64,000 nt of DNA from Candidatus Woesearchaeota archaeon (GTDB lineage Archaea > Nanobdellota > Nanobdellia > SCGC-AAA011-G17 > JACPIM01). The notes under the pieces are model-generated. The model had not been told where the DNA came from. It saw only the letters and a list, made by a program, of their open reading frames with translations, and searched no databases. Both the position numbers and the translations under genes were made by a program. Position 1 is the stretch's first letter, and each line of letters starts with the position of its first letter. Where the stretch lies: the NCBI GenBank assembly GCA_016188045.1, contig JACPIM010000006.1, positions 26,137 to 90,136 on the forward strand. The letters are read 5' to 3'. Shown here piece after piece: positions 1 to 64,000 of this stretch.

Positions 1-33
1 GTAGTAAATTTTATAAATACTTATTTTCTACTT

Positions 34-666
34 TTGCAGAAAATGAACAACCAGTCTACATTTGGTGGATTTAAAGAGCCAGGATTTAATGTAAATGATT
101 TAGTAGGAAAGCCAATTTGTTTCTATTTAGAAGGGGGCTATTTATATGGTGTTTTAAAAGAGGTAAGTGACTCAAATTTGGTAGTTATTGAAAGACCTGC
201 CGTTCGTATAGGTCAGAGAGGATTAGAATCATACATAGAAAGCAGACCAACACTATTTCCAATAAACAGAGCATTATCAATAAGAGAAGCATCACAAGAA
301 GAATTAGACAATGATAAATTATCTTTAGTTCAATTTGAAAGGTATCGTGATAAACCAGTAATTGTTAGAGATGGAGGAAAAAATAGTTTTGGTATACTAC
401 ACTGCATCTGGTCTGCAAACGCAGTAACTTTATTGCCATCATTAGTGCCAAAATATTGTCTTTATGGAGAATATTTAGAATGGGACAATACAAGACCACA
501 TTATGTTGCTGGTGTGATAGATATACTTGAGACAACTAAAGAAAATTTACAAAGAGTAGTAGATTCAAGTTTTAATGAATATAATCTACTAGCTAGAAGA
601 GCAGTATTAGAAGAACAAAAATTAAGAGAAGAAGAAAAAAGATTAGGCAATAAAGATAAGCAATAA
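34..666 (+). CDS. hypothetical protein; N-terminal segment resembles an Sm/LSm fold (LEGGYLYGVLKEVSDSNLVVIE)
   Basis: 210-aa ORF with a Gly/hydrophobic pattern like Sm1/Sm2 motifs. No catalytic motifs seen. The annotation is speculative. Confidence 0.35.
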   Translation: MQKMNNQSTFGGFKEPGFNVNDLVGKPICFYLEGGYLYGVLKEVSDSNLVVIERPAVRIGQRGLESYIESRPTLFPINRALSIREASQEELDNDKLSLVQFERYRDKPVIVRDGGKNSFGILHCIWSANAVTLLPSLVPKYCLYGEYLEWDNTRPHYVAGVIDILETTKENLQRVVDSSFNEYNLLARRAVLEEQKLREEEKRLGNKDKQ

Positions 667-738
667 CCTTTATAAATAATCTAATTTTAGGAAGATGATA
701 AGAAACGTAGTTTATTATATTTAGGAGGTATTTTATAC

Positions 739-3484
739 GTGATTACAAAACTAAAAAAAATAGACAATATAGAAAAAGCTCAGCCAGAAATTAACATTGG
801 TATGGTTGGACAATAAGTAAGCAAAAGCTTCTTAAGCCAAAGACGTAGACCATGGTAAATGTCTGGCAGCAGATGAAAAAATATTAATAAATAACAGATT
901 AATAGATGGTAGTGAATTAATCCAAAAAGCAAAAACCAATGGAAAATTAGTTTGGAAAAAAGATAATGAAGAGTTATATGATATAAAAGACCTTTATACA
1001 TACTCGTTAGATAGAGAATTTAAAATAAAAAGAACAAAAGCAAAATTATTCTTGCAAAAATATAATGGTAGATTATTAGAAATAACGACCGAGGGCGGAA
1101 GGCAGATTAAATTAACAAAGAACCATCCACTATTAAAAAATAATTTGGAGTGGATTCCTTCTTATAAATTAAAAAAAGGAGACAAAATAGCCATATCTAA
1201 TATAAGAGTGCCTAGCAAAAAGATAAAGTTCTGTGATTGGGAGCAGAAATTAAAAAAGAAGTGGTATTTTTTAACATATACAGAGTATATAAATCTAAAA
1301 AAAATAACCAATAATTTTGCAGATTTCTCTAAATGTTCAGCAAAAGATTTTAATGATTTAAGAATATTAATTAATTTAAGATATAAAGAAATAGCAAAAA
1401 ATACAAAGTTTTCATATTCTTGGGTTACTAAGATATTAAGGCAGGAGAAGAAACTAACCACAAAGCTCATTAATAGGCTAAACAATTATTTTAAAAAAAT
1501 AGATAAGAATAAATTTAAAATAGAAAAAAATGAAATAGTAGTTCAAACAGAAAAACATCCAGAAAGAGTATCTTGTAGATTTAAGGATACAAAAATAGAT
1601 GTAGACGTAGTAAAATGGTTTTCTCTATTACATGCAGAAGGCTACGCAAGAGATAAAGGGTTAGTGGTTGTTCAAAAAAATTACCCTCAAATTTTAAAAG
1701 AATTTATAAAGATATCAGAAGAAAAATTCGGAATTAAGTTTGGTAAAATTTCAAAAGACAAAAATAATGTTACTAGATTTGAGGTATATTCATACCCATT
1801 TATTGACTATTTGAAATATAAATTTAATCTAAAACTAGGTCCATCCAAAGAATCAACAATATGCAACTGGGTTTTATCATTAAACAAAGCTAGTCAAGCC
1901 GTATTCTTAAAATATTTTTTTGGCACAGAAGGTTCTGTTAACGAAAGGGGGAATCAAATACGGTTATGTCAAGTAAATAAAACCAATCTAAATATCCTTT
2001 CTGTTTTATTAAATAATTTTAGTATAAATCATAGATTTCATAATTTGATAAGAAAAAATAAGAAGAATATAGAGTATTACGTAACTATTTCGGGCAAAGA
2101 TAATTTTTATAAATTTACTAAAGAAATTGGTTTTTTTGATAAAGAAAAAGAAATAAAAGTTAAGAAATACCTAAAAAAACTAGGAAATAAACTATTTTTA
2201 ACTAAGTTCGATAATAAATATAAGAATATAACGTTCGATAAAATTAGAAATATAAAGAAGATTAACTATAATGATTATTTAGTTGACCTAGTAGTGCCAA
2301 AATATCATAATTTTTTTGCAGGTTACGGTGGTATACTGTGTCACAATACTACTCTTTTATATGCCCTTACTGGTCGTTGGACAGATACCCACTCAGAAGA
2401 AATCAAAAGGGGTATTACAATCAGATTAGGCTACGCAGACGCCATTATCTATAAAGATAAAAATATTTTCACAAATAAAAAAACAAAAACATCAAAACCA
2501 GTAAGAAAAGTTTCTTTTGTAGATGCTCCAGGACACGAATCTTTAATGGCTACGATGTTGGCAGGTTCAGCAATAATGGATGCAGCTATTTTATTGGTTG
2601 CAGCCAACGAAACTTGCCCTCAACCACAGACTAAAGAACACCTAATGGCTTTGGAGATTATAGGTGTTAAAAACATAATCATAGTTCAAAATAAAATAGA
2701 TTTAGTAACAGAAGAGCAAGCTAAAAAAAATTATGAGGAGATTAAAAATTTCATTAAAGGAACAATAGCGGAAAATTCTCAAATAATCCCAATTTCAGCA
2801 CAGCATAATGTTAACATAGATGTTTTATTAGAAATGATTGCTAATATCCCAACGCCAAAAAGAGATCCTTTAAAACCGCCATTAATGTTTATAGCAAGAA
2901 GCTTTGATATTAATAAGCCGGGACAAGAAGTAGAAGCTTTAGTTGGTGGTGTTCTAGGGGGTTCATTAAAGCAAGGTAAGCTAAAAGTTAATGACGAAAT
3001 TGAAATTCGTCCAGGCATAAAAGAGATAAGTCATGGAAAAGTTAAATGGGTTCCATTAAGAACAAAAATAGCTGACTTAAAGACCGGTGGTTTGTCAGTA
3101 AAAGAAGTTCAGCCCGGAGGTTCAATAGGATTGTTAACAGAACTAGATCCATCTTTAGTTAAATCAGATTCTTTATCAGGTAATATATTGGGTTATCCAG
3201 ATAATTTGCCAGAAGTTTATTATGAATTAAATTTAAAATCTCATTTATTAGACAGAGTTATAGGAACAAAAGAAGAACTTAAAGTAGAGCCAATAAAAAA
3301 AGCAGAATCTTTGTTATTAAACGTAAACTCAACAACAACCGTAGGTGTAGTAACGGAATTAAAAAAAGATCATTTCCATGCAATATTAAAATTGCCAATC
3401 TGTGCTTCAAAAACAGATAGAATTACCATTTCTAGGATTTTGGGCGGAAGATTTAGATTAATTGGTTATGCTGAAATAGTATAA
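739..3484 (+). CDS. eif2g: translation initiation factor aIF2 gamma subunit, interrupted by a 31-nt intervening sequence and a 496-aa intein
   Basis: Frame 1 encodes VITKLKKIDNIEKAQPEINIGMVG from GTG 739, with the SD-like AGGAGGT at 723-729. After a 31-nt insert, frame 2 continues HVDHGK followed by C, the intein start. After HN/T at 2347/2348 it continues TLLYALTGRWTDTHSEEIKRGITIRLGYADA...DAPGHE...NKIDL, a canonical aIF2-gamma/EF-Tu-like GTPase. The mature protein would be about 408 aa. The listed ORF start at 1052 is an internal Met of the intein. Confidence 0.75.
813..843 (+). other. 31-nt intervening sequence splitting the His codon of the GHVDHGK P-loop (putative mRNA intron or recoding site)
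   Basis: Removing 813..843 (equivalently 812..842) joins gga ca|c gta gac cat ggt aaa into MVGHVDHGK. The insert contains in-frame stops (taa, tag) and the palindromes AAGCTT and CTTAAG. Confidence 0.5.
860..2347 (+). other. intein in aIF2-gamma with a LAGLIDADG-type homing endonuclease domain
   Basis: Starts Cys (CLAADEKILINNRLIDGSEL, Hint block A) immediately after GHVDHGK. Central LLHAEGYARDKG and KYFFGTEGSV motifs match LAGLIDADG. Ends VPKYHNFFAGYGGILCHN followed by Thr(+1). Confidence 0.7.
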
Positions 3485-3520
3485 CAAGATATTTAAATAA
3501 ATAATAGTTATATAATTAAT

Positions 3521-3916
3521 ATGAGAAAAGAAATAGAAAATTGGTGGAAACAGGCAGAGGCAGACCTTAACTCAGCAAAGAATAGTTTCAATAGTAAGGA
3601 CTATTATGTCTGTGCATTTTTATGTCAGCAGGCAGTTGAAAAGGCGCTAAAGGCTTTACTTTTTAAGAAAGGATTTGAATTAATAAAAACACATGATTTA
3701 GTTCTATTAGCAAAAAAAATAAATGCACCGGATAATATTATTCAGTTATGTAAGATTCTAACGCCAGTTTATATTGAAACTAGATATCCTAACATTGATC
3801 AAGACGGATTTAAAAAATTTACCAAAGAAGAGACCAAAGAAGAGACCAAAGAAGAGACCAAAGAAGATATTAAGACTGCAGAGGAGATTATAAAATGGAC
3901 AAAAAAAAATCTATAA
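3521..3916 (+). CDS. HEPN domain protein (COG2250-type, TRYPN motif) with a C-terminal KEET tandem repeat
   Basis: QQAVEKALKALL and IETRYPN motifs are typical of the HEPN partner in HEPN/MNT pairs. The gene overlaps the downstream MNT gene. Confidence 0.6.
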   Translation: MRKEIENWWKQAEADLNSAKNSFNSKDYYVCAFLCQQAVEKALKALLFKKGFELIKTHDLVLLAKKINAPDNIIQLCKILTPVYIETRYPNIDQDGFKKFTKEETKEETKEETKEDIKTAEEIIKWTKKNL

Positions 3917-4212
3917 TAAATCAACTTAGAGAATTTAAATTAAAAACCAGCCATGAATTGCCTATAAAGAATATGTATCTATTTGGATCAAGAGCAAGGG
4001 GGAAGGCACATAGATGGAGTGATGTAGATTTGATAATAGTTTCAAAAAAGTTTAAAAAACTAACCTTTAGAAAGAGGGTTACAAAAATGTATGATTACTG
4101 GTATTTGGACTATCCAGTAGATTTTCTTTGTTACACTCCAGAAGAATTTGAAAGAAAAAAGAAAGAATATGGAATTGTAAAACAAGCGGTTAAAGAGGGT
4201 ATTGAGTTATAA
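3895..4212 (+). CDS. minimal nucleotidyltransferase (MNT), partner of the HEPN protein
   Basis: LFGSRARGKAHRWSDVDLIIV matches the Pol-beta NTase GSx9-13DxD motif. It overlaps the HEPN gene by 22 nt. Confidence 0.65.
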   Translation: MDKKKSIINQLREFKLKTSHELPIKNMYLFGSRARGKAHRWSDVDLIIVSKKFKKLTFRKRVTKMYDYWYLDYPVDFLCYTPEEFERKKKEYGIVKQAVKEGIEL

Positions 4213-4275
4213 CTATTAAAAAAATGAAATTTTTAGATTGCTTGGCTATGCTCTAATATTATCTAAGGCCTATTA

Positions 4276-4656
4276 TTAATTTTCATAAATTCTTGAAACA
4301 TAATCTTCAATATTGCCCTTCTTTCTTTCCCTTAATGCTTGATCTTGTTTTACTGGCTTCCTTGTTTTTGAAAAATCAATTTCCCTTGGAGCTATTGGAG
4401 TATCATAAGATTCAAATAAATATCTATAATCTGTTCCAATAACCTTTCCTTCACTTCTTCTAATTCTTTCAACAAACCCATATTTCTGCATTTGTTCAAG
4501 CAATCTTTCAATTGTAGTTTCCCTGCTTTTATCATCAATAACTACAATATGGTATCTTACAAGTCCATATTCAGGAGAAATTTCCCAATTCCATCTAACA
4601 TGCCTTTCTCTATTACTTATTTTTATAGCTTTTGAAGTTTCAGTCTGGATTTTCAT
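4276..4656 (-). CDS. hypothetical protein
   Basis: 126-aa ORF with no recognisable motif. Confidence 0.3.
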   Translation of the reverse strand: MKIQTETSKAIKISNRERHVRWNWEISPEYGLVRYHIVVIDDKSRETTIERLLEQMQKYGFVERIRRSEGKVIGTDYRYLFESYDTPIAPREIDFSKTRKPVKQDQALRERKKGNIEDYVSRIYEN

Positions 4657-4700
4657 TTTAACCTCTAGTTATATATAAAAACAAATAGATAAATTTATGA

Positions 4701-4716
4701 GGTGATAATATTCACC
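4701..4716. promoter_or_regulatory. inverted repeat GGTGATAATATTCACC upstream of a TATA-like box of the TrmB-like gene; candidate operator
   Basis: Perfect 5-bp arms GGTGA/TCACC with a 6-nt spacer. AGATTATATAG follows at 4721-4731, about 27 nt before ATG 4752, which implies a leaderless mRNA. Confidence 0.3.
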
Positions 4717-4751
4717 ACAAAGATTATATAGTTTTAAATATTTATGAAAGT

Positions 4752-5462
4752 ATGAATAAAGAAATTTTAAAAGAAATTGGTTTAACAGAGAATGAATCTA
4801 AGGTTTATCTTGCTTTGTTAGAGTTAGGACCTAGTTTGGCTGGTCAAATATCAAGAAAAACAGGGTTGCACAGAAGAACAGTTTATGACACAACAGAAAG
4901 GTTAATCGAGAAAGGCTTAATTGGTTATATCTTAAAAAATAATAGAAGAGTTTTCGAATCAAGTTCTCCTAAAAGATTTCTTGAAGTTATAAAAGAGAAA
5001 GAAAATTCAATAAATGAGATTTTACCAGAACTATTATCTTCTTATACTAAAACAAGAGAAAAACAAGAAACTAATTTTTATAATGGCAAAGAAGGAATAA
5101 AAACGGTTTTAGAAGATCAAATAGAGACAGGAAAAGAGATATTGATTTTAGGAGCGAGTTCTTTAGCTTACGAAGTTTTACAATTTTATTTTAAATGGTT
5201 TGATAAAAGAAGAAAAGAAAAAAAGATAAAAGCTAGAATAATTTTCAGTAAAAATATAAAAAAAATAAATATTCCGTTTGCAGAAATTCGTTATCTTCCA
5301 GAAAAATATTCATCTCCCTTGGCAATTAATATTTATAGTGATAAAGTTGCCATAATATTATGGAGCAAGGAGTCTCCAATAGCAATAGTTATAAAAAATA
5401 AAGAGATTTCAGAAGGATATAGAAAATATTTTGAGTTGGTTTGGAAAAATGCTGGAAGATAA
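4752..5462 (+). CDS. TrmB-family winged-helix transcriptional regulator
   Basis: N-terminal LTENESKVYLALLELGPSLAGQISRKTGLHRRTVYDTTERLIEKGLI matches the TrmB HTH. A paralog lies at 39712..40452. Confidence 0.6.
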   Translation: MNKEILKEIGLTENESKVYLALLELGPSLAGQISRKTGLHRRTVYDTTERLIEKGLIGYILKNNRRVFESSSPKRFLEVIKEKENSINEILPELLSSYTKTREKQETNFYNGKEGIKTVLEDQIETGKEILILGASSLAYEVLQFYFKWFDKRRKEKKIKARIIFSKNIKKINIPFAEIRYLPEKYSSPLAINIYSDKVAIILWSKESPIAIVIKNKEISEGYRKYFELVWKNAGR

Positions 5463-5463
5463 A

Positions 5464-6000
5464 TTATTTGTAATAAAAATACCCCTTGCATCCATTTGGT
5501 AATTTTGAAGGTTTTCTATGTTTAATCATATCTTGAGAAACTGCTTCGCCTCCAAACCATAAAGGAGAGAAGTCAATTGGAACACCATCAAGTTCTTTTT
5601 CATCTGTTCCTATTTCTAAAGCTTTTGTTAAATTTCCAGGACCATGAACACGTTCTCTCAATCCAACTTTATCGTATATATCTCCAGAAATAAACGTCAC
5701 ACAAGAAGGAAATCCTGTCTCTAGAGTTGCTACTCCTAAAACTTTTTTAGCATGTCTTGTTATAACTATTAAACTGCCAGGAGCATACAAAGTTTCTTTT
5801 GCCATATCTCTATCGTCCTCCCAAGGTGCGACTTCTGTTAATCTTGCATATAATTGAGCTTTTCCTTCGCGCTCTCTAACTAGTACTCTTCCTAATAGCT
5901 CTTTTGCAACTTCTTCAGCAGGCCTTGCAAAAAACTTTCTATCTAATGCCTCGCTTCTTTGGGGAATATAATATTCTTCAATAGATTTATTGGGTACCAT
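5464..6000 (-). CDS. 3-methyladenine (methylpurine) DNA glycosylase, Mpg/AAG family-like
   Basis: FFARPAEEVAKELLGRVLV ... EVAPW ... PGNLTKALEI resembles the MPG N-terminus and core. GC and Arg/Ala content are higher than the surrounding genes. Confidence 0.5.
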   Translation of the reverse strand: MVPNKSIEEYYIPQRSEALDRKFFARPAEEVAKELLGRVLVREREGKAQLYARLTEVAPWEDDRDMAKETLYAPGSLIVITRHAKKVLGVATLETGFPSCVTFISGDIYDKVGLRERVHGPGNLTKALEIGTDEKELDGVPIDFSPLWFGGEAVSQDMIKHRKPSKLPNGCKGYFYYK

Positions 6001-6044
6001 TTTATAACTATACAGTAGTCATATAAAGTAAGCTTTATAAACCT

Positions 6045-9000
6045 TTGTGCGATGTATTTTTCATGGAAAAACAAAAGAAATATGCTAATTTTCAAGAGTC
6101 ATGCGAACTAAAAGCAAGAGAAGGGACTCCAGCCGAAAGAGCAGAAGCAAGAAAGTATCTAAAGCCTGGCAAGGTATCTCTAAAACTAGCTCTTGATGCT
6201 GAAAGGAGAAAGTTAGAAAGAGCTACAACTGCAAATGATATTGCATTAATTGAAAGATATGGAAATAATATAGAAAAAGCTGAAGAAATAGGAATGAGAA
6301 CAGGAGAGCTTGAATTGACTTATGAGGGGGCAGAAAGAATTTACAAAAAAGTTAAGCAAATGGTTAAAGAAGCAGGTGTTAGGTCAAACACTGATTATTT
6401 AGGAATGTTTGATGTTTTTGACCCAATAACTGAACAAGACTTCATATCTACAGGAATGCTTTGCCTTGTTCCAGAAGTTAGGGAAATAGTAATGAATAAT
6501 GCAAGCACATTGTACAGGATAGCTTTAACAGCTAATTCTCGAAGAAGTTCGGGTTATGCCTTGCCTACTAGACATAAATCAGAAAGATCTTTTGAAGATA
6601 TGATCAATTCTCCAATTAGAACAATCTATTCTTCCTTGCCCAAACCAAAAGATGAAACAGAAGAAGAATTTCAAAGAAAATTAAAAGTTTTGCTGGACAA
6701 AAAAGTAGAAAGAGAAACCTTTCCTTTATTTAGAGATGCTCCTAAAAAAGCAATAGAAACTTTAGATAGAAAAATAACTGAAACAGAAAATGAAGGCTTA
6801 AGAGAAGCATATCAAAGATTACAAGGAACTTATAAGGGCTACTTGGATTTTAAATTAGAAGGAACAAATTTCAATTTTAGAGACCCAAGAACAGGAGAAC
6901 GTGGAGTTCTTCCTTCTTTGCATCAAAGAAGTGCCTTATATCATTTAATGAAAGAGCAAAAATTGGGAATTTTTGATGGATGTGGGACAGGAAAAACTGC
7001 AATAGCAACTTTAGCTCAACCATTAATTGAAAAACAGACTGGAAAAAAACCAAAAGTTCTTGTTGTAGTCGGTACAAATCAGGCAAAAAAAGCATGGAAA
7101 AAAGGGCTTGTTGGAGATAGTTCTCAAAGATACCTATCTGAACCTCAAAATGTTTTTGTGGTCAATGGAGAAAGAAAAGATAACAGATTTATGGAAGAAA
7201 TTGAAAAAGCAGATTGGGTTGTAATGAATAAAGAACAGTTGATTGTTAAGTCAAATGGAGGAGAAAGATTATTTTATGAAGATTTAAGAGATATGGACTT
7301 TGATTATTTTATTTGTGATGAAGCTCATCATATAAAATCACATAGAAAAACAACCAAAGGAGGCAGGCCCACATTAAGCATAGCTGCCCAAGAATTAGCT
7401 AAAAGTGCAAGATATGTAGCTTTATTGACTGCTTCGCCTATTGCAGACAGGTTAAATGATTATGGAGTGTTAGCAAGCATTCTTCAGCCAGAAAGATTTC
7501 CAACTCCTCAAAGTTTAGCAGAAAAAATAAGGCAAAATCCAAGAGAATTATATACCTTTTTTCATGAAAAAACAGTAAGAAGAACTTCTGAAGAAATTAA
7601 TGAAGAACTAGATTGGGAAGAGCGAGAAATTCCCATAGAAATGACTCCTGTTCAAGAAAAAATATACAGGCATCTTGAATTAGAACAGCCAGAGCAGTTT
7701 TTACAGCAAGCAACAAAAGCTCTTCTTGATCCAAGGCTTGTTGACCCTGAAGTTTTAAGAAGAGCGGGAGTTTTAGGAGAAGTTGGAATAGAAAGCTCTG
7801 CGAAGTATAAAAGATTAGAAGAAATACTTACTTCTGATAAGAGCCCTATAACAAGAGGAGAAAAGTTTGTTATTTTTACAGAATTAAGAGAAGGAGTTAC
7901 AGAACAAGAGCATGAATATTTAAGAAAACGTTATGAAGAAATAGGCCATCCGGAACTTTATGCTCAACTGCAATTAAATTTAACTCTTGACAGGATAATA
8001 GAGAGAGCTATTCAAAAAAAGTTTGGCAAAGAGTTAAAAGTAAGAGTTTTAGATGGTTCAATAACAGACATAGAAGAAAAAGAAAGGATAGTAGATAGAT
8101 TAACTCAAGATTTAGCTGGATTGGTCTGCACAACAGATACGGGAGGAGAAAGCCTTGATTTTAGCTCAGCGAGTTATGCTGCATTTTTAAGTGAAGATTG
8201 CGCCCCTAAAACTTCAGAGCAAGCTTTGTCAAGGCTATTAAGAAAAGGGCAATCTAAAAAAGTTAGAATAGATTATTTTCGTGTTCCAGATTCTCTTGAT
8301 ACAAAAATTAGAGATTATGTTGAGGCAAAAAGAATAGTAATAAAAATTGCTACAGACGGCCACAGCTTGCTTGAAAAAGAGCTAGAGCTGCTTGAAACTT
8401 CTGGAAGAGAAAGATTAATTGAAATGGTAAAAAAAAGCGTTGGCGGAACATCTATAGACACTTATAAGGCTGAAGTCAAAGAATTAGATGATTTTGAAAC
8501 TAAAAAAAGAGTGAAGAAAGGCAAAAGAAGCAGAAGCATAATAACTGCAAGTGATTATGAAACAACAGATGCTCAAAGAGTCAATCAATTAATAGGACAG
8601 AATCCAGTAAGCTGTTGGTTTAACCAAGAATTTGTTGATTTTTACATGAGAACTTTACCAAATCTTTCTCCTCCAGTTGTTCATAAAGCAAGAGTTATTG
8701 ATTTAATAAAAAGAGCAAAAGAAAGACAAGTTGTTTTTCCAAAAAATGTTTTAGCAGAAGCTTCTGGACCTTCAATGCTTTATGAATCTTACCAAGAACT
8801 TTCTCATTTAATAGCTCAAGCAGGAAATTCAATTCCTGAAGTTACAGACAGAGATATTTCTGCTTTAATGTTAGAAAGAGGAAAGAATTCAAGAAAAATA
8901 CTCGGAAATATGAATGGAGATGCAAGCGCAATTACAGACAGAAGCTTTGACATGGTTGACAATGGCTCTCTTCTTTTATTGCCAAGTCCTATTGAAATCA

Positions 9001-9512
9001 AAAAAACATTGTTAGAGTCTCATAGAGTTTTGAAAGAGCAAGGTTTATTGGAATTAGTTTTAAAAAATACAAAATTCTCTGATTCATTTTACTCTGGACT
9101 TGAGAGTTTAGGATTTGAAATTGTTTCAGATAAAAATACAGGCTTTGCAGTTTCTCGAGATTTCTTGAGAAGGCTAAAAGAAACTCATGGAGGGCATTAT
9201 GCAGAAAGTTATGCTTCTAAATTAGAAGATACATACATGCTCTTAGCAAGAAAAGTTGATAATCCAATAGATGTTGATGCAGATGCTTTTAGTTTTGAGC
9301 CTCTTGAAAACAATTCTGGAGAAGAGCCAGAAAGCGCAAGAGATCCAAGTGAATCAAGAAGCATAATGATAGCCAAAGGCAGAGACTATCTAAAGCCTAG
9401 AAGAAGATATCCAAAGAAACCCCAGAAAGTCATTACACCTGAAAGAGAAGTCACAGTTGATAAATGGGGAACTGTCATAGATGTGAAGAAGATAGGAGGA
9501 GAAGATGGTTAA
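6045..9512 (+). CDS. large SNF2-like superfamily-2 helicase/ATPase with long N- and C-terminal extensions
   Basis: Motif I GIFDGCGTGKTAIA, motif II ICDEAHHIKS (DEAH), motif III LLTASPIADRLNDYGVLASIL (SNF2-like TGTPxxN spacing), motif V TDTGGESLDF, motif VI QALSRLLRKGQ. Met 6063 is an alternative start. The gene is Arg-rich and GC-richer than the genome. Confidence 0.65.
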   Translation: MCDVFFMEKQKKYANFQESCELKAREGTPAERAEARKYLKPGKVSLKLALDAERRKLERATTANDIALIERYGNNIEKAEEIGMRTGELELTYEGAERIYKKVKQMVKEAGVRSNTDYLGMFDVFDPITEQDFISTGMLCLVPEVREIVMNNASTLYRIALTANSRRSSGYALPTRHKSERSFEDMINSPIRTIYSSLPKPKDETEEEFQRKLKVLLDKKVERETFPLFRDAPKKAIETLDRKITETENEGLREAYQRLQGTYKGYLDFKLEGTNFNFRDPRTGERGVLPSLHQRSALYHLMKEQKLGIFDGCGTGKTAIATLAQPLIEKQTGKKPKVLVVVGTNQAKKAWKKGLVGDSSQRYLSEPQNVFVVNGERKDNRFMEEIEKADWVVMNKEQLIVKSNGGERLFYEDLRDMDFDYFICDEAHHIKSHRKTTKGGRPTLSIAAQELAKSARYVALLTASPIADRLNDYGVLASILQPERFPTPQSLAEKIRQNPRELYTFFHEKTVRRTSEEINEELDWEEREIPIEMTPVQEKIYRHLELEQPEQFLQQATKALLDPRLVDPEVLRRAGVLGEVGIESSAKYKRLEEILTSDKSPITRGEKFVIFTELREGVTEQEHEYLRKRYEEIGHPELYAQLQLNLTLDRIIERAIQKKFGKELKVRVLDGSITDIEEKERIVDRLTQDLAGLVCTTDTGGESLDFSSASYAAFLSEDCAPKTSEQALSRLLRKGQSKKVRIDYFRVPDSLDTKIRDYVEAKRIVIKIATDGHSLLEKELELLETSGRERLIEMVKKSVGGTSIDTYKAEVKELDDFETKKRVKKGKRSRSIITASDYETTDAQRVNQLIGQNPVSCWFNQEFVDFYMRTLPNLSPPVVHKARVIDLIKRAKERQVVFPKNVLAEASGPSMLYESYQELSHLIAQAGNSIPEVTDRDISALMLERGKNSRKILGNMNGDASAITDRSFDMVDNGSLLLLPSPIEIKKTLLESHRVLKEQGLLELVLKNTKFSDSFYSGLESLGFEIVSDKNTGFAVSRDFLRRLKETHGGHYAESYASKLEDTYMLLARKVDNPIDVDADAFSFEPLENNSGEEPESARDPSESRSIMIAKGRDYLKPRRRYPKKPQKVITPEREVTVDKWGTVIDVKKIGGEDG

Positions 9513-10287
9513 AGAAAGGCCAAGCAAAGAGGAGTTGGAGAGATTGTATTGGGAGGAAGGAATGAGTCAAAGAAAGGTAGCTAAAAAATATAGAATGTCA
9601 GATAATACTTTAATTTGTTTAATGAATAAATTAAATATAAAAAGGAGAAAAACAGGAGGCAGTCCAGAAAGGAGTCCCTGGCCAAATTTTGAAAGTTGGA
9701 AAGCTTATGGAGTAGAAAGAGGTTACGAATTAAGTAATCCCGAAAATGTAAAAAAAGGAAATAAAGAAGAAAGGTCTTGGTATAATAAAGGAAGCAAAAA
9801 AAGATGGATATTAAAGTTTGATTTCAATAGAATGAGATTAGATGGAAAATGGGAAGAATTTCAAGAGTGGGAAAGATATGGCTTAGAGAGGGAATTTAAT
9901 AAAAGAAATCTTAACAGTTTAAGAAATAGTGAAAATGCTGAAGAAAGATCTTGGTATTGTAAAGGAAACAAAAAGAAATGGTTCCCCAAATTTGAATTTG
10001 CTGGGTTGAAAAGAAAAAAAAGATCTGTTAAAAGCGGCCAATGGAAAGATTTACAATTTGCATTACAACAAGCTAAATTATTTCTAGAAAAACACCCAGA
10101 ATATGAAGAATTACCTAGAGCTCGAATTATGTATCGGCTCGGTGTTTTTACCCTCGGACATGCAATCTATACATATCACGGTGGTTTCCCTGTTTTTCGG
10201 CAATTATTAAATGAGTATATGGGAAGAACATCTGTTATTGATCAACCTTCATTATTAGAGCAATATATTGGAGGAGAAAATGACTGA
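9505..10287 (+). CDS. HTH DNA-binding protein, paralog 1 of a three-gene family; C-terminal tail DQPSLLEQYIGGEND
   Basis: N-terminal ELERLYWEEGMSQRKVAKKYRMSDNTL resembles a sigma-r4/resolvase HTH. Internal duplicated motif ERSWY(N/C)KG.KK.W..KF.F. The start overlaps the helicase stop. Confidence 0.45.
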   Translation: MVKERPSKEELERLYWEEGMSQRKVAKKYRMSDNTLICLMNKLNIKRRKTGGSPERSPWPNFESWKAYGVERGYELSNPENVKKGNKEERSWYNKGSKKRWILKFDFNRMRLDGKWEEFQEWERYGLEREFNKRNLNSLRNSENAEERSWYCKGNKKKWFPKFEFAGLKRKKRSVKSGQWKDLQFALQQAKLFLEKHPEYEELPRARIMYRLGVFTLGHAIYTYHGGFPVFRQLLNEYMGRTSVIDQPSLLEQYIGGEND

Positions 10288-11053
10288 TTTTCTGCCTATA
10301 GGAACATTCTATGCAAATCTTTCTGGAGCACAGAGAAGAGCGATATTATATGCTATTGAAAAAGGTCTTGAATTAAGGAATTCTTGTCCTTGGATTGCAG
10401 ACGAGTTTAGGCAAGGAAAATCAATATCCGCTCTTGCACAAGATGAAAGAATAAAAAAAAGTTTTAATGGAAGCATAAAAACTTTGTATAGGGCATTAAG
10501 CCTTGCTTTAGGTGGTTATAATAGGGAAGTTTCTTTTTCTGAAATCCAACAATATTCTGGCTTAATTCCAAATGAAGAATATCTATCTTTAATACAAGAG
10601 CATAATAAACAATCAACCAATGAATGGAATAAACAAATGCAGGAAAGAGGCATAGGACTCGCTGCAATGACGCGCAAACAAAGACAAGAGATTGGTAGAA
10701 GAAGTGGATTGAAACAATTGGAGAATAAGATTGGAATTCATGCGCAAACACTAGAAGAAAGAAAACTCATAATAAAAAAAGCATTAGTTGCTCAAGGCAA
10801 GACTCCTTGGGAAAATGACGAGATGAAACATTGTTATGAATTATCTTTACAAGAAAGATTTAGAAAAAGTTCAAGAGTTAACTGGGAAGATATCGCGGTA
10901 TCTGTTAATCAAAAATATCATGCAGGAAAAAGCCTAAGAGATAACAGAGCAGTTGCAAAGGCAGCAAAAAAATGGGAAGAAAGAAATATGCCTAAGCAAG
11001 AAAGAGAGAATTCTTCTCTTTTAGAGCAGTATATTGGAGAGGAAGATGGGTAA
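10268..11053 (+). CDS. paralog 2 of the HTH family (lacks the N-terminal HTH); C-terminal tail SSLLEQYIGEEDG
   Basis: Shares the C-terminal SLLEQYIG tail with the other two paralogs. The start codon is embedded in the previous gene's terminal ggaggagaaaATGa. Confidence 0.4.
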   Translation: MEEKMTDFLPIGTFYANLSGAQRRAILYAIEKGLELRNSCPWIADEFRQGKSISALAQDERIKKSFNGSIKTLYRALSLALGGYNREVSFSEIQQYSGLIPNEEYLSLIQEHNKQSTNEWNKQMQERGIGLAAMTRKQRQEIGRRSGLKQLENKIGIHAQTLEERKLIIKKALVAQGKTPWENDEMKHCYELSLQERFRKSSRVNWEDIAVSVNQKYHAGKSLRDNRAVAKAAKKWEERNMPKQERENSSLLEQYIGEEDG

Positions 11054-11633
11054 AGAAAGACCGAACAGGGAGGAACTAGAAAGATTGTATACAGGTGAAA
11101 AGTTATCTGCTATTCAAATAGCAAAAGGATACGGAGTTAATTTCGCTAGAGTTTATAAATGGATGAAAGGTTATGAAATAAAAAGAAGAACTAAAAGTGA
11201 AGCAGTTAAATTGTATAATTGTAAAAGAATACCTGGAAAAAATGAATTGAAAAAATTAAAAAATATTCCCATAAAAGAAATTGCGATAAAATATGGGATT
11301 AATCAAACAACTGCCAGAAGTTGGTTAGATAGATATGATATAAAAAGGAAGAAGCATAAAAAAAATGTTAAACGAGGTTCATGGCAAAGTTTAGAATTTA
11401 CCTTAGAACAAGCAAAATTATTTTTAGAAAAGCATTCTGAATATGAAGAATTGCCAAGTGCAAAAATACTTTCAAAAAAAGGATATATAACTCTTGGAAC
11501 AATAATAGTTAGGTATCACGGCGGCTTTCCTGTCTTTAGACAAAAGTTAGAAGCATACATGCGAGGCGAGCCAATTCCTGAAAACCCAACAGATCAACCT
11601 TCATTATTAGAGCAATACATTGAAGATAGTTAA
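11034..11633 (+). CDS. paralog 3 of the HTH family; two HTH-like segments and C-terminal DQPSLLEQYIEDS
   Basis: ELERLYTGEKLSAIQIAKGYGVNFARVYKWM and IKEIAIKYGINQTTARSWL HTH-like segments. LEQAKLFLEKHSEYEELP...YHGGFPVFRQ is shared with paralog 1. Confidence 0.45.
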   Translation: MERKMGKERPNREELERLYTGEKLSAIQIAKGYGVNFARVYKWMKGYEIKRRTKSEAVKLYNCKRIPGKNELKKLKNIPIKEIAIKYGINQTTARSWLDRYDIKRKKHKKNVKRGSWQSLEFTLEQAKLFLEKHSEYEELPSAKILSKKGYITLGTIIVRYHGGFPVFRQKLEAYMRGEPIPENPTDQPSLLEQYIEDS

Positions 11634-11635
11634 CC

Positions 11636-11675
11636 ATTTTTCACAACCCTATTTCAACTTTATTATTTTTTTAAC
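11636..11675. repeat. degenerate third copy of the gyrA 3'-end repeat (TTCACAACCCTA...CAACTTTAT)
   Basis: Shares TTCACAACCCTA and CAACTTTAT with the repeats at 12056 and 13509 but lacks the central GAAACACTAG. Confidence 0.3.
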
Positions 11676-11996
11676 TAACATATCTTGATAAATTTTGAAT
11701 GCCTTACGATTTTCTTTCTTGTAAATATAAGGTGTTCCGATATCTTCTTTACATTTAGGGCAACTTAATGTTGGAATTGTTTTCAAAGGTTTAGTTTCAA
11801 GATTAGTCAGATTCTTTGGATAAAAAATTCTATCAAAATAAAGTCTCCGTAAATTGCCAGGACCATCTTTTTGGTAAACAAGAATCTTTTTACCACAAAC
11901 CCTACAAAATAGATCCATCAATCTTGAATACGTTCCCCTTACAGTTTTATATTTATCTTTTTTGAATTCAAAGCCCACATTATAATAAAATAACAA
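11649..11996 (-). CDS. hypothetical Zn-ribbon protein (CxxC ... CxxC)
   Basis: CRVCGKK and CPKCKED cysteine pairs. 115 aa. Confidence 0.35.
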   Translation of the reverse strand: MLFYYNVGFEFKKDKYKTVRGTYSRLMDLFCRVCGKKILVYQKDGPGNLRRLYFDRIFYPKNLTNLETKPLKTIPTLSCPKCKEDIGTPYIYKKENRKAFKIYQDMLVKKIIKLK

Positions 11997-12055
11997 AAGT
12001 ATTTATTAATGTTTTGATTAAACACCATAATAATATCCCAAAAATTATCAGCTAT

Positions 12056-12108
12056 TCTTCACAACCCTAGAAACACTAGCAACTTTATCGTTTTCTTTTA
12101 ATCTTATT
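12056..12108. repeat. displaced in-frame copy of the gyrA 3' end (about 53 nt, roughly 88% identical to 13509..13560); putative attL-like scar
   Basis: The minus strand encodes RLKENDKVASVSRVVKNS-stop, versus the GyrA C-terminus [18 protein letters not shown]-stop. Same orientation as the copy inside gyrA. Confidence 0.6.
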
Positions 12109-12190
12109 AAATTATTCAATAATTATTTAAAGTTATGTACATTAACATGGCCATAAAGTTTATAAATAAGTACATACCGATGTACATAAC

Positions 12191-13447
12191 ATGGAAAAAG
12201 CCAAATTAGAAGAATTTAATCATTGGTGGACAACCAGTAAAGTAGACGAAGAGTTAGCCTTGCCATTCAAAAGAAGTATATATTCAGAAATAGAAGGGCA
12301 CATCAATAAAAGGTTCATATTAGCTTTAGTTGGATTAAGGAGAGTTGGAAAAACAACAATAATATATCAAATTATAAAACAGTTACTAGAAAAAAACGTC
12401 GATAAGACAAATATTTTATTTTTTTCATTTGATGAAGTTTCAGCTGAATTAAGTGAAGTCCTAGAAACGTTCAAAGAAGTCCATAACAAAGACTTCAGAA
12501 AAGAGAAAATCTATGTTTTTCTTGATGAAATTCAGAAATGTAATAATTGGGAAAACGAACTAAAAAAATATTATGATCTTTATCCCAAACTAAAATTTAT
12601 AATAAGCGGCTCAGAATCTCTTTTCATAAGAAAAAAAACTAAAGAAACTCTGGCAGGAAGAATTTTTGAATTTGCTCTAAATCCATTCGCTTTTAGAGAA
12701 TATCTTAGATTTAATGAAATTAGTGAAGATGAATTTAAATATGAAACAAAAATAAAACCACTTTTTATTAAATTTGCAGAGAAAGGCGGTTTCCCAGAAA
12801 CATTTTCTTTTGAAACCGACAAGGAGTTTAAGGAATATATTAGGTCTCTAGTAGTTGATAAAATAATTTATAAGGATATTCCGAGAATATTTAAATTAGA
12901 AGACCCAGACTTCTTAAGGGTTCTTCTAGAATTAATTGCTACAAATCCAGGAATGTACATCGATTACCAATCCCTAAGTAAGCAATTTGAGAAAGATAGA
13001 AGAGTAATAAAAAGTTATATCACTTATCTTAAAGAAAGTTTTTTGATAACACTGTTAGGTAATTATAGGAAAGGGAGCATAATAACTTTAAGAAAGAAAA
13101 AAAGAGCCTATCCTGCAGATAATGCTTTGATATATCTATACAAACCAACCATTGATGAAGATTTTTTTGGAAAAATGGTTGAAGTTTTAGTAGTAAATAA
13201 ACTTAAAGCTTCATCTTTCTGGAAAAATAGTGGAGAGATAGACATAGTTCATGAAGATATCCCAATAGAAATAAAATATCAAGAAAAGATAAACTCAGAA
13301 GATTTTAAGCCAATAAAGGAATTTATGAAGAAATTTAATAAAAAAGAGGGTATAATGATAACTAAAAATGAAGAAAGAGAAATAAAGTTTGAAAAAGGCA
13401 TAATAAAGTTAATTCCTGTTTGGAAATGGCTTCTTGAAGAAAAATGA
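12191..13447 (+). CDS. AAA+ ATPase of the archaeal AAA_14/DUF4143 family
   Basis: Walker A LALVGLRRVGKTTII, Walker B VFLDEIQ, and a C-terminal DUF4143-like region. Preceded by a TATA-like TTTATAAATA at 12154-12163. Confidence 0.75.
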   Translation: MEKAKLEEFNHWWTTSKVDEELALPFKRSIYSEIEGHINKRFILALVGLRRVGKTTIIYQIIKQLLEKNVDKTNILFFSFDEVSAELSEVLETFKEVHNKDFRKEKIYVFLDEIQKCNNWENELKKYYDLYPKLKFIISGSESLFIRKKTKETLAGRIFEFALNPFAFREYLRFNEISEDEFKYETKIKPLFIKFAEKGGFPETFSFETDKEFKEYIRSLVVDKIIYKDIPRIFKLEDPDFLRVLLELIATNPGMYIDYQSLSKQFEKDRRVIKSYITYLKESFLITLLGNYRKGSIITLRKKKRAYPADNALIYLYKPTIDEDFFGKMVEVLVVNKLKASSFWKNSGEIDIVHEDIPIEIKYQEKINSEDFKPIKEFMKKFNKKEGIMITKNEEREIKFEKGIIKLIPVWKWLLEEK

Positions 13448-13498
13448 ATTTGGAAAGTATATTATTTTTGATATATTTTGTGTAAATGAACCACTTCC

Positions 13499-16400
13499 TC
13501 AACCGTTTTTCATAACCCTAGAAACACTAGCAATTTTATCCCCTTCTTTTAATCTCATTATTATAACACCCTGGCTGTTTCTCCCAACTTTAGATATATT
13601 ATTTACCTCAGTTCTTATTATCTGTCCTTTAACAGTTATACACATTATTTCATCGTAATCTTTCACAGTTTTAATTCCAACAACTTTTCCATTTTTCTCA
13701 GTTACATTAATATTCTTAACCCCAGAACCACCTCTTTTAATTAATCTATATTCACCCATACTAGTTCTTTTACCATATCCATTCTCAGTAACAGTTAGCA
13801 AATCTCCATCTTCTAAAGCAACCTCCATTCCAATAACCCCATCATCTCTTAATCTAATTCCTCTTACCCCAGTTGCATTTCTTCCCATTACTCTAACATC
13901 TTCCTCATTAAACTTGACAGCTTGCCCGTTTTTAGTTCCAATTATAAAATTTAGATACCCAGGAGTTAATCTAACTTGAACTACTTCATCATTATCATTA
14001 AGATTAATTGCATTTATCCCGCCTTTTCTAGGATTGCTATACTCTGAAAGCAAACTTTTTTTCAAAATTCCTTTTTTAGTAACAAAAATTAAAGAGTGTT
14101 TGTCATCAAATTCTTTTATAGGCAAGACAGCACTTACTTTTTCATTTTCTCCTAAATGCAATAGATTAATCAAAGCCCCGCCTTTTGCATATCTTGAAGC
14201 TTCAGGAATTTCGTAAGCCTTTAGCCAATGAACTCTCCCTTTATTAGTAAAAAACAACAATTGACTTAGATTGCTTGTAATAAATAATTCTTGAACCACA
14301 TCTTCTTCTTTAGTCGTAGTAGCTCTAATACCAGTTCCGCCTCTTCCTTGGCTTCTATAAAGTTCTAAAGAAGTTTGTTTTGCATATCCAGAAGAAGTAA
14401 TAGTCACAACAATATCTTCTTCATTTATCAAATCCTCATTAGTTACAACTTCCTCAATTTGATTTGATATTAATGTTTTTCTTTCATCTCCATATTCATT
14501 CTTGATTTCACTTAATTCGCTTTTTATTATTCCGAATATTTTTCCAATATCAGCTAAAATATTTTTCAATTCTTCTATCAGTATTAACAAATGTTCATAT
14601 TCTTCTTGTATTTTTCTGGTTTCTAAGGAAGTCAATCTTTGTAATCTCATCTCCAAAATAGCATTAGCCTGTATTTCTGTTAGCTCAAATCTCTGAACTA
14701 ATCCCATTCTCGCAACATCAACACTTTCGCTTCTTTTTATTAATTGAACAACAGGATCAATATTACTTAGTGCGATTCTTAAACCTTGCAATATATGTGC
14801 TCTTTTTTCAGCTTTATCTAATTCAAATTTGGTTCTTCTGATAACAACCGTTTTTCTATGAACAATAAATTCCTTAATTAATCCCTTTAAGTCTAAAACT
14901 TTAGGTTCATTGTTTACTAAAGCCAAATTAATAACACCAAACGTAGTTTGTAAAGAACTGAGTTTATACAGTTGGCTTAATATCAATTCACCATCAAAAT
15001 TTTTCTTTAATTCAATTACAATCCTCATTCCCTTTCTGTCGCTTTCATCTCTTATATCTGAAATACCTTCAATTCTTTTATCATGAACTAACTGAGCTAT
15101 TCCCTCAATCAATAATGATTTATTTACCATATAAGGAATTTCTGTTATGATTATCTTATCTTCCATAACTTCTGCCTTGGCTCTTACAGTTAGTTTTCCC
15201 CTTCCGCTTTCATAAGCGCTTTTAATTCCATTTTCTCCTAAAATAATACCGCCAGTAGGAAAATCAGGTCCTTTAATGAATTTCATTAACTCTAAACTAT
15301 TGCATTCAGGATGATCTATTGCAAAAATAATAGCATCACAAACTTCTCTGATATTATGCGGTGGAATATTAGTAGCCATTCCAACAGCAATACCACTAGA
15401 TCCGTTAATTAATAAATTTGGTAATTTACTTGGTAATACGGTTGGTTCTTTTTCACTATTGTCAAAATTATTCACCAAATCAACTGTATCTTTATCAATA
15501 TCAATTAAGATTTCTTCAGCCATTTTGCTTAATTTGGCCTCTGTGTATCTGTATGCAGCAGCAGCGTCTCCATCTACGGAATTATGTACAAAAACACCGC
15601 AATCTAAAAGAAAATTATGATTTTCATTAACTGTGATATCATACACATCTTCTATGTAATCTAAAAATTTAATGCTTACAACATAGTGATTGTATTCTTT
15701 AGCCAATACAACCATTTCATTAATATTTTTAAAGTATCTTATGACATTGTTAAATCTTGGAAAACAATTATTTGTTCTAAATTTATTATAATTTTCTTCG
15801 TTTATATTATCTTCACCAAGAGTAGTAATTAGCCTGTTAACATAATACAGTATTTTGTTCTTTATTATACTTTTTTTATAATTATCATTTTTCCAGTTCA
15901 TCTTATGGGCCATAGCGGCTTTTTGTGCAATATCTTTCATAAAATTTGGTTTATTTTTTAATCTTAACAAATTACTCTTTCTAATGCCGCCTATAACTTT
16001 TTTCCTGAAATTTTCATTGGCCCACAATTTCTTCATTTTTTCGATTTGTAGTTTTTTATACTCTTCATTTTGCCAAGCCTTTTTAGCCATTTCACTTAAA
16101 TGATTATGATTTTCATTAATGAACTTCAATCTGTAATCATTTTCTTTCCAAAGTTTTTTGCTTCTTTCAGAAATCAATTTACGTGCTTCTGAATTATTTC
16201 TATAGAACTCTTTAATGCTCTGTGCTCTTTTTTGTATGACTTCAGGATGTTCTAAAATATTTTTTTTTTGTTTTTCAGATATCTTATTTTTTATTTCTGG
16301 TTTATTTAGTGCCCTTTTGATGCTTTTAATTATAGAATCTCTTTTTTTCTTATCACTCCACATTTTTTTAGAAAATTCTGACATGCATTTTCTTCTTTCA

Positions 16401-17500
16401 GGATGTTTATTATAATTTTCTTTAATTTTATCTGAAAGTTTATGCCTTAATTCTGGATTTTTCCAAAGTTCTTTTCTTTTTTGAGAAGATTTTTTTATAA
16501 AGTTAAGATCTTTGTTTCTTTCAATAAGCCTTTTTCTTAATTTTTCTATATGTTCCGGGTTATTTTTATAGAAGTTTTTAACACCTGCCCTTTGTTTTAA
16601 TCTAAAACCCAAACCCTTCCAATTTTCTTTTATTTGAGTGTTGTGAATTTTTGTATGATCATTCCAACTTAGTCTCTTTAAATTATCTGGACTATTATCG
16701 AGCTTATTAAAATTAACATGGTGTTTTACAGGCCCATCGTTTATAGAATAAAGGCCCCTTTCTAAATTATAGGCATCAGCAATTTCATGGACAAAAAAAT
16801 ATCTATCTTCTTTGTTATCCTTTATCATCAAATAATCTTTTAATTCAGTATTGCCCCTTATCGGACTAAGTTTAAAGTAACCTGGCATTAAACTATCATC
16901 TGGGGTTAAATATCTCGCTTCTTTATATTTTAAATTTTTTAATAAAAATCTGTGATCTGGTGTACATCTTATTATCTCGCCGCCATCTAATGTTATCTCA
17001 ACTATTTCTGAATCTTTCTTTGTTAATCTTGGATTCTTAGCTTCCCCAACTACAATTTTACCATCTTTATTAATAGAATAAACATAAAATATTTCATCTT
17101 TTTTATAAAGTTCACAAAGTTCTTTAAAACTTTTAGAAGTTCCATCTAATAATTTAATTTTTGTATCCCCTGTAAAACAACCAAAATTTCCCTGTCCTTT
17201 AACTAAAGGATATCTTAATGAAAAATTCTGAGCCATTCTGACTAAAGCATCATAAACAGACATATCGCCGTGGGGATGAAATTTTGCTAGAACAGTCCCA
17301 ACGACATTTGCACTTTTCTTAAATGCTTTATTATAATCTAAACCTAATTGTTTCATAGCATAAAGAACTCTCCTATGAACTGGTTTTAATCCATCTCTGA
17401 CATCAGGAATAGCTCTTGCTACAATAACACTCATAGCATAGTCCATATAGGACTGCTTCATCTCATCTTCAATTAGTCTTTCTTGAATTTCTTCTGGCAT
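13499..17500 (-). CDS. gyrA: DNA gyrase subunit A, containing a 533-aa intein
   Basis: N-extein ...[33 protein letters not shown] | C-extein [17 protein letters not shown]..., then GyrA-box-like repeats to the C-terminus. The total of 1333 aa corresponds to about 800 aa of GyrA plus the intein. Confidence 0.85.
13509..13560. repeat. gyrA 3'-terminal coding sequence that is duplicated at 12056..12108 (attR-like)
   Basis: See the alignment with 12056..12108. Lies within the last about 20 codons of gyrA. Confidence 0.6.
15581..17179 (-). other. GyrA intein (gyrA-a site) with an HNH endonuclease motif and an array of about 12 basic 25-aa repeats
   Basis: Begins [13 protein letters not shown] after GNFG and ends CGVFVHN before SVDGD. 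HNH-like [27 protein letters not shown]. Repeats of the type K..W.NPE...K.S.K.KE. Confidence 0.7.
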
Positions 17501-17502
17501 TT

Positions 17503-17997
17503 CTATTTACCTACCACAACTCCCCCGATATAATCTTGATTAAAAACTTCTTCTCCATTATACAATATTCTTTCATGTCCACTAAATCTTCTGATATCGC
17601 CTAGGACTTCGTTTACATATTCCCATTTACCATATTTTAAATTATTGGGCCCCCTAAACGGCATTTGTAAAGGAACCGCACCCAAAGCTTTTTTCAAAAA
17701 ACCAAAAACTTGCTTTGCAAAAGCAACATCACCATAAAATCTATCTATCATACCACCAGAATATGCCATAGTCCAAATTGGTGTCCCATCTTTAACGCCA
17801 ATTCTAACAATCTCCATTCCGGGAGCTTGAAAAAAACCACAATAACTATCTCTGTAATAATATTCTCCTTCTTGGAATTCTAATTCATCAAATCTTGGTC
17901 TTTCTGATGCTATCTTCATTTTATTTACAGAGGCATAAGTATTTTTTTTAGCTTCTACCAAAAACTCTGCTAATTCCTCTAAATTTAATTCTCCCAT
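17503..17997 (-). CDS. hypothetical protein encoded between gyrB and gyrA
   Basis: 164-aa ORF with 2-nt spacing to the gyrA start and to the upstream ORF. No motif recognised. Confidence 0.4.
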
Positions 17998-17999
17998 CT

Positions 18000-18185
18000 T
18001 TAATATTCTCTTCTACCCACAGTTTCATCATATTCAAAACCTTCCTCCCTCAAATCAAGATCATCAAATCTATCATCCCTATGTCTAAATGGATATTTTA
18101 TTATAGAAACTGGTTCATCAACTACAAATTCCCCATCACTTCTCTCAATTAATATTCCAATATTTTCATTATTTATTCTACTCAT
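18000..18185 (-). CDS. small acidic hypothetical protein between gyrB and gyrA
   Basis: 61 aa, D/E-rich. Tightly spaced within the gyrB-gyrA transcription unit. Confidence 0.3.
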   Translation of the reverse strand: MSRINNENIGILIERSDGEFVVDEPVSIIKYPFRHRDDRFDDLDLREEGFEYDETVGRREY

Positions 18186-18196
18186 AATCTTACCCC

Positions 18197-20131
<1,935 letters not shown>

Positions 20132-20377
20132 TTAAGATTATATACTCTATAGAAAAATACTATTCTATATAAGTCTTTCTCAGCTTAAAACATCAAAATT
20201 TTGATAGCTCAAGCCCTATAAACGCAAAGTTCTATTCAAAAAAATAGCCTTTCTTTCGCCTTATATTAACAAAAAAACAACTTCTTAAGACTAGAAAAAG
20301 AGCGCACTAAATAATACTATTTTTATTACTGTCAGTAATAAATCACATTTATAAATACCCTCTTTCTAAGAAAATCT

Positions 20378-21142
20378 ATGGTTATTCAAGTAGCATTAAA
20401 AAATGAAGCAAATGAATCAGCATCTATATTAGATGCTTCTGTATTAGCGCCACATAATGAATATATTCAGAGATATAATCCAACATTAAGAGGATATTTA
20501 GGTAAATATGCTCAATCAAATGGAGCATTAACTGGTTCAAGTCCGCTTTTGCAAGTTAATTTACAAGATTCTGGATTGCTTCCAGGAGATGCAAGAGTTG
20601 TGACAAGAAGTGAATTAGAAACGGCAATCTCCAGAAGTACTGCTTTTTTAAGTGATACTTATACTGATTTTGGACTTGCTTTATTTACAGCAGGAGATCC
20701 ACACAAACCTAATGATTTGCCTTCTAAGGTATTAGCAGGGCAATTAAAACACAGAGGAATTAAACTCGGAAAAGGTAAATTAGTGCCTTTAACAGTTTTA
20801 AGCTTAGAAGAAAATGCAAATTCTGCTTATGGCGCGGTTTTTAGATTAAATGATAAAGCAAATAAAGATAATGTCTTAGATTTAAGAAATTTTAAATGGT
20901 ATTCTCTTAGAAGCGAAGGTATGTCCTGTGCTAGTCTCGGCAGGGACAGGCGCTGGGATGCCTACGGCAGCTACGTGGGCGATTCCGTTGACGATGGCCG
21001 GGTAGCCGTCGTAAGTGGCGAAGCCACTTCGCGAAAAATTTTAGATAATCATCTTACAAATTTTAGACAAGAAAGAGATGCAGAGATTGCAAAAATTCAA
21101 AGACAATACGCAGAGAGAGAAGCCCTATTAAGAGTAGAATGA
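20378..21142 (+). CDS. hypothetical protein carrying an internal 110-nt GC-rich patch
   Basis: 254-aa ORF. The stretch 20930..21040 is about 60% GC in a roughly 30% GC background and encodes SCASLGRDRRWDAYGSYVGDSVDDGRVAVVSGEATSR. Confidence 0.35.
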   Translation: MVIQVALKNEANESASILDASVLAPHNEYIQRYNPTLRGYLGKYAQSNGALTGSSPLLQVNLQDSGLLPGDARVVTRSELETAISRSTAFLSDTYTDFGLALFTAGDPHKPNDLPSKVLAGQLKHRGIKLGKGKLVPLTVLSLEENANSAYGAVFRLNDKANKDNVLDLRNFKWYSLRSEGMSCASLGRDRRWDAYGSYVGDSVDDGRVAVVSGEATSRKILDNHLTNFRQERDAEIAKIQRQYAEREALLRVE

Positions 21143-21338
21143 TTTTTAAACTATTATTTCTTTATAAAATTTCTAGCCATATTAACCTTTTAGTTATTTA
21201 ACTGTTAGTATTGCTGGGCTACATGTCAATTTATTAGAATCTAAAATAATACCTGCATTAAAAGAACAAAAAGCATTTGAATATCAAGGTGTTATTTATA
21301 TTCCAGTTGCTGCCTCAACTTTAAAACTTGTTAACTAA

Positions 21339-21878
21339 TCATCTTTTCTTTTTTCTTCTAATTTTCTTCCTTTTTATAAATAAAGTATATAAAAGTAGCA
21401 GTATAAATACTATAAAAAATAACAAAAAATAAGAATTATTACCTTTATTAGTTTTTATTTCTTCATTAACTTTAACTTCAGTTTCACATTCTTTTTCTTC
21501 AATAGGTTTACTAATACTAGTATTACATTTCTCAAAATCATGGCAATTTCTTTTTTGTTCATTATTAACACATTCTCTCCAATCCTCACAAATCCAATAC
21601 TCATTACATTTAACTATCCCATCAGTAGGTTTATTATCTATAATCTCTTCATTAGGTAATTTATTTCCACCACCAGAACCACCCCCACCTCCACTTCCAC
21701 CACCAGAACCTCCGGGAATGAAACATTCACCACAATCAAATTTGCAATTACTGCAACTTTCATTTATATTACAAATTCCATCACCACAACCAGAAACAAC
21801 AACATTAGAAGGAACATCAATAACAGAATACACAAAAACAGAGTTCAGAATAATAATCAAAAAAATTATTTTAAACAT
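21339..21878 (-). CDS. Cys-rich secreted/surface protein with a Gly-rich linker and C-terminal TM anchor
   Basis: N-terminal signal peptide, GGSGGGSGGGGGSGGG linker, many Cys residues, C-terminal hydrophobic helix plus RKKIRRKKKR. Confidence 0.4.
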   Translation of the reverse strand: MFKIIFLIIILNSVFVYSVIDVPSNVVVSGCGDGICNINESCSNCKFDCGECFIPGGSGGGSGGGGGSGGGNKLPNEEIIDNKPTDGIVKCNEYWICEDWRECVNNEQKRNCHDFEKCNTSISKPIEEKECETEVKVNEEIKTNKGNNSYFLLFFIVFILLLLYTLFIKRKKIRRKKKR

Positions 21879-22458
21879 TTACATATTTTTTTCTTCTTGT
21901 AAAAAACATAATTCCCACTATTATTAATATTAATATTAAAATTCCAACATAAAGTTCAATATAGCTTCTCCCTTGTTGATTGCACTTAATTCTTATTTCT
22001 AAAGGCACAGAAGCAGAAACAGTAGCAGTTGAGCCACTTCCAGCGCTAACTTCAGTTCCGCTTCCAGTAGCTATTACTTCACCTTTATAATTAACTTCAC
22101 CTAGACTACAGGTTTGCTCACACATTATTCCAGCGATTAAACAATCATCTTTGTAGACTTTAGGAATATCAAAGCACAACTTAACAGGAACTGAATTAGT
22201 ATTTGGCGTATTTGCCTTTACAAAAACAGTTTCACTTTCTTTAACTCTTATTACTTCTTGTAATTCTTTAGAAACACCTAATTGAGCATTGATATCTTCA
22301 TCCCAAGGATTATAAATCCCGTAATCCAAGCAAACAGGAGTTTTTTCATCAACATAAGCAGATTCACTAGTCCATTTAATTCCAACCCCTTTCAAAGCAA
22401 AACCACTAGGAACTAATAAAATGAGCAATAAAGAAAAAATAATTATTTTTGATTTCAT
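21871..22458 (-). CDS. secreted/surface protein with a C-terminal TM anchor
   Basis: Signal peptide MKSKIIIFSLLLILLVPSGFA and a C-terminal TM helix followed by RRKK. Confidence 0.4.
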   Translation of the reverse strand: MKSKIIIFSLLLILLVPSGFALKGVGIKWTSESAYVDEKTPVCLDYGIYNPWDEDINAQLGVSKELQEVIRVKESETVFVKANTPNTNSVPVKLCFDIPKVYKDDCLIAGIMCEQTCSLGEVNYKGEVIATGSGTEVSAGSGSTATVSASVPLEIRIKCNQQGRSYIELYVGILILILIIVGIMFFTRRKKYVNV

Positions 22459-22507
22459 CTTACCTCTTTTTAATAAATTCCTTTTTTTCGTTTCACAATA
22501 TTATTCT

Positions 22508-22541
22508 TTCCGCGAGCGCCCTTTAAAGAGCTCTAAGAAAG
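22508..22541 (-). promoter_or_regulatory. conserved promoter-like element copy A (minus-strand reading CTTAGAGCTCTTTAAAGGGCGCTCGCGGAAAG)
   Basis: One of three copies sharing CTTAGRGCYC-TTTAARG-GCGYTCGCGGAAA. Lies about 50-80 nt upstream of ATG 22458. Confidence 0.4.
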
Positions 22542-22544
22542 ACT

Positions 22545-23111
22545 TTAGCATACATTACCAGTTTGAACTCCCTTAAAACTTATGGTGTTAGTATAAGTAC
22601 CCGCTGCTTGGCTTCCAGGAACACTTAACCAAAATCTATAATAATCAGAATTGCCAGGCACAATGTTTGTGTCTGCACCAAAATAAACTAAATCAATAGC
22701 AATTGCACTAGTTAGTAAAGGATTAGTTATATCGCTATCCCATTTATAACTGGCTAAAGGAATAGTATTTAACCCGCTAGTTAATGGTGCACTTGCCTTT
22801 ACACAAAGATCAACATTAACATTAGAATCACTAGATACAGTAATAAAATAATTGCTTGTTCCAGCTTGATTATTTCCATCAGCATTTACATCTACATCCC
22901 CTGGATTTAAACCGCTCCATTTAATTCCGTCAGTTGTTAATGCATTAGACGCCGCTATTGCAAAATAATTTGCAATTAAAGCACTAGAACCAACTTGAAT
23001 TTCAGTAGCAGAACCAGTCAATTCATTATTTTTGCCAAAAGAAGGATAATATATTAACACTAAAGCAGCCAAAATTATTAATACAACCGCTATTAAATTA
23101 TTGCTATTCAT
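22545..23111 (-). CDS. secreted protein, paralogous C-terminal domain with 23159..24742
   Basis: N-terminal hydrophobic signal. C-terminal YYRFWLSVPGSQAAGTYTNTISFKGVQTGNVC aligns with YLKFYLTVPGSQSPGNYINLLDFKAVPTGVVP of the neighbouring gene. Confidence 0.4.
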   Translation of the reverse strand: MNSNNLIAVVLIILAALVLIYYPSFGKNNELTGSATEIQVGSSALIANYFAIAASNALTTDGIKWSGLNPGDVDVNADGNNQAGTSNYFITVSSDSNVNVDLCVKASAPLTSGLNTIPLASYKWDSDITNPLLTSAIAIDLVYFGADTNIVPGNSDYYRFWLSVPGSQAAGTYTNTISFKGVQTGNVC

Positions 23112-23158
23112 TATTTATTAAAGGCAGTTTTAATTATAAAAACCTTTTGATTTAACTT

Positions 23159-24742
23159 CTAAGGAACTACGCCGGTAGGAACAGCCTTAAAATCTAATAA
23201 ATTAATATAATTCCCAGGAGATTGACTACCAGGAACAGTTAAATAAAATTTCAAATAGATTCTATCTCCATTCACTAAATTATCTCCAATTTTATTATCA
23301 ATGTAATTCAAGGTTATAGGATTTTTAACTCCAGTTAAAACTTTGCTGTCAGTTATAGAAGAGCTAACTTTTTCATTTCCTAAAAAAATAGAATTACTTC
23401 CAGAGATTAAATCACCATTTCCTTTCAAATAAACATCAACATTAGTTCCCTCTGCGTTTACATCTATATAGTACAAGGTATCTCCATCATTCCCAATAGC
23501 ATCAAAATCACTTACAGGTAAAGTTTGAATATTCCACTTAATCCCATTACTAAGTTCATTTGAAATACCAATTCCTAAATTAGAAGAAACACCATAATCT
23601 ATTACACATCTGATTTTATCGACATAAATAAAGTCTGAATTTGATTTTCCTCCATTGTTAACAGTAATAAACAAAGTATTTATATCATTAACAGTTAATC
23701 CTTTATTTTGTAAATTAGTTAAAGAAATAATATTCTCACTAGCAGATCTTACAATATTGGAACTATCAATTAAGTTGCCTTTTTTTCTATTATAAATTTG
23801 AAATCTGCCATTATTATTAATATTGGCTGAGGTATAATAGTATAGCTCACAAAAAGCATTATTTATTATATTAGCAATTAAGCCAGTATCACTTAATTCA
23901 GATTCCAATTTAGCTCCCTTTTTCATACTTAGATATGAATTATCATCGCTTCTAATTAAGTCAACTTGATTTTGAGTTAATTGCGCGTTATTCAACCTTG
24001 TATTAACATGCACAATAGGCAACAATTCTTCAACTATGTTTGTAGGATCAGCAACAATAACAAACCAATCATCACTTCTACTATTTAATTCAGTAAAAAA
24101 TAAATATTTTGTGCTGGGTAAAGTTTTCTCAGGAGATTTTATCACATAAGTTTTAGAAACTATTCCGTCAGAATTCACATTCCAAATTAGTTTATTAAAC
24201 TTTGAATCATAACTGCTAACTATCCCACCATTTTCATCTACAATTATCCAGTCTTTTTCAAAATAATCAACTAAATTTCCATTGCCATTAAATCCATCAG
24301 CACTAATTGTCATTTCAACATCAGTCAAAGGCGGAGCTTTATGATTGCCACATTTATTGCAATTTAAAATTCTGCTAAAAACAATTTTGCTTTGTACATT
24401 AAAATCGGCTTTTATATAATCATTAATACTGTAATCATAAACCATAACATAATAATCTCCATTCCAGTTTAAAGGTATATCATATCTTACCCTAACAGCA
24501 TTATGACAAATAACATTTTTACAGTTTCTAAGAACAATTGTGTCTTGTAAAACATTTTCACTATTATAGACATAAATATATTTGTAAATCCCATTTTTAT
24601 CGGGATTTAGAAATAAAGTTAAAACCTCACCAGCATTATACTGGCTGCTTGGCTCGAAATTAACTTGTGCCATTCCAAATACATAGATAACATTAATAAA
24701 CAAAATAAAAATTACAAGAAAAAATATTTTTCTAGCATTCAT
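23159..24742 (-). CDS. large secreted protein (527 aa) with the shared C-terminal domain
   Basis: Signal peptide MNARKIFFLVIFILFINVIYVFG. Asn/Ser-rich. Confidence 0.45.
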   Translation of the reverse strand: MNARKIFFLVIFILFINVIYVFGMAQVNFEPSSQYNAGEVLTLFLNPDKNGIYKYIYVYNSENVLQDTIVLRNCKNVICHNAVRVRYDIPLNWNGDYYVMVYDYSINDYIKADFNVQSKIVFSRILNCNKCGNHKAPPLTDVEMTISADGFNGNGNLVDYFEKDWIIVDENGGIVSSYDSKFNKLIWNVNSDGIVSKTYVIKSPEKTLPSTKYLFFTELNSRSDDWFVIVADPTNIVEELLPIVHVNTRLNNAQLTQNQVDLIRSDDNSYLSMKKGAKLESELSDTGLIANIINNAFCELYYYTSANINNNGRFQIYNRKKGNLIDSSNIVRSASENIISLTNLQNKGLTVNDINTLFITVNNGGKSNSDFIYVDKIRCVIDYGVSSNLGIGISNELSNGIKWNIQTLPVSDFDAIGNDGDTLYYIDVNAEGTNVDVYLKGNGDLISGSNSIFLGNEKVSSSITDSKVLTGVKNPITLNYIDNKIGDNLVNGDRIYLKFYLTVPGSQSPGNYINLLDFKAVPTGVVP

Positions 24743-25175
24743 TTAACTTATACCCCCCTAGATTAGAATCACATATGTATTGCTTATTATTCATATTAAA
24801 TTTTGGTAATATCACAACCTTGTCTAGTTTTCCCATGAACTCTTCATAAGGCAGGTTAATTTCCTTAGTTCCAAAACCACCCAGTAAAGTTAATGGTACA
24901 CTAGGAATATCATAAACTTCATTCCCATATATTTTAAACAAAAAGCCATTATTTACATCAATATTCCCATTATTTTCTATCTTAATAATGATTTTTTCTT
25001 TATTATAACAAGCGCTTTTTACATCTATCTTTACTTCATCACACGGATTTTCTCCAAGATTAGAAACATATTTTTTAACATCAAAAGCAAAAAATACAAT
25101 AACAAATAAAACTACAATAATTAAAATTACTAAAACTGCTCCAACAAGTTCACTAATACCCCTTTTTTGCATCAA
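24732..25175 (-). CDS. archaeal type IV pilin-like protein (class III signal peptide)
   Basis: MMQKRGISELVGAVLVILIIVVLFVIVF has a KRG/IS prepilin-peptidase-type cleavage motif followed by a hydrophobic helix. Confidence 0.5.
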   Translation of the reverse strand: MMQKRGISELVGAVLVILIIVVLFVIVFFAFDVKKYVSNLGENPCDEVKIDVKSACYNKEKIIIKIENNGNIDVNNGFLFKIYGNEVYDIPSVPLTLLGGFGTKEINLPYEEFMGKLDKVVILPKFNMNNKQYICDSNLGGYKLNEC

Positions 25176-25207
25176 TTATAAAAGCAGTTCAAGATATAAA
25201 TAATTTG

Positions 25208-25909
25208 CTAATAGCTCCCGTGCCTATCAGTTATACTTACAACTTTCAATCGATTATAATTATAATTCATAACTGCCAACATATTACTTGTTCTGCCGGC
25301 ATTCCTTATTGTTGTACCAAGATCCATGTCTATGGCACTAATAGTATAACCACTATGCTCTTTAATTGGAAACAAAGCATAAGCTTCCCATCCAATAAGA
25401 TCTTTAGGTACTTGTCCTTTAAATAATATTTTTTTTGGTATTACTAAATAAACACCATAAGAAACTGGACCTTCTGATTGAATAGTAGAGTAAACCTGAT
25501 TATACACATTAGGTAAACTTAATCTTATGTCATCTCCCCCACCATCTTTCAAATCATGATCATATTCTACTATAAATCCATTAACAACCACATTGGTTCT
25601 TCCGCTACCTTCGATAGTAGTCCATTCAGAATCGGTGCTTGTTTGATCAACTAATTCATCTACATTATCAACATCATCCCATTCAACAACTCTTTGAGGA
25701 TATGGGCTATTTCCAGTAGGTAATGGTTCATCAGGAACATAAGGAGGATAATTAGGCACATAAAAGCCAGGAACAGGTTGATCTCCAGTAATAAGTTGCT
25801 CAATCGCTCTTTCTATCCCGCTGCTTGTACAAGAAGAGCCAAAAAGACCGACACCTATTCCGCTAGCAATTGCTAGTCTTCTTAATAATCCAAGTTTTTT
25901 GGTTCTCAT
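25208..25909 (-). CDS. secreted protein with a lipoprotein-like signal
   Basis: MRTKKLGLLRRLAIASGIGVGLFGSSC has a signal peptide with a Cys after the hydrophobic core. Confidence 0.35.
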   Translation of the reverse strand: MRTKKLGLLRRLAIASGIGVGLFGSSCTSSGIERAIEQLITGDQPVPGFYVPNYPPYVPDEPLPTGNSPYPQRVVEWDDVDNVDELVDQTSTDSEWTTIEGSGRTNVVVNGFIVEYDHDLKDGGGDDIRLSLPNVYNQVYSTIQSEGPVSYGVYLVIPKKILFKGQVPKDLIGWEAYALFPIKEHSGYTISAIDMDLGTTIRNAGRTSNMLAVMNYNYNRLKVVSITDRHGSY

Positions 25910-26007
25910 ACTAATTTAAGATTAAGATAGATTATATAAATTATTTGTTATCACCTAACTAAATAAAAACAATATCATTTATAAACTTATGAACTAAAAA
26001 TTTAGTT

Positions 26008-26358
26008 ATGAAAACTATAATCTTAGACACAGATTTTATCTTAACATCAGTAAAATTTAAGATAGATATAAAAGAACAATTAAAACAATTATGTGACTTT
26101 AATTTCAATATTTCCTATTTGGATAAGACTTTAGATGAGCTAAAAAACAAGCCAAATGAAAATCTAGCAAAAACCTTGATTTCTAACTTCAATATAATAA
26201 AAACAACCAGAGACAAGTCAGTAGATGAATTAATCTTAGATATTTCAAACAGCAACACCATAATTGCCACCCAGGATAAAGAGCTAAAAGAAAAGCTTAA
26301 AAAGGGTAAAATTGCAGTCATTACTATTAGACAAAAAAAATATCTTGTTTTTGCATGA
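26008..26358 (+). CDS. PIN-domain protein (conserved neighbour of rpoE in archaea)
   Basis: MKTIILDTDFIL has the acidic N-terminal PIN signature. Position upstream of RpoE' and Spt4 matches the conserved archaeal arrangement. Confidence 0.45.
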   Translation: MKTIILDTDFILTSVKFKIDIKEQLKQLCDFNFNISYLDKTLDELKNKPNENLAKTLISNFNIIKTTRDKSVDELILDISNSNTIIATQDKELKEKLKKGKIAVITIRQKKYLVFA

Positions 26359-26368
26359 GGCATAGAAA

Positions 26369-26941
26369 ATGTTTTATGAAGTTGAAGTTAGGAGCCACAT
26401 TCGTGTTCCACCATCTAAATTTAAGAATGATATTAAAACTTCAATATTAGAAAGCCTAAACAACCAGTTCTCAAATTTTATATCAAAGGATTTGGGTCTT
26501 GTTGTAAGTGTTTCAGAAGTTATTTCAATAGGTGATGGGGTTTTAATACCTGGAGATGGAGCAGCTTATTACGACACAGTATTCAAATTAATTGTTTTTA
26601 AGCCGGAAATTCAAGAAGTAATTAACGGAACAATAACAGAGATAGCAGAATTTGGGGCCTTTATTGATATAGGACCAATAGATGGCATGATTCATATTTC
26701 ACAAACAATGGACGATTTTGTCTCATATAGCAAGGCAGGAGTTTTAACAGGAAAAGAAACAAAAAAGGTTCTAAAAGTAGGGGATAAATGCCGGGCTCGT
26801 ATTATTGCGGTCTCTTACAAAGAACTATTAAACCCAAAAATAGGATTAACAATGAGGCAGCCCTGGCTTGGGAATATTAATTGGATAGACGAGGATATTA
26901 AAAAACAGAAAAAAGAAGAAAAAGAAGAGAAGGAGAAATAA
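26369..26941 (+). CDS. rpoE: DNA-directed RNA polymerase subunit E' (Rpb7 homolog, S1 domain)
   Basis: MFYEVEVRSHIRVPPSKF is an Rpb7-like N-terminus. An S1 domain follows (GTITEIAEFGAFIDIGPIDGMIHIS). Confidence 0.8.
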   Translation: MFYEVEVRSHIRVPPSKFKNDIKTSILESLNNQFSNFISKDLGLVVSVSEVISIGDGVLIPGDGAAYYDTVFKLIVFKPEIQEVINGTITEIAEFGAFIDIGPIDGMIHISQTMDDFVSYSKAGVLTGKETKKVLKVGDKCRARIIAVSYKELLNPKIGLTMRQPWLGNINWIDEDIKKQKKEEKEEKEK

Positions 26942-27036
26942 AAAATAATTATCATTGGAGGTATCAGAATAGCGGTGGGTTGATAAGAATCCAAATAAAA
27001 TGGAATTAGTGGGTTGATAAGGGTTTACCCTTATAA

Positions 27037-27056
27037 CCGTAGGTGTCTATATGGCA
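27037..27056 (+). promoter_or_regulatory. shared 20-nt leader CCGTAGGTGTCTATATGGCA spanning the SD-like AGGTG and the start codon of spt4
   Basis: Identical apart from one base (CCGCAGG...) to the 20-mer at the S27ae start at 27638..27657. Confidence 0.4.
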
Positions 27057-27239
27057 ACAAAAAAAGTTTGCAAAAAATGTAAGTTGTTTGTTACAGGTCC
27101 ACAATGCCCAATTTGTCACGGTAATGAATTTACAGATAATTGGAAAGGAAAGCTAGTTATACTAGACCCAACCAAATCAGAGATAGCTAAAAAAATAGGT
27201 ATAAACGCAAAAGGGGAATATGCTATTAAAGTAAGATAA
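27051..27239 (+). CDS. spt4: transcription elongation factor Spt4 / RNAP subunit E''
   Basis: CKKCKLFVTGPQCPICHG zinc ribbon plus SEIAKKIGINAKGEYAIKV, matching archaeal Spt4. Confidence 0.8.
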   Translation: MATKKVCKKCKLFVTGPQCPICHGNEFTDNWKGKLVILDPTKSEIAKKIGINAKGEYAIKVR

Positions 27240-27240
27240 A

Positions 27241-27543
27241 ATGTTAAACCTTAAAATATTAAATGAAATTCAAAGAAAATTATTAGAAAGAAAAGAATTA
27301 GAGATTGAAGCAATCTTTGACGGTCCAACTCCTAAGAAACAAGATTTATTAAAAGAAATTGCTTCATTAACAAAATCAAAAGAAAACTTAATTGTTTTAA
27401 AAAGAATAAACCAACTTTATGGCGCTTCAAAGGCAAAAATTTTAGTTTATATTTACGGTTCAGAAGAAGCATTTAAAAAAACAGAGCCAAAGGAGAAAAA
27501 ACCAAAAGAGAAAAAAGAACAACCAAAACAAGAAACTAAATAA
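27241..27543 (+). CDS. rps24e: ribosomal protein S24e
   Basis: LLERKELEIEAIFDGPTPKKQDLLKEIA...AKILVYIYGSEEAFKKTEPK is an S24e-like pattern, in the conserved spt4-s24e-s27ae order. Confidence 0.7.
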   Translation: MLNLKILNEIQRKLLERKELEIEAIFDGPTPKKQDLLKEIASLTKSKENLIVLKRINQLYGASKAKILVYIYGSEEAFKKTEPKEKKPKEKKEQPKQETK

Positions 27544-27637
27544 AATGTAATTAATGGATTAATAATGGCTTACCATTATAACCAGAGGTAATTTAAAGGT
27601 AGTTCATAAGAACTAAATAAAAGGGAAGTAATAGAAA

Positions 27638-27657
27638 CCGCAGGTGTCTATATGGCA
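27638..27657 (+). promoter_or_regulatory. shared 20-nt leader CCGCAGGTGTCTATATGGCA at the S27ae start
   Basis: See 27037..27056. Confidence 0.4.
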
Positions 27658-27837
27658 AAGAAAAAAGTTAAAAACAAAAAACCAAGCAAAAAATATTCAA
27701 AATACAGAGTAGAAGGAAATAAATTAATTAGAGGTAAAACTTGCCCCAAATGTGGTGCTTCTTATTTTTTAGCAGAACACAAAAATAGGGTTTACTGCGG
27801 TAATTGTAAGTACACAGAATTTTCTCATAAAAAATAA
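27652..27837 (+). CDS. rps27ae: ribosomal protein S27ae (eS31)
   Basis: KVKNKKPSKKYSKYRVEGNKLIRGKTCPKCGASYFLAEHKNRVYCGNCKYTEF has the S27a zinc ribbon. Confidence 0.8.
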   Translation: MAKKKVKNKKPSKKYSKYRVEGNKLIRGKTCPKCGASYFLAEHKNRVYCGNCKYTEFSHKK

Positions 27838-27840
27838 TTA

Positions 27841-28044
27841 TTAAAAAATCTTCTTGTAAAAAATATAAATTCCAATAATTACCAGAATTAAACTTAAAAT
27901 AGGAAAAGTCCCATATCCAAAAATCATATTCTTGCTGGTATAAGCAGTATAGCTTGGTTCAATAAAAATCAGCAAAGTTGCAAATAACAAAATAAATATA
28001 GATAAGATAATGTGCTCGTTCCTCCTGCTGTACTTATTTGCCAC
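27841..28044 (-). CDS. small membrane protein (2 TM)
   Basis: 67 aa with two hydrophobic helices. Confidence 0.3.
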   Translation of the reverse strand: MANKYSRRNEHIILSIFILLFATLLIFIEPSYTAYTSKNMIFGYGTFPILSLILVIIGIYIFYKKIF

Positions 28045-28087
28045 AAAAATATCTATTATTTACAAGTTTATATTGTTTTGCATCTAT

Positions 28088-28306
28088 CTAATAAAACCTA
28101 TAGTTTTCTTCACCTATATCTACTAAATTGGCTGCCTTTAGGTATTCTTCAAAATTTTTCTTAATAATAATATCATCCTTAACTAAATCTCCGCAATAGC
28201 CACAGTAAAAATACGCCCTATTTTCCTCCGCGTTTAGAACAATCTTTGTCTCTTTATGGCACTTTTCACAATCGATTATTATAATATTGTTTTCTTTTCT
28301 TATCAT
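28088..28306 (-). CDS. small zinc-ribbon protein
   Basis: CEKCHK ... CGYCGD four-Cys pattern. Confidence 0.35.
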   Translation of the reverse strand: MIRKENNIIIIDCEKCHKETKIVLNAEENRAYFYCGYCGDLVKDDIIIKKNFEEYLKAANLVDIGEENYRFY

Positions 28307-28616
28307 AAACCCACCACAAAATACAAGGTTTCTATAAAAAGTAATCAGAACTAATTATTGCATACAATTATCTCTCGTTAATCTTAGTCTATTATCTAGA
28401 TTAATAAACCTTGTTTATATAAAATATATAGAATTAAACCCTGGGGAGCTAAATCCGAAGACAAGCTCCCTGGGAAAAAAGAGGTGATAAGACTTTATAA
28501 CTTATGAACTTATATATAAATTTTTCTATAGAAACTACTTTAAAATGATAACAAAACAAAGATATTTAGAATATAGACATAATTAACCAAATATCGCAAA
28601 AGTAGAGATAACTAAA

Positions 28617-29942
28617 CTACACAATCTTTACTTTCTGCCCATCATTTAAGATATGTATCTTGTCTTCTCTATATCCAAGTTCTAACCACAATTCCTTGGC
28701 CGGGCTTGTAACATTTCTCCCGCCATGCGCAGGTATCAAATGCTCTGGTCTTATTAATTTAATTAATTCTCTTCCATCTTCCTTAAAACCATGTCCAGAA
28801 ACGTGGATATCTAAAAACAACCGGCATCCAAGTTTATTCAATTTTTCCTCTAATTTTTTCCTGTTTTTAATGTTTTCTTCAGTCGGTATGGTCTTGCAAG
28901 AAAAAATAACAAAATCATCTTTTTTAAACTTAAAATGAAAAACATCATTTGCAATTTTAGTTAATGTGCTTCCAGGTTCAGCTTGATTTCCAGTACATAC
29001 TATTAAATATCTGCTGGCACCTTCCCTATCAATTTGTTTTAATTTTTTTCTTATTTTCTGGGCATAAGCAACAATTTCAACTTTTTTAGAAAAATTTATT
29101 ATTCCAACATCTTCAGCAGCCCTTACATATCTATTTAAGCTTCTTCCTAAAAAAACAACCTTTCTCCCCAATTTATTTCCAAATTCAACTATGCTCTTCA
29201 ATCTTGCAATATGAGAAGAAAAAGTAGTAACAACTATAGCTTTTCCTTTATTATCCGTCTCCAATAAAACTTCTCTTAGCATTTCTCTTGCAACTTTTTC
29301 ACTTGGAGTTTTTGAATTTTCTTTAGAATACAAACTGTCTAAGAAAAGAACTTTTACATCTTCTAGTTTTCCAATTGTTTCATAATTAGGTTTATTTCCC
29401 AAAACAGGAGTATTATCTAATTTAAAATCCAAAGAATAAGCAACCTTACCATATTTTGTATGTAAAACAGATAAAGCTGTTTGCGGTATGGAATGAGTCA
29501 TATTAAAAAATTCAATTTTCAAATCTTTGCTGATTTTTAAGCTATTTCCAACATTCAATGATTTAAATTTATTATGTAATTTTTTCCCTTTATCTTTAAT
29601 AATAGAATCCAAAACCCTCATAGTATATGGTGTCCCTATTATTTTCGCGTTCTTGTATTTTTTAGCCAAGTGAACTACAGCACCAATATGATCAAGATGT
29701 CCATGTCCCAAAATAATTGCTTTTACTTTATCCCTATCATGATATAAAACAGAATCATCAGGTATTGCCTTTATTCTTCTCAAGTCCTCTTCAGAAAGTT
29801 TTTCTTGCTCGCTGTCTTCATAACCAACAATTGCAGGCAAATATAAACCAATATCAAATATGACTATTTCATCATCAACTTTAATAGCAGTCATATTCCT
29901 TCCAACTTCATTATAACCGCCAATAGCAATAACTTCAATCAT
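28617..29942 (-). CDS. rnj: beta-CASP metallo-beta-lactamase ribonuclease (archaeal RNase J-like)
   Basis: ILGHGHLDHIGA matches the MBL HxHxDH motif. Size and layout are like archaeal RNase J. Confidence 0.55.
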   Translation of the reverse strand: MIEVIAIGGYNEVGRNMTAIKVDDEIVIFDIGLYLPAIVGYEDSEQEKLSEEDLRRIKAIPDDSVLYHDRDKVKAIILGHGHLDHIGAVVHLAKKYKNAKIIGTPYTMRVLDSIIKDKGKKLHNKFKSLNVGNSLKISKDLKIEFFNMTHSIPQTALSVLHTKYGKVAYSLDFKLDNTPVLGNKPNYETIGKLEDVKVLFLDSLYSKENSKTPSEKVAREMLREVLLETDNKGKAIVVTTFSSHIARLKSIVEFGNKLGRKVVFLGRSLNRYVRAAEDVGIINFSKKVEIVAYAQKIRKKLKQIDREGASRYLIVCTGNQAEPGSTLTKIANDVFHFKFKKDDFVIFSCKTIPTEENIKNRKKLEEKLNKLGCRLFLDIHVSGHGFKEDGRELIKLIRPEHLIPAHGGRNVTSPAKELWLELGYREDKIHILNDGQKVKIV

Positions 29943-30040
29943 GATAAAAATAGATAATTATATTCTTATAAAACTATCTTTTTATTAATTATTACTTAGT
30001 TACCTATATCTTTTTAAATTATTATTAACTCATACTAAGT

Positions 30041-30331
30041 ATGGTACACTTAGAAACATTAGAAAGGATGAGGAAACATTTCAGAGAAAATCTTGAAGAA
30101 TATGTAAAAAATCATTCAGGACAATTTGTACTTATTGAGGGTTGTTCATTAAACCAACTAACCGTAACTTTCTATAGAACACAAGAAGAATTAAGAGTAG
30201 CAACAAAAAAATATGAGGGTCTTTATGGACCAACATTTTTAGTAGAGCAAATCCCAACCCAAATAAAAACTAAAACTAGGGAAGAAGAATTTCTTGAAAG
30301 ATTAATTGAGCTTACTGGACTTAGCCTATAG
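30041..30331 (+). CDS. hypothetical protein
   Basis: 96-aa ORF. Confidence 0.3.
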   Translation: MVHLETLERMRKHFRENLEEYVKNHSGQFVLIEGCSLNQLTVTFYRTQEELRVATKKYEGLYGPTFLVEQIPTQIKTKTREEEFLERLIELTGLSL

Positions 30332-30342
30332 TAAATAAATAA

Positions 30343-30627
30343 CTAAATAAAATTTTTTTTGCTAATTTCAATTATATATCTGGCTTTTTTTTTGGGTATA
30401 GCAATCATAAAGGGTTTTAAATTTACTCTTTCATCCACAATTTCTTTTTTTTCATTTAACCAATATACATCAATAGGATAAAAAACAAAAAACATATGTA
30501 TCATAGCACCAATTCTTGTTTCTTTACATAAATCAAATATTAGGTTTCTTTTTTTAGAAAACATTAATCCTCTGAATTTTTTAAAAAAACCAGTGCACTC
30601 TTCCAAATTTTTAAAAGAAATGTTCAT
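30343..30627 (-). CDS. DUF192 (COG1430) family protein
   Basis: FVFYPIDVYWLNEKKEIVD resembles DUF192. Confidence 0.45.
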   Translation of the reverse strand: MNISFKNLEECTGFFKKFRGLMFSKKRNLIFDLCKETRIGAMIHMFFVFYPIDVYWLNEKKEIVDERVNLKPFMIAIPKKKARYIIEISKKNFI

Positions 30628-30630
30628 TTT

Positions 30631-30897
30631 TTAGAACCTATATTTATGACCAAAAACTATTTTTTCCAAGTATAATTCATTTAAATTTTCATCATAAGAA
30701 TAAATAATCCTTAATGTTCCAATCCAAAGTCTACAGCTTCCAGATAAATCATAATGAAGATACTTATATCTTATTGGATTTTTAGCAACCTCTTCAACTT
30801 TTTTCTTAATCCTTTCTTGTATGAATAGATCTAGCTTCTTGAAATCTTTTTCAAACTCTTTAGTAGGTAGAATTTTATAGGGCATTCCAATCAGCAA
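30631..30897 (-). CDS. RelE/ParE-family toxin (type II TA)
   Basis: KILPTKEFEKDFKKLD ... YRLWIGTLRIIYSYDEN..LYLEKIVFGHKYRF has a RelE-like fold signature. Overlaps the upstream small antitoxin ORF. Confidence 0.55.
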   Translation of the reverse strand: MLIGMPYKILPTKEFEKDFKKLDLFIQERIKKKVEEVAKNPIRYKYLHYDLSGSCRLWIGTLRIIYSYDENLNELYLEKIVFGHKYRF

Positions 30898-31051
30898 ATT
30901 CCCTGTTTTTTACTTGTTCCTTTGCTTTCTTATAAGAAGCCATAAATTCCTTATCGCCCATAAGTTCTATAGATTCAACTATGGCATCAAATTCTTCCTT
31001 AACCCTAACTAAATCAGATATAGCCTTCTTATTGATTAATACAGTTTCCAT
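30875..31051 (-). CDS. putative antitoxin (58 aa, below the ORF-track threshold)
   Basis: Hand translation of the minus strand gives METVLINKKAISDLVRVKEEFDAIVESIELMGDKEFMASYKKAKEQVKNREFADWNAL, overlapping the RelE start. Confidence 0.4.
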   Translation of the reverse strand: METVLINKKAISDLVRVKEEFDAIVESIELMGDKEFMASYKKAKEQVKNREFADWNAL

Positions 31052-31086
31052 ATAAAATTAATTTAGTTAAAATACCTTTATATAAT

Positions 31087-31719
31087 TTACGTTATATTTT
31101 TAACTCTTATCACAGCATATTCCTCATTACTTGCAGGCCTTTCAGTACTTTTCAAATTAGTTACTTCTAAATTATCAAATGTTTTCGATTCTCCCTTATG
31201 TATCCTTAATGAATCAGATTTAGACTTGGTAGAAACATCAACTAAAATACTATTAAAATCATCTGAATATACCTCTCTTAAAGTTACTTTTTTACCTAAG
31301 ATCTCTTTAGTTTCACCAAACCAGAACAAATACTCATTTTCCTTAAGCTCTATTTTGCTCCACTCTAATTCAACAATGCTTCCCGCATCATAATCAATAT
31401 CAATTTTGTTAGCCCATAATTCATAATTTCCTACCCTTATTGGTTTTTTAGTGCCAAAAATAGATTTCACAAAACCATCAAATTCAACTTCAATTTCAGA
31501 ATCAATGCCTATTTTTTTAATTGTAGCTTCTTTTCCGCCAATATTTAAAACATCGCCTTCCTGATAAATATTTGTTTTAATCTCTTGGTTATCAGAAGTT
31601 TCCTCTCTATCTGAAATCTTGGAATCTTCAAAATTAACTTTCCTCAAATCATTATTCTGCACAGTGCAACCAGCCAAGAGTATTAGGGTTAATATTAATA
31701 TTAAAATTTTGTTTTTCAT
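31087..31719 (-). CDS. lipoprotein
   Basis: MKNKILILILTLILLAGCTV lipobox. Confidence 0.45.
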   Translation of the reverse strand: MKNKILILILTLILLAGCTVQNNDLRKVNFEDSKISDREETSDNQEIKTNIYQEGDVLNIGGKEATIKKIGIDSEIEVEFDGFVKSIFGTKKPIRVGNYELWANKIDIDYDAGSIVELEWSKIELKENEYLFWFGETKEILGKKVTLREVYSDDFNSILVDVSTKSKSDSLRIHKGESKTFDNLEVTNLKSTERPASNEEYAVIRVKNIT

Positions 31720-31927
31720 ATATATTTTATCTATAAGAAAAGTATATAAATTTTTAGTTTATTATAAAAATATGCCAGACCCATATAAAGAGGTATATGA
31801 CGAAGACGAGGATATTTACACAGAAGAAGGCTTAGAAGAGCTAGAGGAAGAAGATGAAATTTCTACTAATGAAGAAGCTTTTATGGAAGGCTATATAAAG
31901 AAAAAGAAGCATAAAAAGAAGAAATAA

Positions 31928-32182
31928 TTATTTGCAGTTTGCTAATTTATATCTAAGATTATCTAAAATTTGCGAAGAATAAGAGGACAAACATCGTAAA
32001 TTCATCGTTGCCAGGTGTCTTATCAAACCAACATCGGTATCGTCATAATGAGGTATTCTTTCATAGCCCAAACCACTGGTAACTCGATGTTCAATGATAT
32101 TTTGAAGATTTTCTAATCCAGCATCTACTTGGGTTTCAATATCCATTTTCCTACTAAATCTCCTTAAATATAAATACTCCAA
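31928..32182 (-). CDS. hypothetical protein
   Basis: 84-aa ORF. Confidence 0.3.
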   Translation of the reverse strand: MEYLYLRRFSRKMDIETQVDAGLENLQNIIEHRVTSGLGYERIPHYDDTDVGLIRHLATMNLRCLSSYSSQILDNLRYKLANCK

Positions 32183-32471
32183 CTAAAAAACTTATTGAAA
32201 ACAAAGTTAATAAAAATACATTGCTCATTAAATCAAAAAATCCTAAAAATTCATTTAATAATCCAAAATAACCGCTAAACTCTATTATTAAATATTTTAT
32301 AAACTTAATGAAAAAAGTTAAAACTAATAAAAAAACCCCAAATATCAAAACATTATAACCGTTTAAAACTCTGTTAGACTCATATTCTTTTCTTTTAATT
32401 AATATAATCAAGTTATACACTAAAAGTATAAATCCTAATAAACTTAAAATCAAAAAAGCAGTATTACTCAT
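32154..32471 (-). CDS. membrane protein (3 TM)
   Basis: Hydrophobic throughout. Overlaps neighbours in operon fashion. Confidence 0.35.
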   Translation of the reverse strand: MSNTAFLILSLLGFILLVYNLIILIKRKEYESNRVLNGYNVLIFGVFLLVLTFFIKFIKYLIIEFSGYFGLLNEFLGFFDLMSNVFLLTLFSISFLVGVFIFKEI

Positions 32472-33579
32472 CTTTCCTCCTCATAAAGTCAGCGATATCA
32501 TCTTCAAGTTGTTTTCTTCTCATTTTTAATTCTTTTTCTCTTTCTTTTAATTTTTCTCTATATTCTTTTAACTTCGTCTCTTCCAGTAATAGTCCTTCTC
32601 TTTTTCTTTCATAAGATTCTTTGCTTTTCTCAGCTTCTTCCATCATCTTATCTACTTTATTTCTTTCAATGGCCATCTCATCTTTATTATCCTCGATTTG
32701 ATCCTCTCTAGTTATTAATTTTTCTTCTTTCTCAGTTAAACCTTTCTCTTTTATTTTTATTTTATCTTCTTTTTTCTTTATTTTTTCATAGTCTCTATTA
32801 ATCTCGTTTTTTTTATTATCTAAATTTTTAAGTTCTTTAGACATATTATCAATCTTCTTCCTTTCATCAATAATATCTTTCTTCTCTTTTCTTATTTTTT
32901 TCAGTATTTTCTTATTCTTCTCTCTTAATTTGTTAATTCTTATTCTCTCAACCTCAATTTCTTCTTTAGAATCTTCAATAACTTCTTTCTCTTTCTCTAT
33001 TCTTTTTTTCTCTTCGTTAATTTCTTTTTTTGTTTTTTTGGCTTCTTTCACATCCAGTTCTAATTTTTCTTCTTTTTTCTTTAATTCTTCAATTCTTTTA
33101 TTTTGTTCTTCTTCTTTTCTAGCTACCTCTCCTTCTCTTTTGTTTAGTTGTTTAGTAATATTTTTCTCATACTCTACCAATTCTCTTTCTTTCTTATCCA
33201 ATTTCTTTAATTCGGGATCAACAATTTTTCTGGCAAATTCTAGAGCAATTGGATGTTTTGGTTTTTCTTTTAATTCAATTAATTCAGCATATCTTTTATG
33301 ATCTCTCAATTTGAAATCCATTATTGAAATTAAGAATAAAATTACAGAAATCACTAAAACACCGATTAATTCAATATATGTTCTTATGTTTTCACTTAAA
33401 TTAGGCAGTCCAATGACTATATAAGGAAATCCTAAAAACAAGATTAAGCTTATTATTATTGGTTTTCTGAATAACTCATTAATGCCTTCTTTTTTTAATT
33501 TTTCCCAGTAAAAAGCAACAATAATAAATATAACGCTTACTAGATATTTTTGCAAACTTAAAAATAATTCAACTGCCAT
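32464..33579 (-). CDS. membrane-anchored long coiled-coil protein (K/E-rich)
   Basis: Three N-terminal TM helices followed by about 250 aa of heptad-like KE-rich sequence. Confidence 0.45.
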   Translation of the reverse strand: MAVELFLSLQKYLVSVIFIIVAFYWEKLKKEGINELFRKPIIISLILFLGFPYIVIGLPNLSENIRTYIELIGVLVISVILFLISIMDFKLRDHKRYAELIELKEKPKHPIALEFARKIVDPELKKLDKKERELVEYEKNITKQLNKREGEVARKEEEQNKRIEELKKKEEKLELDVKEAKKTKKEINEEKKRIEKEKEVIEDSKEEIEVERIRINKLREKNKKILKKIRKEKKDIIDERKKIDNMSKELKNLDNKKNEINRDYEKIKKKEDKIKIKEKGLTEKEEKLITREDQIEDNKDEMAIERNKVDKMMEEAEKSKESYERKREGLLLEETKLKEYREKLKEREKELKMRRKQLEDDIADFMRRKDE

Positions 33580-33712
33580 ATTTAATCCTTAAGTATATTT
33601 TTGCTATTATAAAGTAGTATATAAATCTTATTATTTACTTTATAAAAGTTATTATTCATTTTAAAGCAAAAAGCTTAAATATATAATAATATTATAGTAT
33701 TACCAGAGCAAT

Positions 33713-33979
33713 ATGGCAAAATCAAATACTCTAAGTTTCACAGTACCAGATGAATTAAAGCTTAAATTAGATGTAATCACTAAAATAGGTTATTATGATT
33801 CAATGTCAGAATTCTTAAGAGATGCAATTAGAACACTATTATCTCAAAATAAGGATTTAAGGATTTCTATAGCATATCAATTGTTTAAAGATAAAAAAAT
33901 AGGCCTTGGAAAAGCATCTGAAATAATAGGCGAAAACATAAAGGAAACTAAGGAATTATTTGAAAAAAGAGAAATTTAA
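33713..33979 (+). CDS. ribbon-helix-helix (CopG-like) protein
   Basis: LSFTVPDELKLKLD ... YDSMSEFLRDAIRTLL resembles an RHH antitoxin/regulator. Confidence 0.55.
   Translation: MAKSNTLSFTVPDELKLKLDVITKIGYYDSMSEFLRDAIRTLLSQNKDLRISIAYQLFKDKKIGLGKASEIIGENIKETKELFEKREI
33927..33979. repeat. 3' end of the RHH gene, duplicated at 35041..35092 (about 90% identical)
   Basis: TAGGCGAAAACATAAAGGAAACTAAGGAATTATTTGAAAAAAGAGAAAT versus TAGGCGAAAATATAAAAGAAACTAAGGAACTATTTAAAAAAAGAGACAT. Confidence 0.6.
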
Positions 33980-34045
33980 CTGTGGTTACATAAAGAACCA
34001 TATGGTAACCAAAAAGTTTATATAGTAATTTAAGTTACCATAATT

Positions 34046-34648
34046 ATGGAAAAAATAGAAAAAACCATCAAACCAAAAATAGAAAAATTAGAACTAAATG
34101 AAGCGTATATAAAAGTAATTTATTGGTTTTTTTCCTTTCCAACAAGGTCAATAAGTCTATCAGAACTCGCTAAAGAACTTAAGATATCTAAAAGAAGAGC
34201 AAGTATTATAGTATCCTCTCTGATATCTGAAGGATTCTTAATAAAAGAGGAGATAGGCAGAAGTTGGAGACTCTCTTGTAATCAGCACCACATTTATAAT
34301 TATACAAGGAAAATTAGTTATAATCTTAGCTTAGTTTATAGTTTATTATATGAACTTAAACTGATCGATGAAATTTATAAGATTAGTGGTCAACCAAAAG
34401 CGGTAATTTTATTTGGAAGTTATAGAAAGGGAGATGATATAGATAAAAGCGACTTAGACCTCGCTGTTGAAGTTATCAATGATGAAGAAATAAAGATAAT
34501 TAATCTTGGGAAAATACCAGAATTAGGTTACAGGAAAAATATTCCGGTCAACCTGCATATTTTTTCTAGAAAAAAAATTGATTTAAACCTATTCAATAAT
34601 GTGGCTAATGGTATTGTGTTAGAGGGATTTTTAGAGGTAAAAAAATGA
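34046..34648 (+). CDS. wHTH-nucleotidyltransferase fusion protein
   Basis: N-terminal wHTH (LSELAKELKISKRRASIIVSSLISEGFL) and the NTase motif ILFGSYRKGDDIDKSDLDLAVEV. Confidence 0.55.
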   Translation: MEKIEKTIKPKIEKLELNEAYIKVIYWFFSFPTRSISLSELAKELKISKRRASIIVSSLISEGFLIKEEIGRSWRLSCNQHHIYNYTRKISYNLSLVYSLLYELKLIDEIYKISGQPKAVILFGSYRKGDDIDKSDLDLAVEVINDEEIKIINLGKIPELGYRKNIPVNLHIFSRKKIDLNLFNNVANGIVLEGFLEVKK

Positions 34649-35043
34649 GATACAAGAGACCAGATAAAAAAAATTCTTTAAGTCTTGTAGAGGCTTCAAA
34701 AAAAGAAATAAATTTTGCACTTTCTTTAGAGGTCAATGAACAATCAGGTCCAACAATTATAAGAAATATTTATGAAAGTTTTAGGATGTTAGGGGATGCA
34801 CTACTTATAAATCAAGGCATTGAATCAAAGGACCATGTAGAATGTATAAACGCCCTTTTAAAATTGAAAGTTAATACAACAAGGCCAATAAATCTTATTA
34901 ATAATCTAAGGATACTTAGGCATAATATAAATTATTATGGTTATAGGCCGAGATTGGAAGAAGTTCAAGAAGCTATTTCTATTGCTAAAACCTGTTTTAT
35001 CCAAATTTTTAATGAAGTATGTAAAATAATAAAAACCAAATAG
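34645..35043 (+). CDS. HEPN-like protein, partner of the NTase
   Basis: An alpha-helical 132-aa protein with RILRHNINYYGY resembling the HEPN R-x(n)-H..Y motif. Overlaps the NTase stop. Confidence 0.4.
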   Translation: MRYKRPDKKNSLSLVEASKKEINFALSLEVNEQSGPTIIRNIYESFRMLGDALLINQGIESKDHVECINALLKLKVNTTRPINLINNLRILRHNINYYGYRPRLEEVQEAISIAKTCFIQIFNEVCKIIKTK

Positions 35044-35092
35044 GCGAAAATATAAAAGAAACTAAGGAACTATTTAAAAAAAGAGACATAGT
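35041..35092. repeat. displaced copy of the RHH gene 3' end, immediately after the HEPN stop
   Basis: See 33927..33979. Same orientation. Confidence 0.6.
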
Positions 35093-35403
35093 TAGCGTTT
35101 TTCTTCTATAAGATTAGCAAGATATCCTTGCCTTGATTTATACTCTTTATTTCTATTTATAAATAAATACATAAAGATAATAACAATTGCAATACAGAGA
35201 AGTTTAATAATTATATCGTAATCACTTCCTTTATCTATTTTAAAAAACCATATATCGTTTGTAAAGCAAAGCCACCAACAACACCAGCCAATGCCCCAAA
35301 TACAAAAAATAAGCTTTCAGTTCTTTTACTTTCAACATTATTCCATTCATCAACTAACTCATTACAATCCATATCTATATACTTTTTTGCCAACTTAATT
35401 TAA

Positions 35404-36030
35404 TTAGTCTTCTCCGCCAAAGTCTTCTTCTTTATATTTGAATTCTTCATCAGTTTTTATTATTCCTTTATTTTTCAGATACTCTTTGGCTAAAACATAA
35501 AAAAATAAACCTAAACTTTTTTTACCCTTATTATTGCAAGGCACTACCAAATCAATAAAATTGCTTTCATTATTAGTATCACATATTGCAACTACAGGAA
35601 TTCCAATTTTAACAGCATCATTTAAAGCATTTTTATCCAGCCAAGGATCAACTACCACCAATAACTTCGCCTCGGCAAATATCTCTAAAATAGGATTAGT
35701 CAACATTCCAGGAGGATATCTCCCAGCAATACATCTAACACCGGTAGCTTTAGCAAACATATTAAGAGCATCCCAGCTATTTTCTCTCCTTCCAACAATT
35801 AATGTATCCTCAGGATTATATTTAGCTAAAAACTTTGCAGCCAAACCAATTCTGTCATTTATTTTTTGTAAATTTAAAACAGCTAATCCGTCTGGCCTTA
35901 TTTTATATATGAATTGACTCATATATTTGGTTCTAAACTTAGTTCCTATGTGAACTCCAGCTTTCAAATACTGATTTACATCAACGAGTAATTTCTCTTC
36001 TACCATAAAACAATTCACTAGAAAAACCAT
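35404..36030 (-). CDS. rps2: ribosomal protein S2 (uS2)
   Basis: LLVDVNQYLKAGVHIGTKFRTKYMSQFIYKIRPDGLAVLNLQK matches the S2 N-terminus. The true start is probably an internal Met (MVEEK). Confidence 0.8.
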   Translation of the reverse strand: MVFLVNCFMVEEKLLVDVNQYLKAGVHIGTKFRTKYMSQFIYKIRPDGLAVLNLQKINDRIGLAAKFLAKYNPEDTLIVGRRENSWDALNMFAKATGVRCIAGRYPPGMLTNPILEIFAEAKLLVVVDPWLDKNALNDAVKIGIPVVAICDTNNESNFIDLVVPCNNKGKKSLGLFFYVLAKEYLKNKGIIKTDEEFKYKEEDFGGED

Positions 36031-36131
36031 TTATAAATCTTGCTATGATTTTTTAATAAGCTATAAGAAAATTATAAAAAGTAGTAATAATATACAAAAA
36101 CTTATAAAGAACAGTACTACTAAACAGAATT

Positions 36132-37244
36132 ATGAGATTTAGATATTTATTATATCCAGAAGCACAAGATAAACTTAATTCTAGTGGATTATTAAAAAAA
36201 ATACAAGATGTTCATGATAGTGAAGAAGGATTGCCTATTATTGGATATACCTCTGATGAGGATATAATCTGGGCAGTAAAAGAAATGCAAGAACAAGGAT
36301 TTTTCAAAACAATGCCCAATACTGAAAGAAAAGATTTCATGACTAAGTTGAATGAAGTATTTAAAGATAAAAAAGGACATACATGGCGCGTCCATAGAAA
36401 TGGCGGGGTGGTAGAAGAGCCTGCAGAAGCAGAGGACTTTTATTTGATGACTGGCTGGTTATCATCATGCGTATTAGACGTAGATGAAATATGGGACTAT
36501 CGTAAGTTTGATTTTCAATCACTTAATGATTTTGTTGGTTGTGTTGGTGCCGCGGTTTGGTTATTTAACCACGGTGATTTTAGAGGAGGATATAAGTGGA
36601 GTACAACAACCACTAATGGAAGAACATTAGAAAATAATATAACTGGAGATAGCAATCTTGATTTAAGAATTCATCAAACTGATATAACTCACGATAGATT
36701 AACATTCGACCCTGTTGGCGCGGTAGTTTCTTACCGCCCAGAATTAGATGATGACCATAGGTGTGTTGCCGCATATCATTCTACCGAGCAAGATTTTATT
36801 GTTGGAGTTTTAAAATGGATACATCAACAAAATATTCCTTCTGAAATGTTAAAAGATAGGGGGTTGCCTCTAATAAAGTATATCAGATCATTAGGACATA
36901 CAATTGGAGCAGCTACAGAATGCTTTGGAGATTTTGGTGGTATGGATAATCCAATGATTAGATTAAATTACTTTTACGACCCAATGCCCGTTTTAGATGA
37001 AAACTATACCACAGAAAAACCGACTTTTGATGGAGTACATGTAGATGGTGAAAGTTTCTATAGTATGTATGTTGGACCTAGTAGGGAATTAATATTATCC
37101 TACCAAGGCAAAGAGAGAGAAGCTCAGAAAAAAATTGATGCTTGTTTTTTACCAAGTGAAGCAGATCATTTATTAAGAGGAATATGCTATCAAGCAGCTA
37201 AAGGGCTAGGTAGAACTATTCCTCAAAAATTAATTTCACTATAG
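36132..37244 (+). CDS. hypothetical protein (Trp/Gly-rich, compositionally atypical)
   Basis: 370-aa ORF with higher GC and an unusual W/G/D composition. No known motif recognised. Confidence 0.35.
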   Translation: MRFRYLLYPEAQDKLNSSGLLKKIQDVHDSEEGLPIIGYTSDEDIIWAVKEMQEQGFFKTMPNTERKDFMTKLNEVFKDKKGHTWRVHRNGGVVEEPAEAEDFYLMTGWLSSCVLDVDEIWDYRKFDFQSLNDFVGCVGAAVWLFNHGDFRGGYKWSTTTTNGRTLENNITGDSNLDLRIHQTDITHDRLTFDPVGAVVSYRPELDDDHRCVAAYHSTEQDFIVGVLKWIHQQNIPSEMLKDRGLPLIKYIRSLGHTIGAATECFGDFGGMDNPMIRLNYFYDPMPVLDENYTTEKPTFDGVHVDGESFYSMYVGPSRELILSYQGKEREAQKKIDACFLPSEADHLLRGICYQAAKGLGRTIPQKLISL

Positions 37245-37334
37245 AATATAGGTTTTCTAGTCAAATGGATAGAGACTTAGAAGAAATAAGAGGAAAACCA
37301 ACTAAATAATTTAAAAAAATAAAGAAAAAAAGGA

Positions 37335-38006
37335 TTACAAGTCCTTTTTCACGTCCTTTATGATGTTTTCAGCTTCTTTTCTCAAACCTAAACCCAATGC
37401 AATTCCTAAAGCCAAAGCTATGCCTGCAGCCAAAGCAACAATCACATACAAGATTAAGTTTTCAAATAAGCTTACATCCAATCCTATTAAATCTAATGCT
37501 TGAACACCAACGAGTATTATTATAACCCATTTTAATATCCTAGCAGTTAGTTTCATTCCCTTCAGTCTTGTGTGTTCTACTACTTTTATCTCAACATAGT
37601 GCGCAGCAGCCAATCCTAACAACATAATGATTACAGCTACTAAAAGTTTAGGTAACCACACAACAAATTTAGTCAATAGCTCACTTAATGTCCCAAGCTC
37701 TAATGTAGAAACAGCTACTTGAAAAGCAATAATTAATATCCACCACTTCAATAGCTCTCCTAATAAAGCCGGCACATCTGTATGCCCCACTGCTTTAGTC
37801 AATTGTGCTTTTCTTAATAAATTGTCTATCTTTAATCTATCCAATAAGATTCTTAATGCATGGCCTAATATTACAGCAACAAAAGCACCGACTAATATTA
37901 CTAGTACAGCAACTATGATGCTCGGTAAAACAGTAACAAATGCCCCCCACAACTGACTCAATGGATTAGTAACTCCGTACACTGTATCCTGCACAAAATT
38001 CACCAT
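37335..38006 (-). CDS. polytopic membrane protein (conserved TM helix repeat type)
   Basis: Five to six TM helices. Ala/Leu/Val-rich with a higher-GC coding sequence. Confidence 0.4.
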   Translation of the reverse strand: MVNFVQDTVYGVTNPLSQLWGAFVTVLPSIIVAVLVILVGAFVAVILGHALRILLDRLKIDNLLRKAQLTKAVGHTDVPALLGELLKWWILIIAFQVAVSTLELGTLSELLTKFVVWLPKLLVAVIIMLLGLAAAHYVEIKVVEHTRLKGMKLTARILKWVIIILVGVQALDLIGLDVSLFENLILYVIVALAAGIALALGIALGLGLRKEAENIIKDVKKDL

Positions 38007-38178
38007 CTAATACACCTCCATTTTTATTATAATTAAGTTAATATTTTAATTATTTGAGAGTTTAAATAGTTTCATTAGCACTTTACAATTGTAACATATA
38101 TTAAAAACCATACATAAACTTATATACTACCGATATTTCTTGAATATTAATAATTTAACCACTATATAAACTTATACC

Positions 38179-38445
38179 ATGTTTCAACAAAAACCAATAC
38201 ATTTCCCAAATTTGAAAACAGTTCTTATGGTAGAGAAGTTTTTACAAGAGCAAAGAAGGCCGGTAAGCAAGAATACTATCTTAGAAAACATTCCAAAAAA
38301 AACAATGAGGCAAACTTTAAACATAATCTTGGAATATTTAGAGTTAAGCAATAAAATATATCTAGGTGATAAAGGGGTAGAATGGGTTTTTGACGAAGAC
38401 AAGAAACTAAAAACCTTACTAAAAAAAGCTACTGATTCTTTTTAA
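38179..38445 (+). CDS. hypothetical small protein
   Basis: 88-aa ORF. Confidence 0.3.
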   Translation: MFQQKPIHFPNLKTVLMVEKFLQEQRRPVSKNTILENIPKKTMRQTLNIILEYLELSNKIYLGDKGVEWVFDEDKKLKTLLKKATDSF

Positions 38446-39589
38446 TTTCATCTTCAATATATTTTAATCTGTTTATCTTAGTTAATCTTTCTTTTCCAAA
38501 TATCCCTAATTTAATAAAAGAAATATTCCATCCCACAGCCAAATCCGCAATAATAGAATCCTTAGTTTCCCCGCTTCTATGAGATATTACAGGAGTTATA
38601 TTATTAAGTTTAGCCCAGTCAACAACTTGTTTTGTTTTTATCAAAGAACCAATTTGGTTTGGTTTTATTATTACTGAATTAATGTTTTTATCAGCTTTCT
38701 TCAGTCTATCTAAATTAGTGCAAATTAAATCATCACCACATACCATTTCGCATTTTATTTTGGAAAAACCTTCAAAATCTTCTTCATCTAATGGGTCTTC
38801 AACATATTCTAGCCCATATCTTGAAACTAAAGTATTGATGAACTTAATTTGATGCTCTCTTCTTAATCTTCCTTTTTTATAGAAATAAAACCCACCGCTA
38901 TGCAAGCTACTAGCAGCAACATCTAATCCAACTCCAACAAAGATATCAAAATTTTCAAAAAATTCTTCAGTTAAATTCTTTAAAAGATCTAAAACAGTAG
39001 TAACGTCTAAGGTAGTTATCCAAGCTCCCTCATCATTTCTTCCAATTGGTTTTAACTGTTTTTCAACTTGTTTATAGATATAATGGTTTGCAAAAGCATT
39101 ATCTTTAAAACTATCTCCATGAGGAATTAGTAAAAATTCCTGTACCTCTGTACTTTCACCTCTGTAATGTTTGCCTCCGCCAATACAATTTCCTAAGGGT
39201 ATAGGTAAATTATCCGCTTTAGGATCTAAAAATTTCCAAACATCATTATTGCTGGCTGCTCTTAACAAAGCATATTCCAACGCTAATACTACATTACCGC
39301 CAACTTTTTCTAACTTCTCAGTATTATCATACTTAAATATGGTATTCTCAATTTCATTTAGATCATCAAAAATCTCAAATCTAAAACCTTTCAAAGCTTT
39401 ATGCAAAGTTCTATTGACAAAACTTAAGTGAATTCCTTTTTTAGACAAGGGATAAACTTCATGTTTCCCAACAGAAGCACCAATAGGAGCACTTCCAATA
39501 AATCTTTTATTAACAGTAATTTCAATAGTTTTCTCTCCTCTAGAATTTAAAATCACCCTGCCTTTTATTTTTTTTATCTTCATTAACAA
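38429..39589 (-). CDS. eno: enolase (phosphopyruvate hydratase)
   Basis: SHRSGETKDSIIADLAV, IKPNQIGSL and GDDLICTN are enolase signature motifs. Confidence 0.85.
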   Translation of the reverse strand: MLMKIKKIKGRVILNSRGEKTIEITVNKRFIGSAPIGASVGKHEVYPLSKKGIHLSFVNRTLHKALKGFRFEIFDDLNEIENTIFKYDNTEKLEKVGGNVVLALEYALLRAASNNDVWKFLDPKADNLPIPLGNCIGGGKHYRGESTEVQEFLLIPHGDSFKDNAFANHYIYKQVEKQLKPIGRNDEGAWITTLDVTTVLDLLKNLTEEFFENFDIFVGVGLDVAASSLHSGGFYFYKKGRLRREHQIKFINTLVSRYGLEYVEDPLDEEDFEGFSKIKCEMVCGDDLICTNLDRLKKADKNINSVIIKPNQIGSLIKTKQVVDWAKLNNITPVISHRSGETKDSIIADLAVGWNISFIKLGIFGKERLTKINRLKYIEDEIKKNQ

Positions 39590-39711
39590 GAAATAGGAAT
39601 TAGTTAATATATAAATTTATTTTTTTCTTTGAGCGATAAAATCTACGATGCTATTGCATATAATATTCATACTACTTTAGGACTCTGCCCCCTGCTGATT
39701 TTAATCTAGGC

Positions 39712-40452
39712 TTATAATTTTGCTATTTTCCATAATTCCTCAAAGTATCTTCTCTGATTTTTTGCCATTTCTTCGTTGTCTATAAGAACAGCAAATGGCT
39801 CTTTTGTCCATGATTGAAGCGCAATTTTGTTGCCATAAATAATTGTTGCAGTAGGAGAATTGGCTTTTATTGGCATAAATTTATATTGTGCATATTTGAG
39901 AGTTTGTTTATATTCATTTACCCGTTTATGAGCTTCTAGAGAATCATTATATATAATTTTCATGAATATTTTTTGTTTTACTCTTTGAGTATGCCATTTT
40001 TCCATAAAAGCAGGGATAATTGGAAAAGAAGATTTTGAACTCCCATATCCTAAAAATTCATTTATTCCAGCTTTTAAAATATTATCCATGACAGTTTTCA
40101 TACCTTCTATTCCCTCATACACTTCAACTTTCGGCCTTTTTACTCCTTTTAATTTTTGTAACTCTTCAAGATTAGGCAATATCTCTTTTATTGATTCTTC
40201 TTTCTCTTTTAGTATTCTCAGTAATTCTTGTGGTTCTGCAGCTGTAAAGTGTTTTTTGTTAGCTTTTATATTGTAAGAAACAAGACCTAAATTTATTAAT
40301 CTCTCCAGAATATCATAAATTAATGTTCTTGGTAGATTGCTTTTGATAGATATGTCTATTGCTGTAGTCTCTCCTAACCCTAGACAGCTTAAATATACTT
40401 TTCCTTCTTTTTCTGATAATCCAAATTTTTTCAGAGATTGTATGATTTCCAT
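39712..40452 (-). CDS. TrmB-family transcriptional regulator (paralog of 4752..5462)
   Basis: LSEKEGKVYLSCLGLGETTAIDISIKSNLPRTLIYDILERLINLGLV matches the TrmB HTH. Confidence 0.55.
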   Translation of the reverse strand: MEIIQSLKKFGLSEKEGKVYLSCLGLGETTAIDISIKSNLPRTLIYDILERLINLGLVSYNIKANKKHFTAAEPQELLRILKEKEESIKEILPNLEELQKLKGVKRPKVEVYEGIEGMKTVMDNILKAGINEFLGYGSSKSSFPIIPAFMEKWHTQRVKQKIFMKIIYNDSLEAHKRVNEYKQTLKYAQYKFMPIKANSPTATIIYGNKIALQSWTKEPFAVLIDNEEMAKNQRRYFEELWKIAKL

Positions 40453-40577
40453 CTTATAATTTAAAGACTTTAAACTTTTAAATCTTTCTATTGTCGTAAA
40501 TTATTTACAACAAATATTTAAATATAGATATTTTAGCACTACTAAAGAGTTAATAAAATATATCTAATTAATATAAA

Positions 40578-41333
40578 ATGGAAACAAAATTATCCGCTCA
40601 TAAGGCCAAGAAAGTTTTGGACACATATCAACAAGCGTCGTCTAAAACAGAAGTTGATCCTTCCTGGACAAAATATCTTCTTGTAACACATCCTGTAGAA
40701 TTCATTACAACTATTGGAAGAGTTAGTGGTAGAGTTATAGCAAATGTTGCGCCTTTTGCAACTTGTCTTGATACAAGTTATGAGCCACCATATGTTACTT
40801 TTTCAGCAGCATTAAGGCAGCATTCTATTGGAGGGCAGATCCAATCTAAAGGAAAGATGAATACTTATTTAAATATCAGACAAAATGGTTTGTTTATTGT
40901 AAATGTTCCTAGAATCTCTCTCCTTGATGTTATGGATATTATTGCTTACCCTTATTCTAGAAAAGGTTTAGAGGACAAATTAGAGAAAGCGGGCTTAACG
41001 AAACTAAGACCATTTGTTCTTTCAAGAAAGCACGAGATTTATCCACCACTTATTGGAGAATGTTTGGCGCATTTAGAATGTGAAGTAGTTGATATACATC
41101 GACCAGCAGAAAGTGATCATTATAATATTACTGGTAGAGTAGTTGGTGCTTCTTATGATGAAAGTTTAGGAGATGAAATTGATGAAATCAGGGTAAACTT
41201 AGCTAAATTCATATTTCATCATTTTGGGGCAAATTCAGAAAATCCAAAAATTAGAAACATAGGGACTATTTATCCAACAAAAAGGGAAGCAATAACTTTT
41301 AAAATTGAAGAGAAAGTTTCTGTAAGGGGTTAA
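40578..41333 (+). CDS. flavin reductase-like FMN-binding domain protein
   Basis: ANVAPFATCLDTSYEPPYVTFSA resembles the PF01613 split-barrel signature. Confidence 0.45.
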   Translation: METKLSAHKAKKVLDTYQQASSKTEVDPSWTKYLLVTHPVEFITTIGRVSGRVIANVAPFATCLDTSYEPPYVTFSAALRQHSIGGQIQSKGKMNTYLNIRQNGLFIVNVPRISLLDVMDIIAYPYSRKGLEDKLEKAGLTKLRPFVLSRKHEIYPPLIGECLAHLECEVVDIHRPAESDHYNITGRVVGASYDESLGDEIDEIRVNLAKFIFHHFGANSENPKIRNIGTIYPTKREAITFKIEEKVSVRG

Positions 41334-41433
41334 ATGATGCTCGCCTTTTTAATTTAGTTAGGCGTATAATTCTCAATCATAATAAACTTCCAATGGACTA
41401 AAGATTTGTCTGCTCATTCACTATACTTTAAAT

Positions 41434-41925
41434 TTATTTTTTCTTCCATACACCAAGTTCTTTACCTTTCAGGTAATTATCCAGCATATCTATCTCTTCA
41501 TAAATGCCATCAATTAAATCATATTCCTTAGCCTCTTCTAAAGTAACCCATTTGTATTCTGTTAAGTCTTTACAAAGTTTAACATCACCATCATCATGAT
41601 CAGCATAGAAACTAAGAACCAAAGCAGGTATTTTATCTGGCCTGATAAAAGACAAACTTGTTATGTAACCGATATTCTTAATGTTTAATCCAACTTCCTC
41701 CATTACCTCTCTTCTAAGAAGAGTTTCACAAACATTATACCATTGTCCTGCAGAAGTATCTTCTTTTCTTTTTGAATAATCACTTACTTCTAATTTACCG
41801 CCAGGAACAGTCCATTTATTAGGAAATGCTTTTTCATTGGCAGATCTTTTAGCTATCAAATACTTTCCATCTTTAACAATAATGCAAGTGGCAACTACAT
41901 AATGGGCCTTATTAGGATCATACAT
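41434..41925 (-). CDS. NUDIX hydrolase
   Basis: Nudix box GGKLEVSDYSKRKEDTSAGQWYNVCETLLREVMEEVGL. Confidence 0.65.
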   Translation of the reverse strand: MYDPNKAHYVVATCIIVKDGKYLIAKRSANEKAFPNKWTVPGGKLEVSDYSKRKEDTSAGQWYNVCETLLRREVMEEVGLNIKNIGYITSLSFIRPDKIPALVLSFYADHDDGDVKLCKDLTEYKWVTLEEAKEYDLIDGIYEEIDMLDNYLKGKELGVWKKK

Positions 41926-41958
41926 AAAATAAATAAGAAATATTCAAAGTATAAAAAT

Positions 41959-42174
41959 TTAACTAACTCTTTGAGGCAATGGCCTTTTTATTGTTATAGG
42001 CAATATCCCATCATCAAATTCTCTCTTTGAAATCTCAATAGGGCTGTATCTTATCTCTTCTAAGTCTTTTTTACTCATTTTAATAAGCAAAGGAGCCCCC
42101 ATTGCTAATTGCAAAGCTCTAGCGCCTATAATTCTTGCTTTCTCGTATTTTGTGTAAATAATCTTTTTATCCAT
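41959..42174 (-). CDS. rpoK: RNA polymerase subunit K (Rpb6/omega homolog)
   Basis: [22 protein letters not shown] matches the Rpb6 core. Confidence 0.7.
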
Positions 42175-42196
42175 TTTTAATATATTTTCTTTCCAG

Positions 42197-42232
42197 TTTC
42201 CGCGAGCGCTTTCCTAAAGGGCCCTAAGAAAG
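42197..42232 (-). promoter_or_regulatory. conserved promoter-like element copy B (minus-strand CTTAGGGCCCTTTAGGAAAGCGCTCGCGGAAAC), directly after the rrp42 stop and upstream of rpoK
   Basis: The same core as copies A and C. An A/T-rich AAAATATATTAAAA follows before ATG 42174. Confidence 0.4.
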
Positions 42233-42234
42233 GT

Positions 42235-43023
42235 TTATTTAAAAAGCTTTCTTAATTCTTTTCCTTTCTTTGTAGCTAGTTCAATTATTTTCTCTGTGTC
42301 TTCAGGAGTTAATGGTGAAATTCCACCTTTCTGCAAAGCACATATTCTCCCATCTTCAACAGTTGTAACAGTTAATCTTGCACCCATTGCATTCTCCTCA
42401 TCAAGGGTAGGATCAAGAATGAATTTATTCTTAATCTTTAATACAGTCACCGGTATGGGCAATTCTTTTAATTCAATGCCTTTTTTTGTTTTTTCTTTGT
42501 AATCAATTTTTTCTTCTTTCTCGTCATATTTAGGAAACTTTGCATCTTTAATTGCAGCCAAAGTAGCCAAACCAATAGCATCTGCTAAATTTCCATCGTC
42601 ATTTATGCTATAAGCATCAATCAATATTGTCCATACTTTTTCGCCTTTCTTTATAGTAAGTTTCTTGAAATCAATTGCCTTGCTTTCTCTTAAGCCCCTG
42701 TCAACTACAGATCTTGCTAGTTCAATGCTTTTAATTGTTGGTGGCCCGGATTCAAATTCACCAGAACTCAAAGGCAATAGTTCAACATTAGCGATAATAG
42801 TTCCCTCATCAAGTCTATCAGGATAAGGTTCACCAACTTCCATTTTTATCCCGGCAACAACTTCGGTTTTTCCAATTTTTACCAGAGCACTACCTTCAGC
42901 GGACTTGGCGCTAACACCATATTCAATTTTTATATCTCTGAATTGGTCTAATTTTCTTCCGTCTAATCTGGAATCTTTATCAATCAAATTAATGATGTGA
43001 CTAGTAACAATGCCGTTACTCAT
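42235..43023 (-). CDS. rrp42: exosome complex component Rrp42
   Basis: RNase PH-like, non-catalytic. Gene order rrp4-rrp41-rrp42. Confidence 0.75.
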   Translation of the reverse strand: MSNGIVTSHIINLIDKDSRLDGRKLDQFRDIKIEYGVSAKSAEGSALVKIGKTEVVAGIKMEVGEPYPDRLDEGTIIANVELLPLSSGEFESGPPTIKSIELARSVVDRGLRESKAIDFKKLTIKKGEKVWTILIDAYSINDDGNLADAIGLATLAAIKDAKFPKYDEKEEKIDYKEKTKKGIELKELPIPVTVLKIKNKFILDPTLDEENAMGARLTVTTVEDGRICALQKGGISPLTPEDTEKIIELATKKGKELRKLFK

Positions 43024-43727
43024 TTTAAATACCTCGCCCTTAAAGCATCTTTCTGCACTTTATAGATTTGTTCACAAGCTTTCTTTGCGCTTTTCAAAAC
43101 CTCTTTCAGTTCATTTAAAGTTACAAGACCATCCATTTGTAACAAGGTTATTTCACCAGTTCTAGGCAGCATAGCTATGGGTATGTCAGCCATTCCGCCT
43201 TCATAGTCTTCTTCTTCTTTTGAAACATCTAAAACTACTTTGTCTTCTATTCTGCCTACTGCAACAGCAGATATTAAATCTTTCATAGGAAAGCCAGCAT
43301 CAGCTAAAGCTAAAGCAGCCGCGGTTATTCCAGCACATCTAGTTCCAGCATCTGTCTGTAATAATTCAATGTAAACATCTACAACAGCACTAGGAAATTC
43401 ACTTAAGTCCAACACAGGTTCCAATGCTTTTTCAGTTATGTGGCTGATTTCTTTGCTTCTTCTGCTTGGCCCAGGTCTCACTCTCTCGCCAGAACCTGAA
43501 AAGCTCATCATATTATAATTACATCTTAAAACCCCTTTCGTAGGATCTTGTAAAAACCTAGGATGTAATACTCTAGGACCATAAACAGCAGCAATAGCTA
43601 TTGTCTTTCCAATTTTGAATTTAGCGCTTCCGTCAGCATTTGGTATTACACCAACCTCTGCGCTAATTTCTCTTAATTCATCAAACTTTCTTCCATCAAA
43701 TCTTTTATTGTACGGCATTTTTAACAC
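43020..43727 (-). CDS. rrp41: exosome complex exonuclease Rrp41
   Basis: RNase PH fold with the phosphate-binding PGPSRRSKEIS. Start overlaps the rrp4 stop. Confidence 0.8.
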   Translation of the reverse strand: MLKMPYNKRFDGRKFDELREISAEVGVIPNADGSAKFKIGKTIAIAAVYGPRVLHPRFLQDPTKGVLRCNYNMMSFSGSGERVRPGPSRRSKEISHITEKALEPVLDLSEFPSAVVDVYIELLQTDAGTRCAGITAAALALADAGFPMKDLISAVAVGRIEDKVVLDVSKEEEDYEGGMADIPIAMLPRTGEITLLQMDGLVTLNELKEVLKSAKKACEQIYKVQKDALRARYLK

Positions 43728-44421
43728 CTACCTTACTTTCTAAAAACATTTTTATCTCATCTGTTAAACCTTGAATATGAGCTCTTTCCTCAATTTTTTT
43801 AATAGCCTCCACAGCGATTACTTCTTTCAAAGGATCAATGTCGTATAACCAAACAAGGCCGTTTTGACCAACAACAATTCTGCAATCAGTCATTTGCTTT
43901 ATCATAGATATCATGCTTCCTTGCTTTCCAATTATTCTAGGAACTTTAGCAGAATTAACTTTTATTATTCTGCCTTCAGATAATTTTCTTAACCCAGGAC
44001 CTTTCATGCTTAAATCAATTTCTTTGCTCTTGGAAACATTGGTTATGTTGGCTACAACAAAATCATTATAATCATAATACTGTGTTAAGTCAGCTCCTTT
44101 TGGTATGTATTCCATGCTGCCATCTCTTAAAGGTATGCAGGCATGATTAGAATATCCTATATCAACAAACCAGCAATTATTAGTAACCTCTACTATTTTT
44201 CCAATTACCGTATCTCCTCTCTTTGGAATATATTTAGCATTTAATGGAACCAATTTTAATAATCTTCCATTTACGCTTACAACTCCCACCTGTGAAGCAA
44301 TTATGTTTTCTCCCTCTCTAAAAGCTCCGCCAGCCGGTAAAAAATCCATTCCCTCAGCTAATACATCGCCGGGGACTACAATGTCTTTATCTTTTACTTT
44401 TAATTCTCCCATATTATTCAA
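43705..44421 (-). CDS. rrp4: exosome RNA-binding subunit Rrp4 (S1 + KH)
   Basis: S1 domain followed by KH (VPRIIGKQGSMISMI). Confidence 0.75.
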   Translation of the reverse strand: MNNMGELKVKDKDIVVPGDVLAEGMDFLPAGGAFREGENIIASQVGVVSVNGRLLKLVPLNAKYIPKRGDTVIGKIVEVTNNCWFVDIGYSNHACIPLRDGSMEYIPKGADLTQYYDYNDFVVANITNVSKSKEIDLSMKGPGLRKLSEGRIIKVNSAKVPRIIGKQGSMISMIKQMTDCRIVVGQNGLVWLYDIDPLKEVIAVEAIKKIEERAHIQGLTDEIKMFLESKVGVKNAVQ

Positions 44422-44444
44422 CTCCTAATATTCTTTGAACGTAA

Positions 44445-45137
44445 TTATTCTAAGATTTTGCTTTCTACTTCTCCATGGCATAAACCATTAAGTTTAGAGA
44501 AAAATTCGTCAACCAAACCACCAGGCAATTCTAAATTGGCTTTTAAACTGCCATCTCCCAACCATTCGGTTTTAGGATTTCCATAACTTTTTAATATATG
44601 GTAACTTTGCCCAGCAAATTTAGCAGGTATTACAACCTGAATTTTTTTTGTTTCAAATCTTATTGGTATTATTATTTTTAATTTTTTTAATATATCATCA
44701 ACTTGGTCACCTGCAGATTTATTCTCATCAATATGAACTTTAGCTTCTTCCATTGCACTTTCTATTCTCTGCGGTGGATGTGGTAATCCTGTTTTAGGGT
44801 CAACAGCATTCCTATGTATAATATTTATAACCTGTTTTCTTATTTCCTCTCTTTGCTTTGCTAAATGTTCTCTGGTTAACTGCACGCTTCCATTTGTGAT
44901 TATTATTTTGCTTACTTCAATAAAATCCGTTGTCTTGAATATCCTCTGCAAATCATGTTCACTAGCTTTATCTCCTTTTTTTACATCCTTGTAAATTTCA
45001 TCAACAGCCAAAACATCCTCAATAGAAACACTTTTTCCGTTTCTAAGATCTAGGGCTTTATCACAATCTACTAAAATTTCAAAATTTTTTCCGTTTCTCT
45101 CTAATCTGGCAACTACTGCCTTGTCAACATTAACCAT
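44445..45137 (-). CDS. sdo1: ribosome maturation protein SBDS/Sdo1
   Basis: VARLERNGKNFEILVDCDKALDLRNGK matches the SBDS N-terminal FYSH domain. Conserved position between psmA and rrp4. Confidence 0.7.
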   Translation of the reverse strand: MVNVDKAVVARLERNGKNFEILVDCDKALDLRNGKSVSIEDVLAVDEIYKDVKKGDKASEHDLQRIFKTTDFIEVSKIIITNGSVQLTREHLAKQREEIRKQVINIIHRNAVDPKTGLPHPPQRIESAMEEAKVHIDENKSAGDQVDDILKKLKIIIPIRFETKKIQVVIPAKFAGQSYHILKSYGNPKTEWLGDGSLKANLELPGGLVDEFFSKLNGLCHGEVESKILE

Positions 45138-45138
45138 T

Positions 45139-45867
45139 TTATTTGTATTTAGAAAGTTTGTCTTGAGTTAATTTATTAAATTTCTTTTCATCATTCTTAA
45201 TAAAAGCGCCGTCGATTCTTGAAATATCAAAGTCTTTTCCCAATACTTTTTTTATTGCTTTTAAAGCCAATTTTATCCCATCTTCAACATTAATGTTTTC
45301 TCTATATTCGCTATCCAGTATTTCCTTTATCTCTGTTTCTCCCTCTCCTATTGCTGTAGCTTTAAACTCAAAAAATATTCCGGTAGGATCAGTCAAAAAT
45401 AGTTTTGGTTCTGCTTCATCTTCAGGTCCATCAACACCAGCAAATAATACACTCACTCCAAATGGTCTTGCTCCGCCATATTGTGTAAATTGTTGTTTTA
45501 TATTGCAAATATCCTTTACTATGCTTTGAACATCTATTGGTGAATCATAGGTAACTTTATGTTGCTGAGCTAAAACCTGTGACCTTTCAATTAAAACCCT
45601 CCCATCACTTAATATTCCAGAAGCAGTTGCAGCAATATGATCATCAACTTGAAACACTTTCTCAACGCTTTCAGGAACTATTAATTTTTCAACTATTCTT
45701 TTATCAGCTACTAAAACAACTCCATCTTTACAAACAACTCCAATTGCGCTTGTGCCTTGTTTTACAGTTTTTTTAGCATATTCAACTTGTAATAATCTTC
45801 CATCAGGACTGAACATGGTGCTAGTTCTATCATAGCCCATTGCCTGATGTGACATTTGTGGTTGCAT
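45139..45867 (-). CDS. psmA: proteasome subunit alpha
   Basis: YDRTSTMFSPDGRLLQVEYA matches the alpha-subunit N-terminal signature. Confidence 0.85.
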   Translation of the reverse strand: MQPQMSHQAMGYDRTSTMFSPDGRLLQVEYAKKTVKQGTSAIGVVCKDGVVLVADKRIVEKLIVPESVEKVFQVDDHIAATASGILSDGRVLIERSQVLAQQHKVTYDSPIDVQSIVKDICNIKQQFTQYGGARPFGVSVLFAGVDGPEDEAEPKLFLTDPTGIFFEFKATAIGEGETEIKEILDSEYRENINVEDGIKLALKAIKKVLGKDFDISRIDGAFIKNDEKKFNKLTQDKLSKYK

Positions 45868-45881
45868 TTTTATTCCTCCTT

Positions 45882-46154
45882 TTAATCCAAACTAAACAGC
45901 TGTTCTAATAGTGAATGACTATCATTAGGTGTCTTCCTACCTCTCCCAAATTTTATATACATCATACTTTGGTATCTTTCCCTAACTGCCGGATTCTCGT
46001 CTATAGCCCGAGTTACAAATAAATACCTATTTAATCCGCCAACGCTTTCTAAAAAAGCGCGTCTATCATCTTCACTATCCATATCATCTAATTCTGTATC
46101 CAACTCGATATACCATCTTAAATCTCTATTAGTAACTCTTCCAAAAAAAACCAT
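45882..46154 (-). CDS. hypothetical protein sharing a domain (DDRRAFLESVGGLNRY) with 51529..52158
   Basis: Occupies the slot where Rpp30 usually sits in the archaeal superoperon. C-terminal ...HSLLEQLFSLD. Confidence 0.3.
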   Translation of the reverse strand: MVFFGRVTNRDLRWYIELDTELDDMDSEDDRRAFLESVGGLNRYLFVTRAIDENPAVRERYQSMMYIKFGRGRKTPNDSHSLLEQLFSLD

Positions 46155-46155
46155 T

Positions 46156-46461
46156 TTATATTGCTCCTTTCAAATTGTTTAAAGTGCCAGAAACTCTAAC
46201 AGTTCTTATCATTAAATCTGGTCTGTAAATCAAAGCCAACCCTGTTTTGATTTCATCTACAAATTTATGATTCACTTGAATTATTCCTATTTCATTTTCA
46301 TGTTTAATAAATTTTAAGCCAGATTTAGCAATTCCTAATTCACCCATAAAAGATTTTAAACTTCCGTCTATATCATCCTTATTCATTTTTTTATTTGTTT
46401 TATATAAAATATATCTTTTCCTTTCTTTTAAACTTGGCAATAAATTCTTAATTTTTATCAC
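46156..46461 (-). CDS. RNase P protein component 2 (Pop5/Rpp14)-like
   Basis: LKERKRYILYK and size about 100 aa. Conserved position upstream of psmA. Confidence 0.5.
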   Translation of the reverse strand: MIKIKNLLPSLKERKRYILYKTNKKMNKDDIDGSLKSFMGELGIAKSGLKFIKHENEIGIIQVNHKFVDEIKTGLALIYRPDLMIRTVRVSGTLNNLKGAI

Positions 46462-46596
46462 CCTGAGAAATGAGGTCTAATGCCTTATCTTCCTTTCTCC
46501 CGCATTAATAATTATAAAAAAAGACTATATAAACCTTACGTTTCCAATTTTTAAAAAAACATAAATTTAAAAAGTAAAAATCAAAGGAAGCACATC

Positions 46597-46967
46597 ATGT
46601 TAAAAATACTTTTAGTGGATGATTCAAAAACAACTAGGCTTGTCATTAGGGGGTTTTTAGAAGACGTGTTGGGTGAAGAGGTTTTAATAGATGAAGCTAC
46701 AGATGGAACAGAAGCGGTAGATTATATAAAAAAAGACAATTTCCAGATTTAGTATTAACAGATATGCATATGCCAAGAATGAATGGATTTCAAGCAGCAC
46801 AAGAAATTAGATCTTTAGGATATAACGGACCATTATTAATACAAAGCACTGATGATGCTTCAATAGCATACCTAAGAAAATATGGAGATCAAACCGTAGA
46901 ATATTTAATTAAAGGAGATACAGAAGCATTAAAACAAACCATTAACAAGCATTTAAAACCAGCTTAG
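46597..46967 (+). pseudogene. CheY-like receiver-domain protein interrupted by a -1 frameshift near 46745
   Basis: MLKILLVDDSKTTRLVIRGFLE...DGTEAVDYIKKDNF then a stop. Continuation in the +1 frame gives PDLVLTDMHMPRMNGFQAAQEIRS... Inserting one C in TTCCAG would restore DNFPDLVLTD. Confidence 0.45.
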
Positions 46968-49501
46968 TTCTCTTCCTTTATGCCTTTATTTTTTCCTTTT
47001 ATTAACAAATACTCTTTCCTAAAGAAAAATATCAAGGAAATCAACACCAAAACCCCAGTAATAACACCACCAACAAGTTTCTTGTCAAATATTTCTTCTT
47101 TTTTAATAATTTCTACTTTTTCAGGTTCTTCTTTTTTATCCTCTTGTTTTTTCTCTTCTTTTACTTCTATATTTTCAGAAGCAGTTTCTAAATCAGGTAT
47201 ATTTGGTGAACTTTTTACTGCGGGAGCTGGTTCTAAATTTTCAGTTTTAGTTACAGTAGTTCCTCCTCCACTTCCACCTCCGCCACCACCGCTAGAACCA
47301 CCAGAAGCAACATTTTCACAATTAGTTGCATCTATGCTAGTACAACCACTACAACTCAAGCTACCAGAATTATAACCTCTAACAGAGCAACTATCTCCTC
47401 CAAAATCACTTCCATCGCAAGTTTCAGTGGAATTCTTTAAATTATCTCCGCAAAATTCTAAATTTAAGACATTTAAATTCCAATAAGTAAAATTATAACT
47501 TATACTATCATTCACATAAACAGAAATATTATAATTTCCACTCCTGCTATAGCTTCCTATAAAATTATAATTATCAGAGACACTAACCAAAGTATTATTT
47601 AAATACCATTCAACACCCACAAGATCACCATTAGCATCAGAATAGCTTATATTAAAACTCTGATTTCCAGGTTCTGTAATAGTAACATTGTTCACATTAG
47701 GAAAAAAAGAGTTAATTCTGGGGATATTATTAAAATTAACTCTGATAGTTCTATTATTATCCAAACCAAAAAATCCATCAGTATCATAACTAATGCAATT
47801 CCATCCAAAAGTTAAATTCCCGCTTAAATTTAAACTAAACAAAACATTTTTCTGTAATCCACTTATATTTTTAGTCTGATTTATTAACCATTCACCTGTT
47901 AAATTATGAATTAAGCTTATATTAATTAATCCGGTTAAATCAGAGGCAGTGCAATTAAAAATTAAATTTCCATTCAAGTTATTCACATTATCATCAGGAG
48001 AATTTAAAGTTACTCTTGGTATGTCTAATCCAAAATTAATTTTACTAAAATTAGTATTTCCTTTAGTATCATTGGCAAAAACAGTTAATATGTGATTCCC
48101 TCCCAAAGGAAAAAAAGAAATATTTCCATCAAGACTTATGTTGTTTAAGTTATCTATGCTATACCAAACTTTATTCAAGAATCGGTCATTAATAGTAAAA
48201 TTCAAGCTAATATTATTCATAGAATTGTGCTTGGTTCCATTTACTGGTTGATCTACATAAATTTCAGGATAAATATTATCAATACTTGAAATTGCATCTT
48301 TAACATTAATTCTTCTCCAGCTTTCAATTAATTTCCCAGTTTTATTCAAAGCATCTTGAACTTGATACGGATTTAAATAAGCGCTATCTTGTTCATAACT
48401 ATACTGCTGTAGTAAAGCAGCAGATCCGGAAGCATGAGGAGTTGCCATACTGGTTCCATCCATAACAACATATCCTCCACTCATCGAAGTGGATGTTATA
48501 TCAGAGCCAGGAGCCAATATGTCAAGTAGTTTATTTTTATTGGTATAACTTGCAATACTGTCGCTTTTTGTAGTAGCACCAACAGAAGTTGAATTTCTAA
48601 TGCAACCAGGGCTTGTTATTCCAGTAGTAACACCATTATTTCCACTAGCTACAAAAACAGGGATATTATTCTTTATAGCATTGTTTATTGCAGTAGTTAG
48701 TATAGTAAAAGTATTATCACAATAATCACTAAAAACACTATCACTACCTATACTCATAGATATTGCAGTTATATTATATTTAGTCTTATTATTAACACAC
48801 CAATCAATTCCAGCACTTATTCCGCTTTCACTTCCACCACCACCAGAATTTAAAACTTTTATATGAACTAAACTTGCATTTGGAGCAACCATATTAACTA
48901 TCCCGGTAACATGTGTCCCATGTCCATGATCATCATAAGGGTCATTGTCATTATTCACAACATCATAACCATCAATAATTTTACAACCATTACCAAAACA
49001 ACCACCAAAAGCAGTATGACTATAATTTACCCCCGTGTCTAAAATGCATACTCCGGTATTTAAGCCAGTAATATTATTATTTAAAACAAAGGTATGAACC
49101 AAACTAGCATTTATTAAATTAACAGAACCATCAACAGCAACTTTAAACTTATGATCTAGTTGTATTTCTTCTATGTTTTCATTATTTTTTAATTCTTCTA
49201 AACCTTCCTTGGTGATATTACCAGAAACAGCATTAAAACTCTCTAAATTTAAACTTTCTTTAAAACCATTATCTTTTAATTCTTCTTTTGCTGATTTAAA
49301 ATTAATTTTATTATAGGCCGTTCCTATTCCAACATTAGAATCTCTAAACTTTATTATTACAAGAACCTCGCTATTTTTTTTTAATTCTCTTTCAACTTCA
49401 GGCCTAACTTTATCAGCAGCTACAAAATTTAAAATGAAAATAATACTGATTATTATTAATACAAAAAAGACAGATTGTTTATTCACCACTTTATTTATCA
49501 T
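46964..49501 (-). CDS. subtilisin-like serine protease (S8) with pro-domain, Gly/Ser linker and C-terminal TM anchor
   Basis: Catalytic triad contexts DTGV, HGTHVTG and GTSMATPH. C-terminal SGGSSGGGGGGSGGG linker plus a TM helix. Confidence 0.8.
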   Translation of the reverse strand: MINKVVNKQSVFFVLIIISIIFILNFVAADKVRPEVERELKKNSEVLVIIKFRDSNVGIGTAYNKINFKSAKEELKDNGFKESLNLESFNAVSGNITKEGLEELKNNENIEEIQLDHKFKVAVDGSVNLINASLVHTFVLNNNITGLNTGVCILDTGVNYSHTAFGGCFGNGCKIIDGYDVVNNDNDPYDDHGHGTHVTGIVNMVAPNASLVHIKVLNSGGGGSESGISAGIDWCVNNKTKYNITAISMSIGSDSVFSDYCDNTFTILTTAINNAIKNNIPVFVASGNNGVTTGITSPGCIRNSTSVGATTKSDSIASYTNKNKLLDILAPGSDITSTSMSGGYVVMDGTSMATPHASGSAALLQQYSYEQDSAYLNPYQVQDALNKTGKLIESWRRINVKDAISSIDNIYPEIYVDQPVNGTKHNSMNNISLNFTINDRFLNKVWYSIDNLNNISLDGNISFFPLGGNHILTVFANDTKGNTNFSKINFGLDIPRVTLNSPDDNVNNLNGNLIFNCTASDLTGLINISLIHNLTGEWLINQTKNISGLQKNVLFSLNLSGNLTFGWNCISYDTDGFFGLDNNRTIRVNFNNIPRINSFFPNVNNVTITEPGNQSFNISYSDANGDLVGVEWYLNNTLVSVSDNYNFIGSYSRSGNYNISVYVNDSISYNFTYWNLNVLNLEFCGDNLKNSTETCDGSDFGGDSCSVRGYNSGSLSCSGCTSIDATNCENVASGGSSGGGGGGSGGGTTVTKTENLEPAPAVKSSPNIPDLETASENIEVKEEKKQEDKKEEPEKVEIIKKEEIFDKKLVGGVITGVLVLISLIFFFRKEYLLIKGKNKGIKEEN

Positions 49502-49517
49502 AAAATTTTATTACTAT

Positions 49518-49997
49518 TTAAACCTTTTTTCTCTCAAAATTTAAGGCTTTTTTAGCTTCTCCAGGAGTCATTCCCATAACTCTGCCAAAACTAGCCAAAT
49601 CTTTTGTAGATCTTAATTCATATCTATCTTTAGCCCCGCTTAAAATAACCATTTTAACTTTGTATTTCCTGCATAATGCAACATTTTGCATCATCTTTCC
49701 TAATATCACGCTTCTATTTTTGCTTTTTAAAACATCATTAAAATTAAATCCTATCACAATATCGTTTTTTCTGGCCAACTCACATAGCACTTGATTTAAT
49801 CCGGAATCTCTTGAATGCATAAAATCTTTAGTTCTTGTTTTTTCAGGGCTTAGAAATATATCAATTTTTTTATTTTCAACAATTTTCCTGTTTTTACCAT
49901 CATCGCCCCCAACTTCAATTTTAAAATCTTTAAAAGTATAAAATCTAGTAAAACCAAGCATTTCCCCATTATACTCAAAATCAATTATGTCTATCAT
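49518..49997 (-). CDS. RNase P protein component 3 (Rpp30)-like, short form
   Basis: VILSGAKDRYELRSTKDLASFGRVMGMTPGEAKKAL resembles the Rpp30 C-terminal half. Confidence 0.35.
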   Translation of the reverse strand: MIDIIDFEYNGEMLGFTRFYTFKDFKIEVGGDDGKNRKIVENKKIDIFLSPEKTRTKDFMHSRDSGLNQVLCELARKNDIVIGFNFNDVLKSKNRSVILGKMMQNVALCRKYKVKMVILSGAKDRYELRSTKDLASFGRVMGMTPGEAKKALNFERKKV

Positions 49998-50000
49998 TTG

Positions 50001-50354
50001 TTATAACCTTCTAATTCTAATTTTGCCTTCTGTTACTACAATAAAACTTGATGACAATCTATTTGATAATTGGCTAATAATTTTATAAACATATTTTTGC
50101 CTTTGCAAAGGTGAATCTTGTTTTAACCTTAATAAGATAACACCAGAAGATGGCTCCTTAAGACGAAAAATAAATTCACCAAAATCTTTATCGTTGGTTA
50201 TTAAAATCCTTTTTTTATTTTCTGCATATTTAATTACTTCCATATCAGAAGCCTTAGGCATAATATCGCCAACATAAACTGCATCATGTTTTCGATCTAA
50301 AAGAAAAAGTACTAATTTTTTACCAGCACTTTCATCTACAAGAAACTTATGCAT
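50001..50354 (-). CDS. DUF5615 (Mut7-C/PIN-like) toxin-type protein
   Basis: MHKFLVDESAG...ILITNDKDFG is the pattern of DUF5615, which partners with DUF433. Confidence 0.5.
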   Translation of the reverse strand: MHKFLVDESAGKKLVLFLLDRKHDAVYVGDIMPKASDMEVIKYAENKKRILITNDKDFGEFIFRLKEPSSGVILLRLKQDSPLQRQKYVYKIISQLSNRLSSSFIVVTEGKIRIRRL

Positions 50355-50360
50355 TTTTAA

Positions 50361-50594
50361 TTATGCAAGCGGAAAGACATCCTCTCCTTTAATCACATCA
50401 GCAACATAATCTAAAGCGGCTTTTATATCATCTTCTGTTAAGTTAGGATAATCCTCAAGTATTTCTTCTTTTGTCATGCCTTGTGCTAATAATCTTATAA
50501 TGGCATCAACAGGTATTCTTGTACCCTTTATTAAAGGTTTGCCTACCATAATTTCAGGATTAATAATAATTCTTTTATTTAATGCTTGTTCCAT
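50361..50594 (-). CDS. DUF433 antitoxin-type protein
   Basis: PEIMVGKPLIKGTRIPVDAIIRLLAQGMTKEEILEDYPNLTEDDIKAALDY matches the DUF433 signature. Confidence 0.6.
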   Translation of the reverse strand: MEQALNKRIIINPEIMVGKPLIKGTRIPVDAIIRLLAQGMTKEEILEDYPNLTEDDIKAALDYVADVIKGEDVFPLA

Positions 50595-50744
50595 AGTATT
50601 ATACTTCTTATTTATACTTATAAAGATATCGCTAATTTTGTATTAAATCAATTATGTCTATCACGATTTAATTAGTAAGATGGTTATTTATTAATCTTTT
50701 TATAAAACACTAATTTTTTAAATAATAACATATTTATCTTTACT

Positions 50745-51464
50745 ATGCAAAACAAGTTATATGAAATGTTGATTAATGAAGATGAAATTACTTGGCAGTC
50801 TATTATATATGATTTAATAAAAACAGAGCAGATGGATCCTTGGGATATTAATATCTCATTATTAGCTAAACGTTATTTAGAGACGATAAAGGAATTACAG
50901 GATCATAGTTTTTTCATTTCAGGAAAAGTAGTTTTGGCTGCATCACTCTTGCTAAGGATAAAATCTTATAAATTAGTAAACGAAAATATAGCAGAATTTG
51001 ATAATTTATTGTTCCAGAAAGAGCAAGATCTGTTATCAGAAGAAGAAAATCCCTTAGATTTCCTAGGAGAAGAAAAAATACCTACTTTATTAGTAAAAAC
51101 CCCACAAGCAAGAAAAAGAAAAGTAACTGTTAATGATTTAATAGAAGCATTGCAAAAAGCACTACAAGTAGACGAAAAAAGAAATATCAGAAGAAGAGAC
51201 GAAAGAGTTTTGAGAGAAATTAATCTTCCAAAATATAAAATAGATATTTCTGCTTTAATTAAAAACTTATACTTAAAAATAAAGGATTTTTTTCAAAACC
51301 ACCCTAAAGTAACATTTACACAATTATTACCTTCAGATAAAAAAGAAGATAAAATTTACACTTTTATACCTTTATTGCATTTAGCTTCTCAAAATAAAGT
51401 TAATCTAGAACAAGAAGCTCCATTTGGCGAAATCAATATTACAGAAGCAAAAGAAGAAGATTAA
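50745..51464 (+). CDS. scpA: segregation and condensation protein A (ScpA kleisin)
   Basis: LIKTEQMDPWDINISLLAKRYLETI matches the ScpA N-terminal signature. Confidence 0.55.
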   Translation: MQNKLYEMLINEDEITWQSIIYDLIKTEQMDPWDINISLLAKRYLETIKELQDHSFFISGKVVLAASLLLRIKSYKLVNENIAEFDNLLFQKEQDLLSEEENPLDFLGEEKIPTLLVKTPQARKRKVTVNDLIEALQKALQVDEKRNIRRRDERVLREINLPKYKIDISALIKNLYLKIKDFFQNHPKVTFTQLLPSDKKEDKIYTFIPLLHLASQNKVNLEQEAPFGEINITEAKEED

Positions 51465-51528
51465 TATTATTTCTAATAAGTAGTAACAAAATAGAAAGGT
51501 TTATAAAACAAAATCGCGCAATATAAGA

Positions 51529-52158
51529 ATGGCAAAAGAACAAGAATATGCTTTAAAAAGAATAGATGAATGGTATCTAGCTAATTTTAGAAGAAATATT
51601 ACTAGAGAAATCACAGACAAACTTAAAGTTAGGGTAAAATCACATTTAGACCAAGAAGAAGTGAGATCTCTAGAAGGATTATTTGGAGAAGATATCTTTG
51701 GAATGATTGACTTTGATTTTCTTTCAAAATTTTATGCTTCCAATCCTTTTTCAAAAGGTTATGCCATGTTAGCTGGTTCTATACAAGATTTTTCTTTAGC
51801 GCTTGATATGTTGCCGGAAGGAGTAAAAAGTAAATATATGCAACCAACTATAGATTCTCTTTTAGGAGTTAGAAGATTATTTGATGGAATAGTGGAGGGG
51901 GTAAGAAAAAAAGCAGATGAAATATTTCCAGATGAGTTAACTGATAGGGATGTAAGAAGAGCATTTATGGATTCTACGGGCGGGTTAGATAATTATTGTG
52001 GGGTCCCTATGATGTCTATAGAAGCGTTGCTTGTTTCTCTTAATCTTGCCGCAATAAGGGGAGCCATAAATCAAGAACAATATCAACAAATAGTTAAACT
52101 TTTTAATACAATAAAAGAAGAAATGCCGGAGTTCACAAGAATTTTATTTAAAGAATAA
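51529..52158 (+). CDS. hypothetical protein (shares a domain with 45882..46154)
   Basis: DRDVRRAFMDSTGGLDNYCGV aligns with DDRRAFLESVGGLNRYLFV. Confidence 0.35.
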   Translation: MAKEQEYALKRIDEWYLANFRRNITREITDKLKVRVKSHLDQEEVRSLEGLFGEDIFGMIDFDFLSKFYASNPFSKGYAMLAGSIQDFSLALDMLPEGVKSKYMQPTIDSLLGVRRLFDGIVEGVRKKADEIFPDELTDRDVRRAFMDSTGGLDNYCGVPMMSIEALLVSLNLAAIRGAINQEQYQQIVKLFNTIKEEMPEFTRILFKE

Positions 52159-52224
52159 AAACACACTTTGTTCATAGTTTTTAACATAACAACCTTTATA
52201 AATAATTAAATAATTTATTTCTAT

Positions 52225-52824
52225 ATGGATTTTTTCCAAAAAATAAAAGAAATATTAGTAAAACCATCAAAGTTTTTCTCCGAAATAGAAAAAGAAAAAT
52301 CAATAAAACCTTCAATAATTTATATCTCAATTTTGACTATATTCTATAGTGTTATGAGTATAATCTTGTTATTATTATTTAAAGATTATTTAACAACTTT
52401 CTTCCTAAATATGTTCAATCTACCAACAGAGCAACCGTTTAGTTTATCTAAACAACTAATTTTTATAATAATTGGAATCCCGGCCTCAATTTTGTTCAGT
52501 TTTATTTTGGCAGCCATTTTATATGTTTGGTTAATGATATTCGGATCTGATAAAGATTATAAAACAGCATATAAATTATTAACTTATTCAGAAACACCCA
52601 GCCTGTTATTTGGCTGGATACCAATAATTAACTGGTTTTCCTGGATTTATTCATTAATATTATTAATAATAGGAACACATAAAATCTATAAGTTCAGCAA
52701 ATTAAAATCGTCTTTAATATACATAATACCTCTAGGAATCTTATTAATCTTAATTTTAATATTATTCATAATGCTTTCCTTAATTTTAATTTCATTATCT
52801 GGCCAAGTACCGCAAAGTTTCTAA
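52225..52824 (+). CDS. Yip1-like multi-TM membrane protein
   Basis: Five TM helices. The N-terminus MDFFQKIKEILVKPSKFFSEI is typical of the Yip1/DUF1282 family. Confidence 0.45.
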   Translation: MDFFQKIKEILVKPSKFFSEIEKEKSIKPSIIYISILTIFYSVMSIILLLLFKDYLTTFFLNMFNLPTEQPFSLSKQLIFIIIGIPASILFSFILAAILYVWLMIFGSDKDYKTAYKLLTYSETPSLLFGWIPIINWFSWIYSLILLIIGTHKIYKFSKLKSSLIYIIPLGILLILILILFIMLSLILISLSGQVPQSF

Positions 52825-52887
52825 ATCCGATATATTTAAATTAAGAGGTTTATTAAGAATAATAAAGAATTATGATGGAGGTATAAG

Positions 52888-53169
52888 ATGACAACAAAGG
52901 TTTATATTGGAAATTTAGCATTTAGTGTTGATACTGAAGGCCTTAAGGCTTTATTCTCAAAGTTTGAGAGTATAACTGAAGTGACTGTTATTAATGATAA
53001 ATTTTCAGGCAGATCAAAAGGATTTGGTTTCATTACTTTTTCAGATGACGAAGAAGCAAAAAAAGCAATTTCTGAAATGAATGGGAAAGAAGTCGAAGGA
53101 AGAGCCTTAAAAGTTAATGAAGCTAGGCCTATGGAAGAAAGACCAAGAAGAAGTTTTAATAGATACTAA
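52888..53169 (+). CDS. RRM-type RNA-binding protein
   Basis: RNP-2 VYIGNL and RNP-1 KGFGFITF. Confidence 0.7.
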   Translation: MTTKVYIGNLAFSVDTEGLKALFSKFESITEVTVINDKFSGRSKGFGFITFSDDEEAKKAISEMNGKEVEGRALKVNEARPMEERPRRSFNRY

Positions 53170-53230
53170 AACTTAAGAAGAGATTGCTTATTTTTCTATT
53201 TTTTTAATTTTAGAAAATTGAGCTAACCGC

Positions 53231-54421
53231 TTAAATCCTCACTTTCTTTTCTTTTCCGGTTTTCATATCTCGTATAGTTACTTTTCCTTTATCTTTTTCT
53301 CCAACAATAACTAAATTTTTAGCTTTAACAGAATCAGCATATCCCATCTGTTTGCCTAAGTTTCTCCCTAAAATCTCAACTTCGACATTATAATCTTTCC
53401 TTAATTTATCAGCAATTTTAATTGCCTTTTTATTCATTTTTTCACTAACAGGAGCTATAAAGTAATCAATTTCTTTATTTAACTTAGGAATTTTTTTCTT
53501 TTTCTCTAAAAATAATTGTATTACAATATCACCCATCCCATATCCTACACCAGGAATACCAGCTAAATCATCATATCTTCCACCACCAGCAACAGCTCTG
53601 AATTCCATACTAGAATCAAAAACCTCAAACACAGTTCCGGTATAATAATCAAATCCCCTCATAATGCTTAAATCAAGTTTACAATAATCTAAAACACCAT
53701 AATCATTCAATAAAGTAAATAATTCTTTTAACTTGTCCAAACCAGGACTATTTATCTTAATCTTATTTAAATCTCTAATTTTTAATAATTTAAATAATTC
53801 GTCTACTTTCTTAGGCTCTACTCCCTTCTCTCTTAGTTCTTTTTTAATGTCCTCATCAGAATATTTGCAGATTTTATCCAAAATTCTGTAAATATCTTTT
53901 AAATTTTCTTTTTTAATTCCAATGTCCAACAATAGATCTTCCATTAATTTTCTATTGCTTATTCTAACAAAAAAATCTTTTTTACCAAGGCCAAGTTCTT
54001 TCATTATTTCAATGCTGGTAGCTATAACTTCAGCATCAGCCATTTGATTCTTGCTTCCCAAACAATCCAAATTAAACTGAAAAAATTCTCTGACTCTTCC
54101 TTTTTGTGGTCTTTCATATCTTAAGCATCTGGAAATAGAATACCATTTTATTGGCAATTTCAAATCTTTTTTATTTTTAATCATCCTGGCAACAGTTGGT
54201 GTTGTCTCAGGCCTTAAAGCTAATTTTCTTCCGCCTTTATCAGTAAAAGAATAAATTTGTTCTGGTATTTCTTCTCCAGACTTATTATAAAGCTCAATAG
54301 GTTCTAATATTGGTCCATCTATCTCAGAATAACCATATTTCTCAGCTATCTTTCTCCATTTACCAAATATCCAATTTTGAATCCTTTTATCTTCAGGATA
54401 AAAATCTCTAAAACCTTCCAT
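53231..54421 (-). CDS. hisS: histidyl-tRNA synthetase
   Basis: Class II aaRS motifs (RPETTPTVARM, RYERPQKGRVREFFQFNLD) and a HisRS anticodon-binding C-terminus. Confidence 0.85.
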   Translation of the reverse strand: MEGFRDFYPEDKRIQNWIFGKWRKIAEKYGYSEIDGPILEPIELYNKSGEEIPEQIYSFTDKGGRKLALRPETTPTVARMIKNKKDLKLPIKWYSISRCLRYERPQKGRVREFFQFNLDCLGSKNQMADAEVIATSIEIMKELGLGKKDFFVRISNRKLMEDLLLDIGIKKENLKDIYRILDKICKYSDEDIKKELREKGVEPKKVDELFKLLKIRDLNKIKINSPGLDKLKELFTLLNDYGVLDYCKLDLSIMRGFDYYTGTVFEVFDSSMEFRAVAGGGRYDDLAGIPGVGYGMGDIVIQLFLEKKKKIPKLNKEIDYFIAPVSEKMNKKAIKIADKLRKDYNVEVEILGRNLGKQMGYADSVKAKNLVIVGEKDKGKVTIRDMKTGKEKKVRI

Positions 54422-54440
54422 TTTTATACCTCTTTAAAAG

Positions 54441-54561
54441 GGTGGATGGCGGAATTTGAATCCGCGATCACAAGCTTTCTGCTTTTTTGGGATCTTAGCA
54501 CTTTTCTTAAAAGGGCTAAAGCCACAGGCTTGTATGTTAGCCAGGCTACACCACATCCACC
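54441..54561 (-). tRNA. tRNA-His (GUG) with genome-encoded G-1 and a 45-nt intron after position 37
   Basis: Hand-folded. G-1, acceptor GTGGATG/CATCCAC, D-arm GTGT-AGCCTGGCTA-ACAT. Anticodon stem CAAGC/GCTTG with loop CTGTGG|intron|A. T-arm GCGGA-TTCAAAT-TCCGC, discriminator C. Intron at 54477..54521. CCA is not encoded. Confidence 0.7.
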
Positions 54562-54741
54562 ATATAGTTTTAATAAGAATTCAGGATTTAAAAGAGTTTT
54601 CTTACTATCAAAATCTTCCCTAACAATGAATAAAATCAACTCTTTCCATGCTTGATTTAATAGAAATGCTTATTTAAAAACCTTTACATTTCAAATTTTA
54701 AGCAAAACTTATATATAATTAATTCATTATTTATAACACTA

Positions 54742-55197
54742 ATGGCAGTTTATACCACCAATAGTTTAACTGGAACAATTATTGGAAAGATAATTTTTAT
54801 AATAATAGGATTAATTTTCTTTATATCAGCAATAATAAATATACTTCGTGGCTATTCAAGCAAAAACTGGCCATCTGTTCAAGGAAAGATTATTCATTCA
54901 GATATTCAGATTCAGAGAGATATCAGGCATGGACCTAATTACAGCCCCACAATACTTTTTGAATATTTCATCAACGGAACAAAGTATTTTTCTAATAGGA
55001 TTTCATTCGGTGGAACCAGCACAGGCCTAATAGGCATTCAAAGAATCTTAATTAAATACCCGGTAGGTTCAGATGTCCTTGTTTATTATAATCCACAAAA
55101 ACCACAAATTTCTATTCTAGAACCAGGGATTACTTTTAGCATAATTATTTTTCTTTTAGTAGGGATTATATTCACAATAGTCGGCTTTTTTATTTAA
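54742..55197 (+). CDS. DUF3592-like membrane protein
   Basis: N- and C-terminal TM helices with a central beta-rich region (SVQGKIIHSDIQ). Confidence 0.4.
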   Translation: MAVYTTNSLTGTIIGKIIFIIIGLIFFISAIINILRGYSSKNWPSVQGKIIHSDIQIQRDIRHGPNYSPTILFEYFINGTKYFSNRISFGGTSTGLIGIQRILIKYPVGSDVLVYYNPQKPQISILEPGITFSIIIFLLVGIIFTIVGFFI

Positions 55198-55216
55198 TAT
55201 TTATCTTTTCTTCTTT

Positions 55217-55663
55217 TTAGTTTTTTTTAATAGTTATTTTTTCCTTAGTAAGCTCTTCAATGTTTTTAACAAACAGTATTGTTCTTTCAAAAAAACTTCT
55301 TAATTTTTCAAAATTAACATCCATCACATCAGTAATTAAAGCAACATTCTTTCTGTATTCATCTTTTCTCCTAAAAGGAGCAGCATCTAGTTCTTTCAAT
55401 AAAAGATAAAATTTCATGTCTGATTTAAATTCTGGTTTTCTCTCTTCTAGTTGCTTTACCCTTACTCGAGGAACATCAGATATTTCTTTAATCTTTAAAT
55501 ATTTTAAAGCATTTAAGATGGCAAAATCATAAGCGCTGATTAATCTTTTTATGGTATTCTTGATTACATCAACAGTTCTTGTATACTTCAAAGTAACATA
55601 AATTAGATGATCCGCCCTTTTCAATTCTTGTTCCGCACTTTCCTCTAACTCGTCAAATTCCAT
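55217..55663 (-). CDS. hypothetical alpha-helical protein, paralog of 55653..56129
   Basis: DHLIYVTLKYTRTVDVIKNTIKRLISAYDFAILNAL aligns with DHMVYVTYPLVNDPKLMFGIVDKLFNTLIDVITAVL. Confidence 0.35.
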   Translation of the reverse strand: MEFDELEESAEQELKRADHLIYVTLKYTRTVDVIKNTIKRLISAYDFAILNALKYLKIKEISDVPRVRVKQLEERKPEFKSDMKFYLLLKELDAAPFRRKDEYRKNVALITDVMDVNFEKLRSFFERTILFVKNIEELTKEKITIKKN

Positions 55664-56129
55664 TTTTTATTAATAACATATTAGCATTATTCATAAACTC
55701 TTTAGATTTATTTACATATTCCTTGACTTTCTTGTAATTTAGTGATTTAGTATTAAAACCAGAACTGCATATTACTAAATTGTCTCTTCTTACAAATTCC
55801 ATCGGGCTTCTTTTCCTAAACTCCTTAAATTTATTTAATTCTTCCAATAATAAAAATATATTTCCATTAAAATTATATCTTTTACCTATCACTTTTTTAA
55901 ATAATTCTAATTTTTCATTTAAACTTTCAGGAACATGACTTATCCTCTTATACAAATAGTCATAGTTTAATACCGCAGTTATTACATCAATTAAGGTATT
56001 GAACAATTTATCAACAATACCAAACATAAGTTTCGGGTCATTAACCAAAGGATAAGTAACATAAACCATATGATCAACCGTTTTAAAGTCATTTAAAGCT
56101 TTTTTCATCAAGGTCTCATACATTTCCAT
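55653..56129 (-). CDS. hypothetical alpha-helical protein, paralog of 55217..55663
   Basis: See above. The two genes overlap by 11 nt. Confidence 0.35.
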   Translation of the reverse strand: MEMYETLMKKALNDFKTVDHMVYVTYPLVNDPKLMFGIVDKLFNTLIDVITAVLNYDYLYKRISHVPESLNEKLELFKKVIGKRYNFNGNIFLLLEELNKFKEFRKRSPMEFVRRDNLVICSSGFNTKSLNYKKVKEYVNKSKEFMNNANMLLIKNGI

Positions 56130-56155
56130 ATAATATATATACTAGATAAAATATA

Positions 56156-56485
56156 TTAATCTTTCTTAAGTTTCAATATCGCTTTAGCAAGATCTCCTTC
56201 TTTTTTTAAGGTAGATTTAGCCTCTTCTTCACTGCATCCTGTTTGTTCCATCACTGTTTTAATATCGTCTTCATTAAATAATTCTATATCTTCTTCTTCA
56301 TAATCACCAATTATTTGAAATGTTTCCTGACCCATAGCATTTATTTTACTAACTTCAGGATTAATAAATCTTAATTGTTTATCTTTACCTTTGATTATTA
56401 CCTCTTCAGCTTCTATTTCTTCTTGTTTCATCCCAAGCTTTTTCATTGCTTGTTTCATCATTTTAGGATTAATTCCGGGTAACAT
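56156..56485 (-). CDS. nac: nascent polypeptide-associated complex protein (NAC alpha, with UBA-like C-terminus)
   Basis: MMKQAMKKLGMKQEEI...VIIKGKDKQLRF NAC domain. The C-terminal EEEAKSTLKKEGDLAKAIL is UBA-like. Confidence 0.75.
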   Translation of the reverse strand: MLPGINPKMMKQAMKKLGMKQEEIEAEEVIIKGKDKQLRFINPEVSKINAMGQETFQIIGDYEEEDIELFNEDDIKTVMEQTGCSEEEAKSTLKKEGDLAKAILKLKKD

Positions 56486-56522
56486 ATATATAAAGAAATA
56501 AGAACTACTATAAAAACCTTAT

Positions 56523-56690
56523 TCTAAAGTCCAAATATGTTAAATCTTTTTAATAACAACTCTAAAACTATAACTATAACTATTATAATCACTATGGTCA
56601 TAGGGCCAAATTCAAGTTTGCTTTTATAATCCTCAAAATATCTTACTAATCCACCGCCAGATTGCGGTAATTGAATTTTATTATCTGCCA
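56523..56690 (-). CDS. secG: preprotein translocase Sec61 beta (55 aa; missed by the >=60-aa ORF filter)
   Basis: Hand translation gives MADNKIQLPQSGGGLVRYFEDYKSKLEFGPMTIVIIIVIVIVLELLLKRFNIFGL, with the GGLVRYF motif and a single C-terminal TM helix. Confidence 0.55.
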
Positions 56691-56699
56691 TTTTATTTT

Positions 56700-57160
56700 T
56701 TTCTTATTTCATCATTTTTAAGTCTTTCTCTAATCATGGTAGGGTATCTACTTATTATATAATGCTTCAAGCAATGATTGTGCAGCACTAGATACAACTC
56801 CCTATCCTCAAATAAAGGAACAAAAGGAAGAAAAAATGAAAGTTTACCACCACAGTAGAGGTTCCAAGAGCACGAACTTTTAAATCTAAACTGCCATATT
56901 CTGTCCATGCCATAAAAAAGATTCCTTTTTCTTCCATATAACCATTAACGCACCTTTAGCATATAAAAGGTTTGCCATAATTATTAAAAATAGAGGTAGG
57001 TAGGTTATAAGCCACCTTCTGTTGAATCTAACGATTTTCATCATTAATGATTCATTTCAACATCCGACTAAGCGACCTTACCTTTTTTCTAAAGGGGTGT
57101 CTTGCACAAGTTGGGGCTCGCCGTTTCATCCATTTCTACTGAAACATCAGTTTTTTCAAC
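56700..57160 (-). ncRNA. candidate structured non-coding RNA downstream of promoter-like element C
   Basis: GC-richer non-coding block. The only ORF (56693..56908) has an implausible W/C/F-rich composition. Stem-loops such as GTTTC-N13-GAAAC. Fragments faintly resemble RNase P CR-IV/V (GGTAAGGTCGC, ACAGAATATGGCAGTTTAG) but no convincing CR-I was found. Confidence 0.2.
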
Positions 57161-57166
57161 ATCATT

Positions 57167-57205
57167 TTCCGCGAACGCTTTTTTTAAAAGGGTTCTTTAG
57201 CAGTA
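57167..57205 (-). promoter_or_regulatory. conserved promoter-like element copy C (minus-strand TTTTAAAAAAAGCGTTCGCGGAAAATG)
   Basis: TATA-like TTTTAAAAAAA followed by GCGTTCGCGG, as in copies A and B. Confidence 0.4.
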
Positions 57206-57282
57206 GCTGGTCTCGTTTCTGTGCGGTTGCCTTCCATTTCTGAAATCTGATTTGCATCAGACAACTCACTCCAGTAAAGGAG

Positions 57283-57336
57283 TTGATAAGAACTTTTGGT
57301 CAACCAACATAGGAGTTGATAAGAACCTTGGTTCTT
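57283..57336. repeat. two direct GGAGTTGATAAGAAC repeats, the second forming the hairpin ATAAGAACC-tt-GGTTCTTAT
   Basis: GAGTTGATAAGAAC occurs at 57290 and 57322. The perfect 9-bp inverted repeat sits around 57325..57344. Confidence 0.45.
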
Positions 57337-57552
57337 ATTGTGGATGGACTTTCCTCATTTCTTGACTGTTTAAAGTCGAAAAAACGATAGTTGAACACCT
57401 ACCTACTAAAATAATCTATATACTGTAGAATATAAATGTTTTGATTTTAGTGATTAACGTTGAAATAATTGATTTAGGCCTAGTTATGAAACTTTATTTA
57501 CATAGTAAAATCCAGAAAGCCTTATATATAATTTCGCCTTAATAATAACAAA

Positions 57553-58113
57553 ATGGATAGGAGAGTCAGTGAACTATCAATATTAGAGAAATTTGTAAAT
57601 AATTTTGTTTCTATAGTTGAAAAACATTGCAAATATGTGGTTGTTTCTGGTTTTGTTGCAATTGCTCATGGAAGAACAAGAGGAACAGAGGATATTGATA
57701 TAATAATAGAAAGATTAGATGAACTTAAATTTTATAAATTGCATAATGATTTATTGAAGAAAGGATTTGTTTGTGTTCAGGCAGATGATGCAAAAACAGT
57801 TTGTGATTATCTAAAAGATAATTTAAGTGTTAGGTATATTAAAAAAGGCACTTTTGTTCCAGAGATGGAAGTTAAATTTACAAAAGATTCATTAGATGAA
57901 TATCAAATACAGACAAGAAAAAAATTACCTCTTAGTGGCCTGGATATTTATTTTTCTACAATAGAAATGAACATAGCATCTAAAGAGGAATTATTAAAAT
58001 CTGAAAAAGACATGGAAGATGCAAAACATTTAAGAGAAGTTTACTCTGATGAAATAGATGAAAATGAGATTAATAAGATAAAAAAAGAAATTAAAAGATT
58101 AAGATTAAAATGA
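57553..58113 (+). CDS. Pol-beta-superfamily nucleotidyltransferase-like protein
   Basis: VVSGFVAIAHGRTRGTEDIDIII is NTase-like (G[SG]x9-13DxD). First gene of a five-gene overlapping operon. Confidence 0.4.
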   Translation: MDRRVSELSILEKFVNNFVSIVEKHCKYVVVSGFVAIAHGRTRGTEDIDIIIERLDELKFYKLHNDLLKKGFVCVQADDAKTVCDYLKDNLSVRYIKKGTFVPEMEVKFTKDSLDEYQIQTRKKLPLSGLDIYFSTIEMNIASKEELLKSEKDMEDAKHLREVYSDEIDENEINKIKKEIKRLRLK

Positions 58114-58307
58114 GAGATAAAACACATTCAGAACAGATTGTAAGATGGGCAAGATTTGTAAAAAACAATGATATTTCTACTTGGAAACCAATGGTTAAAG
58201 CTTTAACAGATTCACAAATAATTATGGCAAATAGATTTTATTCAAATTTGATAAAAACTGAAAAAGGAAAATTAAAAGCTGAAAAATTGTTAAAAAGGAA
58301 GCTATGA
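58110..58307 (+). CDS. small basic hypothetical protein
   Basis: 65 aa. Overlaps both neighbours (ATGA-type overlaps). Confidence 0.3.
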   Translation: MRDKTHSEQIVRWARFVKNNDISTWKPMVKALTDSQIIMANRFYSNLIKTEKGKLKAEKLLKRKL

Positions 58308-58308
58308 A

Positions 58309-58974
58309 ATGACCCTCAAACTATCACCTTCAAGTATAAACCTAATGCTAGAATGCCCTAGATGCTTCTGGCTTCAAATAGTCAAGAAAATAAAACGCCC
58401 TGAATCTATTTTTCCTTCTCTCCCTTCTGGCATGGATAAGATATTAAAAGAGCATTTTGATAGATTTATGGAAAAAAACGAATTACCTCCCGAAATAAAA
58501 GAGCATGTTAAAGATTGTAAATTATTCAATGATAAGGAAAAACTTAAAATTTGGAGAAATAACTTAAAAGGCATAGAGTATAAAGATGAGGAAAATGATA
58601 TTCTTTTGCATGGTGCAGTTGACAATTTACTAGTAAAAGGCAAAAAATTAATAGTTTTAGACTATAAAACTAGAGGTTTTCCATTAAAAGAAGATACTCA
58701 TGAGCATTATCAGGTTCAGCTTGATTTGTATAATTTTTTATTAAGGAAGAATAATTATGAAACAGAAGATTATAGTTATTTATTGTTTTATTATCCTAAT
58801 AAAGTATTAGAGACCGGAGAAGTTATATTTGATACTAGATTGATTAAGATGAAGACTAGTAGTTTAGATGGAGAAAAGATATTTAAGGAAGCTGTTAGAG
58901 TTATTAAGAATAATATGCCTGAAGCTGGAAAAGAGTGTGGGTTTTGTAGGCGAATAAATGAAAATGGACCATAG
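58309..58974 (+). CDS. Cas4/RecB-like PD-(D/E)xK nuclease with putative Fe-S cysteines
   Basis: N-terminal CPRCFW, core GAVDNLLVKGKKLIVLDYKT (D..D-Y-K), QVQLDLY (QxxxY), C-terminal CGFCRR. This four-Cys arrangement is like Cas4/AddB nucleases. No CRISPR array is nearby. Confidence 0.55.
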   Translation: MTLKLSPSSINLMLECPRCFWLQIVKKIKRPESIFPSLPSGMDKILKEHFDRFMEKNELPPEIKEHVKDCKLFNDKEKLKIWRNNLKGIEYKDEENDILLHGAVDNLLVKGKKLIVLDYKTRGFPLKEDTHEHYQVQLDLYNFLLRKNNYETEDYSYLLFYYPNKVLETGEVIFDTRLIKMKTSSLDGEKIFKEAVRVIKNNMPEAGKECGFCRRINENGP

Positions 58975-59326
58975 TACAAAGATTCAAGAATTAAAAGAAA
59001 AAATAAAACAATTTTGCGAGGATAGAGATTGGGATCAGTATCATGGAGCAAAAGAACTTTCAATAGGGGTAATTACGGAGGCTTCTGAATTATTAGAACA
59101 TTTTAGATTTAAATCAGAAAAAGAAATTGAAGAGTTTTTTAAAGATAATAACAAAAAGGAGAAAATTTCTGAAGAAGTAGCTGACGTATTATATTTCATT
59201 TTAAGATTTGCTCAAAGATATGATATTGATCTAGCAACCGTATTAAATAAAAAAATGGAAAAAAATGAACAAAAATATCCTTTAGAAAAATCAAAAGGGA
59301 GTAATAAAAAATATACAGAACTATGA
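58958..59326 (+). CDS. MazG-like nucleotide pyrophosphohydrolase (small all-alpha NTP-PPase)
   Basis: ITEASELLEHF and EEVADVLYFILRFAQRYDIDL match the MazG EExxE/D motifs. Confidence 0.6.
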   Translation: MKMDHSTKIQELKEKIKQFCEDRDWDQYHGAKELSIGVITEASELLEHFRFKSEKEIEEFFKDNNKKEKISEEVADVLYFILRFAQRYDIDLATVLNKKMEKNEQKYPLEKSKGSNKKYTEL

Positions 59327-61191
59327 GATTATACGAAGAGGCAGTTGAAAAATTCAAAGAAGATGTTTCTCAAAATAAAATAGCAGATAAGATCTCAAAT
59401 CAATATCAAGAATATTACAAAAGAAAGGCAAACCCATCAGAAGTTAGGTCTTGGGTTAATTCTTTAAATTTTGTTAAAAATGTTTTAGAATATGCTCCGA
59501 TAGAAAAAAATAGAATAATAGTTGAATATGAATTACCTTACTCAGAAAAAAGAATAGATGTTATCTTATTTGGAAAAGATGAAGAAGGAAATGATAATAT
59601 AGTTATAATTGAGTTAAAACAATGGTCTAATGAAAATGTCAAAGATTCAGAAAATGAAGGCAACGTTAGAGTAGATTATGGTAGATTTGAACAAGAATCT
59701 CCACATCCTTCGTTACAGATAGAGGGCTATTATTGGCACTTAAAGGATTTCTTAACAGTATTTGAAGAAGAGCCAAAAATAATGTTAAGTGCTTGTGTTT
59801 ATTGTCATAATTACACTAAAGGTGAAAACGAAGTTCTTTATTTACCCAAGTTTAAACCCAATCTAGAAAAATATCCTGTTTTCTCAAAACAAGAAATAAT
59901 CGATTTTGGAAAATATCTAAAAACCAAATTGGCTACAGATCCAGGATTAGAAGTATTCGGAAGATTCAAGAATAGTATTTTTAGACCATCTAAAAAATTA
60001 ATGAATCACGTAGGGGAGATGATTAATCAACAGCAAATCTTCCATTTAATTGATGAGCAAATCACCTCTTATAAAGCAATAATGCAACAAGCAAAGAATT
60101 TAACAAAATCAAAAGAAAAAGCAGTAATAATAATCAAGGGTGGACCTGGTACAGGAAAATCTGTAATTGCCTTAGAAGTTATGGGCGAATTAATGGAAAA
60201 AGGAATAAATGTTGTTCATGCTACAGGATCTTCTGCATTTACAAATACATTAAGAAAAATATTAGGAATAAGGGCAGCTAAACAATTTAAGTTTTTTAAT
60301 AGTTTTTTAAAGCATAAAGAAAACAGCATAGATGTCTTAATTTGTGATGAGGCTCACAGAATCAGAAAGACAAGTGAAAGTATGTACACACCAAAGACGC
60401 TAAGAACAGGAGAACCGCAAATAAATGAGTTAATTAGGTCTGCAAAGTTAAGCATTTTTTTCTTGGATGAAAAACAAGTTGTTAGACCAACAGAAATAGG
60501 AAGTTCAAAATTAATAAAAGAAGCAGCTGAAAGATTTGAAGCTAAAATCTACGAAATGCCAGAATTAAAAACTCAATTTAGGTGTGGTGGTTCTGGTGGT
60601 TACTTAGAAAAAATTGAGCAAATATTAAACATAAGAGAAGAAGGAACAGAATTGGAGTCGGAAGAAGAAATAAAAATGGAACTTAAAATTCTCGGTTCTC
60701 CACACAAGCTTAAAGAAATAATAGATAGAAAAAATAGAGAAAAGAAAAATTGCGCAAGATTAACGGCCGGATTTTGTTGGTCATGGAGTAAACCAAACAA
60801 AGATGGTTCTTTAGTTAATGATGTTAAAATAGGAGATTTTGAAATGCCCTGGGAAAATAAAGAGACCTTCTGGAAGTGGGCCACTGAAGATTCTGGAATG
60901 GAACAAGTCGGCACAGTTTATACTTCACAAGGATTTGAATTTGATTACATAGGGGTAATATTTGGAAATGATTTAGTTTGGAATAAAGAAACAAAAAGTT
61001 GGTATGCTAAACCAGAAAACTCTTATGATAATATGGCAAAAAGGGGAAATGACGAATTTGTAAACCATCTTAAAAATATTTATAGGGTCCTTCTATCAAG
61101 AGCACACAAAGGAGTTTATATTTATTTTATGGATAAAAATACTGAAGAGTATTTTATCAAAAAAGCCAGAGAATTAAAGCTTATTACCTAA
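59323..61191 (+). CDS. DUF2075-like protein: N-terminal PD-(D/E)xK nuclease-like motif plus P-loop NTPase/helicase-like domain
   Basis: RIDVILFG...IVIIELKQW (D...ELK), Walker A IIKGGPGTGKS, Walker B VLICDEAHRI, and a C-terminal YTSQGFEFDYIGVIFG block typical of the DUF2075/Schlafen-like ATPase family. Confidence 0.6.
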   Translation: MRLYEEAVEKFKEDVSQNKIADKISNQYQEYYKRKANPSEVRSWVNSLNFVKNVLEYAPIEKNRIIVEYELPYSEKRIDVILFGKDEEGNDNIVIIELKQWSNENVKDSENEGNVRVDYGRFEQESPHPSLQIEGYYWHLKDFLTVFEEEPKIMLSACVYCHNYTKGENEVLYLPKFKPNLEKYPVFSKQEIIDFGKYLKTKLATDPGLEVFGRFKNSIFRPSKKLMNHVGEMINQQQIFHLIDEQITSYKAIMQQAKNLTKSKEKAVIIIKGGPGTGKSVIALEVMGELMEKGINVVHATGSSAFTNTLRKILGIRAAKQFKFFNSFLKHKENSIDVLICDEAHRIRKTSESMYTPKTLRTGEPQINELIRSAKLSIFFLDEKQVVRPTEIGSSKLIKEAAERFEAKIYEMPELKTQFRCGGSGGYLEKIEQILNIREEGTELESEEEIKMELKILGSPHKLKEIIDRKNREKKNCARLTAGFCWSWSKPNKDGSLVNDVKIGDFEMPWENKETFWKWATEDSGMEQVGTVYTSQGFEFDYIGVIFGNDLVWNKETKSWYAKPENSYDNMAKRGNDEFVNHLKNIYRVLLSRAHKGVYIYFMDKNTEEYFIKKARELKLIT

Positions 61192-61851
61192 CCAATTCCA
61201 GTATCTATTTTTTCCAACGATAACATGATCTAGAACTTGTATACCTAACATTTTCCCAGTGTCAATCATTTTTTTAGTAATCTCAATGTCTTCATTAGAA
61301 GGACTAGGATCTCCACTAGGATGATTATGCACTAAAACAATAGAATTTGCACTTTCTCTAATAGCATAATTAAATATCTCCCTAGGATGTATCAAAGAAG
61401 AATTCAAGCTTCCAACAAATATCTCTTTTTCACCAATAATCTTATTCTTAGTATCTAATAAAACAACCCAAAAAACTTCTTTTTTTAAAGGAACAAACCT
61501 ATCAACAAATCTATTAAACACATCTTTAGGGCTATTAAAATAACCAGTATTAAAACCGCCTTTCTTTAATTTATTAGTTCTTCTGAATAATTCAAATAAA
61601 CTCATAATTTTAGCAGCTTTAAATTCATTCTTAATTTCATTATGTAATTCATTTAAGCTTAAATCAGCTAATCTATGAAAGTTATATTTTTTCAGTAGTT
61701 TATTAGCCAAATCTATTGCACTTTCATCTTTTTCAACTCCAGAACCAAGAATTAAAGCTAATAACTCCGCCTCATTTAATTTTTCAACACCTTCTCTCTT
61801 CAATCTAGTCAAAGGTTGTGTAAAAAAAGGCATTTCTTCTATTTTCATCAT
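61174..61851 (-). CDS. radC: RadC-like JAB/MPN domain protein
   Basis: N-terminal HhH (LLALILGSG) and the JAMM motif HNHPSGDPSPSNEDIEITKKM. Convergent with DUF2075 and overlaps it by 18 nt. Confidence 0.7.
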   Translation of the reverse strand: MMKIEEMPFFTQPLTRLKREGVEKLNEAELLALILGSGVEKDESAIDLANKLLKKYNFHRLADLSLNELHNEIKNEFKAAKIMSLFELFRRTNKLKKGGFNTGYFNSPKDVFNRFVDRFVPLKKEVFWVVLLDTKNKIIGEKEIFVGSLNSSLIHPREIFNYAIRESANSIVLVHNHPSGDPSPSNEDIEITKKMIDTGKMLGIQVLDHVIVGKNRYWNWLGNKL

Positions 61852-62000
61852 TATTTTAATATCAACTCATTTTTAATGTATTTCTAAGAATAAACATATA
61901 TTTTGTAATTTAGTAGTTTCACACTAGTTTATTATGAGTTATGAGTCATAAAAAGATTTAAAAACATAGTTATCCTTAGAATTATCAGGAGAACATAAAA

Positions 62001-62240
62001 ATGCAAGAAGCTCAAATACTTAAAATGTTAACCACGTTTGATTTAGACTTGGAGTGGTTTAAAGAGAACTTAACCTCTTTAAAGGAAAATTATGACCAAA
62101 ATTATGTAGCTATAGAGAATACTGAAGTCATAGTACATGATAAAAATATAGATAACCTAATCACAAAACTAAAACAACTAGGCAAAGACCCATCAAAAGT
62201 ATTCATACAATTTGTTTCTAAAGTTAAATCAATATTTTGA
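62001..62240 (+). CDS. hypothetical small protein
   Basis: 79-aa ORF overlapping the following protease gene. Confidence 0.25.
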   Translation: MQEAQILKMLTTFDLDLEWFKENLTSLKENYDQNYVAIENTEVIVHDKNIDNLITKLKQLGKDPSKVFIQFVSKVKSIF

Positions 62241-62688
62241 TAATCAGATGAGAATTCCTCTAATACTAGTTGATGGAACCCCACGCGTTAATGCTATCCT
62301 GTTTTCCAATCGTTATCATTTTGGTTTAGCAAGGATAACTTTTGTTGTAGATACAGGAAGTAATGCTACTTTTATTGGTGAAGAGGATTTTGCAGGATTA
62401 CAAATTTCAATGGATACGTTGCATAAAGAAGAGGCATTTAAAATGGCGGGATCAAAATATAATCTCTTGCTAGGAAAAGAGGGAACATTATTATTCAAAA
62501 CAAATGAAAATAAAACTACACGTATTGAATTGCCAAATATCCCCATAGCCAAAACAATCAGCAAGAAAGCTTTAGACATAGAAGGTATACCATCCATACT
62601 TGGAACAGATTTTCTAGAAAAAAATAAACTTACTTTATATTTTAATCCAAGTAAGGATCTGATGTATTTGGAAAAAGAAGAATACTAG
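62212..62688 (+). CDS. retropepsin-like (clan AA) aspartic protease
   Basis: ILVDGTPRVNAILFSNRYHFGLARITFVVDTGSNATFIG contains the D-T/S-G-A catalytic motif context. Confidence 0.5.
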   Translation: MFLKLNQYFDNQMRIPLILVDGTPRVNAILFSNRYHFGLARITFVVDTGSNATFIGEEDFAGLQISMDTLHKEEAFKMAGSKYNLLLGKEGTLLFKTNENKTTRIELPNIPIAKTISKKALDIEGIPSILGTDFLEKNKLTLYFNPSKDLMYLEKEEY

Positions 62689-62693
62689 GAAAT

Positions 62694-62725
62694 CATAAGA
62701 ACGTAGTTCTTATCTAATTAAAAAT
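62694..62725. repeat. hairpin ATAAGAAC-gta-GTTCTTAT, the same inverted repeat as at 57325, about 130 nt downstream of the 23S 3' end
   Basis: AATCATAAGAACGTAGTTCTTATCTAATT. Confidence 0.45.
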
Positions 62726-62849
62726 TTATCAACTTTCCAAATAAGGCTGTGTATTTATTTAGAAGAGATTAAAAAAAGATTCATTAGAAAAGATACTGTT
62801 TAGATATTTTAATAAAGTAAAAGCATAGGCAATTAACTCTAAAAGTTTT

Positions 62850-64000
62850 ATTTTCGAACAATTAGTAATCACAGGCTGAACATCTCGTTACCTTGATGCT
62901 TACACCCTGATCCTATTAACCCCATCTTCTATGGGAGTTCTACGTCTCTTTTCGCGGATTCTTTCGAGCTTAGATGCTTTCAGCTCTTATGAACTATAGC
63001 GTAGCTGCTCGGCCTACCTTATCAGATAACCGATTGACCAGAGGCTACGAACCCCCGTTCCTCTCGTACTAAAGGGTCCTTCCACTCAGACATTTAACAC
63101 TTCCAGTAGATATCATACAAACTGTCTCACAACGTTCTTAACCCAGCTCACGAACCGTTTTAATGGGTGAACACCCCCACCCTTGGCTGCCTTCAGTTCA
63201 AAGAGTAAAATAGTTTCTAAATATATTTTTATAATCCAAAAAGATAATTCTGTTTTGATATATAAATTCCAAAGTCCAAACTATTATATTTTCATACTTC
63301 TTTTAATTAGTTTAGAAATATCTAGGAAACAAATATATCTACAGAAAAAATATTTTTGGGTTTGAGTTTAAAATAATATTTATATAAACTTTACTCTTCG
63401 ATATTCTGCACAGCCATTGTATTGATGAAGAATATACACTCTTTCATCTTGGATACGGTGAGCCGACATCGAAGTAGCAAACAGCGCCGTCGATTTACTC
63501 TTTCTTTTCCGAGGTTTTCTTCCTAAGAAAAGCTCTATGAGCTCTTAGGCGCTACGACTCAATTATCCCCGAGATAGCTTTTCTGTCATACCTAGCCCCT
63601 ATTAATAAGGACATAGGGGTTCGCTAGACCAGACTTTCGTCTTTGGATTTTGTATTGTTTAAAATCCAATCAGGCCCACTTTTGCTCTTGCGCTCTACTC
63701 CAGATTTCTAAACTGGATGAGTGGACCATAGGGCCCTGCTGATACCTTTTCAGCAGGGTGCCGCCCCAGCCAAACTGTCTGCCTGCTGGTGTTTTTCTTT
63801 TTAGAAATTAGAAACATAAATTCTATAGGGTGGTATCTCACTTTTGTTTACACTTACCCTAGCGAGCAAGCTTTAGCAACTCCCACCTATTCTGCACTAA
63901 AAAATATATATTTCAACAACAAGCTACAGTAAAGTTCTGCGGGGTCTTCGCTTCCCACTGGAAGTCACTGGCATTCACACCAGTCTTGCGTGTTCAGAGG
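62850..64000 (-). rRNA. 23S rRNA, 3' portion (domains V-VI), continuing beyond the window end
   Basis: The reverse complement contains ...CTTCGATGTCGGCTC..., AGTACGAGAGGAACGGGGGTTCG (sarcin-ricin loop), GCTGAAAGCATCTAAGCTCGAAAG and GACCCCGCAGAACTTTACTGTAGCTTG, all matching conserved 23S blocks. Confidence 0.9.
63206..63450 (-). other. about 245-nt AT-rich insertion within 23S domain V (candidate rRNA intron or expansion segment)
   Basis: Conserved ...GTCGGCTCACCGTATCC is followed by 245 nt of about 20% GC before resuming ...TGAACTGAAGGCAGCCAAGGGT. E. coli has contiguous CATCCTGGGGCTGAAGTAGGTCCCAAGGGT here. Confidence 0.4.

Follow-up and report, generated by a model that had tools for sequence, protein, structure and literature searches.

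A split aIF2-gamma gene in a Woesearchaeota genome

We analyzed a 64-kb stretch of Woesearchaeota DNA (referred to here as the window) containing the gene for the translation GTPase aIF2-gamma (Table 1). Samples containing this organism include, for example, run SRR12113424 and Hainich groundwater (ERZ1292623). The gene opens at GTG739, and frame 1 reads VITKLKKIDNIEKAQPEINIGMVGQ before meeting the stop codon TAA at 814-816. Frame 2 reads DVDHGK from position 842, followed by Cys 860, and is open to 3484. The initial annotation described a stop-containing insert of 31 nt that splits the His codon of the P-loop, and the sequence reads accordingly: excision of 812..842 rebuilds GGA C|AC GTA, encoding G-H-V-DHGK. 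Deletion of 813..843, the interval given originally, yields an identical product because A812 = A843. The expected spliced junction is ...GGUUGGAC|ACGUAGACC..., i.e. GGAC|ACGUAGACC, and the intronless P-loop DNA is GTTGGACACGTAGACCATGGTAAAACT.

With the 31 nt taken out, the locus encodes a 904-codon ORF (...NIGMVGHVDHGK, then a 496-aa intein opening with C and ending ...HN, then TTLLYALTG...) in which Pfam detected GTP_EFTU, GTP_EFTU_D2, eIF2_C, Intein_splicing and LAGLIDADG_3 domains. The downstream gene and its spliceable intein are thus intact, as was first claimed: the intein has C860 at position 1, a C-terminal His-Asn, Thr at +1, and splicing-domain blocks (Pfam). The N-terminus encoded by exon 1 is also kept in the close relatives L122 and L123.

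Table 1. Features of the aIF2-gamma locus and of the RNA fold predicted around the insert (window coordinates).
Feature	Position	Strand	Details
Shine-Dalgarno-like GGAGGT	723..729	+	9 nt 5' of GTG start; invariant in close relatives L122 and L123 (alignment)
Exon 1 of aIF2-gamma	739..811	+	GTG start, 24 codons (VITKLKKIDNIEKAQPEINIGMVG) plus C811, base 1 of the His codon
Outer exon-exon helix, 5' strand	798..805	+	MFE: 798-801 with 849-852, 802-804 with 844-846, G805 bulged
Central BHB helix, exon strand UUGG	806..809	+	Pairs with 837-840; spans bases 2-3 of Val codon GUU and bases 1-2 of Gly codon GGA
5' splice-site loop A C | A A	810..813	+	Predicted cut 811|812, after second residue
Predicted 31-nt intron, AAUAAGUAAGCAAAAGCUUCUUAAGCCAAAG	812..842	+	Stops in two frames; homologous inserts in ~40 loci
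Inner intron hairpin (UAAG-U-AAGC, loop AAAA, GCUUCUUA)	814..834	+	dG -5.5, z -5.2
Central BHB helix, intron strand CCAA	837..840	+	100% paired in 32 sequences; CCGA in L133
3' splice-site bulge A G | A, 3 nt	841..843	+	Predicted cut 842|843
Exon 2 start	843..859	+	AC finishing the His codon, then GUA GAC CAU GGU AAA (VDHGK)
496-aa intein with LAGLIDADG endonuclease domain	860..2347	+	Sits after GHVDHGK; Intein_splicing 1.6e-21, LAGLIDADG_3 8.3e-13
C-extein of aIF2-gamma, 378 aa plus stop codon	2348..3484	+	

Gene callers begin the aIF2-gamma product either with MHGK... or past the intein Cys. NCBI annotates only a truncated product lacking the P-loop N-terminus (MBI2499163.1), as might be expected of a pseudogene or decaying copy in which the insert is merely disruptive. 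However, approximately 880 codons 3' of the insert are open, the complete intein among them, and aIF2-gamma is an essential, single-copy gene. A second intact copy, which the initial annotation considered a sign of pseudogenization, was looked for: the VDHGK P-loop occurs once in the window, and there is therefore no other intact aIF2-gamma within 64 kb. Moreover, the interruption is kept in ~40 divergent lineages with structure-preserving substitutions (see below), and gene decay is a very improbable explanation.

Among ~70 window ORFs scanned with Pfam, aIF2-gamma was the only clearly split gene, with one further case merely odd, and EndA and RtcB genes were not found. ARAGORN detected no tRNAs within the 64 kb, and Rfam matches in the window were confined to LSU rRNA and RNase P, with none at the insert. 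The protein cluster of the gene (lengths 810, 873, 382, 382, 382 and 400 aa) lacked a junction-spanning member, and P0010, sought as a possible spliced or intronless product, was placed on no contig.

The insert folds into a relaxed bulge-helix-bulge motif

The minimum free energy (MFE) structure of positions 780-870 had a predicted stability of -27.2 kcal/mol (z = -4.1), with 0 of 200 shuffled sequences equally stable, and holds a central helix, a 3' bulge, a 5' loop, an inner hairpin and an outer exon helix. Folding this segment, a check proposed at the outset, hence recovered a relaxed bulge-helix-bulge (BHB) motif with cuts at the predicted junctions, and the TTGG/CCAA flank pairing picked out by eye in the initial annotation proved to be its central 4-bp helix. 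Cleavage of archaeal BHB motifs falls between the second and third residue of each bulge (PMC2738675). Applied to the window, this cut rule gives 811|812 and 842|843, exactly restoring the His codon and the reading frame.

The window copy is among the less canonical ones. Its 5' site faces A835 and G836 and is therefore a relaxed 4x2 internal loop, not a clean 3-nt bulge. Its outer helix, the 3' strand of which is formed by 844-852 of exon 2, contains either a bulged G805 or a G.G mismatch; G805 can alternatively pair with C844. Nevertheless, 812..842 has the make-up of a relaxed BHB; the full motif (hBHBh') is a 4-bp central helix with a bulge on either side, on opposite strands, and HBh', hBH and BHL are recognized relaxed forms. 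A generic BHB and ORF-fusion scan of the window returned >1,300 candidates, but missed 812..842 because two outer pairs were required.

In the transcript, the 4-bp central helix would form between exon UUGG (806-809) and intron CCAA (837-840). The 3' junction would then sit in a 3-nt bulge (AG|A) bounded by the exon-exon outer helix, and the 5' junction in a loop (AC|AA) bounded by the hairpin within the intron. At both junctions, the tRNA splicing endonuclease (EndA) would cleave behind the second residue, and an RtcB-type ligase would join ...GGA C to AC GUA..., so that the GHVDHGK P-loop regains its His codon. Removal of the intein, whose coding sequence lies 18 nt farther on, would follow at the protein level. 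EndA has been reported in DPANN archaea, including in a Woesearchaeota genome, and DPANN lineages carry an alpha4-type EndA with an L3 insert that is associated with more disrupted tRNA genes and accompanies many non-canonical tRNA introns (PMC5829648).

The insert could alternatively be removed from RNA by something other than EndA and RtcB, such as another endonuclease acting on the hairpin or another ligation route. The non-canonical 4x2 loop at the 5' site of the window copy, the weak 3' side of introns at a second site (described below) and the classical strictness of alpha4 EndAs (PMC5829648) would all suit such a route. Yet the geometry suits EndA: the two sites are in register around a 4-bp helix, each cut follows the second residue, and many relatives have 3-nt bulges. 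EndA is also known to accept the relaxed motifs HBh', hBH and BHL, and a different removal machinery is unlikely.

Inserts at the same codon are widespread in DPANN archaea

Comparison of orthologous loci, as recommended in the initial annotation, revealed inserts of 14-35 nt at the same aIF2-gamma codon in ~40 other DPANN loci, mostly of Woesearchaeota. Scans of metagenomes and genomes yielded 31 unique aIF2-gamma sequences interrupted at the His codon, by inserts of 14, 28, 29, 30, 31, 32, 33 and 35 nt that span all three frame classes. The cut rule restored QPE.NIG..G-H-VDHGK in 31/31 of these unique sequences, and works across ~40 loci, eight lengths, two sites and two genes. Carrier lineages are divergent (48-77% amino-acid identity), and the insert most likely belongs to a previously undescribed intron family present in dozens of Woesearchaeota genomes, as judged from sequence comparison.

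Splice-site features were conserved among relatives. The 5' bulge was AC|A in 30/34 sequences and AC|U in 4/34, the 3' bulge was AG|A in 31/34, AA|A in 2/34 and UA|A in 1/34, and the insert's 3' end was always CCAAAG/CCGAAA. More canonical 5' sites were also present (3x0 in 5 relatives and 3x1 in 12), and the 14-nt intron of L100 takes the BHL form. All relatives have the inner hairpin, with differing stem sequences (mean z -3.4), and constraining the fold to a BHB cost 0-3.5 kcal/mol relative to the MFE in all of the sequences. For L056, the MFE structure contains a UGGA:UCCA helix with perfect 3-nt bulges; this candidate was rejected given that the resulting 28-nt excision breaks the frame, and the UUGG:CCAA register was preferred.

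In a metagenome-assembled genome, misassembly or sequencing artefact is a possibility a priori, and the initial annotation called for it to be checked. However, run SRR12113424, assembled independently in Logan (L126), gives the identical sequence in this region. Inserts at this codon also recur in ~40 loci of unrelated samples, across JGI, ENA, NCBI and Logan assemblies, leaving artefact with a negligible probability.

The conserved position of the insert also bears on programmed translational bypassing or recoding, the fallback explanation of the initial annotation, by which the ribosome would read exon 1, skip the 31 nt and then continue, in the manner of phage T4 gene 60 or mitochondrial byp elements. 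In gene 60, a short stop-containing gap with a hairpin follows a GGA codon, and bypassing needs matched take-off and landing codons, with codons left intact. The insert resembles the gene 60 take-off site in having a stop codon shortly after the GGA Gly codon and a hairpin in the gap. It differs in that the His codon is split (C|AY) at the nucleotide level in all ~40 loci; a ribosome hopping from GGA would thus be unable to decode His, leaving the protein short of one GxxxxGK residue. Furthermore, a landing codon is absent, with no GGN triplet ahead of exon 2 in any insert, and compensatory changes between exon and intron (see below) fit a BHB, while a hop gives no cause to expect such geometry. 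Bypassing is accordingly a highly unlikely account of this locus.

Compensatory changes and codon constraint support the predicted helices

The outer helix was 87.9% paired across relatives. Its closing pair was G:C in 22 cases, A:U in 10, G:U in 2 and C.C in 2, and never A:C (Fisher p = 5e-7), and its second pair was pairable in 27/34 intron-bearing compared with 21/74 intronless genes (p = 9e-7), although these p-values overstate independence because the sequences are related. The closing positions were uncorrelated in the 74 intronless genes (p = 0.21), and on a rough NJ tree the pair switches state about 5 times. The Gly codon was GGA in 34/34 intron-bearing sequences, for which the search pattern allowed GGN, versus 23/74 intronless genes.

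Invariance of the central helix in 33/34 sequences derives from the search pattern, which demanded it, and evidence for covariation in this helix comes from L133 and the second-site introns. L133 was found by protein search, independently of the DNA pattern, and has a compensatory UCGG:CCGA helix in place of the UUGG:CCAA found elsewhere. Its unconstrained MFE structure is a near-textbook hBHBh' motif.

Given the motif and its geometry, the agreement between cuts and reading frame, conservation in many genomes and the compensatory changes, 812-842 is very probably an archaeal BHB-type intron in aIF2-gamma pre-mRNA, a reading that draws on sequence and folding models. We infer splicing itself, and EndA and RtcB as the enzymes responsible. 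The original proposal of removal by a tRNA-splicing-endonuclease-type mechanism is therefore strengthened by these comparisons.

A second intron site, the paralog aIF5B and linked endonucleases

A second intron site, GHVD|HGK, was identified 9 nt downstream of the first in L036, L122-125 and L132, including the organism's closest relatives. Introns at this site follow the same register as those at the first, with compensatory exchange of U:A for C:G (GUUG/CAAA versus GUCG/CGAA, helix UUG:CAA versus UCG:CGA). The same intron type occurs at the same codon of the paralog aIF5B in L096 and L116 (Pfam IF-2 confirmed), and L093 is a partial instance. Within one cluster of at least 90% identity, the window copy has a site-1 intron and intein, L122 a site-2 intron only, and L123-125 an endonuclease ORF and a site-2 intron.

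The initial annotation drew attention to an intron stacked on an intein-containing gene. Both are present here, but the pairing is not obligatory: the intein occurs in intronless genes (P0002/L121, P0004, P0005 and P0007), leading us to reject obligatory coupling, and the intron is mostly found without an intein. A LAGLIDADG endonuclease ORF lies directly upstream of many intron-bearing genes. It was seen only beside aIF2-gamma, where every such gene has an intron except L130/131, and was absent from the 74 intronless loci. Often this ORF runs in frame into exon 1, with the fusion ending at the stop codon of the intron. The window lacks an upstream LAGLIDADG ORF, and a BLAST comparison of this ORF with the window's intein gave no match.

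We tentatively suggest, as a possibility we hold to be the less probable one, that the P-loop mini-introns are the immunity half of a composite mobile element with a homing endonuclease. The LAGLIDADG endonuclease, encoded upstream of aIF2-gamma or, as in the window, inside the P-loop intein, would have as its target the invariant DNA that encodes the P-loop of translation GTPases. The host-spliced BHB micro-intron would split the DNA target, shielding its carrier, and would pass to naive alleles by co-conversion, in the manner of collaborative homing. For the in-frame fusions, unspliced RNA would give the endonuclease, and spliced RNA the initiation factor. If true, such an element would explain why two sites lie 9 nt apart, how the intron reached aIF5B and why turnover within the cluster is rapid. 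The association of the introns with LAGLIDADG ORFs and with an intein in one 30-bp hotspot makes it possible to test directly how archaeal introns arise and spread.

Comparison with known systems

In Archaea, cbf5 of Crenarchaeota is the only protein-coding gene with a confirmed BHB intron, and is the sole case cited in papers from 2018 and 2025. In our literature search, BHB introns were not reported for aIF2-gamma, for aIF5B or for any protein-coding gene of DPANN archaea, although most subscription journals were outside its coverage and an earlier mention is possible. The essential translation GTPase aIF2-gamma, together with its paralog aIF5B, would constitute a second host gene family for archaeal mRNA BHB introns, found in another superphylum (DPANN) and represented by dozens of variants. 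If true, EndA-dependent mRNA splicing would be more than a crenarchaeal oddity, and the natural variants offer a mutational series for what DPANN EndA accepts. The core marker gene aIF2-gamma is also mis-annotated in public genomes.

The LAGLIDADG ORF abutting intron-bearing aIF2-gamma in relatives recalls collaborative homing in cyanophage psbA, where the gene for the free-standing endonuclease F-CphI adjoins a conserved target gene split, at a conserved site, by an ORF-less group I intron lacking an endonuclease (PMC6083498). The psbA intron is self-splicing, whereas those described here are predicted to be host-spliced through a BHB, and the window is without the endonuclease ORF that in relatives is often fused to exon 1 and ended by the intron stop. 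HAC1/XBP1 likewise involves an mRNA intron that is cut at stem-loops by a site-specific endonuclease and whose removal shifts the reading frame. In this unconventional splicing, the exons are joined by the tRNA ligase RtcB (PMC8718801). There, the endonuclease is Ire1 rather than EndA, and splicing is part of a regulated eukaryotic stress response.

Archaeal tRNA and rRNA BHB introns, including the relaxed HBh', hBH and BHL forms, share the 4-bp helix with bulges, the inner hairpin and the exon outer helix, and the aIF2-gamma intron sizes are within the 11-175 nt range of tRNA introns (PMC2738675). The substrate differs in being an mRNA with a junction inside a codon, where the exonic helix strands are additionally under protein-coding constraint.

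[quoted passage not shown] Both introns are patchily distributed among relatives, which in cbf5 implies gain and loss (PMC2738675). Splicing of cbf5 was shown by cDNA, while the aIF2-gamma intron is known from DNA. The cbf5 host gene encodes a pseudouridine synthase in TACK archaea with a heterotetrameric EndA, whereas here the hosts are the translation GTPases aIF2-gamma and aIF5B of DPANN/Woesearchaeota, with two sites 9 nt apart, occurrence in a paralog, sizes down to 14 nt and frequent linkage to a LAGLIDADG ORF.

Interruption of aIF2-gamma within its P-loop

The aIF2-gamma gene of this AT-rich archaeon (30% GC in the window, where archaeal LSU rRNA and RNase P RNA are also present) is interrupted in its P-loop. 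Frame 1 runs from GTG 739 through VITKLKKIDNIEKAQPEINIGMVGQ to TAA 814-816, and frame 2 reads DVDHGK from 842, reaches Cys 860 and remains open as far as 3484. Joining 739-811 to 843-3484 yields a 904-codon ORF with the Pfam domains GTP_EFTU, GTP_EFTU_D2 and eIF2_C, together with Intein_splicing and LAGLIDADG_3. The initial annotation had described a 31-nt stop-containing insert splitting the His codon of an otherwise intact gene and intein, and had recovered GHVDHGK by deleting 813-843; the sequence reads as claimed, and this deletion equals that of 812-842 because A812 and A843 are the same base. Misassembly, which it had raised as a concern, does not explain the insert and is extremely unlikely, since an independent Logan assembly (run SRR12113424) matches 700-900 at every base. 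A second copy, which it had said would suggest a pseudogene, was also sought, and the 64 kb of the window hold no other VDHGK P-loop. Loss of function is itself implausible, and we give it little credence: the gene is essential, ~880 codons are kept open, and the same structured interruption recurs in lineages only 48-77% identical.

The NCBI counterpart, MBI2499163.1 (protein P0010, 'Candidatus Woesearchaeota archaeon'; 863-3484, 873 aa), starts at the codon after intein Cys1, and the deposited aIF2-gamma therefore has no P-loop N-terminus. Intein-less members of its protein cluster (at least 90% identity) are called by gene callers from MHGKTT..., and this marker gene is systematically mis-annotated in public records.

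Elsewhere in the window, gyrA is also intein-bearing (Pfam DNA_topoisoIV and Intein_splicing), and a DUF5680 ORF lies between gyrA and gyrB. The RNase P p30 ORF covers profile positions 96-212 of 214 only, with a DUF433/DUF5615 toxin-antitoxin-like pair directly upstream, at the position expected of the N-terminal half. Further toxin-antitoxin-like types around the locus comprise HEPN with nucleotidyltransferase, a ParE-like ORF, and RHH with nucleotidyltransferase.

Coordinates of the interrupted gene, its predicted fold and related features (window unless another locus is named)
Feature	Locus	Position	Strand	Remarks
Shine-Dalgarno-like GGAGGT box	window	723-729	+	ahead of GTG start 739
N-extein, 30 aa	window	5' part of joined ORF	+	ends GHVDHGK
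Intein, 496 aa	window	from Cys1 (860)	+	joined ORF; ends His-Asn, then Thr
C-extein, 378 aa	window	3' part of joined ORF, to 3484	+	
Central 4-bp helix	window	UUGG 806-809 : CCAA 837-840	+	predicted fold of 780-870
3' bulge, 3 nt	window	A841 G842 A843	+	predicted fold
Outer exon-exon helix	window	802-804:844-846 and 798-801:849-852	+	predicted fold
5' loop	window	A810 C811 A812 A813 facing A835 G836	+	predicted fold
Intron hairpin	window	814-834	+	predicted fold
Toxin-antitoxin-like pair	window	3521-4212	+	
gyrA	window	13499-17500	-	
gyrB	window	18197-20086		
Toxin-antitoxin-like pair	window	30343-30897	-	
Toxin-antitoxin-like pair	window	33713-35043	+	
RNase P p30 ORF	window	49518-50594	-	
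Site-2 intron region	L122	2512-2570		
Site-2 intron region	L123-L125	2458-2516		
Site-2 intron region	L036	2870-2930		
Site-2 intron region	L132	1785-1840		
Upstream LAGLIDADG-like ORF	L081	6663-8000		complete
Upstream LAGLIDADG-like ORF	L082, L091, L100, L108			complete
Upstream LAGLIDADG-like ORF	L089, L105			cut by contig end
Upstream LAGLIDADG-like ORF	L123-125	1067-2353		
Upstream LAGLIDADG-like ORF	L112, L127-L134			
Upstream LAGLIDADG-like ORF	L130	2001-3330		frameshifted

Predicted fold and route of removal

The 780-870 region folds at -27.2 kcal/mol, compared with -16.1 ± 2.7 in shuffles (z = -4.1). In bulge-helix-bulge (BHB) substrates, the endonuclease cleaves between residues 2 and 3 of each bulge (PMC2738675); applied to the window, this rule predicts cuts at 811/812 and 842/843, with 31 nt removed and GGA C joined to AC GUA. 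The TTGG/CCAA flank pairing noticed in the initial annotation is the central helix of this fold. The fold it had proposed to look for, a BHB or relaxed hBH motif with cleavage sites at the predicted junctions, is modelled here as a relaxed BHB, the 3' half being canonical and the 5' half loosened.

From sequence, the insert at 812-842 is very probably a BHB-type pre-mRNA intron. Its removal from the RNA by a route other than the tRNA splicing endonuclease EndA appears unlikely, as EndA substrates have this geometry. Programmed translational bypassing, by which ribosomes would skip the insert, is highly improbable and could not work, because the insert physically divides the His codon and there is no landing codon.

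Inserts at the same codon in related genes

A genome scan with the C-extein as query (one genome per species) returned 80 loci, the top matches, none above 67% identity, all coming from Woesearchaeota or Nanoarchaeia. GHVDHGK was uninterrupted in 74; three loci (L021, L037, L056) carried a 30-31-nt stop-containing insert positioned exactly as in the window, L036 a 30-nt insert three codons further downstream, and L004 the P-loop GHVDNGK. An Asn replacing the G1 motif's second His in this way is seen in some aIF2-gamma genes of Woesearchaeota (L004, ~3985; L127, 3405-3420), with the intron present or absent. Scanning metagenomes for the pattern TTGGNC, 15-45 nt, CCAANNAYGTNGAYCAYGGNAA returned 40 loci: ~34 were insert-bearing aIF2-gamma, three look like chance matches, and three (L093, a partial contig, with L096 and L116, whose identity Pfam IF-2 and GTP_EFTU_D4 confirm) were aIF5B genes in which a like insert (29-32 nt) splits the same P-loop His codon. 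L096, whose BHB is a perfect 3x0, comes from a GC-rich lineage that is clearly distinct.

After de-duplication, 31 unique site-1 aIF2-gamma sequences remained, window included, with inserts of 14, 28, 29, 30, 31, 32, 33 or 35 nt, and one cut rule restored QPE.NIG..G-H-VDHGK in all 31. These lengths fall in all three classes modulo 3; therefore, only nucleotide-precise removal with fixed borders serves every sequence. The ortholog comparison proposed in the initial annotation finds inserts at the same codon, whose predicted excision restores the frame. The shortest, a 14-nt mini-intron in L100 (reverse strand, 1691-1704; AUUAAAAACCAAAG), has no inner hairpin, takes a bulge-helix-loop form and approaches the smallest size known among archaeal introns.

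Evidence for selection on base pairing

The outer closing pair links base 1 of the exon-1 Val/Ile codon with base 3 of the exon-2 His codon. It is G:C in 22 intron-bearing sequences, A:U in 10, G:U in 2, C.C in 2 and A:C in 0 (Fisher p = 5e-7), whereas the same positions are uncorrelated in the 74 intronless genes (G/T 42, G/C 18, A/C 7, A/T 7; p = 0.21). On a rough NJ tree of C-exteins this pair changes state ~5 times, and intron-bearing genes are interspersed with intronless ones (12 parsimony changes). A second outer pair can form in 27/34 intron-bearing versus 21/74 intronless genes (p = 9e-7), and the Gly codon, source of the first residue of the bulge, reads GGA in 34/34 versus 23/74, although the search pattern permitted GGN.

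All sequences have an inner hairpin, with differing stem sequences (mean z = -3.4 versus shuffles), and the BHB-constrained fold lies 0-3.5 kcal/mol from the MFE in each; five sequences have a 3x0 5' loop and 12 a 3x1 loop, the others having larger ones. In the alignment of site-1 intron-bearing sequences, 87.9% of outer-helix cells and 100% of central-helix cells are paired, the central helix being imposed by the metagenome search pattern, and cells with two-sided changes exceed all 500 shuffles. L133 came instead from a protein search: its junctions (CUC GGA C / ... CCGAAA / AC) give a central helix UCGG:CCGA, a compensatory double change, and the MFE obtained without constraint comes close to a textbook hBHBh'. 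Together, these patterns are evidence that the predicted pairing of site-1 introns is under selection.

A second putative intron site and turnover among close relatives

In L122-L125, which hold the intein-less cluster members and are the window's closest relatives, the DNA reads ...ATG GTC GGC CAC GTC GAT, 34 nt with stops, then CAC GGC AAG; neither a site-1 intron nor an intein is present. This insert reads as an intron between Asp and His (GHVD/HGK), 9 nt downstream of the window site; a related 30-31-nt intron occupies site 2 in L036 and L132. In canonical register, site-2 introns would have a clean 3-nt 5' bulge (AU/A) that the inner helix closes directly, a central helix consisting of G.A, U:A, U:A or C:G, and G:C, and a loose 3' side. 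GUUG/CAAA in L036 and L132 versus GUCG/CGAA in L122-125 is a compensatory change.

Within the cluster of at least 90% identity, the window and L126 (the Logan assembly) have the site-1 intron and intein, L122 the site-2 intron alone, and L123-125 a LAGLIDADG-like ORF with the site-2 intron. Similarity between the intron cores of the window (UAAGCAAAAG) and L122 (UAAGCAAAAU), both short and AT-rich, hints at one intron relocated between sites rather than two origins. Downstream of aIF2-gamma, L123-125 carry a different gene, PBECR2-like.

A LAGLIDADG-like ORF upstream of intron-bearing genes

The exon-1 frame is open for 420-446 codons upstream in the five loci with complete ORFs, and in two more until the contig end. 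The encoded proteins, homologous from locus to locus with 37-63% identity, contain two LAGLIDADG-like motifs, FGKW.GD.CGG and AGL(I/F)EAEGS; the ORF is not present in the window, and BLAST found no similarity to the window intein. Members of the family (~400-470 aa) often run on in frame into exon 1 and have their stop codon within the intron. Among 31 cluster representatives from a protein search, Pfam LAGLIDADG_3 is on record for 2, and one is named 'LAGLIDADG family homing endonuclease' by NCBI; 16 end in ...NIG..G(H/Q)x and therefore terminate inside the site-1 intron, and one ends in ...GHVDNF, inside the site-2 intron.

The ORF was directly 5' of aIF2-gamma in every context retrieved. 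By tblastn, its domain matched only beside aIF2-gamma genes among all collected loci and was found in none of the 80 loci from the genome scan, 74 of which are intronless. The adjoining genes all have a site-1 or site-2 intron, except on the marine contig of L130/131, where the ORF is frameshifted, aIF2-gamma is intronless and the P-loop diverges in DNA and protein (GVCGHIDHGK), which may be an alternative escape from the endonuclease. A reverse-transcriptase gene lies near this locus.

Comparison with known systems

In the searchable literature, cbf5 is the one archaeal gene named as having a confirmed pre-mRNA BHB intron, other cases having been predicted (PMC2738675); the cbf5 work is also all that is cited in reviews and structural papers from 2018 and 2025. 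A search of the openly accessible literature turned up no report of introns in aIF2-gamma, in aIF5B or in protein-coding genes of DPANN. DPANN EndA is of the alpha4 type with an L3 insert, a type that goes along with more disrupted tRNA genes (PMC5829648). ARAGORN found no tRNA genes in the 64-kb window, which may reflect chance or intron-disrupted tRNAs that it missed. In collaborative homing, a free-standing endonuclease targets a site interrupted by an ORF-less intron (PMC6083498); the LAGLIDADG-like ORF, a putative endonuclease, likewise adjoins an intron-split aIF2-gamma, and by analogy we infer that the ORF-intron association resembles such a system.

Follow-up and report, generated by a model that had tools for sequence, protein, structure and literature searches.

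The 64,000-nucleotide stretch of DNA analysed here (hereafter the window), from a Candidatus Woesearchaeota archaeon, carries at positions 5464-11633 one copy of a three-part cassette, made of a fused motor-methylase, an array of DNA-binding adaptors and a protein with the AAG fold, which is restricted to a few small, symbiotic DPANN archaea of the Woese-/Pacearchaeota type. The cassette matches no catalogued defence system and is apparently undescribed, no paper describing it having been found in the literature; it probably modifies or polices DNA.

The AAG/Mpg-fold gene (5464-6000, minus strand, 178 aa) ends at 5464, facing the convergent stop of a TrmB-type gene at 5462. The other genes lie on the plus strand: the SNF2-methyltransferase helicase gene (6045/6063-9512), followed by those of the adaptors H1 (9505-10287, 260 aa), H2 (10268/10280-11053, 257 aa) and H3 (11034/11046-11633, 195 aa), with alternative starts for all but H1. 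The open reading frames, coordinates and convergent stops given in the initial annotation were correct. The H1, H2 and H3 reading frames overlap and, with ATG starts, an identical 8-nt overlap (ATGnnTAA/TGA) preceded by GGAGG is found at every junction, the SD and start of H1 sitting within the last helicase codons. As read from the sequence, a divergent intergenic region of 62 bp (6001..6062, no strand assigned) separates the AAG-like and helicase genes and contains A/T-rich TATA-like boxes, TTTTATAA at 6000-6007 and CTTTATAAAC at 6034-6043; it is a putative promoter region. This divergent arrangement was found again in most loci. Neither a nuclease nor another obvious effector is encoded in the cassette.

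In the helicase, Pfam identified SNF2-rel_dom at aa 294-551 and Helicase_C at aa 655-735, with ~290 aa N-terminal and ~400 aa C-terminal outside the SNF2 core. The core (6924..8324, plus strand) comprises both RecA-like lobes (PF00176 E=8e-13; PF00271 E=1.7e-6), and its profile matched zebrafish Rad54 (1z3i, 9e-25) and SsoRad54 (1z63, 3.6e-24), then ISWI and INO80. Motifs I, II and VI, namely Walker A (DGCGTGKT), DEAHH and QxxxRxxRxGQ, are invariant in 33 homologs, so that the SNF2-type assignment originally made was upheld. The two termini, at first considered of unknown function, could both be resolved. The N-terminal domain (6063..6920, plus strand, ~286 aa) is all-alpha, confidently folded and family-specific; its AF2 model (pLDDT 83.9, 13 helices) resembled no fold in PDB or BFVD (best E>1), and a profile search retrieved 47 clusters among 1.84 billion cluster representatives, where the domain is always N-terminal, in proteins of 1100-1400 aa or their fragments. 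The C-terminus is a class I SAM methyltransferase, missed in the initial annotation.

This methyltransferase domain (8577..9314, plus strand), fused to the motor, was recognised by Pfam, PDB, AF2 and Foldseek, with Rrp8/nucleomethylin as its closest relative. PF08241 was matched in 16/16 members and PF05148 in 5/16, while the best PDB sequence match was nucleomethylin 2zfu (E=2.7e-5 over 52 residues, 17-18% identity). The AF2 model has pLDDT >90 across the domain and, when submitted to Foldseek, returned 2zfu first (E=1e-8), then hundreds of class I methyltransferases. The similarity to Rrp8/nucleomethylin (PF05148; 2zfu), although weak, is thus the best at both sequence and fold level; Rrp8 itself, which in eukaryotes methylates rRNA (m1A), carries no motor. 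The motifs 'EGSGPS', 'DRD' and 'FDMVDNES' are conserved and, since those of the ATPase are invariant as well, both domains are likely to be active. The domain looks like class I enzymes acting on RNA or small molecules (Rrp8, UbiE-like) and not like any known DNA methyltransferase family; only its fusion to the motor points to DNA as the possible substrate. Downstream of it, the helicase ends in a beta-hairpin tail (9444..9509, plus strand; …REVTVDKWGTVIDVKKIGGEDG), for which AF2 predicts two strands (model residues 373-388, pLDDT ~75) and which is conserved across loci with the consensus '(R)E(V/I)xVDxxGxVxSVKKxGGE'.

The protein first annotated as an Mpg-like glycosylase does match Pur_DNA_glyco (PF02245, E=4.9e-9), and the profile of its clade aligned with human AAG at E~1e-15. 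However, in that alignment Glu125 corresponds to an invariant Ala (A58, 'TEVAPW'), and the position is A, S or G in 54/54 clade members. In addition, H136 is lost by deletion of the His136 loop, Y159 is replaced by S in 46/54 and N169 by D in 43/54 members, and Arg182 by Ile/Val in ~60% of the clade, whereas E125, H136, Y159 and N169 are all kept in 13 canonical Mpg proteins from the same search. As the catalytic Glu is lost clade-wide, the protein is not a plausible canonical Mpg, and it may be catalytically dead. It belongs to a separate, cassette-specific AAG-fold clade, in which the lesion pocket is rebuilt. The fold known from human AAG (1BNK/1EWN/1F4R) is kept, together with a Tyr127-equivalent stacking aromatic (Y/W/F) and a Tyr162-equivalent intercalating aromatic (F/Y/H); besides the replaced Glu125, the clade differs from the family in the smaller size of its proteins (~150-190 aa) and in their linkage, without exception, to the SNF2-methyltransferase.

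The three downstream proteins had been described as paralogous HTH proteins with overlapping genes. The overlap and the relationship between H1 and H3 (46% identity, E=1.5e-28, with a 104-nt DNA repeat) were confirmed, but H2 has only the C-terminal tail in common with them. H1 (9505..10287, plus strand) contains an HTH, two ~50-aa repeats, an HNH_repeat-like unit and the common tail SLLEQYIGGEND; its PHROG matches fall on the portion of 'HNH endonuclease' families that binds DNA, and phmmer with H1 matched array genes in 15 loci. H3 (11046..11633, plus strand), with two HTH units, an HNH_repeat-like unit and the tail SLLEQYIEDS, matched HTH_28 (E=1.5e-10), HTH_23 (E=9.5e-8) and PHROG 7545 (E=1.7e-15). 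H2 (10280..11053, plus strand) has a body of unrelated sequence followed by the common tail SSLLEQYIGEEDG; it had no match in Pfam, NCBIfam, PHROG or PADLOC, no homologs in other loci were found by jackhmmer, and its BLASTP alignment with H1 and H3 was limited to the C-terminal tail of 14-16 residues.

The tail motif, QLEsLLExY[VI]GGE, has a helix-like core LExLLExY[V/I], and its DNA is repeated at 10240-10273, 11006-11039 and 11592-11625 with 76-94% identity; the H3 version lacks GG, and no gene follows it. Arrays of 1-10 HTH/HNH_repeat proteins per helicase were found downstream in ~20 other DPANN loci, variable in copy number and with fusions and fissions. Their proteins consist of HTH units and of PF18780 'homing endonuclease associated repeat' units; these are DNA-binding units only, no nuclease domain being detected in the array proteins. 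The tail was present in 48/60 complete array proteins with a strict regular expression and in 56/60 with a relaxed one, against 0/378 other ORFs, and it is the only feature that H2 and other non-homologous array members have in common.

When compared with known systems, the cassette shares with DISARM, whose parts are the SNF2 helicase DrmD, the methylase DrmMI/MII, DrmA, DrmB/DUF1998 and DrmC, an SNF2-family ATPase and a methyltransferase in an accessory locus. The lack of a DISARM match was nevertheless borne out: DrmA, DrmB and DrmC are absent, the partial PADLOC match to DrmD (E=3.4e-10) reflects generic SNF2 similarity only, and the NCBIfam DrmD model scores 19 bits vs a cut-off of 610. 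Moreover, motor and methylase form one protein in the cassette, the methylase is of neither the N6A nor the C5 DNA type, and DISARM is not known to include an AAG-like protein or an adaptor array. Type ISP (LlaGI/LlaBIII) and Type I (HsdR/M, with multiple alternative HsdS) systems use a sequence-recognition module to guide an ATP-driven motor and a methylase, and those of their loci that hold several alternative specificity subunits are reminiscent of the adaptor array. The cassette, however, has no nuclease domain and no TRD/HsdS fold, its motor is a true SNF2 and not a Type I/ISP SF2, and its specificity would come from tail-docked HTH/HNH_repeat proteins. The coupling of SNF2 motors to methylases is well established among conflict systems, and SNF2-methyltransferase dyads, carried by polyvalent proteins with P1 DarB as prototype, are described as typical of phages and conjugative elements (PMC5512222). 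Like these dyads, the cassette joins motor and methylase in one polypeptide, is associated with mobile DNA and would fit the translocation-coupled methylation proposed for them (PMC5512222); it differs in that the dyads carry an N6-adenine methyltransferase N-terminal to the helicase and the cassette an Rrp8-like domain C-terminal to it, and in having separate adaptors, an AAG-like protein and no close virus or plasmid relatives. Glycosylases are established defence effectors (PMC11078745): Brig1 and Dag1/2, single-gene antiviral systems targeting phage-made modifications (PMC11078745; bioRxiv 10.1101/2025.10.29.685425), provide a precedent for a glycosylase-fold sensor or effector against modified foreign DNA, although none is described as AAG-fold or coupled to an SNF2-methylase or adaptor arrays.

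The helicase was found in 17/185,579 species genomes, and the two families are of similar size (48 helicases, 54 AAG-like clade proteins). The trio is kept in ~20 independent loci with differing flanks, and look-ups from two Mpg-clade proteins led back to the helicase and array neighbourhood. In L015, L016 and L021 the AAG-like gene follows the array, thus the order changes while the linkage stays; the divergence of helicase and AAG-like protein is correlated (Mantel r=0.42, 41/5000 permutations). Recurrence of the trio in unrelated flanks, some with integrases or VirB4/TraC, argues for an accessory, mobile cassette and not a Rad54/Mot1-type core gene, in agreement with the first reading of the locus as an accessory module of an SNF2 ATPase with dedicated DNA-binding partners. 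The suggestion that it is compositionally foreign stood only in part. Indeed, no other 6.2-kb stretch of the window is as GC-rich as the island (33.8%, against 30.3% on average, SD 1.6), and its excess (33.8% vs 29.8%) is real, if small, but GC3 (0.17-0.23) equals that of the flanking genes and the excess is confined to codon positions 1 and 2 (GC1/GC2), with R/A/G up and K/I/N down. Since cassette GC is ~28-39% across homologous loci, with host flanks at 26% or 44% alike, these data indicate constrained protein composition and not unameliorated foreign DNA.

L004/L019 and L023 have VirB4/TraC-like, TrbC and TrbL genes immediately upstream, tyrosine integrases are found ≤10 kb away in L023 and L024, and toxin-antitoxin, IS200 and PDC-S01 genes are among the cassette neighbours. 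The top library match of the helicase, moreover, is the phage family phrog_62 'DNA helicase' (E=7.6e-40). Together with the usual hosts of SNF2-methyltransferase dyads (PMC5512222), these transfer genes, integrases and the phage match could indicate an offensive cargo of integrative/conjugative elements, serving establishment or anti-restriction and working like the dyads of P1 DarB and of polyvalent proteins, in which the motor-methylase would modify the incoming DNA of its own element and the adaptors would recognise element sequences. We regard this as unlikely: most loci are without transfer genes, several are inside core operons, the methylase is neither of DarB type nor placed as in DarB, and the AAG-like partner has no counterpart in such dyads. 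The virus or plasmid likeness initially proposed did not hold either, as no relative was found in the 2.9 million contigs of IMG/VR and no close helicase relative in INPHARED or PLSDB, identity to any phage or plasmid helicase being only ~25%.

A still less probable explanation is a housekeeping module specific to the lineage, acting in chromatin remodelling, in transcription or in the repair of alkylation damage, with an SNF2 remodeller brought in by sequence-specific factors, a degenerate glycosylase as lesion sensor and an RNA/protein methylase. It would agree with the chromosomal site of the window copy, between eIF2-gamma and gyrA/gyrB, with host-like GC3, with a methyltransferase closest to an rRNA methylase and with the correlated divergence, expected from vertical descent too; nucleotide-metabolism genes adjoin the cassette in L001/L007 and L033, and RNA polymerase/ribosomal genes in L015/L025. 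In the latter, however, the cassette interrupts an otherwise conserved rpo/rps operon, between nusA/L30e and rps12/rps7 and in opposite orientation; besides, the family is too rare (17/185,579 genomes; 47 clusters in 1.84e9), its flanks differ at almost every locus and its partner genes vary in number (1 to 10), some being fused or split. Two intein/homing elements are also present in the window. A selfish homing-type element, whose adaptors direct a methylate-then-excise lesion (abasic site, then break) to an empty target site, into which the cassette would copy itself by repair, is very improbable: PF18780 and HTH units, the PHROG 'HNH endonuclease' matches, the precise-looking insertion within a core operon and homing elements evidently active in this genome speak for it, but the cassette lacks any nuclease domain, its insertion sites vary by locus with no recurrent target, no terminal repeats or target-site duplication were found around the window copy, and ten different adaptors are hard to square with one homing site.

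The reading we tentatively prefer is a system of DNA conflict: adaptors docked through their tails would target the motor-methylase, and the mark would be read or excised by the AAG-like protein. Its starting points are observed, namely what the domains are, that the trio is conserved and mobile, the common tail and the loss of Glu125, whereas tail docking, DNA as the substrate of methylation, a connection of methylation with the AAG-like protein and the biological role are what it would add to them. Against it stand the lack of an obvious effector, the likeness of the methyltransferase to RNA/small-molecule enzymes, the possibly dead AAG-like protein, the absence of terminal repeats or a target-site duplication around the window copy, the merely generic SNF2 match in PADLOC and the position of several loci in housekeeping surroundings where no marker of mobile elements was found within 10 kb. 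The first component is a single polypeptide combining the helical orphan N-domain with a probably active SNF2 dsDNA translocase and the class I SAM methyltransferase; the second, a translationally coupled, fast-diversifying array of 1-10 nuclease-free DNA-binding proteins; the third, an AAG-fold protein that retains the aromatics for intercalation and base stacking but has lost the hydrolytic Glu and has a rebuilt base pocket. Each adaptor might dock via its tail onto the motor protein, most plausibly onto the orphan N-domain, so that alternative sequence-specific adaptors could direct one motor-methylase to chosen DNA sites. ATP-driven translocation or distortion of the DNA would then open a base to the methylase, and the AAG-like protein would flip and read the resulting methyl-base, or excise it by a non-canonical route. 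For these archaea, the net role of the cassette would be DNA-modification-based conflict, either as establishment of mobile DNA or as a possible defence against it.

The initial annotation had placed five ORFs in this segment, and ORF calling bore them out. An AAG/Mpg-like gene (5464–6000, minus strand, 178 aa) diverges from the gene of a SNF2 protein, here the helicase (6063–9512, plus strand, 1149 aa), which is followed on the plus strand by H1 (9505–10287, 260 aa), H2 (10280–11053, 257 aa) and H3 (11046–11633, 195 aa). All lengths are counted from ATG starts, which for the helicase and H3 are identical to those of the database copies. The two divergent genes lie 62 bp apart, with an A/T-rich spacer containing TATA-like boxes. 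An identical 8-nt overlap (ATGnnTAA or ATGnnTGA) was found at all three junctions (helicase-H1, H1-H2 and H2-H3), each preceded by GGAGG, the layout expected for translational coupling of helicase, H1, H2 and H3. A 115-aa CxxC zinc-ribbon ORF (11649–11996, minus strand), convergent with H3, gave a weak match to the RIG-I C-terminal regulatory domain (E=0.001) and is not conserved beside the cassette in other loci.

Full-length homologs of the helicase number 48 (36–70% identity), those with a taxonomic label belonging nearly all to Woesearchaeota, Pacearchaeota or Nanoarchaeota, and 17 cassette loci were found in a scan of 185,579 species genomes. Among the loci on other contigs (designated by L-numbers), the contigs of L010, L014 and L015 are labelled Gammaproteobacteria, Acidobacteriota and Methanosarcinales in the MAG records; judging from the genes they carry, among them archaeal rpo/rps genes in L015, they are probably mis-binned DPANN contigs. 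The helicase of the window is 100% identical to an NCBI protein of 'Candidatus Woesearchaeota archaeon'. Components were mapped in each locus by local phmmer/jackhmmer searches and precomputed Pfam tables. In 15 loci the AAG-like gene lies inside the cassette, and the remaining loci are mostly truncated on the relevant side; in every locus with downstream sequence the helicase is followed by an array of 1–10 genes whose products bear a common tail, with array genes also preceding the helicase in some loci. Gene order varies and linkage persists: a reverse look-up starting from two proteins of the AAG-like clade led back to helicase and array, and the divergence of the helicase is correlated with that of the AAG-like protein (Mantel r=0.42, 41/5000 permutations). 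No fourth conserved component emerged from all-vs-all BLAST of 228 unassigned neighbouring ORFs, no family extending beyond 3–4 loci. These loci show the cassette to be rare, lineage-restricted and horizontally mobile, with three obligatorily linked parts. A core Rad54/Mot1-type orthologue, the alternative that the initial annotation had itself named, was rejected on this rarity and on the flanks, which differ from locus to locus.

The SNF2 core occupies residues ~290–760 of the helicase and matched PF00176 (SNF2-rel_dom, 48.6 bits against a cut-off of 24.9) and PF00271 (28.7 against 23.5). Across 33 sequences, motif I (GxGKT, G308–T312), the D419, E420 and H422 of motif II (DExH) and the Q720, R724, R727, G729 and Q730 of motif VI (QxxxRxxRxGQ) are invariant, and the helicase profile matched Rad54, SsoRad54, ISWI and INO80 in the PDB. 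On these matches and motifs, the core is a bona fide SNF2 ATPase. Both termini had been described as extensions of unknown function. The N-terminal 290 residues are modelled as 13 helices in a confident fold (pLDDT 84) without any fold match in PDB or BFVD; the profile of the domain retrieved only 47 clusters out of 1.84 billion representatives, always at the N-terminus of 1100–1400-aa proteins or in fragments of such proteins.

The C-terminal extension, on the contrary, is a predicted class I SAM methyltransferase. Methyltransf_11 was matched by this region in 16/16 tested homologs and Methyltransf_8 (PF05148) in five of them (best E 1.3e-4), and the AF2 model has pLDDT >90 throughout the methyltransferase domain. 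Nucleomethylin/RRP8 (PDB 2zfu) is the nearest solved structure by sequence (E=2.7e-5, low identity) and also the top match by fold in a Foldseek search that returned 827 PDB matches at E<=1e-3, the best 50 of which are class I SAM methyltransferases or enzymes with the methyltransferase fold. Conservation of the motifs 'EGSGPS' (G, P and S invariant), 'DRD' (both Asp invariant) and 'FDMVDNES' suggests an active enzyme. The library matches of the domain are generic only (Methyltransf_11/25/8, UbiE-like, DVU_1556); no profile of the DNA methyltransferase families N6_Mtase, MethyltransfD12, N6_N4_Mtase or C5 DNA_methylase was matched, and the conserved columns hold no DPPY-type motif. The final ~20 residues of the helicase form a conserved beta-hairpin.

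The gene upstream had been annotated as an Mpg-like glycosylase, a label that holds for the fold and fails for the residues that define the enzyme. The window protein matched PF02245 at 36.2 bits (cut-off 27), and a profile built from 12 cassette-linked homologs matched human AAG with E=1.8e-15, aligning the catalytic 'ETEAY' of the human enzyme to 'EVAAY' of the clade; a match of the profile to PDB 7uek ('OT3') was discarded as spurious, 7uek being a de novo designed TIM barrel. A database search retrieved 54 clade members at ~100–262 bits, a 102-aa fragment among them at 90, followed by a sharp score drop and then by 13 canonical Mpg proteins, which served for comparison. In human AAG numbering, verified against known residue identities, Glu125 is replaced by Ala, Ser or Gly in 54/54 clade members (Ala58 in the window protein) and is Glu in 13/13 canonical Mpg. 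In AAG, Glu125 serves as the general base activating the water for hydrolysis, and the substitutions E125Q/A all but abolish activity; the catalytic feature by which the family is defined is thus missing from the clade, and the NCBIfam Mpg equivalogs scored only 24–33 bits against cut-offs of 116–272. Further positions kept in the canonical proteins are also altered: His136 is lost, its loop being deleted or variable, Tyr159 is Ser in 46 of the 54 and Asn169 is Asp in 43, the window protein having Gly at the latter position. Leu128, which in canonical Mpg is neutral and mostly hydrophobic, is Glu, Asp or Gln in 52/54 (Glu in the window protein). The stacking aromatic at position 127 (Y/W/F in 54/54) and the intercalating aromatic at position 162 (F/Y/H in 53/54) are instead kept, as they are in canonical Mpg. 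The base-flipping apparatus appears to be preserved around a new pocket, and the protein may be either a base reader or an enzyme with another mechanism or specificity.

The three genes downstream of the helicase had been taken for HTH paralogs. H1 and H3 are indeed homologous (46% identity, with a 104-nt DNA repeat in common), both being built of simple HTH units and a unit ending in 'YHGGFPVFR', whereas the body of H2 is unrelated, aligning with either of them only over the last ~15 residues, the tail; H2 has no library match and no homolog in other loci. In other loci, the 'YHGGFPVFR'-type unit scores as PF18780 ('homing endonuclease associated repeat'), at 55.9–59.9 bits in array proteins against a cut-off of 26. 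The window H1 and H3 gave N-terminal matches to the PHROG 'HNH endonuclease' and none to PF18780 at E<=0.1 in Pfam. A word-indexed homolog search with H3 retrieved only 3 proteins, since the adaptors diverge too fast, and array homologs were mapped instead by local phmmer/jackhmmer searches on the fetched loci. In L030, the strand opposite to the cassette encodes, ~5 kb upstream of it, a 1512-aa protein with faint HNH_repeat matches (L030 1–753, minus strand, and neighbours), and adaptor-like repeat proteins may occur outside the array.

What the array proteins share is the tail, with consensus QLEsLLExY[V/I]GGE. Its strict pattern is present in 48 of the 60 C-terminally complete array proteins and a relaxed one in 56/60, as compared with 0/378 other ORFs, and it is also carried by otherwise non-homologous array members (L009 6271–6918, L011 6799–8022 and L016 19112–20527). 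The relaxed motif, without the leading LEx, also occurs inside the first 35 residues of 19/60 array proteins, and the full motif is internal in two ~830-aa proteins of fusion-like appearance. At the nucleotide level, 'GG(E)' overlaps the Shine-Dalgarno of the next gene, and the final gene of an array often lacks it, the window H3 ('LLEQYIEDS') being an example; on these grounds, this part of the tail is at least partly under nucleic-acid constraint. The LExLLExY core is a protein-level signature. A reading of the tail as a PCNA-interacting PIP box was rejected, since its hydrophobic and aromatic residues do not line up with those of Qxx[LIM]xx[FY][FY]. Across loci, the adaptor set proves hyper-variable and unified by one tail; the motifs of motor and methylase are intact.

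Compositional foreignness, as claimed in the initial annotation, was confirmed only as regards the GC excess. At 33.8% GC, against 29.8% in the rest of the window, the island (5464–11633) exceeds the mean by ~2 SD, and no other 6.2-kb stretch of the window is richer. The excess is confined to codon positions 1 and 2, with Arg, Ala and Gly increased and Lys, Ile and Asn reduced, and the GC3 of the five genes (0.17–0.23) is indistinguishable from that of flanking genes. Where the flanks of a homologous locus are AT-rich, the cassette exceeds them in GC (28–33% vs 26–29% in L009, L011, L013 and L020), and where they are GC-rich it falls below them (38.6% vs 44.3% in L012), thus remaining near 28–39% across hosts of 26–44%. 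Given the host-like GC3 and this behaviour in other loci, the signal is one of constrained protein composition and no evidence of recent import, and a recent foreign origin argued from composition was rejected.

Comparison with described systems gave no counterpart. The DISARM core genes drmA (helicase), drmB (DUF1998) and drmC are absent from the island and from ~20 loci, and the helicase matched DrmD models only partially, far below the NCBIfam cut-off, in agreement with the earlier view that no DISARM system is present here. Membership in DISARM, BREX, Zorya, Dpd or Hma was rejected, the matches being partial and generic to SNF2 and the partner genes absent; PADLOC did not recognise the cassette as a system. 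Full-text literature searches found no description of the combination of SNF2–methylase, array and AAG-like protein. Nonetheless, the superfamilies of all the parts are known, and so is the design 'motor + methylase + specificity factor'. SNF2–methylase dyads are present in mobile elements and restriction systems (PMC5512222), and glycosylases act as antiviral effectors (PMC11078745).

We propose a general scheme in which alternative DNA-binding adaptors would use the tail to dock onto the motor protein, with its orphan N-domain as the obvious candidate receptor; the SNF2 motor would give the fused methylase access to DNA, and the AAG-like protein would read or remove the methylated base, for a DNA-directed conflict function. 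This scheme seems to us plausible, if somewhat short of probable; its main weaknesses are that the methylase falls outside the DNA methyltransferase lineages, that an effector nuclease is absent and that tail docking is putative. A more specific version, which we consider unlikely, is a programmable system that writes and then reads or excises a base. Interchangeable adaptors with DNA-binding modules of homing-endonuclease type would dock by their tail, the Rrp8-like methylase would put a ring-nitrogen methyl (e.g., m1A, m3A or m7G) on the targeted DNA, and the AAG-fold partner, re-engineered by loss of the catalytic Glu and gain of a pocket Asp, would recognise or remove it, so that foreign DNA would be silenced or destroyed, or self DNA marked.

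Alternatively, the cassette might be cargo of conjugative or integrative elements, serving establishment or anti-restriction, a possibility we rate as fairly low.

The genes beside the cassette differ between loci. They are TrbC and VirB4/TraC in L004/L019, TrbL, TraC and a tyrosine integrase in L023, and an integrase with many small ORFs in L024; L030 has an IS200-type transposase and VapBC, and a DUF5680 fragment directly downstream of the cassette (a DUF5680 protein is also encoded between gyrA and gyrB in the window, 17503–17997, minus strand). In L025, the cassette lies between rpoB-rpoA-L30e-nusA and rps12-rps7, in the orientation opposite to these genes, which are contiguous in archaea, and is therefore an insertion. 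Integrase and transfer genes adjoin the cassette in some of these loci, unlike in the window, which has no tRNA and no integrase among its annotated flanking genes; a search around the island for terminal repeats or a target-site duplication gave nothing convincing. A viral or plasmid origin was rejected: no relatives were found in IMG/VR, and phage and plasmid databases returned only generic SNF2 helicases of ~25% identity.

A lineage-specific housekeeping module for remodelling or repair is distinctly unlikely. A 23S rRNA fragment and an RNase P RNA, both archaeal, mark the window as chromosomal DPANN sequence, and it carries genes for eIF2-gamma, gyrA/gyrB, enolase, exosome subunits, SBDS and HisRS; L001 is flanked by SerRS, S10 and Tmk. 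Against such a role stand the rarity of the cassette and its changing context. A homing-type selfish element, to which the homing endonuclease associated repeats of the adaptors might point, is highly improbable: no nuclease or other enzymatic domain was found in the array proteins, and a hidden nuclease was rejected both for the helicase N-terminus, an all-helical domain without fold match, and for the large array proteins, which show HTH/HNH_repeat units only.

The immediate neighbours of the cassette in the window are a HEPN-MNT pair, a TrmB regulator and an AAA_14/DUF4143 ATPase. The HEPN (E=1.2e-31) and MNT/NTP_transf_2 (E=1e-13) genes form a toxin–antitoxin pair (3521–4212, plus strand) with a 22-nt overlap and a 12-nt tandem repeat in three copies near their junction (3812–3859); a HepT-MNT toxin–antitoxin pair likewise adjoins the cassette in L033. 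The ATPase (12191–13447, plus strand), ~560 bp downstream of the cassette, matched the candidate defence family PDC-S01 of PADLOC at E=9.6e-67. A 622-aa protein with a Schlafen group 3 helicase domain (59323–61191, plus strand, E=2.2e-83) is possibly another conflict-related ATPase in this small genome. Two inteins occur within 15 kb. That of eIF2-gamma (1052–3484, plus strand) matched Intein_splicing (E=1.8e-19) and the LAGLIDADG_3 endonuclease domain (E=6.8e-13), whereas gyrA (13499–17500, minus strand, 1333 aa) is split by a ~480-aa intein, the middle of which, inspected by eye in the translation, consists of short repeats (…KxxWxNPE…) in a long stretch rich in Lys and Asn, suggestive of a repeat-type region with which a homing endonuclease binds DNA. 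The RNase P RNA match (56996–57406, minus strand) spans 411 nt against a model of 288 positions, hence with ~120 nt of insertions relative to the consensus.

To our knowledge, few defence or DNA-modification systems are known from DPANN archaea, and for their very small genomes an accessory cassette of 6–16 kb is a large investment. Even if the proposed mechanism were wrong, the Glu-less AAG clade and the orphan N-domain would remain two well-defined families with testable biochemistry. If it is true, a motor-coupled methylase of a non-DNA-methyltransferase lineage would act on DNA, and the AAG fold would have been naturally converted to reading a base written by an enzyme, or to excising it by a non-canonical route. 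Docking would be modular, one tail serving many DNA-binding bodies, and usable for targeted DNA modification, and the whole would mirror, in prokaryotes, the way eukaryotes methylate DNA with the help of remodellers and demethylate it by means of glycosylases. In its write-and-excise version, the pathway would be the first in archaea to employ enzyme-made alkyl lesions for an immune or epigenetic purpose.

Follow-up and report, generated by a model that had tools for sequence, protein, structure and literature searches.

In this study, we show that a one-gene cassette encoding an AAA+ ATPase lies at the 3' end of gyrA in a woesearchaeal genome, that its boundaries coincide with two copies of the gyrA tail, and that the displaced copy is the ancestral gyrA tail. 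On the comparisons set out below, we favour, with confidence somewhat better than even, an integrase-free, homology-directed insertion of a cassette that would carry a spare copy of its target's tail. Coordinates refer to the window, the whole 64-kb stretch of DNA that was analysed.

A repeat search of the window identified a 62-nt direct repeat (12048-12109 versus 13499-13560, 84% identical ungapped, spacing 1451), and blastn-short returned its 52-nt core (12058-12109 versus 13509-13560) at 88.5% identity with an E value of 1e-10, confirming the recurrence of the gyrA 3' end that a preliminary description had placed at 12056..12108 with about 88% identity. Read on the minus strand, both copies are open to a stop codon in the same register, one of them reading NLIRLKENDKVASVSRVVKNS before the stop, so that the displaced copy is indeed in frame and stop-ending as described there. 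When up to 3 mismatches were allowed, a 25-nt pattern from the core was confined to these two sites in the 64 kb (0 expected from 100 shuffles), and a search for additional gyrA-tail or eIF2-gamma-tail copies across the window gave none except a marginal third copy; a tRNA scan of the window found no tRNA. An independently made Logan assembly (L001, run SRR12113424) contained both copies as well, thus the junctions are not an accident of assembly. While an AT-rich genome (~30% GC) and data drawn from metagenome assemblies might suggest that the similarity arose by chance, from low-complexity sequence or through a chimeric assembly, the E value, the shuffles, the identical structure in the Logan assembly and the finding of the same architecture in contigs of different samples (L080 and L081; L099, L100 and L101) make such an explanation extremely improbable.

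The insertion target, gyrA (13499..17500, minus strand), encodes 1333 aa with DNA_topoisoIV (Pfam, 1.6e-156), six DNA_gyraseA_C repeats and an Intein_splicing match that marks an HNH-type intein at ~15581-17152 (minus strand). The closest relative, L002, whose gyrA shares 85% nucleotide identity with that of the window when the intein is left out, and a second relative, L003, have neither the ATPase nor the repeat; in both of these empty sites the genes directly after the single, insert-free tail copy are one of 350 aa and eIF2-gamma. The orphan fragment at 12048..12109 (minus strand), which closes with LIRLKENDKVASVSRVVKNS and a stop, is 92% identical over 65 nt to the L002 gyrA 3' end, and its peptide equals the L002 GyrA C-terminus, identical across 20 codons. 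Over 66 nt (22 codons) it differs from L002 at 7 nt, 6 of them third positions, with 1 non-synonymous codon, versus 7 of 22 codons non-synonymous in the gene-linked copy (13499..13560, minus strand). The insert-free L002 thus has a GyrA whose C-terminal peptide is that of the displaced copy, which identifies this copy as the ancestral ending and the present tail as imported, in agreement with the earlier proposal that the ATPase cassette was inserted at the gyrA 3' end and that the upstream-lying copy is the displaced ending.

The foreign tract seems to begin about 40 nt upstream of the repeat. Compared with L002, gyrA shows 4 differences at nucleotides -240..-100 from the stop and then 20 in the final 100 nt, and this jump in divergence, ~38 nt upstream of the repeat boundary, points to a probable co-converted gyrA tract at 13561..13600 (minus strand). 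However, the GyrA tail evolves fast in general (74% amino acid identity across the last 20 codons between L002 and L003), thus the putative co-conversion tract could reflect rate heterogeneity. A protein search with the GyrA C-terminus for the donor tail allele yielded only fragments of at most 63% identity and no donor allele, and exact database look-ups of GyrA and of a neighbouring 115-aa ORF returned no record.

The unit between the copies (12110-13498, 1.39 kb) is composed of its own putative promoter, the ATPase gene and a hairpin. The 5' region (12110..12190, plus strand), whose promoter function is inferred, contains a block found upstream of the ATG in every related cassette; its TATA-like box, TTTATAAATA, at 12159-12168 is flanked by ATGTACAT palindromes at 12135-12142 and 12180-12187, all on the plus strand; ATGTACAT occurs 4 times in the window versus 0.9 expected. 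The only substantial ORF between the copies (12191..13447, plus strand) is, as first described, the AAA_14/DUF4143 ATPase, a 418-aa fusion of an AAA+ ATPase with a PD-(D/E)XK nuclease, in which AAA_14 (PF13173, 3.5e-35) and DUF4143 (PF13635, 3.9e-15) are the sole Pfam domains and residues 26-417 match the PADLOC PDC-S01 model PDLC04787 at 9.6e-67. Walker A (GxxxxGKT) and Walker B (hhhhDE) are invariant in the family alignments, one arginine is also conserved, and the predicted catalytic residues E331, E349xD351 and E360xK362 are kept across the family, including paralogues of 23-41% identity. An AF2 model (pLDDT 79) had only generic AAA+ fold matches in the PDB (RFC, Cdc6, MgsA), a PDB sequence search with the ATPase found nothing, and no relatives were found in the viral contigs searched. 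At the right end of the cassette (13453..13486, plus strand), a predicted hairpin, AAAGTATAT-N-ATATATTTT, precedes a T-rich run and is terminator- or REP-like; it is common to L057, L058, L113, L115 and L117, and is repeated elsewhere in L059 and L061. The architecture and the PADLOC match liken the protein to PDC-S01 (AAA_14 plus DUF4143), a single-gene phage-defence candidate (PMC12988326), and DUF4143 is listed in the PD-(D/E)XK superfamily (PMC3424549). We found no account of cassette-like mobility or target-tail duplication in the PDC-S01 literature.

Cassette DNA of ~80% identity was found in more than 30 different contexts of groundwater DPANN metagenomes, and the homology of more than 60 other contigs to the window starts at 12114-12136 and stops at 13430-13489. 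At either end the homology thus reaches to within 10 nt of the repeats and the bracketing recurs elsewhere, so the cassette, for which the earlier description had offered relic status as an option, is no relic of a larger element. Of 33 distinct contexts, 9 have direct repeats from flank to flank that exceed the 99th percentile obtained with 1122 mismatched flank pairs, L084 having been left out of these results as a slicing artefact, and L066 is a further bracketed case. Counted over 37 contexts, the cassette lies between two diverged alleles of another gene or tRNA tail in 10 and has no flanking repeat in 27. Besides tRNA-Val (L055, L107), a tRNA with an intron (L066), an ORF for a protein longer than 1970 aa (L091) and some smaller ORFs (L076, L099) are among the targets, and the repeat sequences of gyrA, tRNA-Val, the other tRNA, the giant ORF and the others are unrelated to one another; Rfam searches of the repeat-bearing loci found tRNAs only. 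The closest ATPase relative is 84% identical, no fetched relative is located at gyrA, and the four NCBI contexts of the closest homologues (L126-L129) show no repeats and none lies at gyrA. Dispersed repeats in some other loci were rejected as target tails, being paralogous 5' ends with signal peptides in L075, a REP/terminator-like hairpin in L059 and L061, and non-coding repeats in L092 and L094.

The paired copies at these loci represent separate alleles with 73-91% identity, whose divergence took place under coding or tRNA constraint, so that both evolved as functional sequence. In L091, 16 of 17 substitutions between the tails fall at codon position 3, giving 15 synonymous codons and 1 non-synonymous codon, and the displaced copy carries one 2-nt insertion. 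The tRNA-Val fragments of L055 and L107 all start at the anticodon stem-loop TCGTTTACACC. Like repeats also bracket neighbouring HEPN/MNT cassettes, which have no DNA nuclease, in L080 and L081, so the process is independent of cargo; none of the 4 repeat copies there is joined to a visible gene body. Tandem arrays or accretion are seen in L107 and L080/L081.

Dedicated mobility machinery was sought both in the window and around the related cassettes. No recombinase domain was found in the scanned window ORFs, the cassette being one ORF; in 34 contexts, the 114 ORFs next to the cassettes included no integrase or transposase family represented twice or more, and no integrase lay within several kb in these contexts (up to ~6 kb where the contig allows), in line with the earlier remark that no integrase is present. 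A DNA transposon or IS was rejected: the repeat search listed no terminal inverted repeats between the cassette ends, there is no transposase domain, and the duplication is 62 nt, not short.

Under homology-directed insertion, a self-contained one-gene cassette (12110-13498) would have entered the gyrA tail together with a foreign replacement for the last codons, copied from a cassette-bearing allele of another lineage as template or donor. A first exchange would have fallen in the gyrA body ~100 nt before the stop and a second in or beyond the second tail copy; the replaced stretch would comprise the last ~20 codons, probably ~33. gyrA now closes with the imported tail, its own having been moved 1451 bp downstream and left as an orphan. 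The two tail copies would be portable homology arms, thus the cassette could enter any target-bearing genome, whatever lies downstream, and since the target gene stays intact only with 3'-terminal fragments, gene ends would be preferred. Fungal mitochondrial mORFs (PMC3630166) offer a documented precedent for this anatomy and logic. The break might come from the nuclease that the cassette encodes, or the ATPase gene might simply be selected or addictive cargo.

Direct repeats that restore the tail of the target typify integrase elements inserted at the 3' ends of tRNA and protein genes, as in e14 and phage 21 at icd or ICESt and the integrase-less CIMEs at fda, and the anticodon stem-loop is the classical place within a tRNA gene for the crossover of tyrosine integrases. 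If the integrase were encoded elsewhere and acted in trans on a CIME-like element with its sites in cis, site-specific recombination would make the repeats attL and attR, derived from an attP with a spare gyrA tail, and several observations agree with this: the repeats are target 3' ends, the target is restored and its original end displaced, the tRNA-Val repeats begin exactly at the anticodon stem-loop, cassettes accrete in tandem, and the displaced copy in the window is native-like throughout, as for a crossover at the 5' edge of the repeat. However, at least 8 unrelated targets share no core although the cassette proteins are 70-85% identical, and in L055, L091 and L099 the repeat starts 4-16 nt past the stop codon, leaving no room for arm sites. 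The divergence from L002 reaching ~38 nt past the repeat also suggests a foreign tract longer than the repeat, but this has to be read against the fast-evolving gyrA tail. Given the many unrelated targets, the lack of a nearby integrase and a foreign tract that apparently exceeds the repeat, mobilisation in trans, which the preliminary description had offered as an option, is a possible but unlikely explanation, less probable than homology-directed insertion.

Active homing would account for the same anatomy if the PD-(D/E)XK nuclease of the cassette cut cassette-free tails and the repair copied in the cassette with a cleavage-resistant tail. A close parallel is provided by fungal mitochondrial mORFs, mobile endonuclease ORFs that bring in a foreign version of the C-terminus of the gene they invade (Allomyces atp6; Glomus atp6, atp9, cox2 and nad3; PMC3630166): the order of gene core, foreign C-terminus, nuclease ORF and displaced native C-terminus is the same, the native copy matches a close relative while the inserted one is divergent, and several genes are invaded. 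The apparent co-conversion tract and the family-wide conservation of the predicted catalytic residues are also consistent with homing. The cassette differs from mORFs in its AAA+/PD-(D/E)XK fusion in place of LAGLIDADG or GIY-YIG, in its own putative promoter and an orientation often convergent with the target rather than in phase, in using tRNA genes as targets as well, and in having an archaeal rather than an organellar host, and cleavage of the empty site is hypothetical. Homing would moreover require proteins only 15-30% apart to recognise many unrelated targets, HEPN/MNT cassettes are bracketed alike with no DNA nuclease, most family members have no repeats, and the family is classed as a defence candidate (PMC12988326); we consider it decidedly unlikely. 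With the same reserve we regard the stronger proposal, doubtful at present, that PDC-S01-type proteins, among the commonest 'defence' genes, are in DPANN archaea at least the engines of a selfish homing-type element that invades the tails of essential genes and tRNAs. If true, it would be an archaeal counterpart of the mORFs with a new nuclease class, carrying a replacement tail. [quoted passage not shown] These are likewise of the defence type and lack a mobility gene; the direct repeats on either side exceed 30 bp, in some cases overlap the 3' end of a gene or a tRNA, and are present once in relatives with an empty site, as the repeat of the window is in L002 and L003; that survey holds no archaeal case. 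Their repeats are nearly identical (e.g. 44/46 or 47/47), in contrast to the 73-91% alleles found here, and those of the window are only 84% identical with the orphan the more conserved. Such a duplication predicts decay of the orphan and conservation of the gene-linked copy, and the window shows the reverse, with 1 non-synonymous codon in the orphan versus 7 in the gene-linked copy, while the third-position bias of L091 compares with about half expected under neutral drift (binomial P ~1e-4). This reading is strongly disfavoured and, in our estimate, very improbable.

Replacement of a gene tail by an inserted cassette is already known from integrase elements, bacterial restriction-modification insertions and fungal mitochondrial homing ORFs; here it is seen in DPANN archaea, with a one-gene PDC-S01 cassette and at many unrelated targets, including essential gyrA and tRNAs, with no visible recombinase. 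If the tail copies do act as homology arms, small defence or toxin-antitoxin genes would have a simple route of spread between related genomes of any gene order, and the chimeric ends of essential genes would be explained. Whether PDC-S01 genes are defence, selfish elements or both matters for predictions of immunity genes made through 'guilt by embedding'. Integron cassettes, including archaeal ones (PMC9668308), are similar as one-gene units of ~1-1.5 kb, sometimes arrayed with toxin-antitoxin cassettes, with repeats of 35-140 nt. The repeats described here are target-gene tails, not attC hairpins (fold z ~0), and that of the window, unlike attC, has its homologue in the coding sequence of gyrA in relatives that lack the cassette; attC-like repeats were rejected on their ssDNA folds (z -1.3 to +1.3). 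Also in contrast to integron cassettes, the putative promoter lies inside the cassette, and no IntI was found in the scanned window ORFs or the neighbours.

A degenerate third gyrA-tail copy had been reported at 11636..11675 and taken to suggest serial insertions at gyrA. The similarity exists (11623..11675, minus strand; 20 nt at 90%, E 0.38 by blastn-short) but is marginal, with a gapped score of 36 versus 33 for the best background in the window, thus serial insertion is not established in the window, the arrays of L080/L081 and L107 being real. This possible copy carries a deletion of 7-9 nt, does not keep the gyrA frame and forms the 3' end of a small Cys-rich ORF of 115 aa (11649..11996, minus strand). 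No Pfam, NCBIfam or PADLOC family scores above threshold for the ORF, and the fetched loci contain no homologue of it; with the displaced tail on one side and the possible third copy on the other, it is a candidate for an older second cassette.

The window lies in AT-rich DNA of a DPANN archaeon whose nearest gyrA relatives are Woesearchaeota MAGs, and an NCBI protein of a Candidatus Woesearchaeota archaeon, encoded on a 94-kb contig, has the same sequence as the ATPase. On the minus strand, gyrB (18197-20086, from the ORF list and domain scan), a DUF5680 gene between the two gyrase genes (17503-17997) and gyrA (13499-17500; 1333 aa, a length due to its intein) follow one another, and the ATPase gene (12191-13447, plus strand) is convergent with gyrA. 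The 3' end of gyrA, 62 nt that take in the stop codon (13499-13560), is repeated in the same orientation at 12048-12109, with 84% ungapped identity over the 62 nt and 88% in a 52-nt core (E = 1e-10), and both copies are in frame to the stop in the same register. The core has no other occurrence in the 64 kb and none in shuffled sequence, and the two-copy structure is reproduced in the Logan assembly of run SRR12113424. The gyrA-tail repeat around the ATPase gene is therefore real, confirming the preliminary description, which had reported the gyrA end recurring at about 88% identity, in frame and with a stop.

Two close relatives, L002 and L003, whose last 300 aa of GyrA are respectively 93% and 88% identical to those of the window, have a convergent 350-aa gene immediately downstream of gyrA, with eIF2-gamma next. 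Neither the ATPase gene nor the repeat was found at the gyrA end of either genome, a comparison that the preliminary description had suggested, and the C-terminus of L002 GyrA, RLKENDKVASVSRVVKNS before the stop, is identical to the peptide that the displaced copy encodes. In nucleotide sequence this copy shares 92% identity with L002 over 65 nt, and in a 22-codon comparison six of seven differences fall at third codon positions, while 7 of 22 codons of the gene-linked copy differ from L002 at the protein level. An orphan drifting after duplication in situ should be the more degraded copy and the reverse is seen, so the orphan is the native tail of this lineage, recently displaced, and the current gyrA tail came from outside, with the caveat that the GyrA tail generally evolves fast. 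The earlier interpretation of integration at the gyrA tail with a displaced copy was right in its core. Between the window and L002, only 4 positions differ from -240 to -100 nt before the stop, against 20 over the final 100 nt, and divergence jumps at a point upstream of the repeat boundary, about 38 nt from it; unless this reflects rate heterogeneity, foreign sequence would reach past the duplicated segment, as expected from co-conversion in homology-directed repair and not from a crossover within an att core. Over about 140 nt next to the divergent tail, on its upstream side (13600-13740), gyrA is about 97% identical to L002, against 85% for the whole gene, a mosaic that suggests frequent recombination between the two lineages.

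A metagenome scan with the ATPase as query recovered 72 loci, mostly from groundwater, with protein identity of 67-85%. DNA homology of related loci to the window starts at 12114-12136 and stops at 13430-13489, its limits lying 10 nt or less from the repeat edges (12109 and 13499), and flanking DNA varies by locus. The unit comprises a conserved putative promoter block (TATA-like TTTATAAATA flanked by ATGTACAT palindromes), the ATPase ORF and 4-50 nt of trailing sequence with a hairpin in some members; its GC content, 28%, is similar to the surroundings. The cassette is not the relic once envisaged, but belongs to a widespread one-gene cassette family whose members in DPANN archaea lie after the tails of genes and tRNAs and bring replacement tails. 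Its protein combines AAA_14 and DUF4143, the latter assigned to the PD-(D/E)XK superfamily (PMC3424549), and matches PADLOC PDC-S01 (9.6e-67), which is reported to be the fourth commonest predicted defence system, abundant in Archaea and with a predicted defence role (PMC12988326). Even distant paralogues conserve Walker A and Walker B, an arginine and the E..ExD..ExK nuclease motif. The AlphaFold model (pLDDT 79) is similar only to generic clamp-loader/initiator AAA+ proteins, with no recombinase fold among its matches, and the literature searched holds no account of tail replacement by PDC-S01 genes. On several contigs (L129, L128, L076, L079, L097), two or three AAA_14/DUF4143 paralogues share a stretch of a few kb, and one in L097, on the opposite strand, lies between the copies of a 99-nt direct repeat (3727-3825, 5258-5356).

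Left and right flanks were compared in 33 distinct contexts, with 1122 mismatched flank pairs as background and their 99th percentile as threshold. Repeats exceeded it in nine, the window included; L066 adds a tenth with wider spacing, and four further NCBI contexts had none, giving 10 bracketed contexts of 37. Wherever the target could be identified, the repeat was its 3' end: tRNA-Val(TAC) in L055, where the ATPase gene abuts the tRNA, an intron-containing tRNA in L066, in L091 the final 42 codons of an ORF longer than 1970 aa, and smaller-ORF tails in L076 and L099, whose orphans each keep peptide and stop. Third-position substitutions make up 16 of 17 between the L091 copies (15 synonymous, 1 non-synonymous; the orphan has one 2-nt insertion), so both copies diverged as coding DNA, each in its own lineage. 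Repeats span 31-140 nt. Cassette and target converge in the window, L055 and L076, and point the same way in L066, L091 and L099.

Other cargo is bracketed in the same way. In L080/L081, a fragment of about 110 nt encoding a PEP-CTERM-like C-terminus occurs in four copies, 73-94% identical (L080 122-225, 3121-3223, 4441-4553 and 5920-6032; L081 +1312), which set the ATPase and three HEPN/MNT toxin-antitoxin pairs apart from one another, one of the pairs being tightly bracketed. L107 has the intact tRNA separated from an ATPase-side tRNA-Val fragment by a segment of three genes. The process therefore does not require the ATPase as cargo and is repeatable at one site. Serial insertion, proposed earlier for the gyrA site, is accordingly plausible in general, but a possible third gyrA-tail copy at about 11623-11675 is weak, scoring 36 against a window background of 33 and having a deletion. 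The four L080 fragments are GC-rich within an AT-rich contig, each encodes a tail ..NVPEPATL..RRRK.. with a stop, no attached gene body is visible, and they are possibly of bacterial origin. The L107 segment includes a DUF5680-like ORF (1730-2227, minus strand), of the family to which the gene separating the window's gyrB from its gyrA belongs; this family may be cassette-borne as well.

Homology-directed insertion, passive and own-nuclease-triggered versions taken together, is in our judgement somewhat favoured, as it best fits an insertion with an imported tail and a displaced native one, a discrete cassette with many unrelated targets, variation in repeat length and orientation, independence of cargo and no nearby recombinase. 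The two tail copies would serve as portable homology arms, the first exchange falling in the target gene and the second in the other tail copy; the cassette could therefore move between genomes sharing the target but not the downstream DNA, and the gene-end bias would arise because only 3'-terminal fragments leave the target intact. Within this class, active homing driven by the cassette's own nuclease is attractive because the anatomy equals that of fungal mitochondrial mORFs, mobile endonuclease ORFs that bring a foreign C-terminus (PMC3630166), but closely related proteins have many targets and toxin-antitoxin cassettes lacking a nuclease are bracketed too, making it quite improbable.

An integrase acting in trans, for which the tRNA repeats beginning at the anticodon loop would speak, seems unlikely, if a little less so, given the target diversity, the lack of space for arm sites and the divergent tract extending past the repeat. 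In line with the preliminary description, no integrase was found: neither the 10-kb variable region from eIF2-gamma to gyrA nor the other window ORFs scanned yielded an integrase or transposase domain, and among 114 neighbour ORFs from 34 contexts, enriched in MNT-type nucleotidyltransferases and AbiEii, no such family had at least two members. The cassette has no terminal inverted repeats, and no relatives were found on viral contigs. Long target duplication in situ with later divergence (PMC2853133) is disfavoured by the substitution patterns of the two copies. Integron-like attC sites were rejected, as the repeats do not show attC-like hairpin folding.

Between genes in L059 and L061, mostly at gene 3' ends, a palindromic element TTTACACAAAGTATATCAAAAAGGATATACTTTCT is repeated (L061 7603-7654, 9006-9045, 9782-9827 and 10512-10568; compare window 13453-13486), which in these archaea has the look of a REP element or a terminator. 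From eIF2-gamma to gyrA (3485-11633) the window has an island, variable and about 8-10 kb long, that contains a HEPN+MNT pair (3521-4212), TrmB (4752-5462), an MPG glycosylase (5464-6000, minus strand), a SNF2 helicase with a methyltransferase-like C-terminus (6045-9512) and HTH proteins; the single 350-aa gene of L002 and L003 in this interval is missing. Three tandem paralogous ORFs (9505-10287, 10268-11053, 11034-11633) overlap head-to-tail and share the terminal motif ...SLLEQYI, the last having HTH_28/HTH_23 domains with weak transposase-HTH similarity. The HNH-type GyrA intein (about 15581-17152, minus strand) and the LAGLIDADG eIF2-gamma intein (about 860-2343, plus strand) are both lacking in L002 (GyrA 801 aa, eIF2-gamma 400 aa), and L003 GyrA has an intein (1238 aa), thus inteins are polymorphic among close relatives. 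What looks like a second defence-like cluster (57553-61851) carries a PD-(D/E)XK nuclease (58309-58974), a NERD + Schlafen-type helicase (59323-61191) and a RadC-like JAB protein (61174-61851).

Follow-up and report, generated by a model that had tools for sequence, protein, structure and literature searches.

The window, that is, the whole 64,000-nt stretch of DNA that was analysed, has a G+C content of about 30%, and homologues of its proteins carry Nanoarchaeota or Woesearchaeota names. A first-pass annotation had reported a recurring motif, GTTGATAAG, together with a hairpin whose arms change in a compensatory manner, at three loci of this DNA. All of these motif strings and hairpins could be located, each at its stated coordinates or only a few bases away, but a fourth locus, in the S24e-S27ae spacer, had been missed. 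The first copy (copy A, locus A) occupies a spacer of 109 nt between rpoE' (26369..26941) and spt4 (27051..27239). The second (copy B, locus B) lies inside the gene for RNase P RNA. The third (copy C, locus C) begins 6 nt past the stop codon of an ORF (62212..62688) and about 130 nt beyond the 3' end of the minus-strand 23S rRNA, on the opposite strand. The genomic context of the last two, the 57.3 kb copy within RNase P RNA and the 62.7 kb copy behind the 23S rRNA, had been overlooked. Between these last two copies lie genes for a PD-(D/E)XK nuclease, a MazG-like protein, a Schlafen-type helicase with a NERD domain, RadC, and a DUF5678/retropepsin-like pair. The features concerned are listed below.

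26974..26989, minus strand: second right arm and tail (R2) of copy A, TTCTTATCAACCCACC, 34 nt from the first
27009..27034, minus strand: full module copy A, reading ATAAGGGT-aa-ACCCTTAT-CAACCCAC, in the rpoE'-spt4 spacer and antisense to the operon
27556..27583, minus strand: diverged copy in the S27ae leader, on the plus strand GGATTA-ATAATGG-ctta-CCATTAT-AACC
27601..27614, minus strand: half copy in the S27ae leader, on the plus strand AGTTCATAAGAACT; its orthologues are GGGAGTTCATAAGAACC (relative L001) and GGGAGTTGATAAGAACC (relative L006)
56996..57406, minus strand: archaeal RNase P RNA gene (Rfam RF00373, 110.4 bits, full length), which hosts copy B and E2
57169..57192, minus strand: E2, a second intron-core module, CCCUUUUAAAAAAAGCGUUCGCGG, inserted in the P12 region of RNase P RNA
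57279..57293, minus strand: R2 in RNase P RNA, GUUCUUAUCAACUCC, part of a 33-nt insertion that is not in relatives L089 and L091
57312..57338, minus strand: full module copy B, AUAAGAACC-aa-GGUUCUUAU-CAACUCC, in sense orientation within RNase P RNA
62695..62713, plus strand: hairpin of module copy C, ATAAGAAC-gta-GTTCTTAT, with the degenerate tail CTAA instead of CAAC
62725..62738, plus strand: R2-like segment of copy C, TTTATCAACTTTCC

The E1 module and its covariation

A scan of the window found GTTGATAAG at 26979, 27013, 57282, and 57315, all on the plus strand; these four matches compare with 0.77 expected, and four or more were reached in 1 of 100 shuffles. Perfect hairpins are formed at 27017..27034 upstream of spt4 (ATAAGGGT-tt-ACCCTTAT), at 57319..57338 (ATAAGAACC-tt-GGTTCTTAT), and at 62695..62713 (ATAAGAAC-gta-GTTCTTAT), and in copies A, B, and C they are followed by AACCG, TGTGG, or CTAAT. 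The related fourth locus, in the S24e-S27ae spacer, contains ATAATGG-ctta-CCATTAT-AACC (27562..27583) and AGTTCATAAGAACT (27601..27614). Read on the minus strand, loci A and B share one architecture, in which the hairpin leads into CUUAUCAACYCC and, after about 18 nt, (U)UCUUAUCAACYCC follows. The GTTGATAAG motif and the hairpin are therefore a single palindromic module of about 27 nt, here called E1, that is read on the opposite strand. On its own strand, E1 is composed of a left arm (AUAAG+n), a loop, a right arm (n'+CUUAU), and the tail CAACYC. The second GTTGATAAG is a repeat of the right arm and tail (R2), which is often found 15-35 nt downstream in the E1 family.

Whether the motif is more frequent than expected for AT-rich sequence, a question raised in the first-pass annotation, received a divided answer: GTTGATAAG was above expectation, whereas the loose pattern ATAAG-N6-14-CTTAT was not enriched on its own in the window (6 versus 2.7 expected). 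The total of short perfect hairpins in the window also showed no excess (64, with a Markov expectation of 71 +/- 12). The signal thus belongs to this specific family and not to hairpins in general.

Metagenome contigs were searched with the pattern ATAAGRRYN{2,6}RYYCTTATCAACYY, which was derived from the window and does not force complementarity. At least 120 stretches matched, on contigs of 26-54% G+C, many of them from groundwater studies that also hold close relatives. All three inner pairs were Watson-Crick in 89 of the 123 matches listed. Among the distinct variants in these matches, 33 of 63 were fully complementary at the three inner pairs, for which 1/8 is expected (p = 3e-14), and the fourth pair, which the pattern leaves unconstrained, was Watson-Crick in 14 of 21 cases versus 6 expected. 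In a curated alignment, 93.4% of cells paired, compared with about 40% when the partner was slid, and 55 double-sided changes were counted versus 24.8 +/- 6.8 in shuffles (0 of 500 reached 55); this alignment consists mostly of well-paired copies with N-padded loops, and the 63-variant and fourth-pair counts are the unbiased figures. The compensatory changes reported for the window copies were borne out and extend to the wider family, with GC and AU exchanged at three consecutive pairs, and they support the proposal that the hairpin is a selected structure. Exceptions of the G-U and A-C type were balanced between the strands (12 versus 15, among the matches listed), so the data are silent on the selected strand and on RNA versus DNA. 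The same pattern applied to 2.9 million viral contigs as a control gave 13 matches, apparently coding, of which one was complementary. Viral contigs were also considered as the source of an autonomous or att-bearing partner, and yielded only these chance, coding matches.

Sublineages of E1 can be distinguished by stem and tail (GAACC..CAACUCC, GGAU..CAACCUG, and GGGY..CAACCC), and each occurs in several contexts. The window copies are members of this family. The 25-mer of copy A, ATAAGGGTAAACCCTTATCAACCCA, is identical in a T-loop intron of a tRNA (L143) and at two other loci (L191 and L213), and the 27-mer of copy B is identical at 12 loci, including the tRNA introns L116, L123, and L132. Among the matches listed, the 2-kb surroundings of the E1 copies share no recurrent protein family, which was counted in favor of a non-autonomous element.

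E1 and E2 in tRNA genes and other contexts elsewhere

Archaeal BHB introns occur in tRNAs, rRNAs, and a few mRNAs, are substrates of the EndA splicing endonuclease, and are defined by structure and not by sequence. The BHB consists of a central helix of 4 bp, two 3-nt bulges on opposite strands, and at least one flanking helix. The geometry used here was validated on the intron of the window's own tRNA-His, which is unrelated to E1. Neither ARAGORN nor the Rfam scan of the whole window detected this tRNA-His, although its intron is canonical.

Within 150 nt of the E1 copies, an ARAGORN tRNA was found for 26 of the 89 listed (29%, versus 0.4% of control positions) and a T-arm hallmark for 46 of the 89 (52%, versus 4.9% of controls); the matches listed are a biased sample with respect to such context proportions. 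Inside tRNA genes, E1 is in tRNA-sense orientation and forms the 5' end of BHB introns, which are located in the T-loop (59/60), the D-loop, or the anticodon arm. The copies in the anticodon arm show strict hBHBh' motifs, for example, CACU ug/a ...E1... AGUG aa/g. Those in the T-loop start right after UUCRAnn; the T-stem serves as the outer helix, and the central helix is formed by the UUCR of the T-loop with an intronic YGAA, which places the intron at 59/60. The BHB of these related tRNA copies has the 4-bp central helix between two 3-nt bulges. ARAGORN recognized none of 16 T-loop-interrupted tRNA genes in raw form, and 12 of the 16 after in-silico splicing. Covariation between H5 and H3 was evident in the spliced set (UUCA:UGAA in five cases and UUCG:CGAA in four). 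An early brute-force deletion analysis with ARAGORN had mixed two classes, which were separated by inspection. Identical cores were found in tRNAs of various ARAGORN isotypes, including Ser, Gln, and Leu. Inspection also indicated that a right-arm-like segment adjoins the 3' splice site, so that the left arm may pair either locally or distally, the latter closing the inner helix of the BHB. This choice between local and distal pairing probably explains the R1/R2 architecture.

None of the window copies (A, S27ae, B, and C) has a tight BHB above the chance rate, and the generic test for a tight BHB discriminates poorly (47 of 78, versus 33 of 78 with shuffled flanks). The evidence for an intron character of E1 therefore comes solely from copies in other genomes.

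A second arrangement was observed downstream of tRNAs, where E1 has the opposite orientation. A complete tRNA is followed by a T-run, a second hairpin with covarying GA-NN-loop-NN-GA, the string RGGTTGATAAG-hairpin-CTTAT, GTGG, and finally a directly repeated tRNA segment that runs from the T-loop to the 3' end and varies in length (12-30 nt). Two such units stand in tandem in L180, and the same insert with a duplicated 3' end is present at the 3' end of a 5S rRNA in L118. Copies in mRNA leaders occur in either orientation (L107, L126, and L166). RNase P RNA carries E1 at two different sites in the metagenome (L211 and L135).

The second module, E2, has the consensus CCCUUUUwAAAAAAAGCGUUsGCGGAAAA. 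In L141 it forms the core of a BHB intron in the T-loop, and in L120 it is inserted in the D-loop. Right-arm duplications of about 14-15 nt are present both in the window and in L120; as target duplications these are suggestive only.

The window copies and their relatives

Copy B is located within a 73-nt stretch that is unaligned to the Rfam consensus of RNase P RNA, between P5 (CACA) and P7 (AGUUG), and has the same orientation as in tRNA introns. Inspection showed that the AGUUG just downstream is invariant and pairs with CAACU of the 3' half, which places the module between P5 and P7. The partner of the left arm in the minimum-free-energy fold is the second right-arm copy (R2). Two relatives, L089 and L091, whose NAC protein is 94% identical to that of the window, contain one copy, ACA-AUAAGrACC-aa-GGUUCUUAU-CAACUCC; compared with these, the RNase P RNA of the window has 33 extra nt, which create R2. 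In L090, the NAC protein is identical to that of L089, yet an unrelated insert occupies the spot of the module. E2 also sits in different RNase P RNA helices in the window and its relatives: the relatives lack it in the P12 region and carry it in another helix. Copy B is thus an expansion segment of RNase P RNA that varies between near-identical strains.

On the other hand, copy B and the E2 in P12 might be genuine introns that are spliced by the tRNA splicing endonuclease and are absent from the mature ribozyme. Both modules are intron cores elsewhere, copy B is oriented as in tRNA introns, the insertions differ between strains with identical neighboring proteins, a second site in RNase P RNA is occupied in L135, and the archaeal endonuclease cleaves a BHB in any RNA (PMC5829648). 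However, no BHB brackets the insertion in RNase P RNA, and the candidates obtained under relaxed rules would delete the conserved CR-I or P7-P9. The relaxed-rule search in RNase P RNA was swamped by chance matches, BHB-like motifs of this kind being frequent by chance in AT-rich sequence. Splicing of these two insertions is considered unlikely.

Comparison of the spt4 and S27ae leaders, which are in two spacers of a ribosomal-protein operon, indicated different ages for the copies at 27 kb. The rpoE'-spt4 spacer of the closest relative (L001-L004), whose RpoE' is 94% identical, comprises only 20 nt and has no element, compared with 109 nt in the window, and locus A is accordingly a lineage-specific insertion. 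The S27ae leader of L001 has GGGTTGATAAGGGTTTACCATTATAAC and then GGGAGTTCATAAGAACC in the orthologous place. The spt4 copy of the window and the translation-start region that follows it (AACCGTAGGTGTCTATATGGCAA) match the S27ae leader and not the ancestral spt4 leader. The copy upstream of spt4 is best read as a recent ectopic duplicate of the S27ae leader, and the copy in the S27ae leader itself is an old resident. The module was also found in the S27ae leader of L009, L006, L107, and L126. In L006, this leader reads GGGAGTTGATAAGAACC-gta-GGTGCTTAT, of which 16 nt are identical to locus B on the plus strand, with the repeat GGAGTTGATAAGAACC, and the right arm overlaps a GGTG Shine-Dalgarno sequence. 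Both leaders of L009 contain the element; the two L009 copies, which have T-runs, resemble one another more than they resemble those of the window. The operon-spacer motif was present only in relatives with an RpoE' identity of at least 80%, and at 73% identity or less the leaders were short and unrelated.

The overlap with the Shine-Dalgarno sequence in L006 and the conservation of the S27ae copy among relatives leave room for a local function. A broader alternative holds that E1 is a cis-acting RNA element (a protein-binding site, a processing or stability signal, or a translational operator) that selection has maintained locally in the leaders of spt4 and S27ae and in the 23S trailer. All close relatives have the copy in the S27ae leader, and its right arm contains the GGTG of the Shine-Dalgarno sequence in L006; furthermore, one copy in L009 has a G-U pair that is valid only on the mRNA strand, and the orientation of GGGUUGAUAAG agrees with the direction of local transcription at three of the four window loci. 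However, this orientation is opposite to transcription in RNase P RNA, the closest relative lacks the element ahead of spt4, the leaders of distant relatives are short and unrelated, and leader copies occur both ways round (e.g., L166). The identical cores are parts of tRNA introns in other genomes. Terminator-like sites were also missing. An intrinsic terminator is a G+C-rich hairpin directly before a T-run at the end of a gene, and a hairpin with a T-run was found at none of the window loci; the terminator role suggested in the first-pass annotation is not supported, and the presence of the module inside tRNA and RNase P RNA genes also speaks against it. A cis-acting RNA element of this kind is judged quite improbable.

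Several other identities of the motif were examined and rejected. Box C/D RNAs have a C box (RUGAUGA), a D box (CUGA) at guide-length spacing, and tandem sheared G-A pairs; a box C/D sRNA or K-turn reading was dismissed on inspection, as UUGAUAA has no second GA and no CUGA lies at the expected distance, and there was no Rfam match. An archaeal promoter (BRE/TATA) reading of TTGATAAG or CTTATAA is unfit in its distances to the start codons, and is further ruled out by Shine-Dalgarno leaders on both genes and by one copy being inside an RNA gene. Tandem stop codons (TGATAA) hold only for S24e in L009. Integron attC, origin-recognition boxes, and dif/Xer sites gave no match in sequence or context (by inspection). 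Antisense pairing of RNase P RNA with the spt4 and S27ae leaders could involve about 14-16 bp, which is indistinguishable from the homology of inverted copies. A CRISPR array contains at least three regularly spaced identical repeats with unique spacers; in the window the repeats come only as pairs with a distance of 33-34 nt, one pair in an RNA gene and the other in an operon spacer.

The copies at 57.3 and 62.7 kb had been described as bracketing the accessory block between them. A further alternative is that they mark where a mobile genomic island ends, as att sites or terminal repeats. The two copies are inverted and flank a block of defence-like genes, and in related contigs the module stands in an att-like layout beside duplicated 3' ends of tRNA or 5S rRNA. 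Nevertheless, this block encodes no integrase, transposase, or other recombinase, and locus C has no flanking direct repeat. The left copy is internal to the RNase P RNA gene, and is kept at the same position in relatives that have other neighbor genes and no rRNA nearby. The relative polarity of the two copies is also wrong, since it is opposite, with respect to the interior of the block, to that of the insertions at the 3' ends of tRNA and 5S rRNA. A role as borders of the block is not supported, and island ends are a very remote explanation. A duplication of the 23S 3' end after locus C was also sought, and only a weak resemblance (10 of 15), within a coding end, was found.

Recurrence by chance in AT-rich sequence has practically no standing: the loose ATAAG-N-CTTAT pattern and the overall hairpin count are indeed at chance level, but the excess of GTTGATAAG (4 versus 0.77), the 25- to 27-nt identities to copies in unrelated contexts, and the strong covariation statistics, with a viral control at chance, are incompatible with it.

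Interpretation and comparison with known systems

E1 is best explained as a dispersed, non-autonomous intron-core repeat family of DPANN archaea, of which the window holds tolerated, unspliced insertions (probability roughly 0.72). Its range within DPANN is that of Nanoarchaeota/Woesearchaeota-type archaea. E1 would spread at the DNA level into stable-RNA genes and spacers. In tRNAs, the left arm would pair with a distal copy of the right arm and so provide the inner helix of a BHB, and the splicing endonuclease and ligase of the host would then excise E1, rendering the insertion harmless. The four window copies, which have no BHB, would be an expansion segment of an RNA and hairpins in UTRs or a trailer, and not dedicated regulatory sites. 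They are most likely unspliced, tolerated insertions, and are presumably neutral. We infer the mobility of E1 from its distribution, its insertion polymorphism, and the identical cores in different contexts. What the analysis itself shows is that the copies form one family, that their arms covary, that E1 is part of tRNA introns elsewhere, and that its insertions are polymorphic. The family is apparently undescribed: the accessible full-text literature contained no description of the E1 core, of E1 in RNase P RNA, or of 3'-end-duplicating insertions, and novelty is provisional because subscription journals were mostly outside this search.

The closest known case is the transposition of tRNA introns in Thermoproteales (Fujishima et al. 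2010). According to the passages of PMC4090602 that concern it, these introns are excised at a BHB, their spread at the DNA level was inferred and its mechanism was not known, and intron transposition was inferred in one crenarchaeal order. Highly similar introns in different tRNA species and at different positions, as in that case, were found for the E1 family as a whole, with identical cores in insertions of the T-loop, D-loop, and anticodon arm, whereas the window copies share the cores but are located outside tRNAs and have no BHB. E1 also differs in belonging to another archaeal superphylum (DPANN) and in its defining feature, a palindromic core that covaries around an invariant AUAAG/CUUAU base and carries the tail CAACYC. 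Furthermore, E1 is not confined to tRNAs: it occupies two sites in RNase P RNA, lies either way round in mRNA leaders, and follows tRNA and 5S rRNA genes, there with a duplicated 3' end. Compared with BHB introns in general, the related tRNA copies of E1 likewise have a BHB, and their removal restores the cloverleaf; unlike in these introns, a conserved sequence module travels along, and also exists without any BHB.

Similar to MITEs and REP-type palindromes, E1 is short, non-coding, palindromic, multi-copy, strain-polymorphic, and without genes. In contrast to MITEs, its palindrome is internal, there are no terminal inverted repeats, and target duplications have no fixed length, the flanking repeats being 12-30 nt where present. 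No autonomous relative or RAYT-like gene lies near the E1 copies, and E1 strongly prefers stable-RNA genes and is not restricted to extragenic DNA. [quoted passage not shown] The order of tRNA, insert, and repeat from the T-loop to the 3' end is the same in the related contigs, sometimes with tandem accretion. However, the E1 insert comprises only about 60-100 nt, encodes nothing, is found at no fewer than eight tRNA species and a 5S rRNA gene, and has no recombinase gene associated with it.

A more far-reaching scenario may be envisaged, and is regarded as rather doubtful. A superphylum-wide family of mobile mini-introns, built on two or more cores (E1 and E2), would colonize all classes of DPANN stable-RNA genes (tRNA, RNase P RNA, and the flanks of 5S and 23S). 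Duplications of 3' segments up to the U-run would record RNA-mediated or 3'-end-templated insertion, splicing would be real for some of the copies in RNase P RNA, and multiply interrupted genes of this kind would account for the "missing" tRNAs in complete Nanobdellota genomes. If this were true, such an insertion route would be the first mechanistic handle on the movement of archaeal BHB introns.

Disrupted tRNA genes are numerous in DPANN lineages, and the tRNA sets predicted for these lineages are incomplete (PMC5829648; bioRxiv 10.64898/2026.05.13.725050). The T-loop-interrupted tRNAs described above, invisible to ARAGORN until spliced (0 of 16 before, 12 of 16 after), bear on the unexplained incomplete sets of DPANN and Nanobdellota. 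Filled and empty sites between near-identical strains, together with insertions that have target duplications on their flanks, provide the type of evidence that reconstructing an insertion mechanism requires. In the window itself, the biological consequence is probably modest, as the copies resemble tolerated insertions. Across many DPANN genomes, a recognizable, covarying core tracks tRNA introns and also occurs outside tRNAs, in RNase P RNA, operon leaders, and the flanks of rRNA and tRNA genes, and thus bears on how archaeal tRNA introns arise and spread.

Module E2 in tRNA and RNase P RNA genes

The second intron-core module, E2, occurs in the RNase P RNA gene of the window and in several contigs of relatives and metagenomes, and the window also carries an intron-containing tRNA-His gene.

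Window 54441..54560, minus strand: tRNA-His(GUG) gene with intron (local scan, 46.6 bits)
Window 57169..57192, minus strand: E2 copy (module sequence AACCCUUUUUGRAAAAAAGCGUURRCGGAAAA)
Outside the window: E2 copies at L089 7093 and L090 3619/3650/3827, and in L141, L120, L175, and L126

The RNase P RNA helix that is occupied by E2 differs among near-identical strains. In L141, E2 forms a T-loop intron with a bulge-helix-bulge (BHB) motif, the substrate of the archaeal splicing endonuclease. In L120, it forms a D-loop insertion, and an E2 copy in this contig has a 14-15-nt direct repeat of the right arm and tail of E1, the palindromic intron-core module, on both sides. In L175, E1 is directly preceded on its 5' side by E2.

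The tRNA-His(GUG) gene was detected neither by ARAGORN nor by the whole-window Rfam gathering scan. [quoted passage not shown] GCAG aa|a GCUUG). The core of this intron, CCCUUUUAAGAAAAGUGCUAAG, is similar to E2.

In two related contigs, removal of the T-loop insertion in silico allowed ARAGORN to assign an isotype, although both calls are tentative and hinge on a second long intron.

L139 1639, minus strand: T-loop-interrupted tRNA, tRNA-Trp(CCA) after removal
L182 6831, plus strand: T-loop-interrupted tRNA, tRNA-Val(GAC) after removal

tRNA-Trp and tRNA-Val are the pair of isotypes reported as "missing" in many complete Nanobdellota genomes.

Inserts downstream of stable-RNA genes

Inserts of approximately 60-100 nt were identified immediately past the terminator T-run of stable-RNA genes.

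L104, L095, L172, L180, L162, L189, L204, L155, L167, and L094: inserts after tRNA genes
L118 722..900: insert after a 5S rRNA gene

After each insert, the 3'-terminal 12-30 nt of the gene recur as a direct repeat, which begins in the T-loop in the case of tRNA genes, and units may occur in tandem (two identical units of 88 nt in L180; two diverged units in L094). This layout resembles a miniature att-flanked integration, but lacks any recombinase. A second hairpin was also observed in these inserts (e.g., L104, L204, L098, and L155), consisting of a symmetric stem-GA-NN-(3-nt loop)-NN-GA-stem. Its NN pairs covary (GC/GC, AU/AU, and AC/GU), a pattern suggestive of sheared G-A pairs in tandem within an RNA that is read in the tRNA-sense direction.

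Accessory genes and the rpoE'-spt4-S24e operon

A defence-island-like block adjoins the RNase P RNA gene.

Window 57553..62688: genes for a PD-(D/E)XK nuclease, a MazG-like protein, a Schlafen-type helicase with a NERD domain, and RadC, as well as a DUF5678 and retropepsin-like pair

The corresponding place in relatives contains nucleotidyltransferase pairs and toxin-antitoxin genes. Separately, an intein lies within the gene for DNA gyrase B in the close relative L005 (1..2507; precomputed Pfam Intein_splicing match).

In the ribosomal-protein operon, spt4 and S27ae share a near-identical translation-start region, AACCGyAGGTGTCTATATGGCAA (window 27032..27062 and 27633..27663), and their first codons are alike; these similarities fit gene conversion between the two leaders. 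The rpoE'-spt4-S24e operon of close relatives harbors additional inserted small genes (L006 4602..5343, L007, and L009 2028..2369), namely, in L006 and L007, a DUF3850 gene that separates rpoE' from spt4 together with a 96-aa ORF 3' of spt4, and, in L009, a 113-aa ORF. The operon is an insertion hot spot within the clade.
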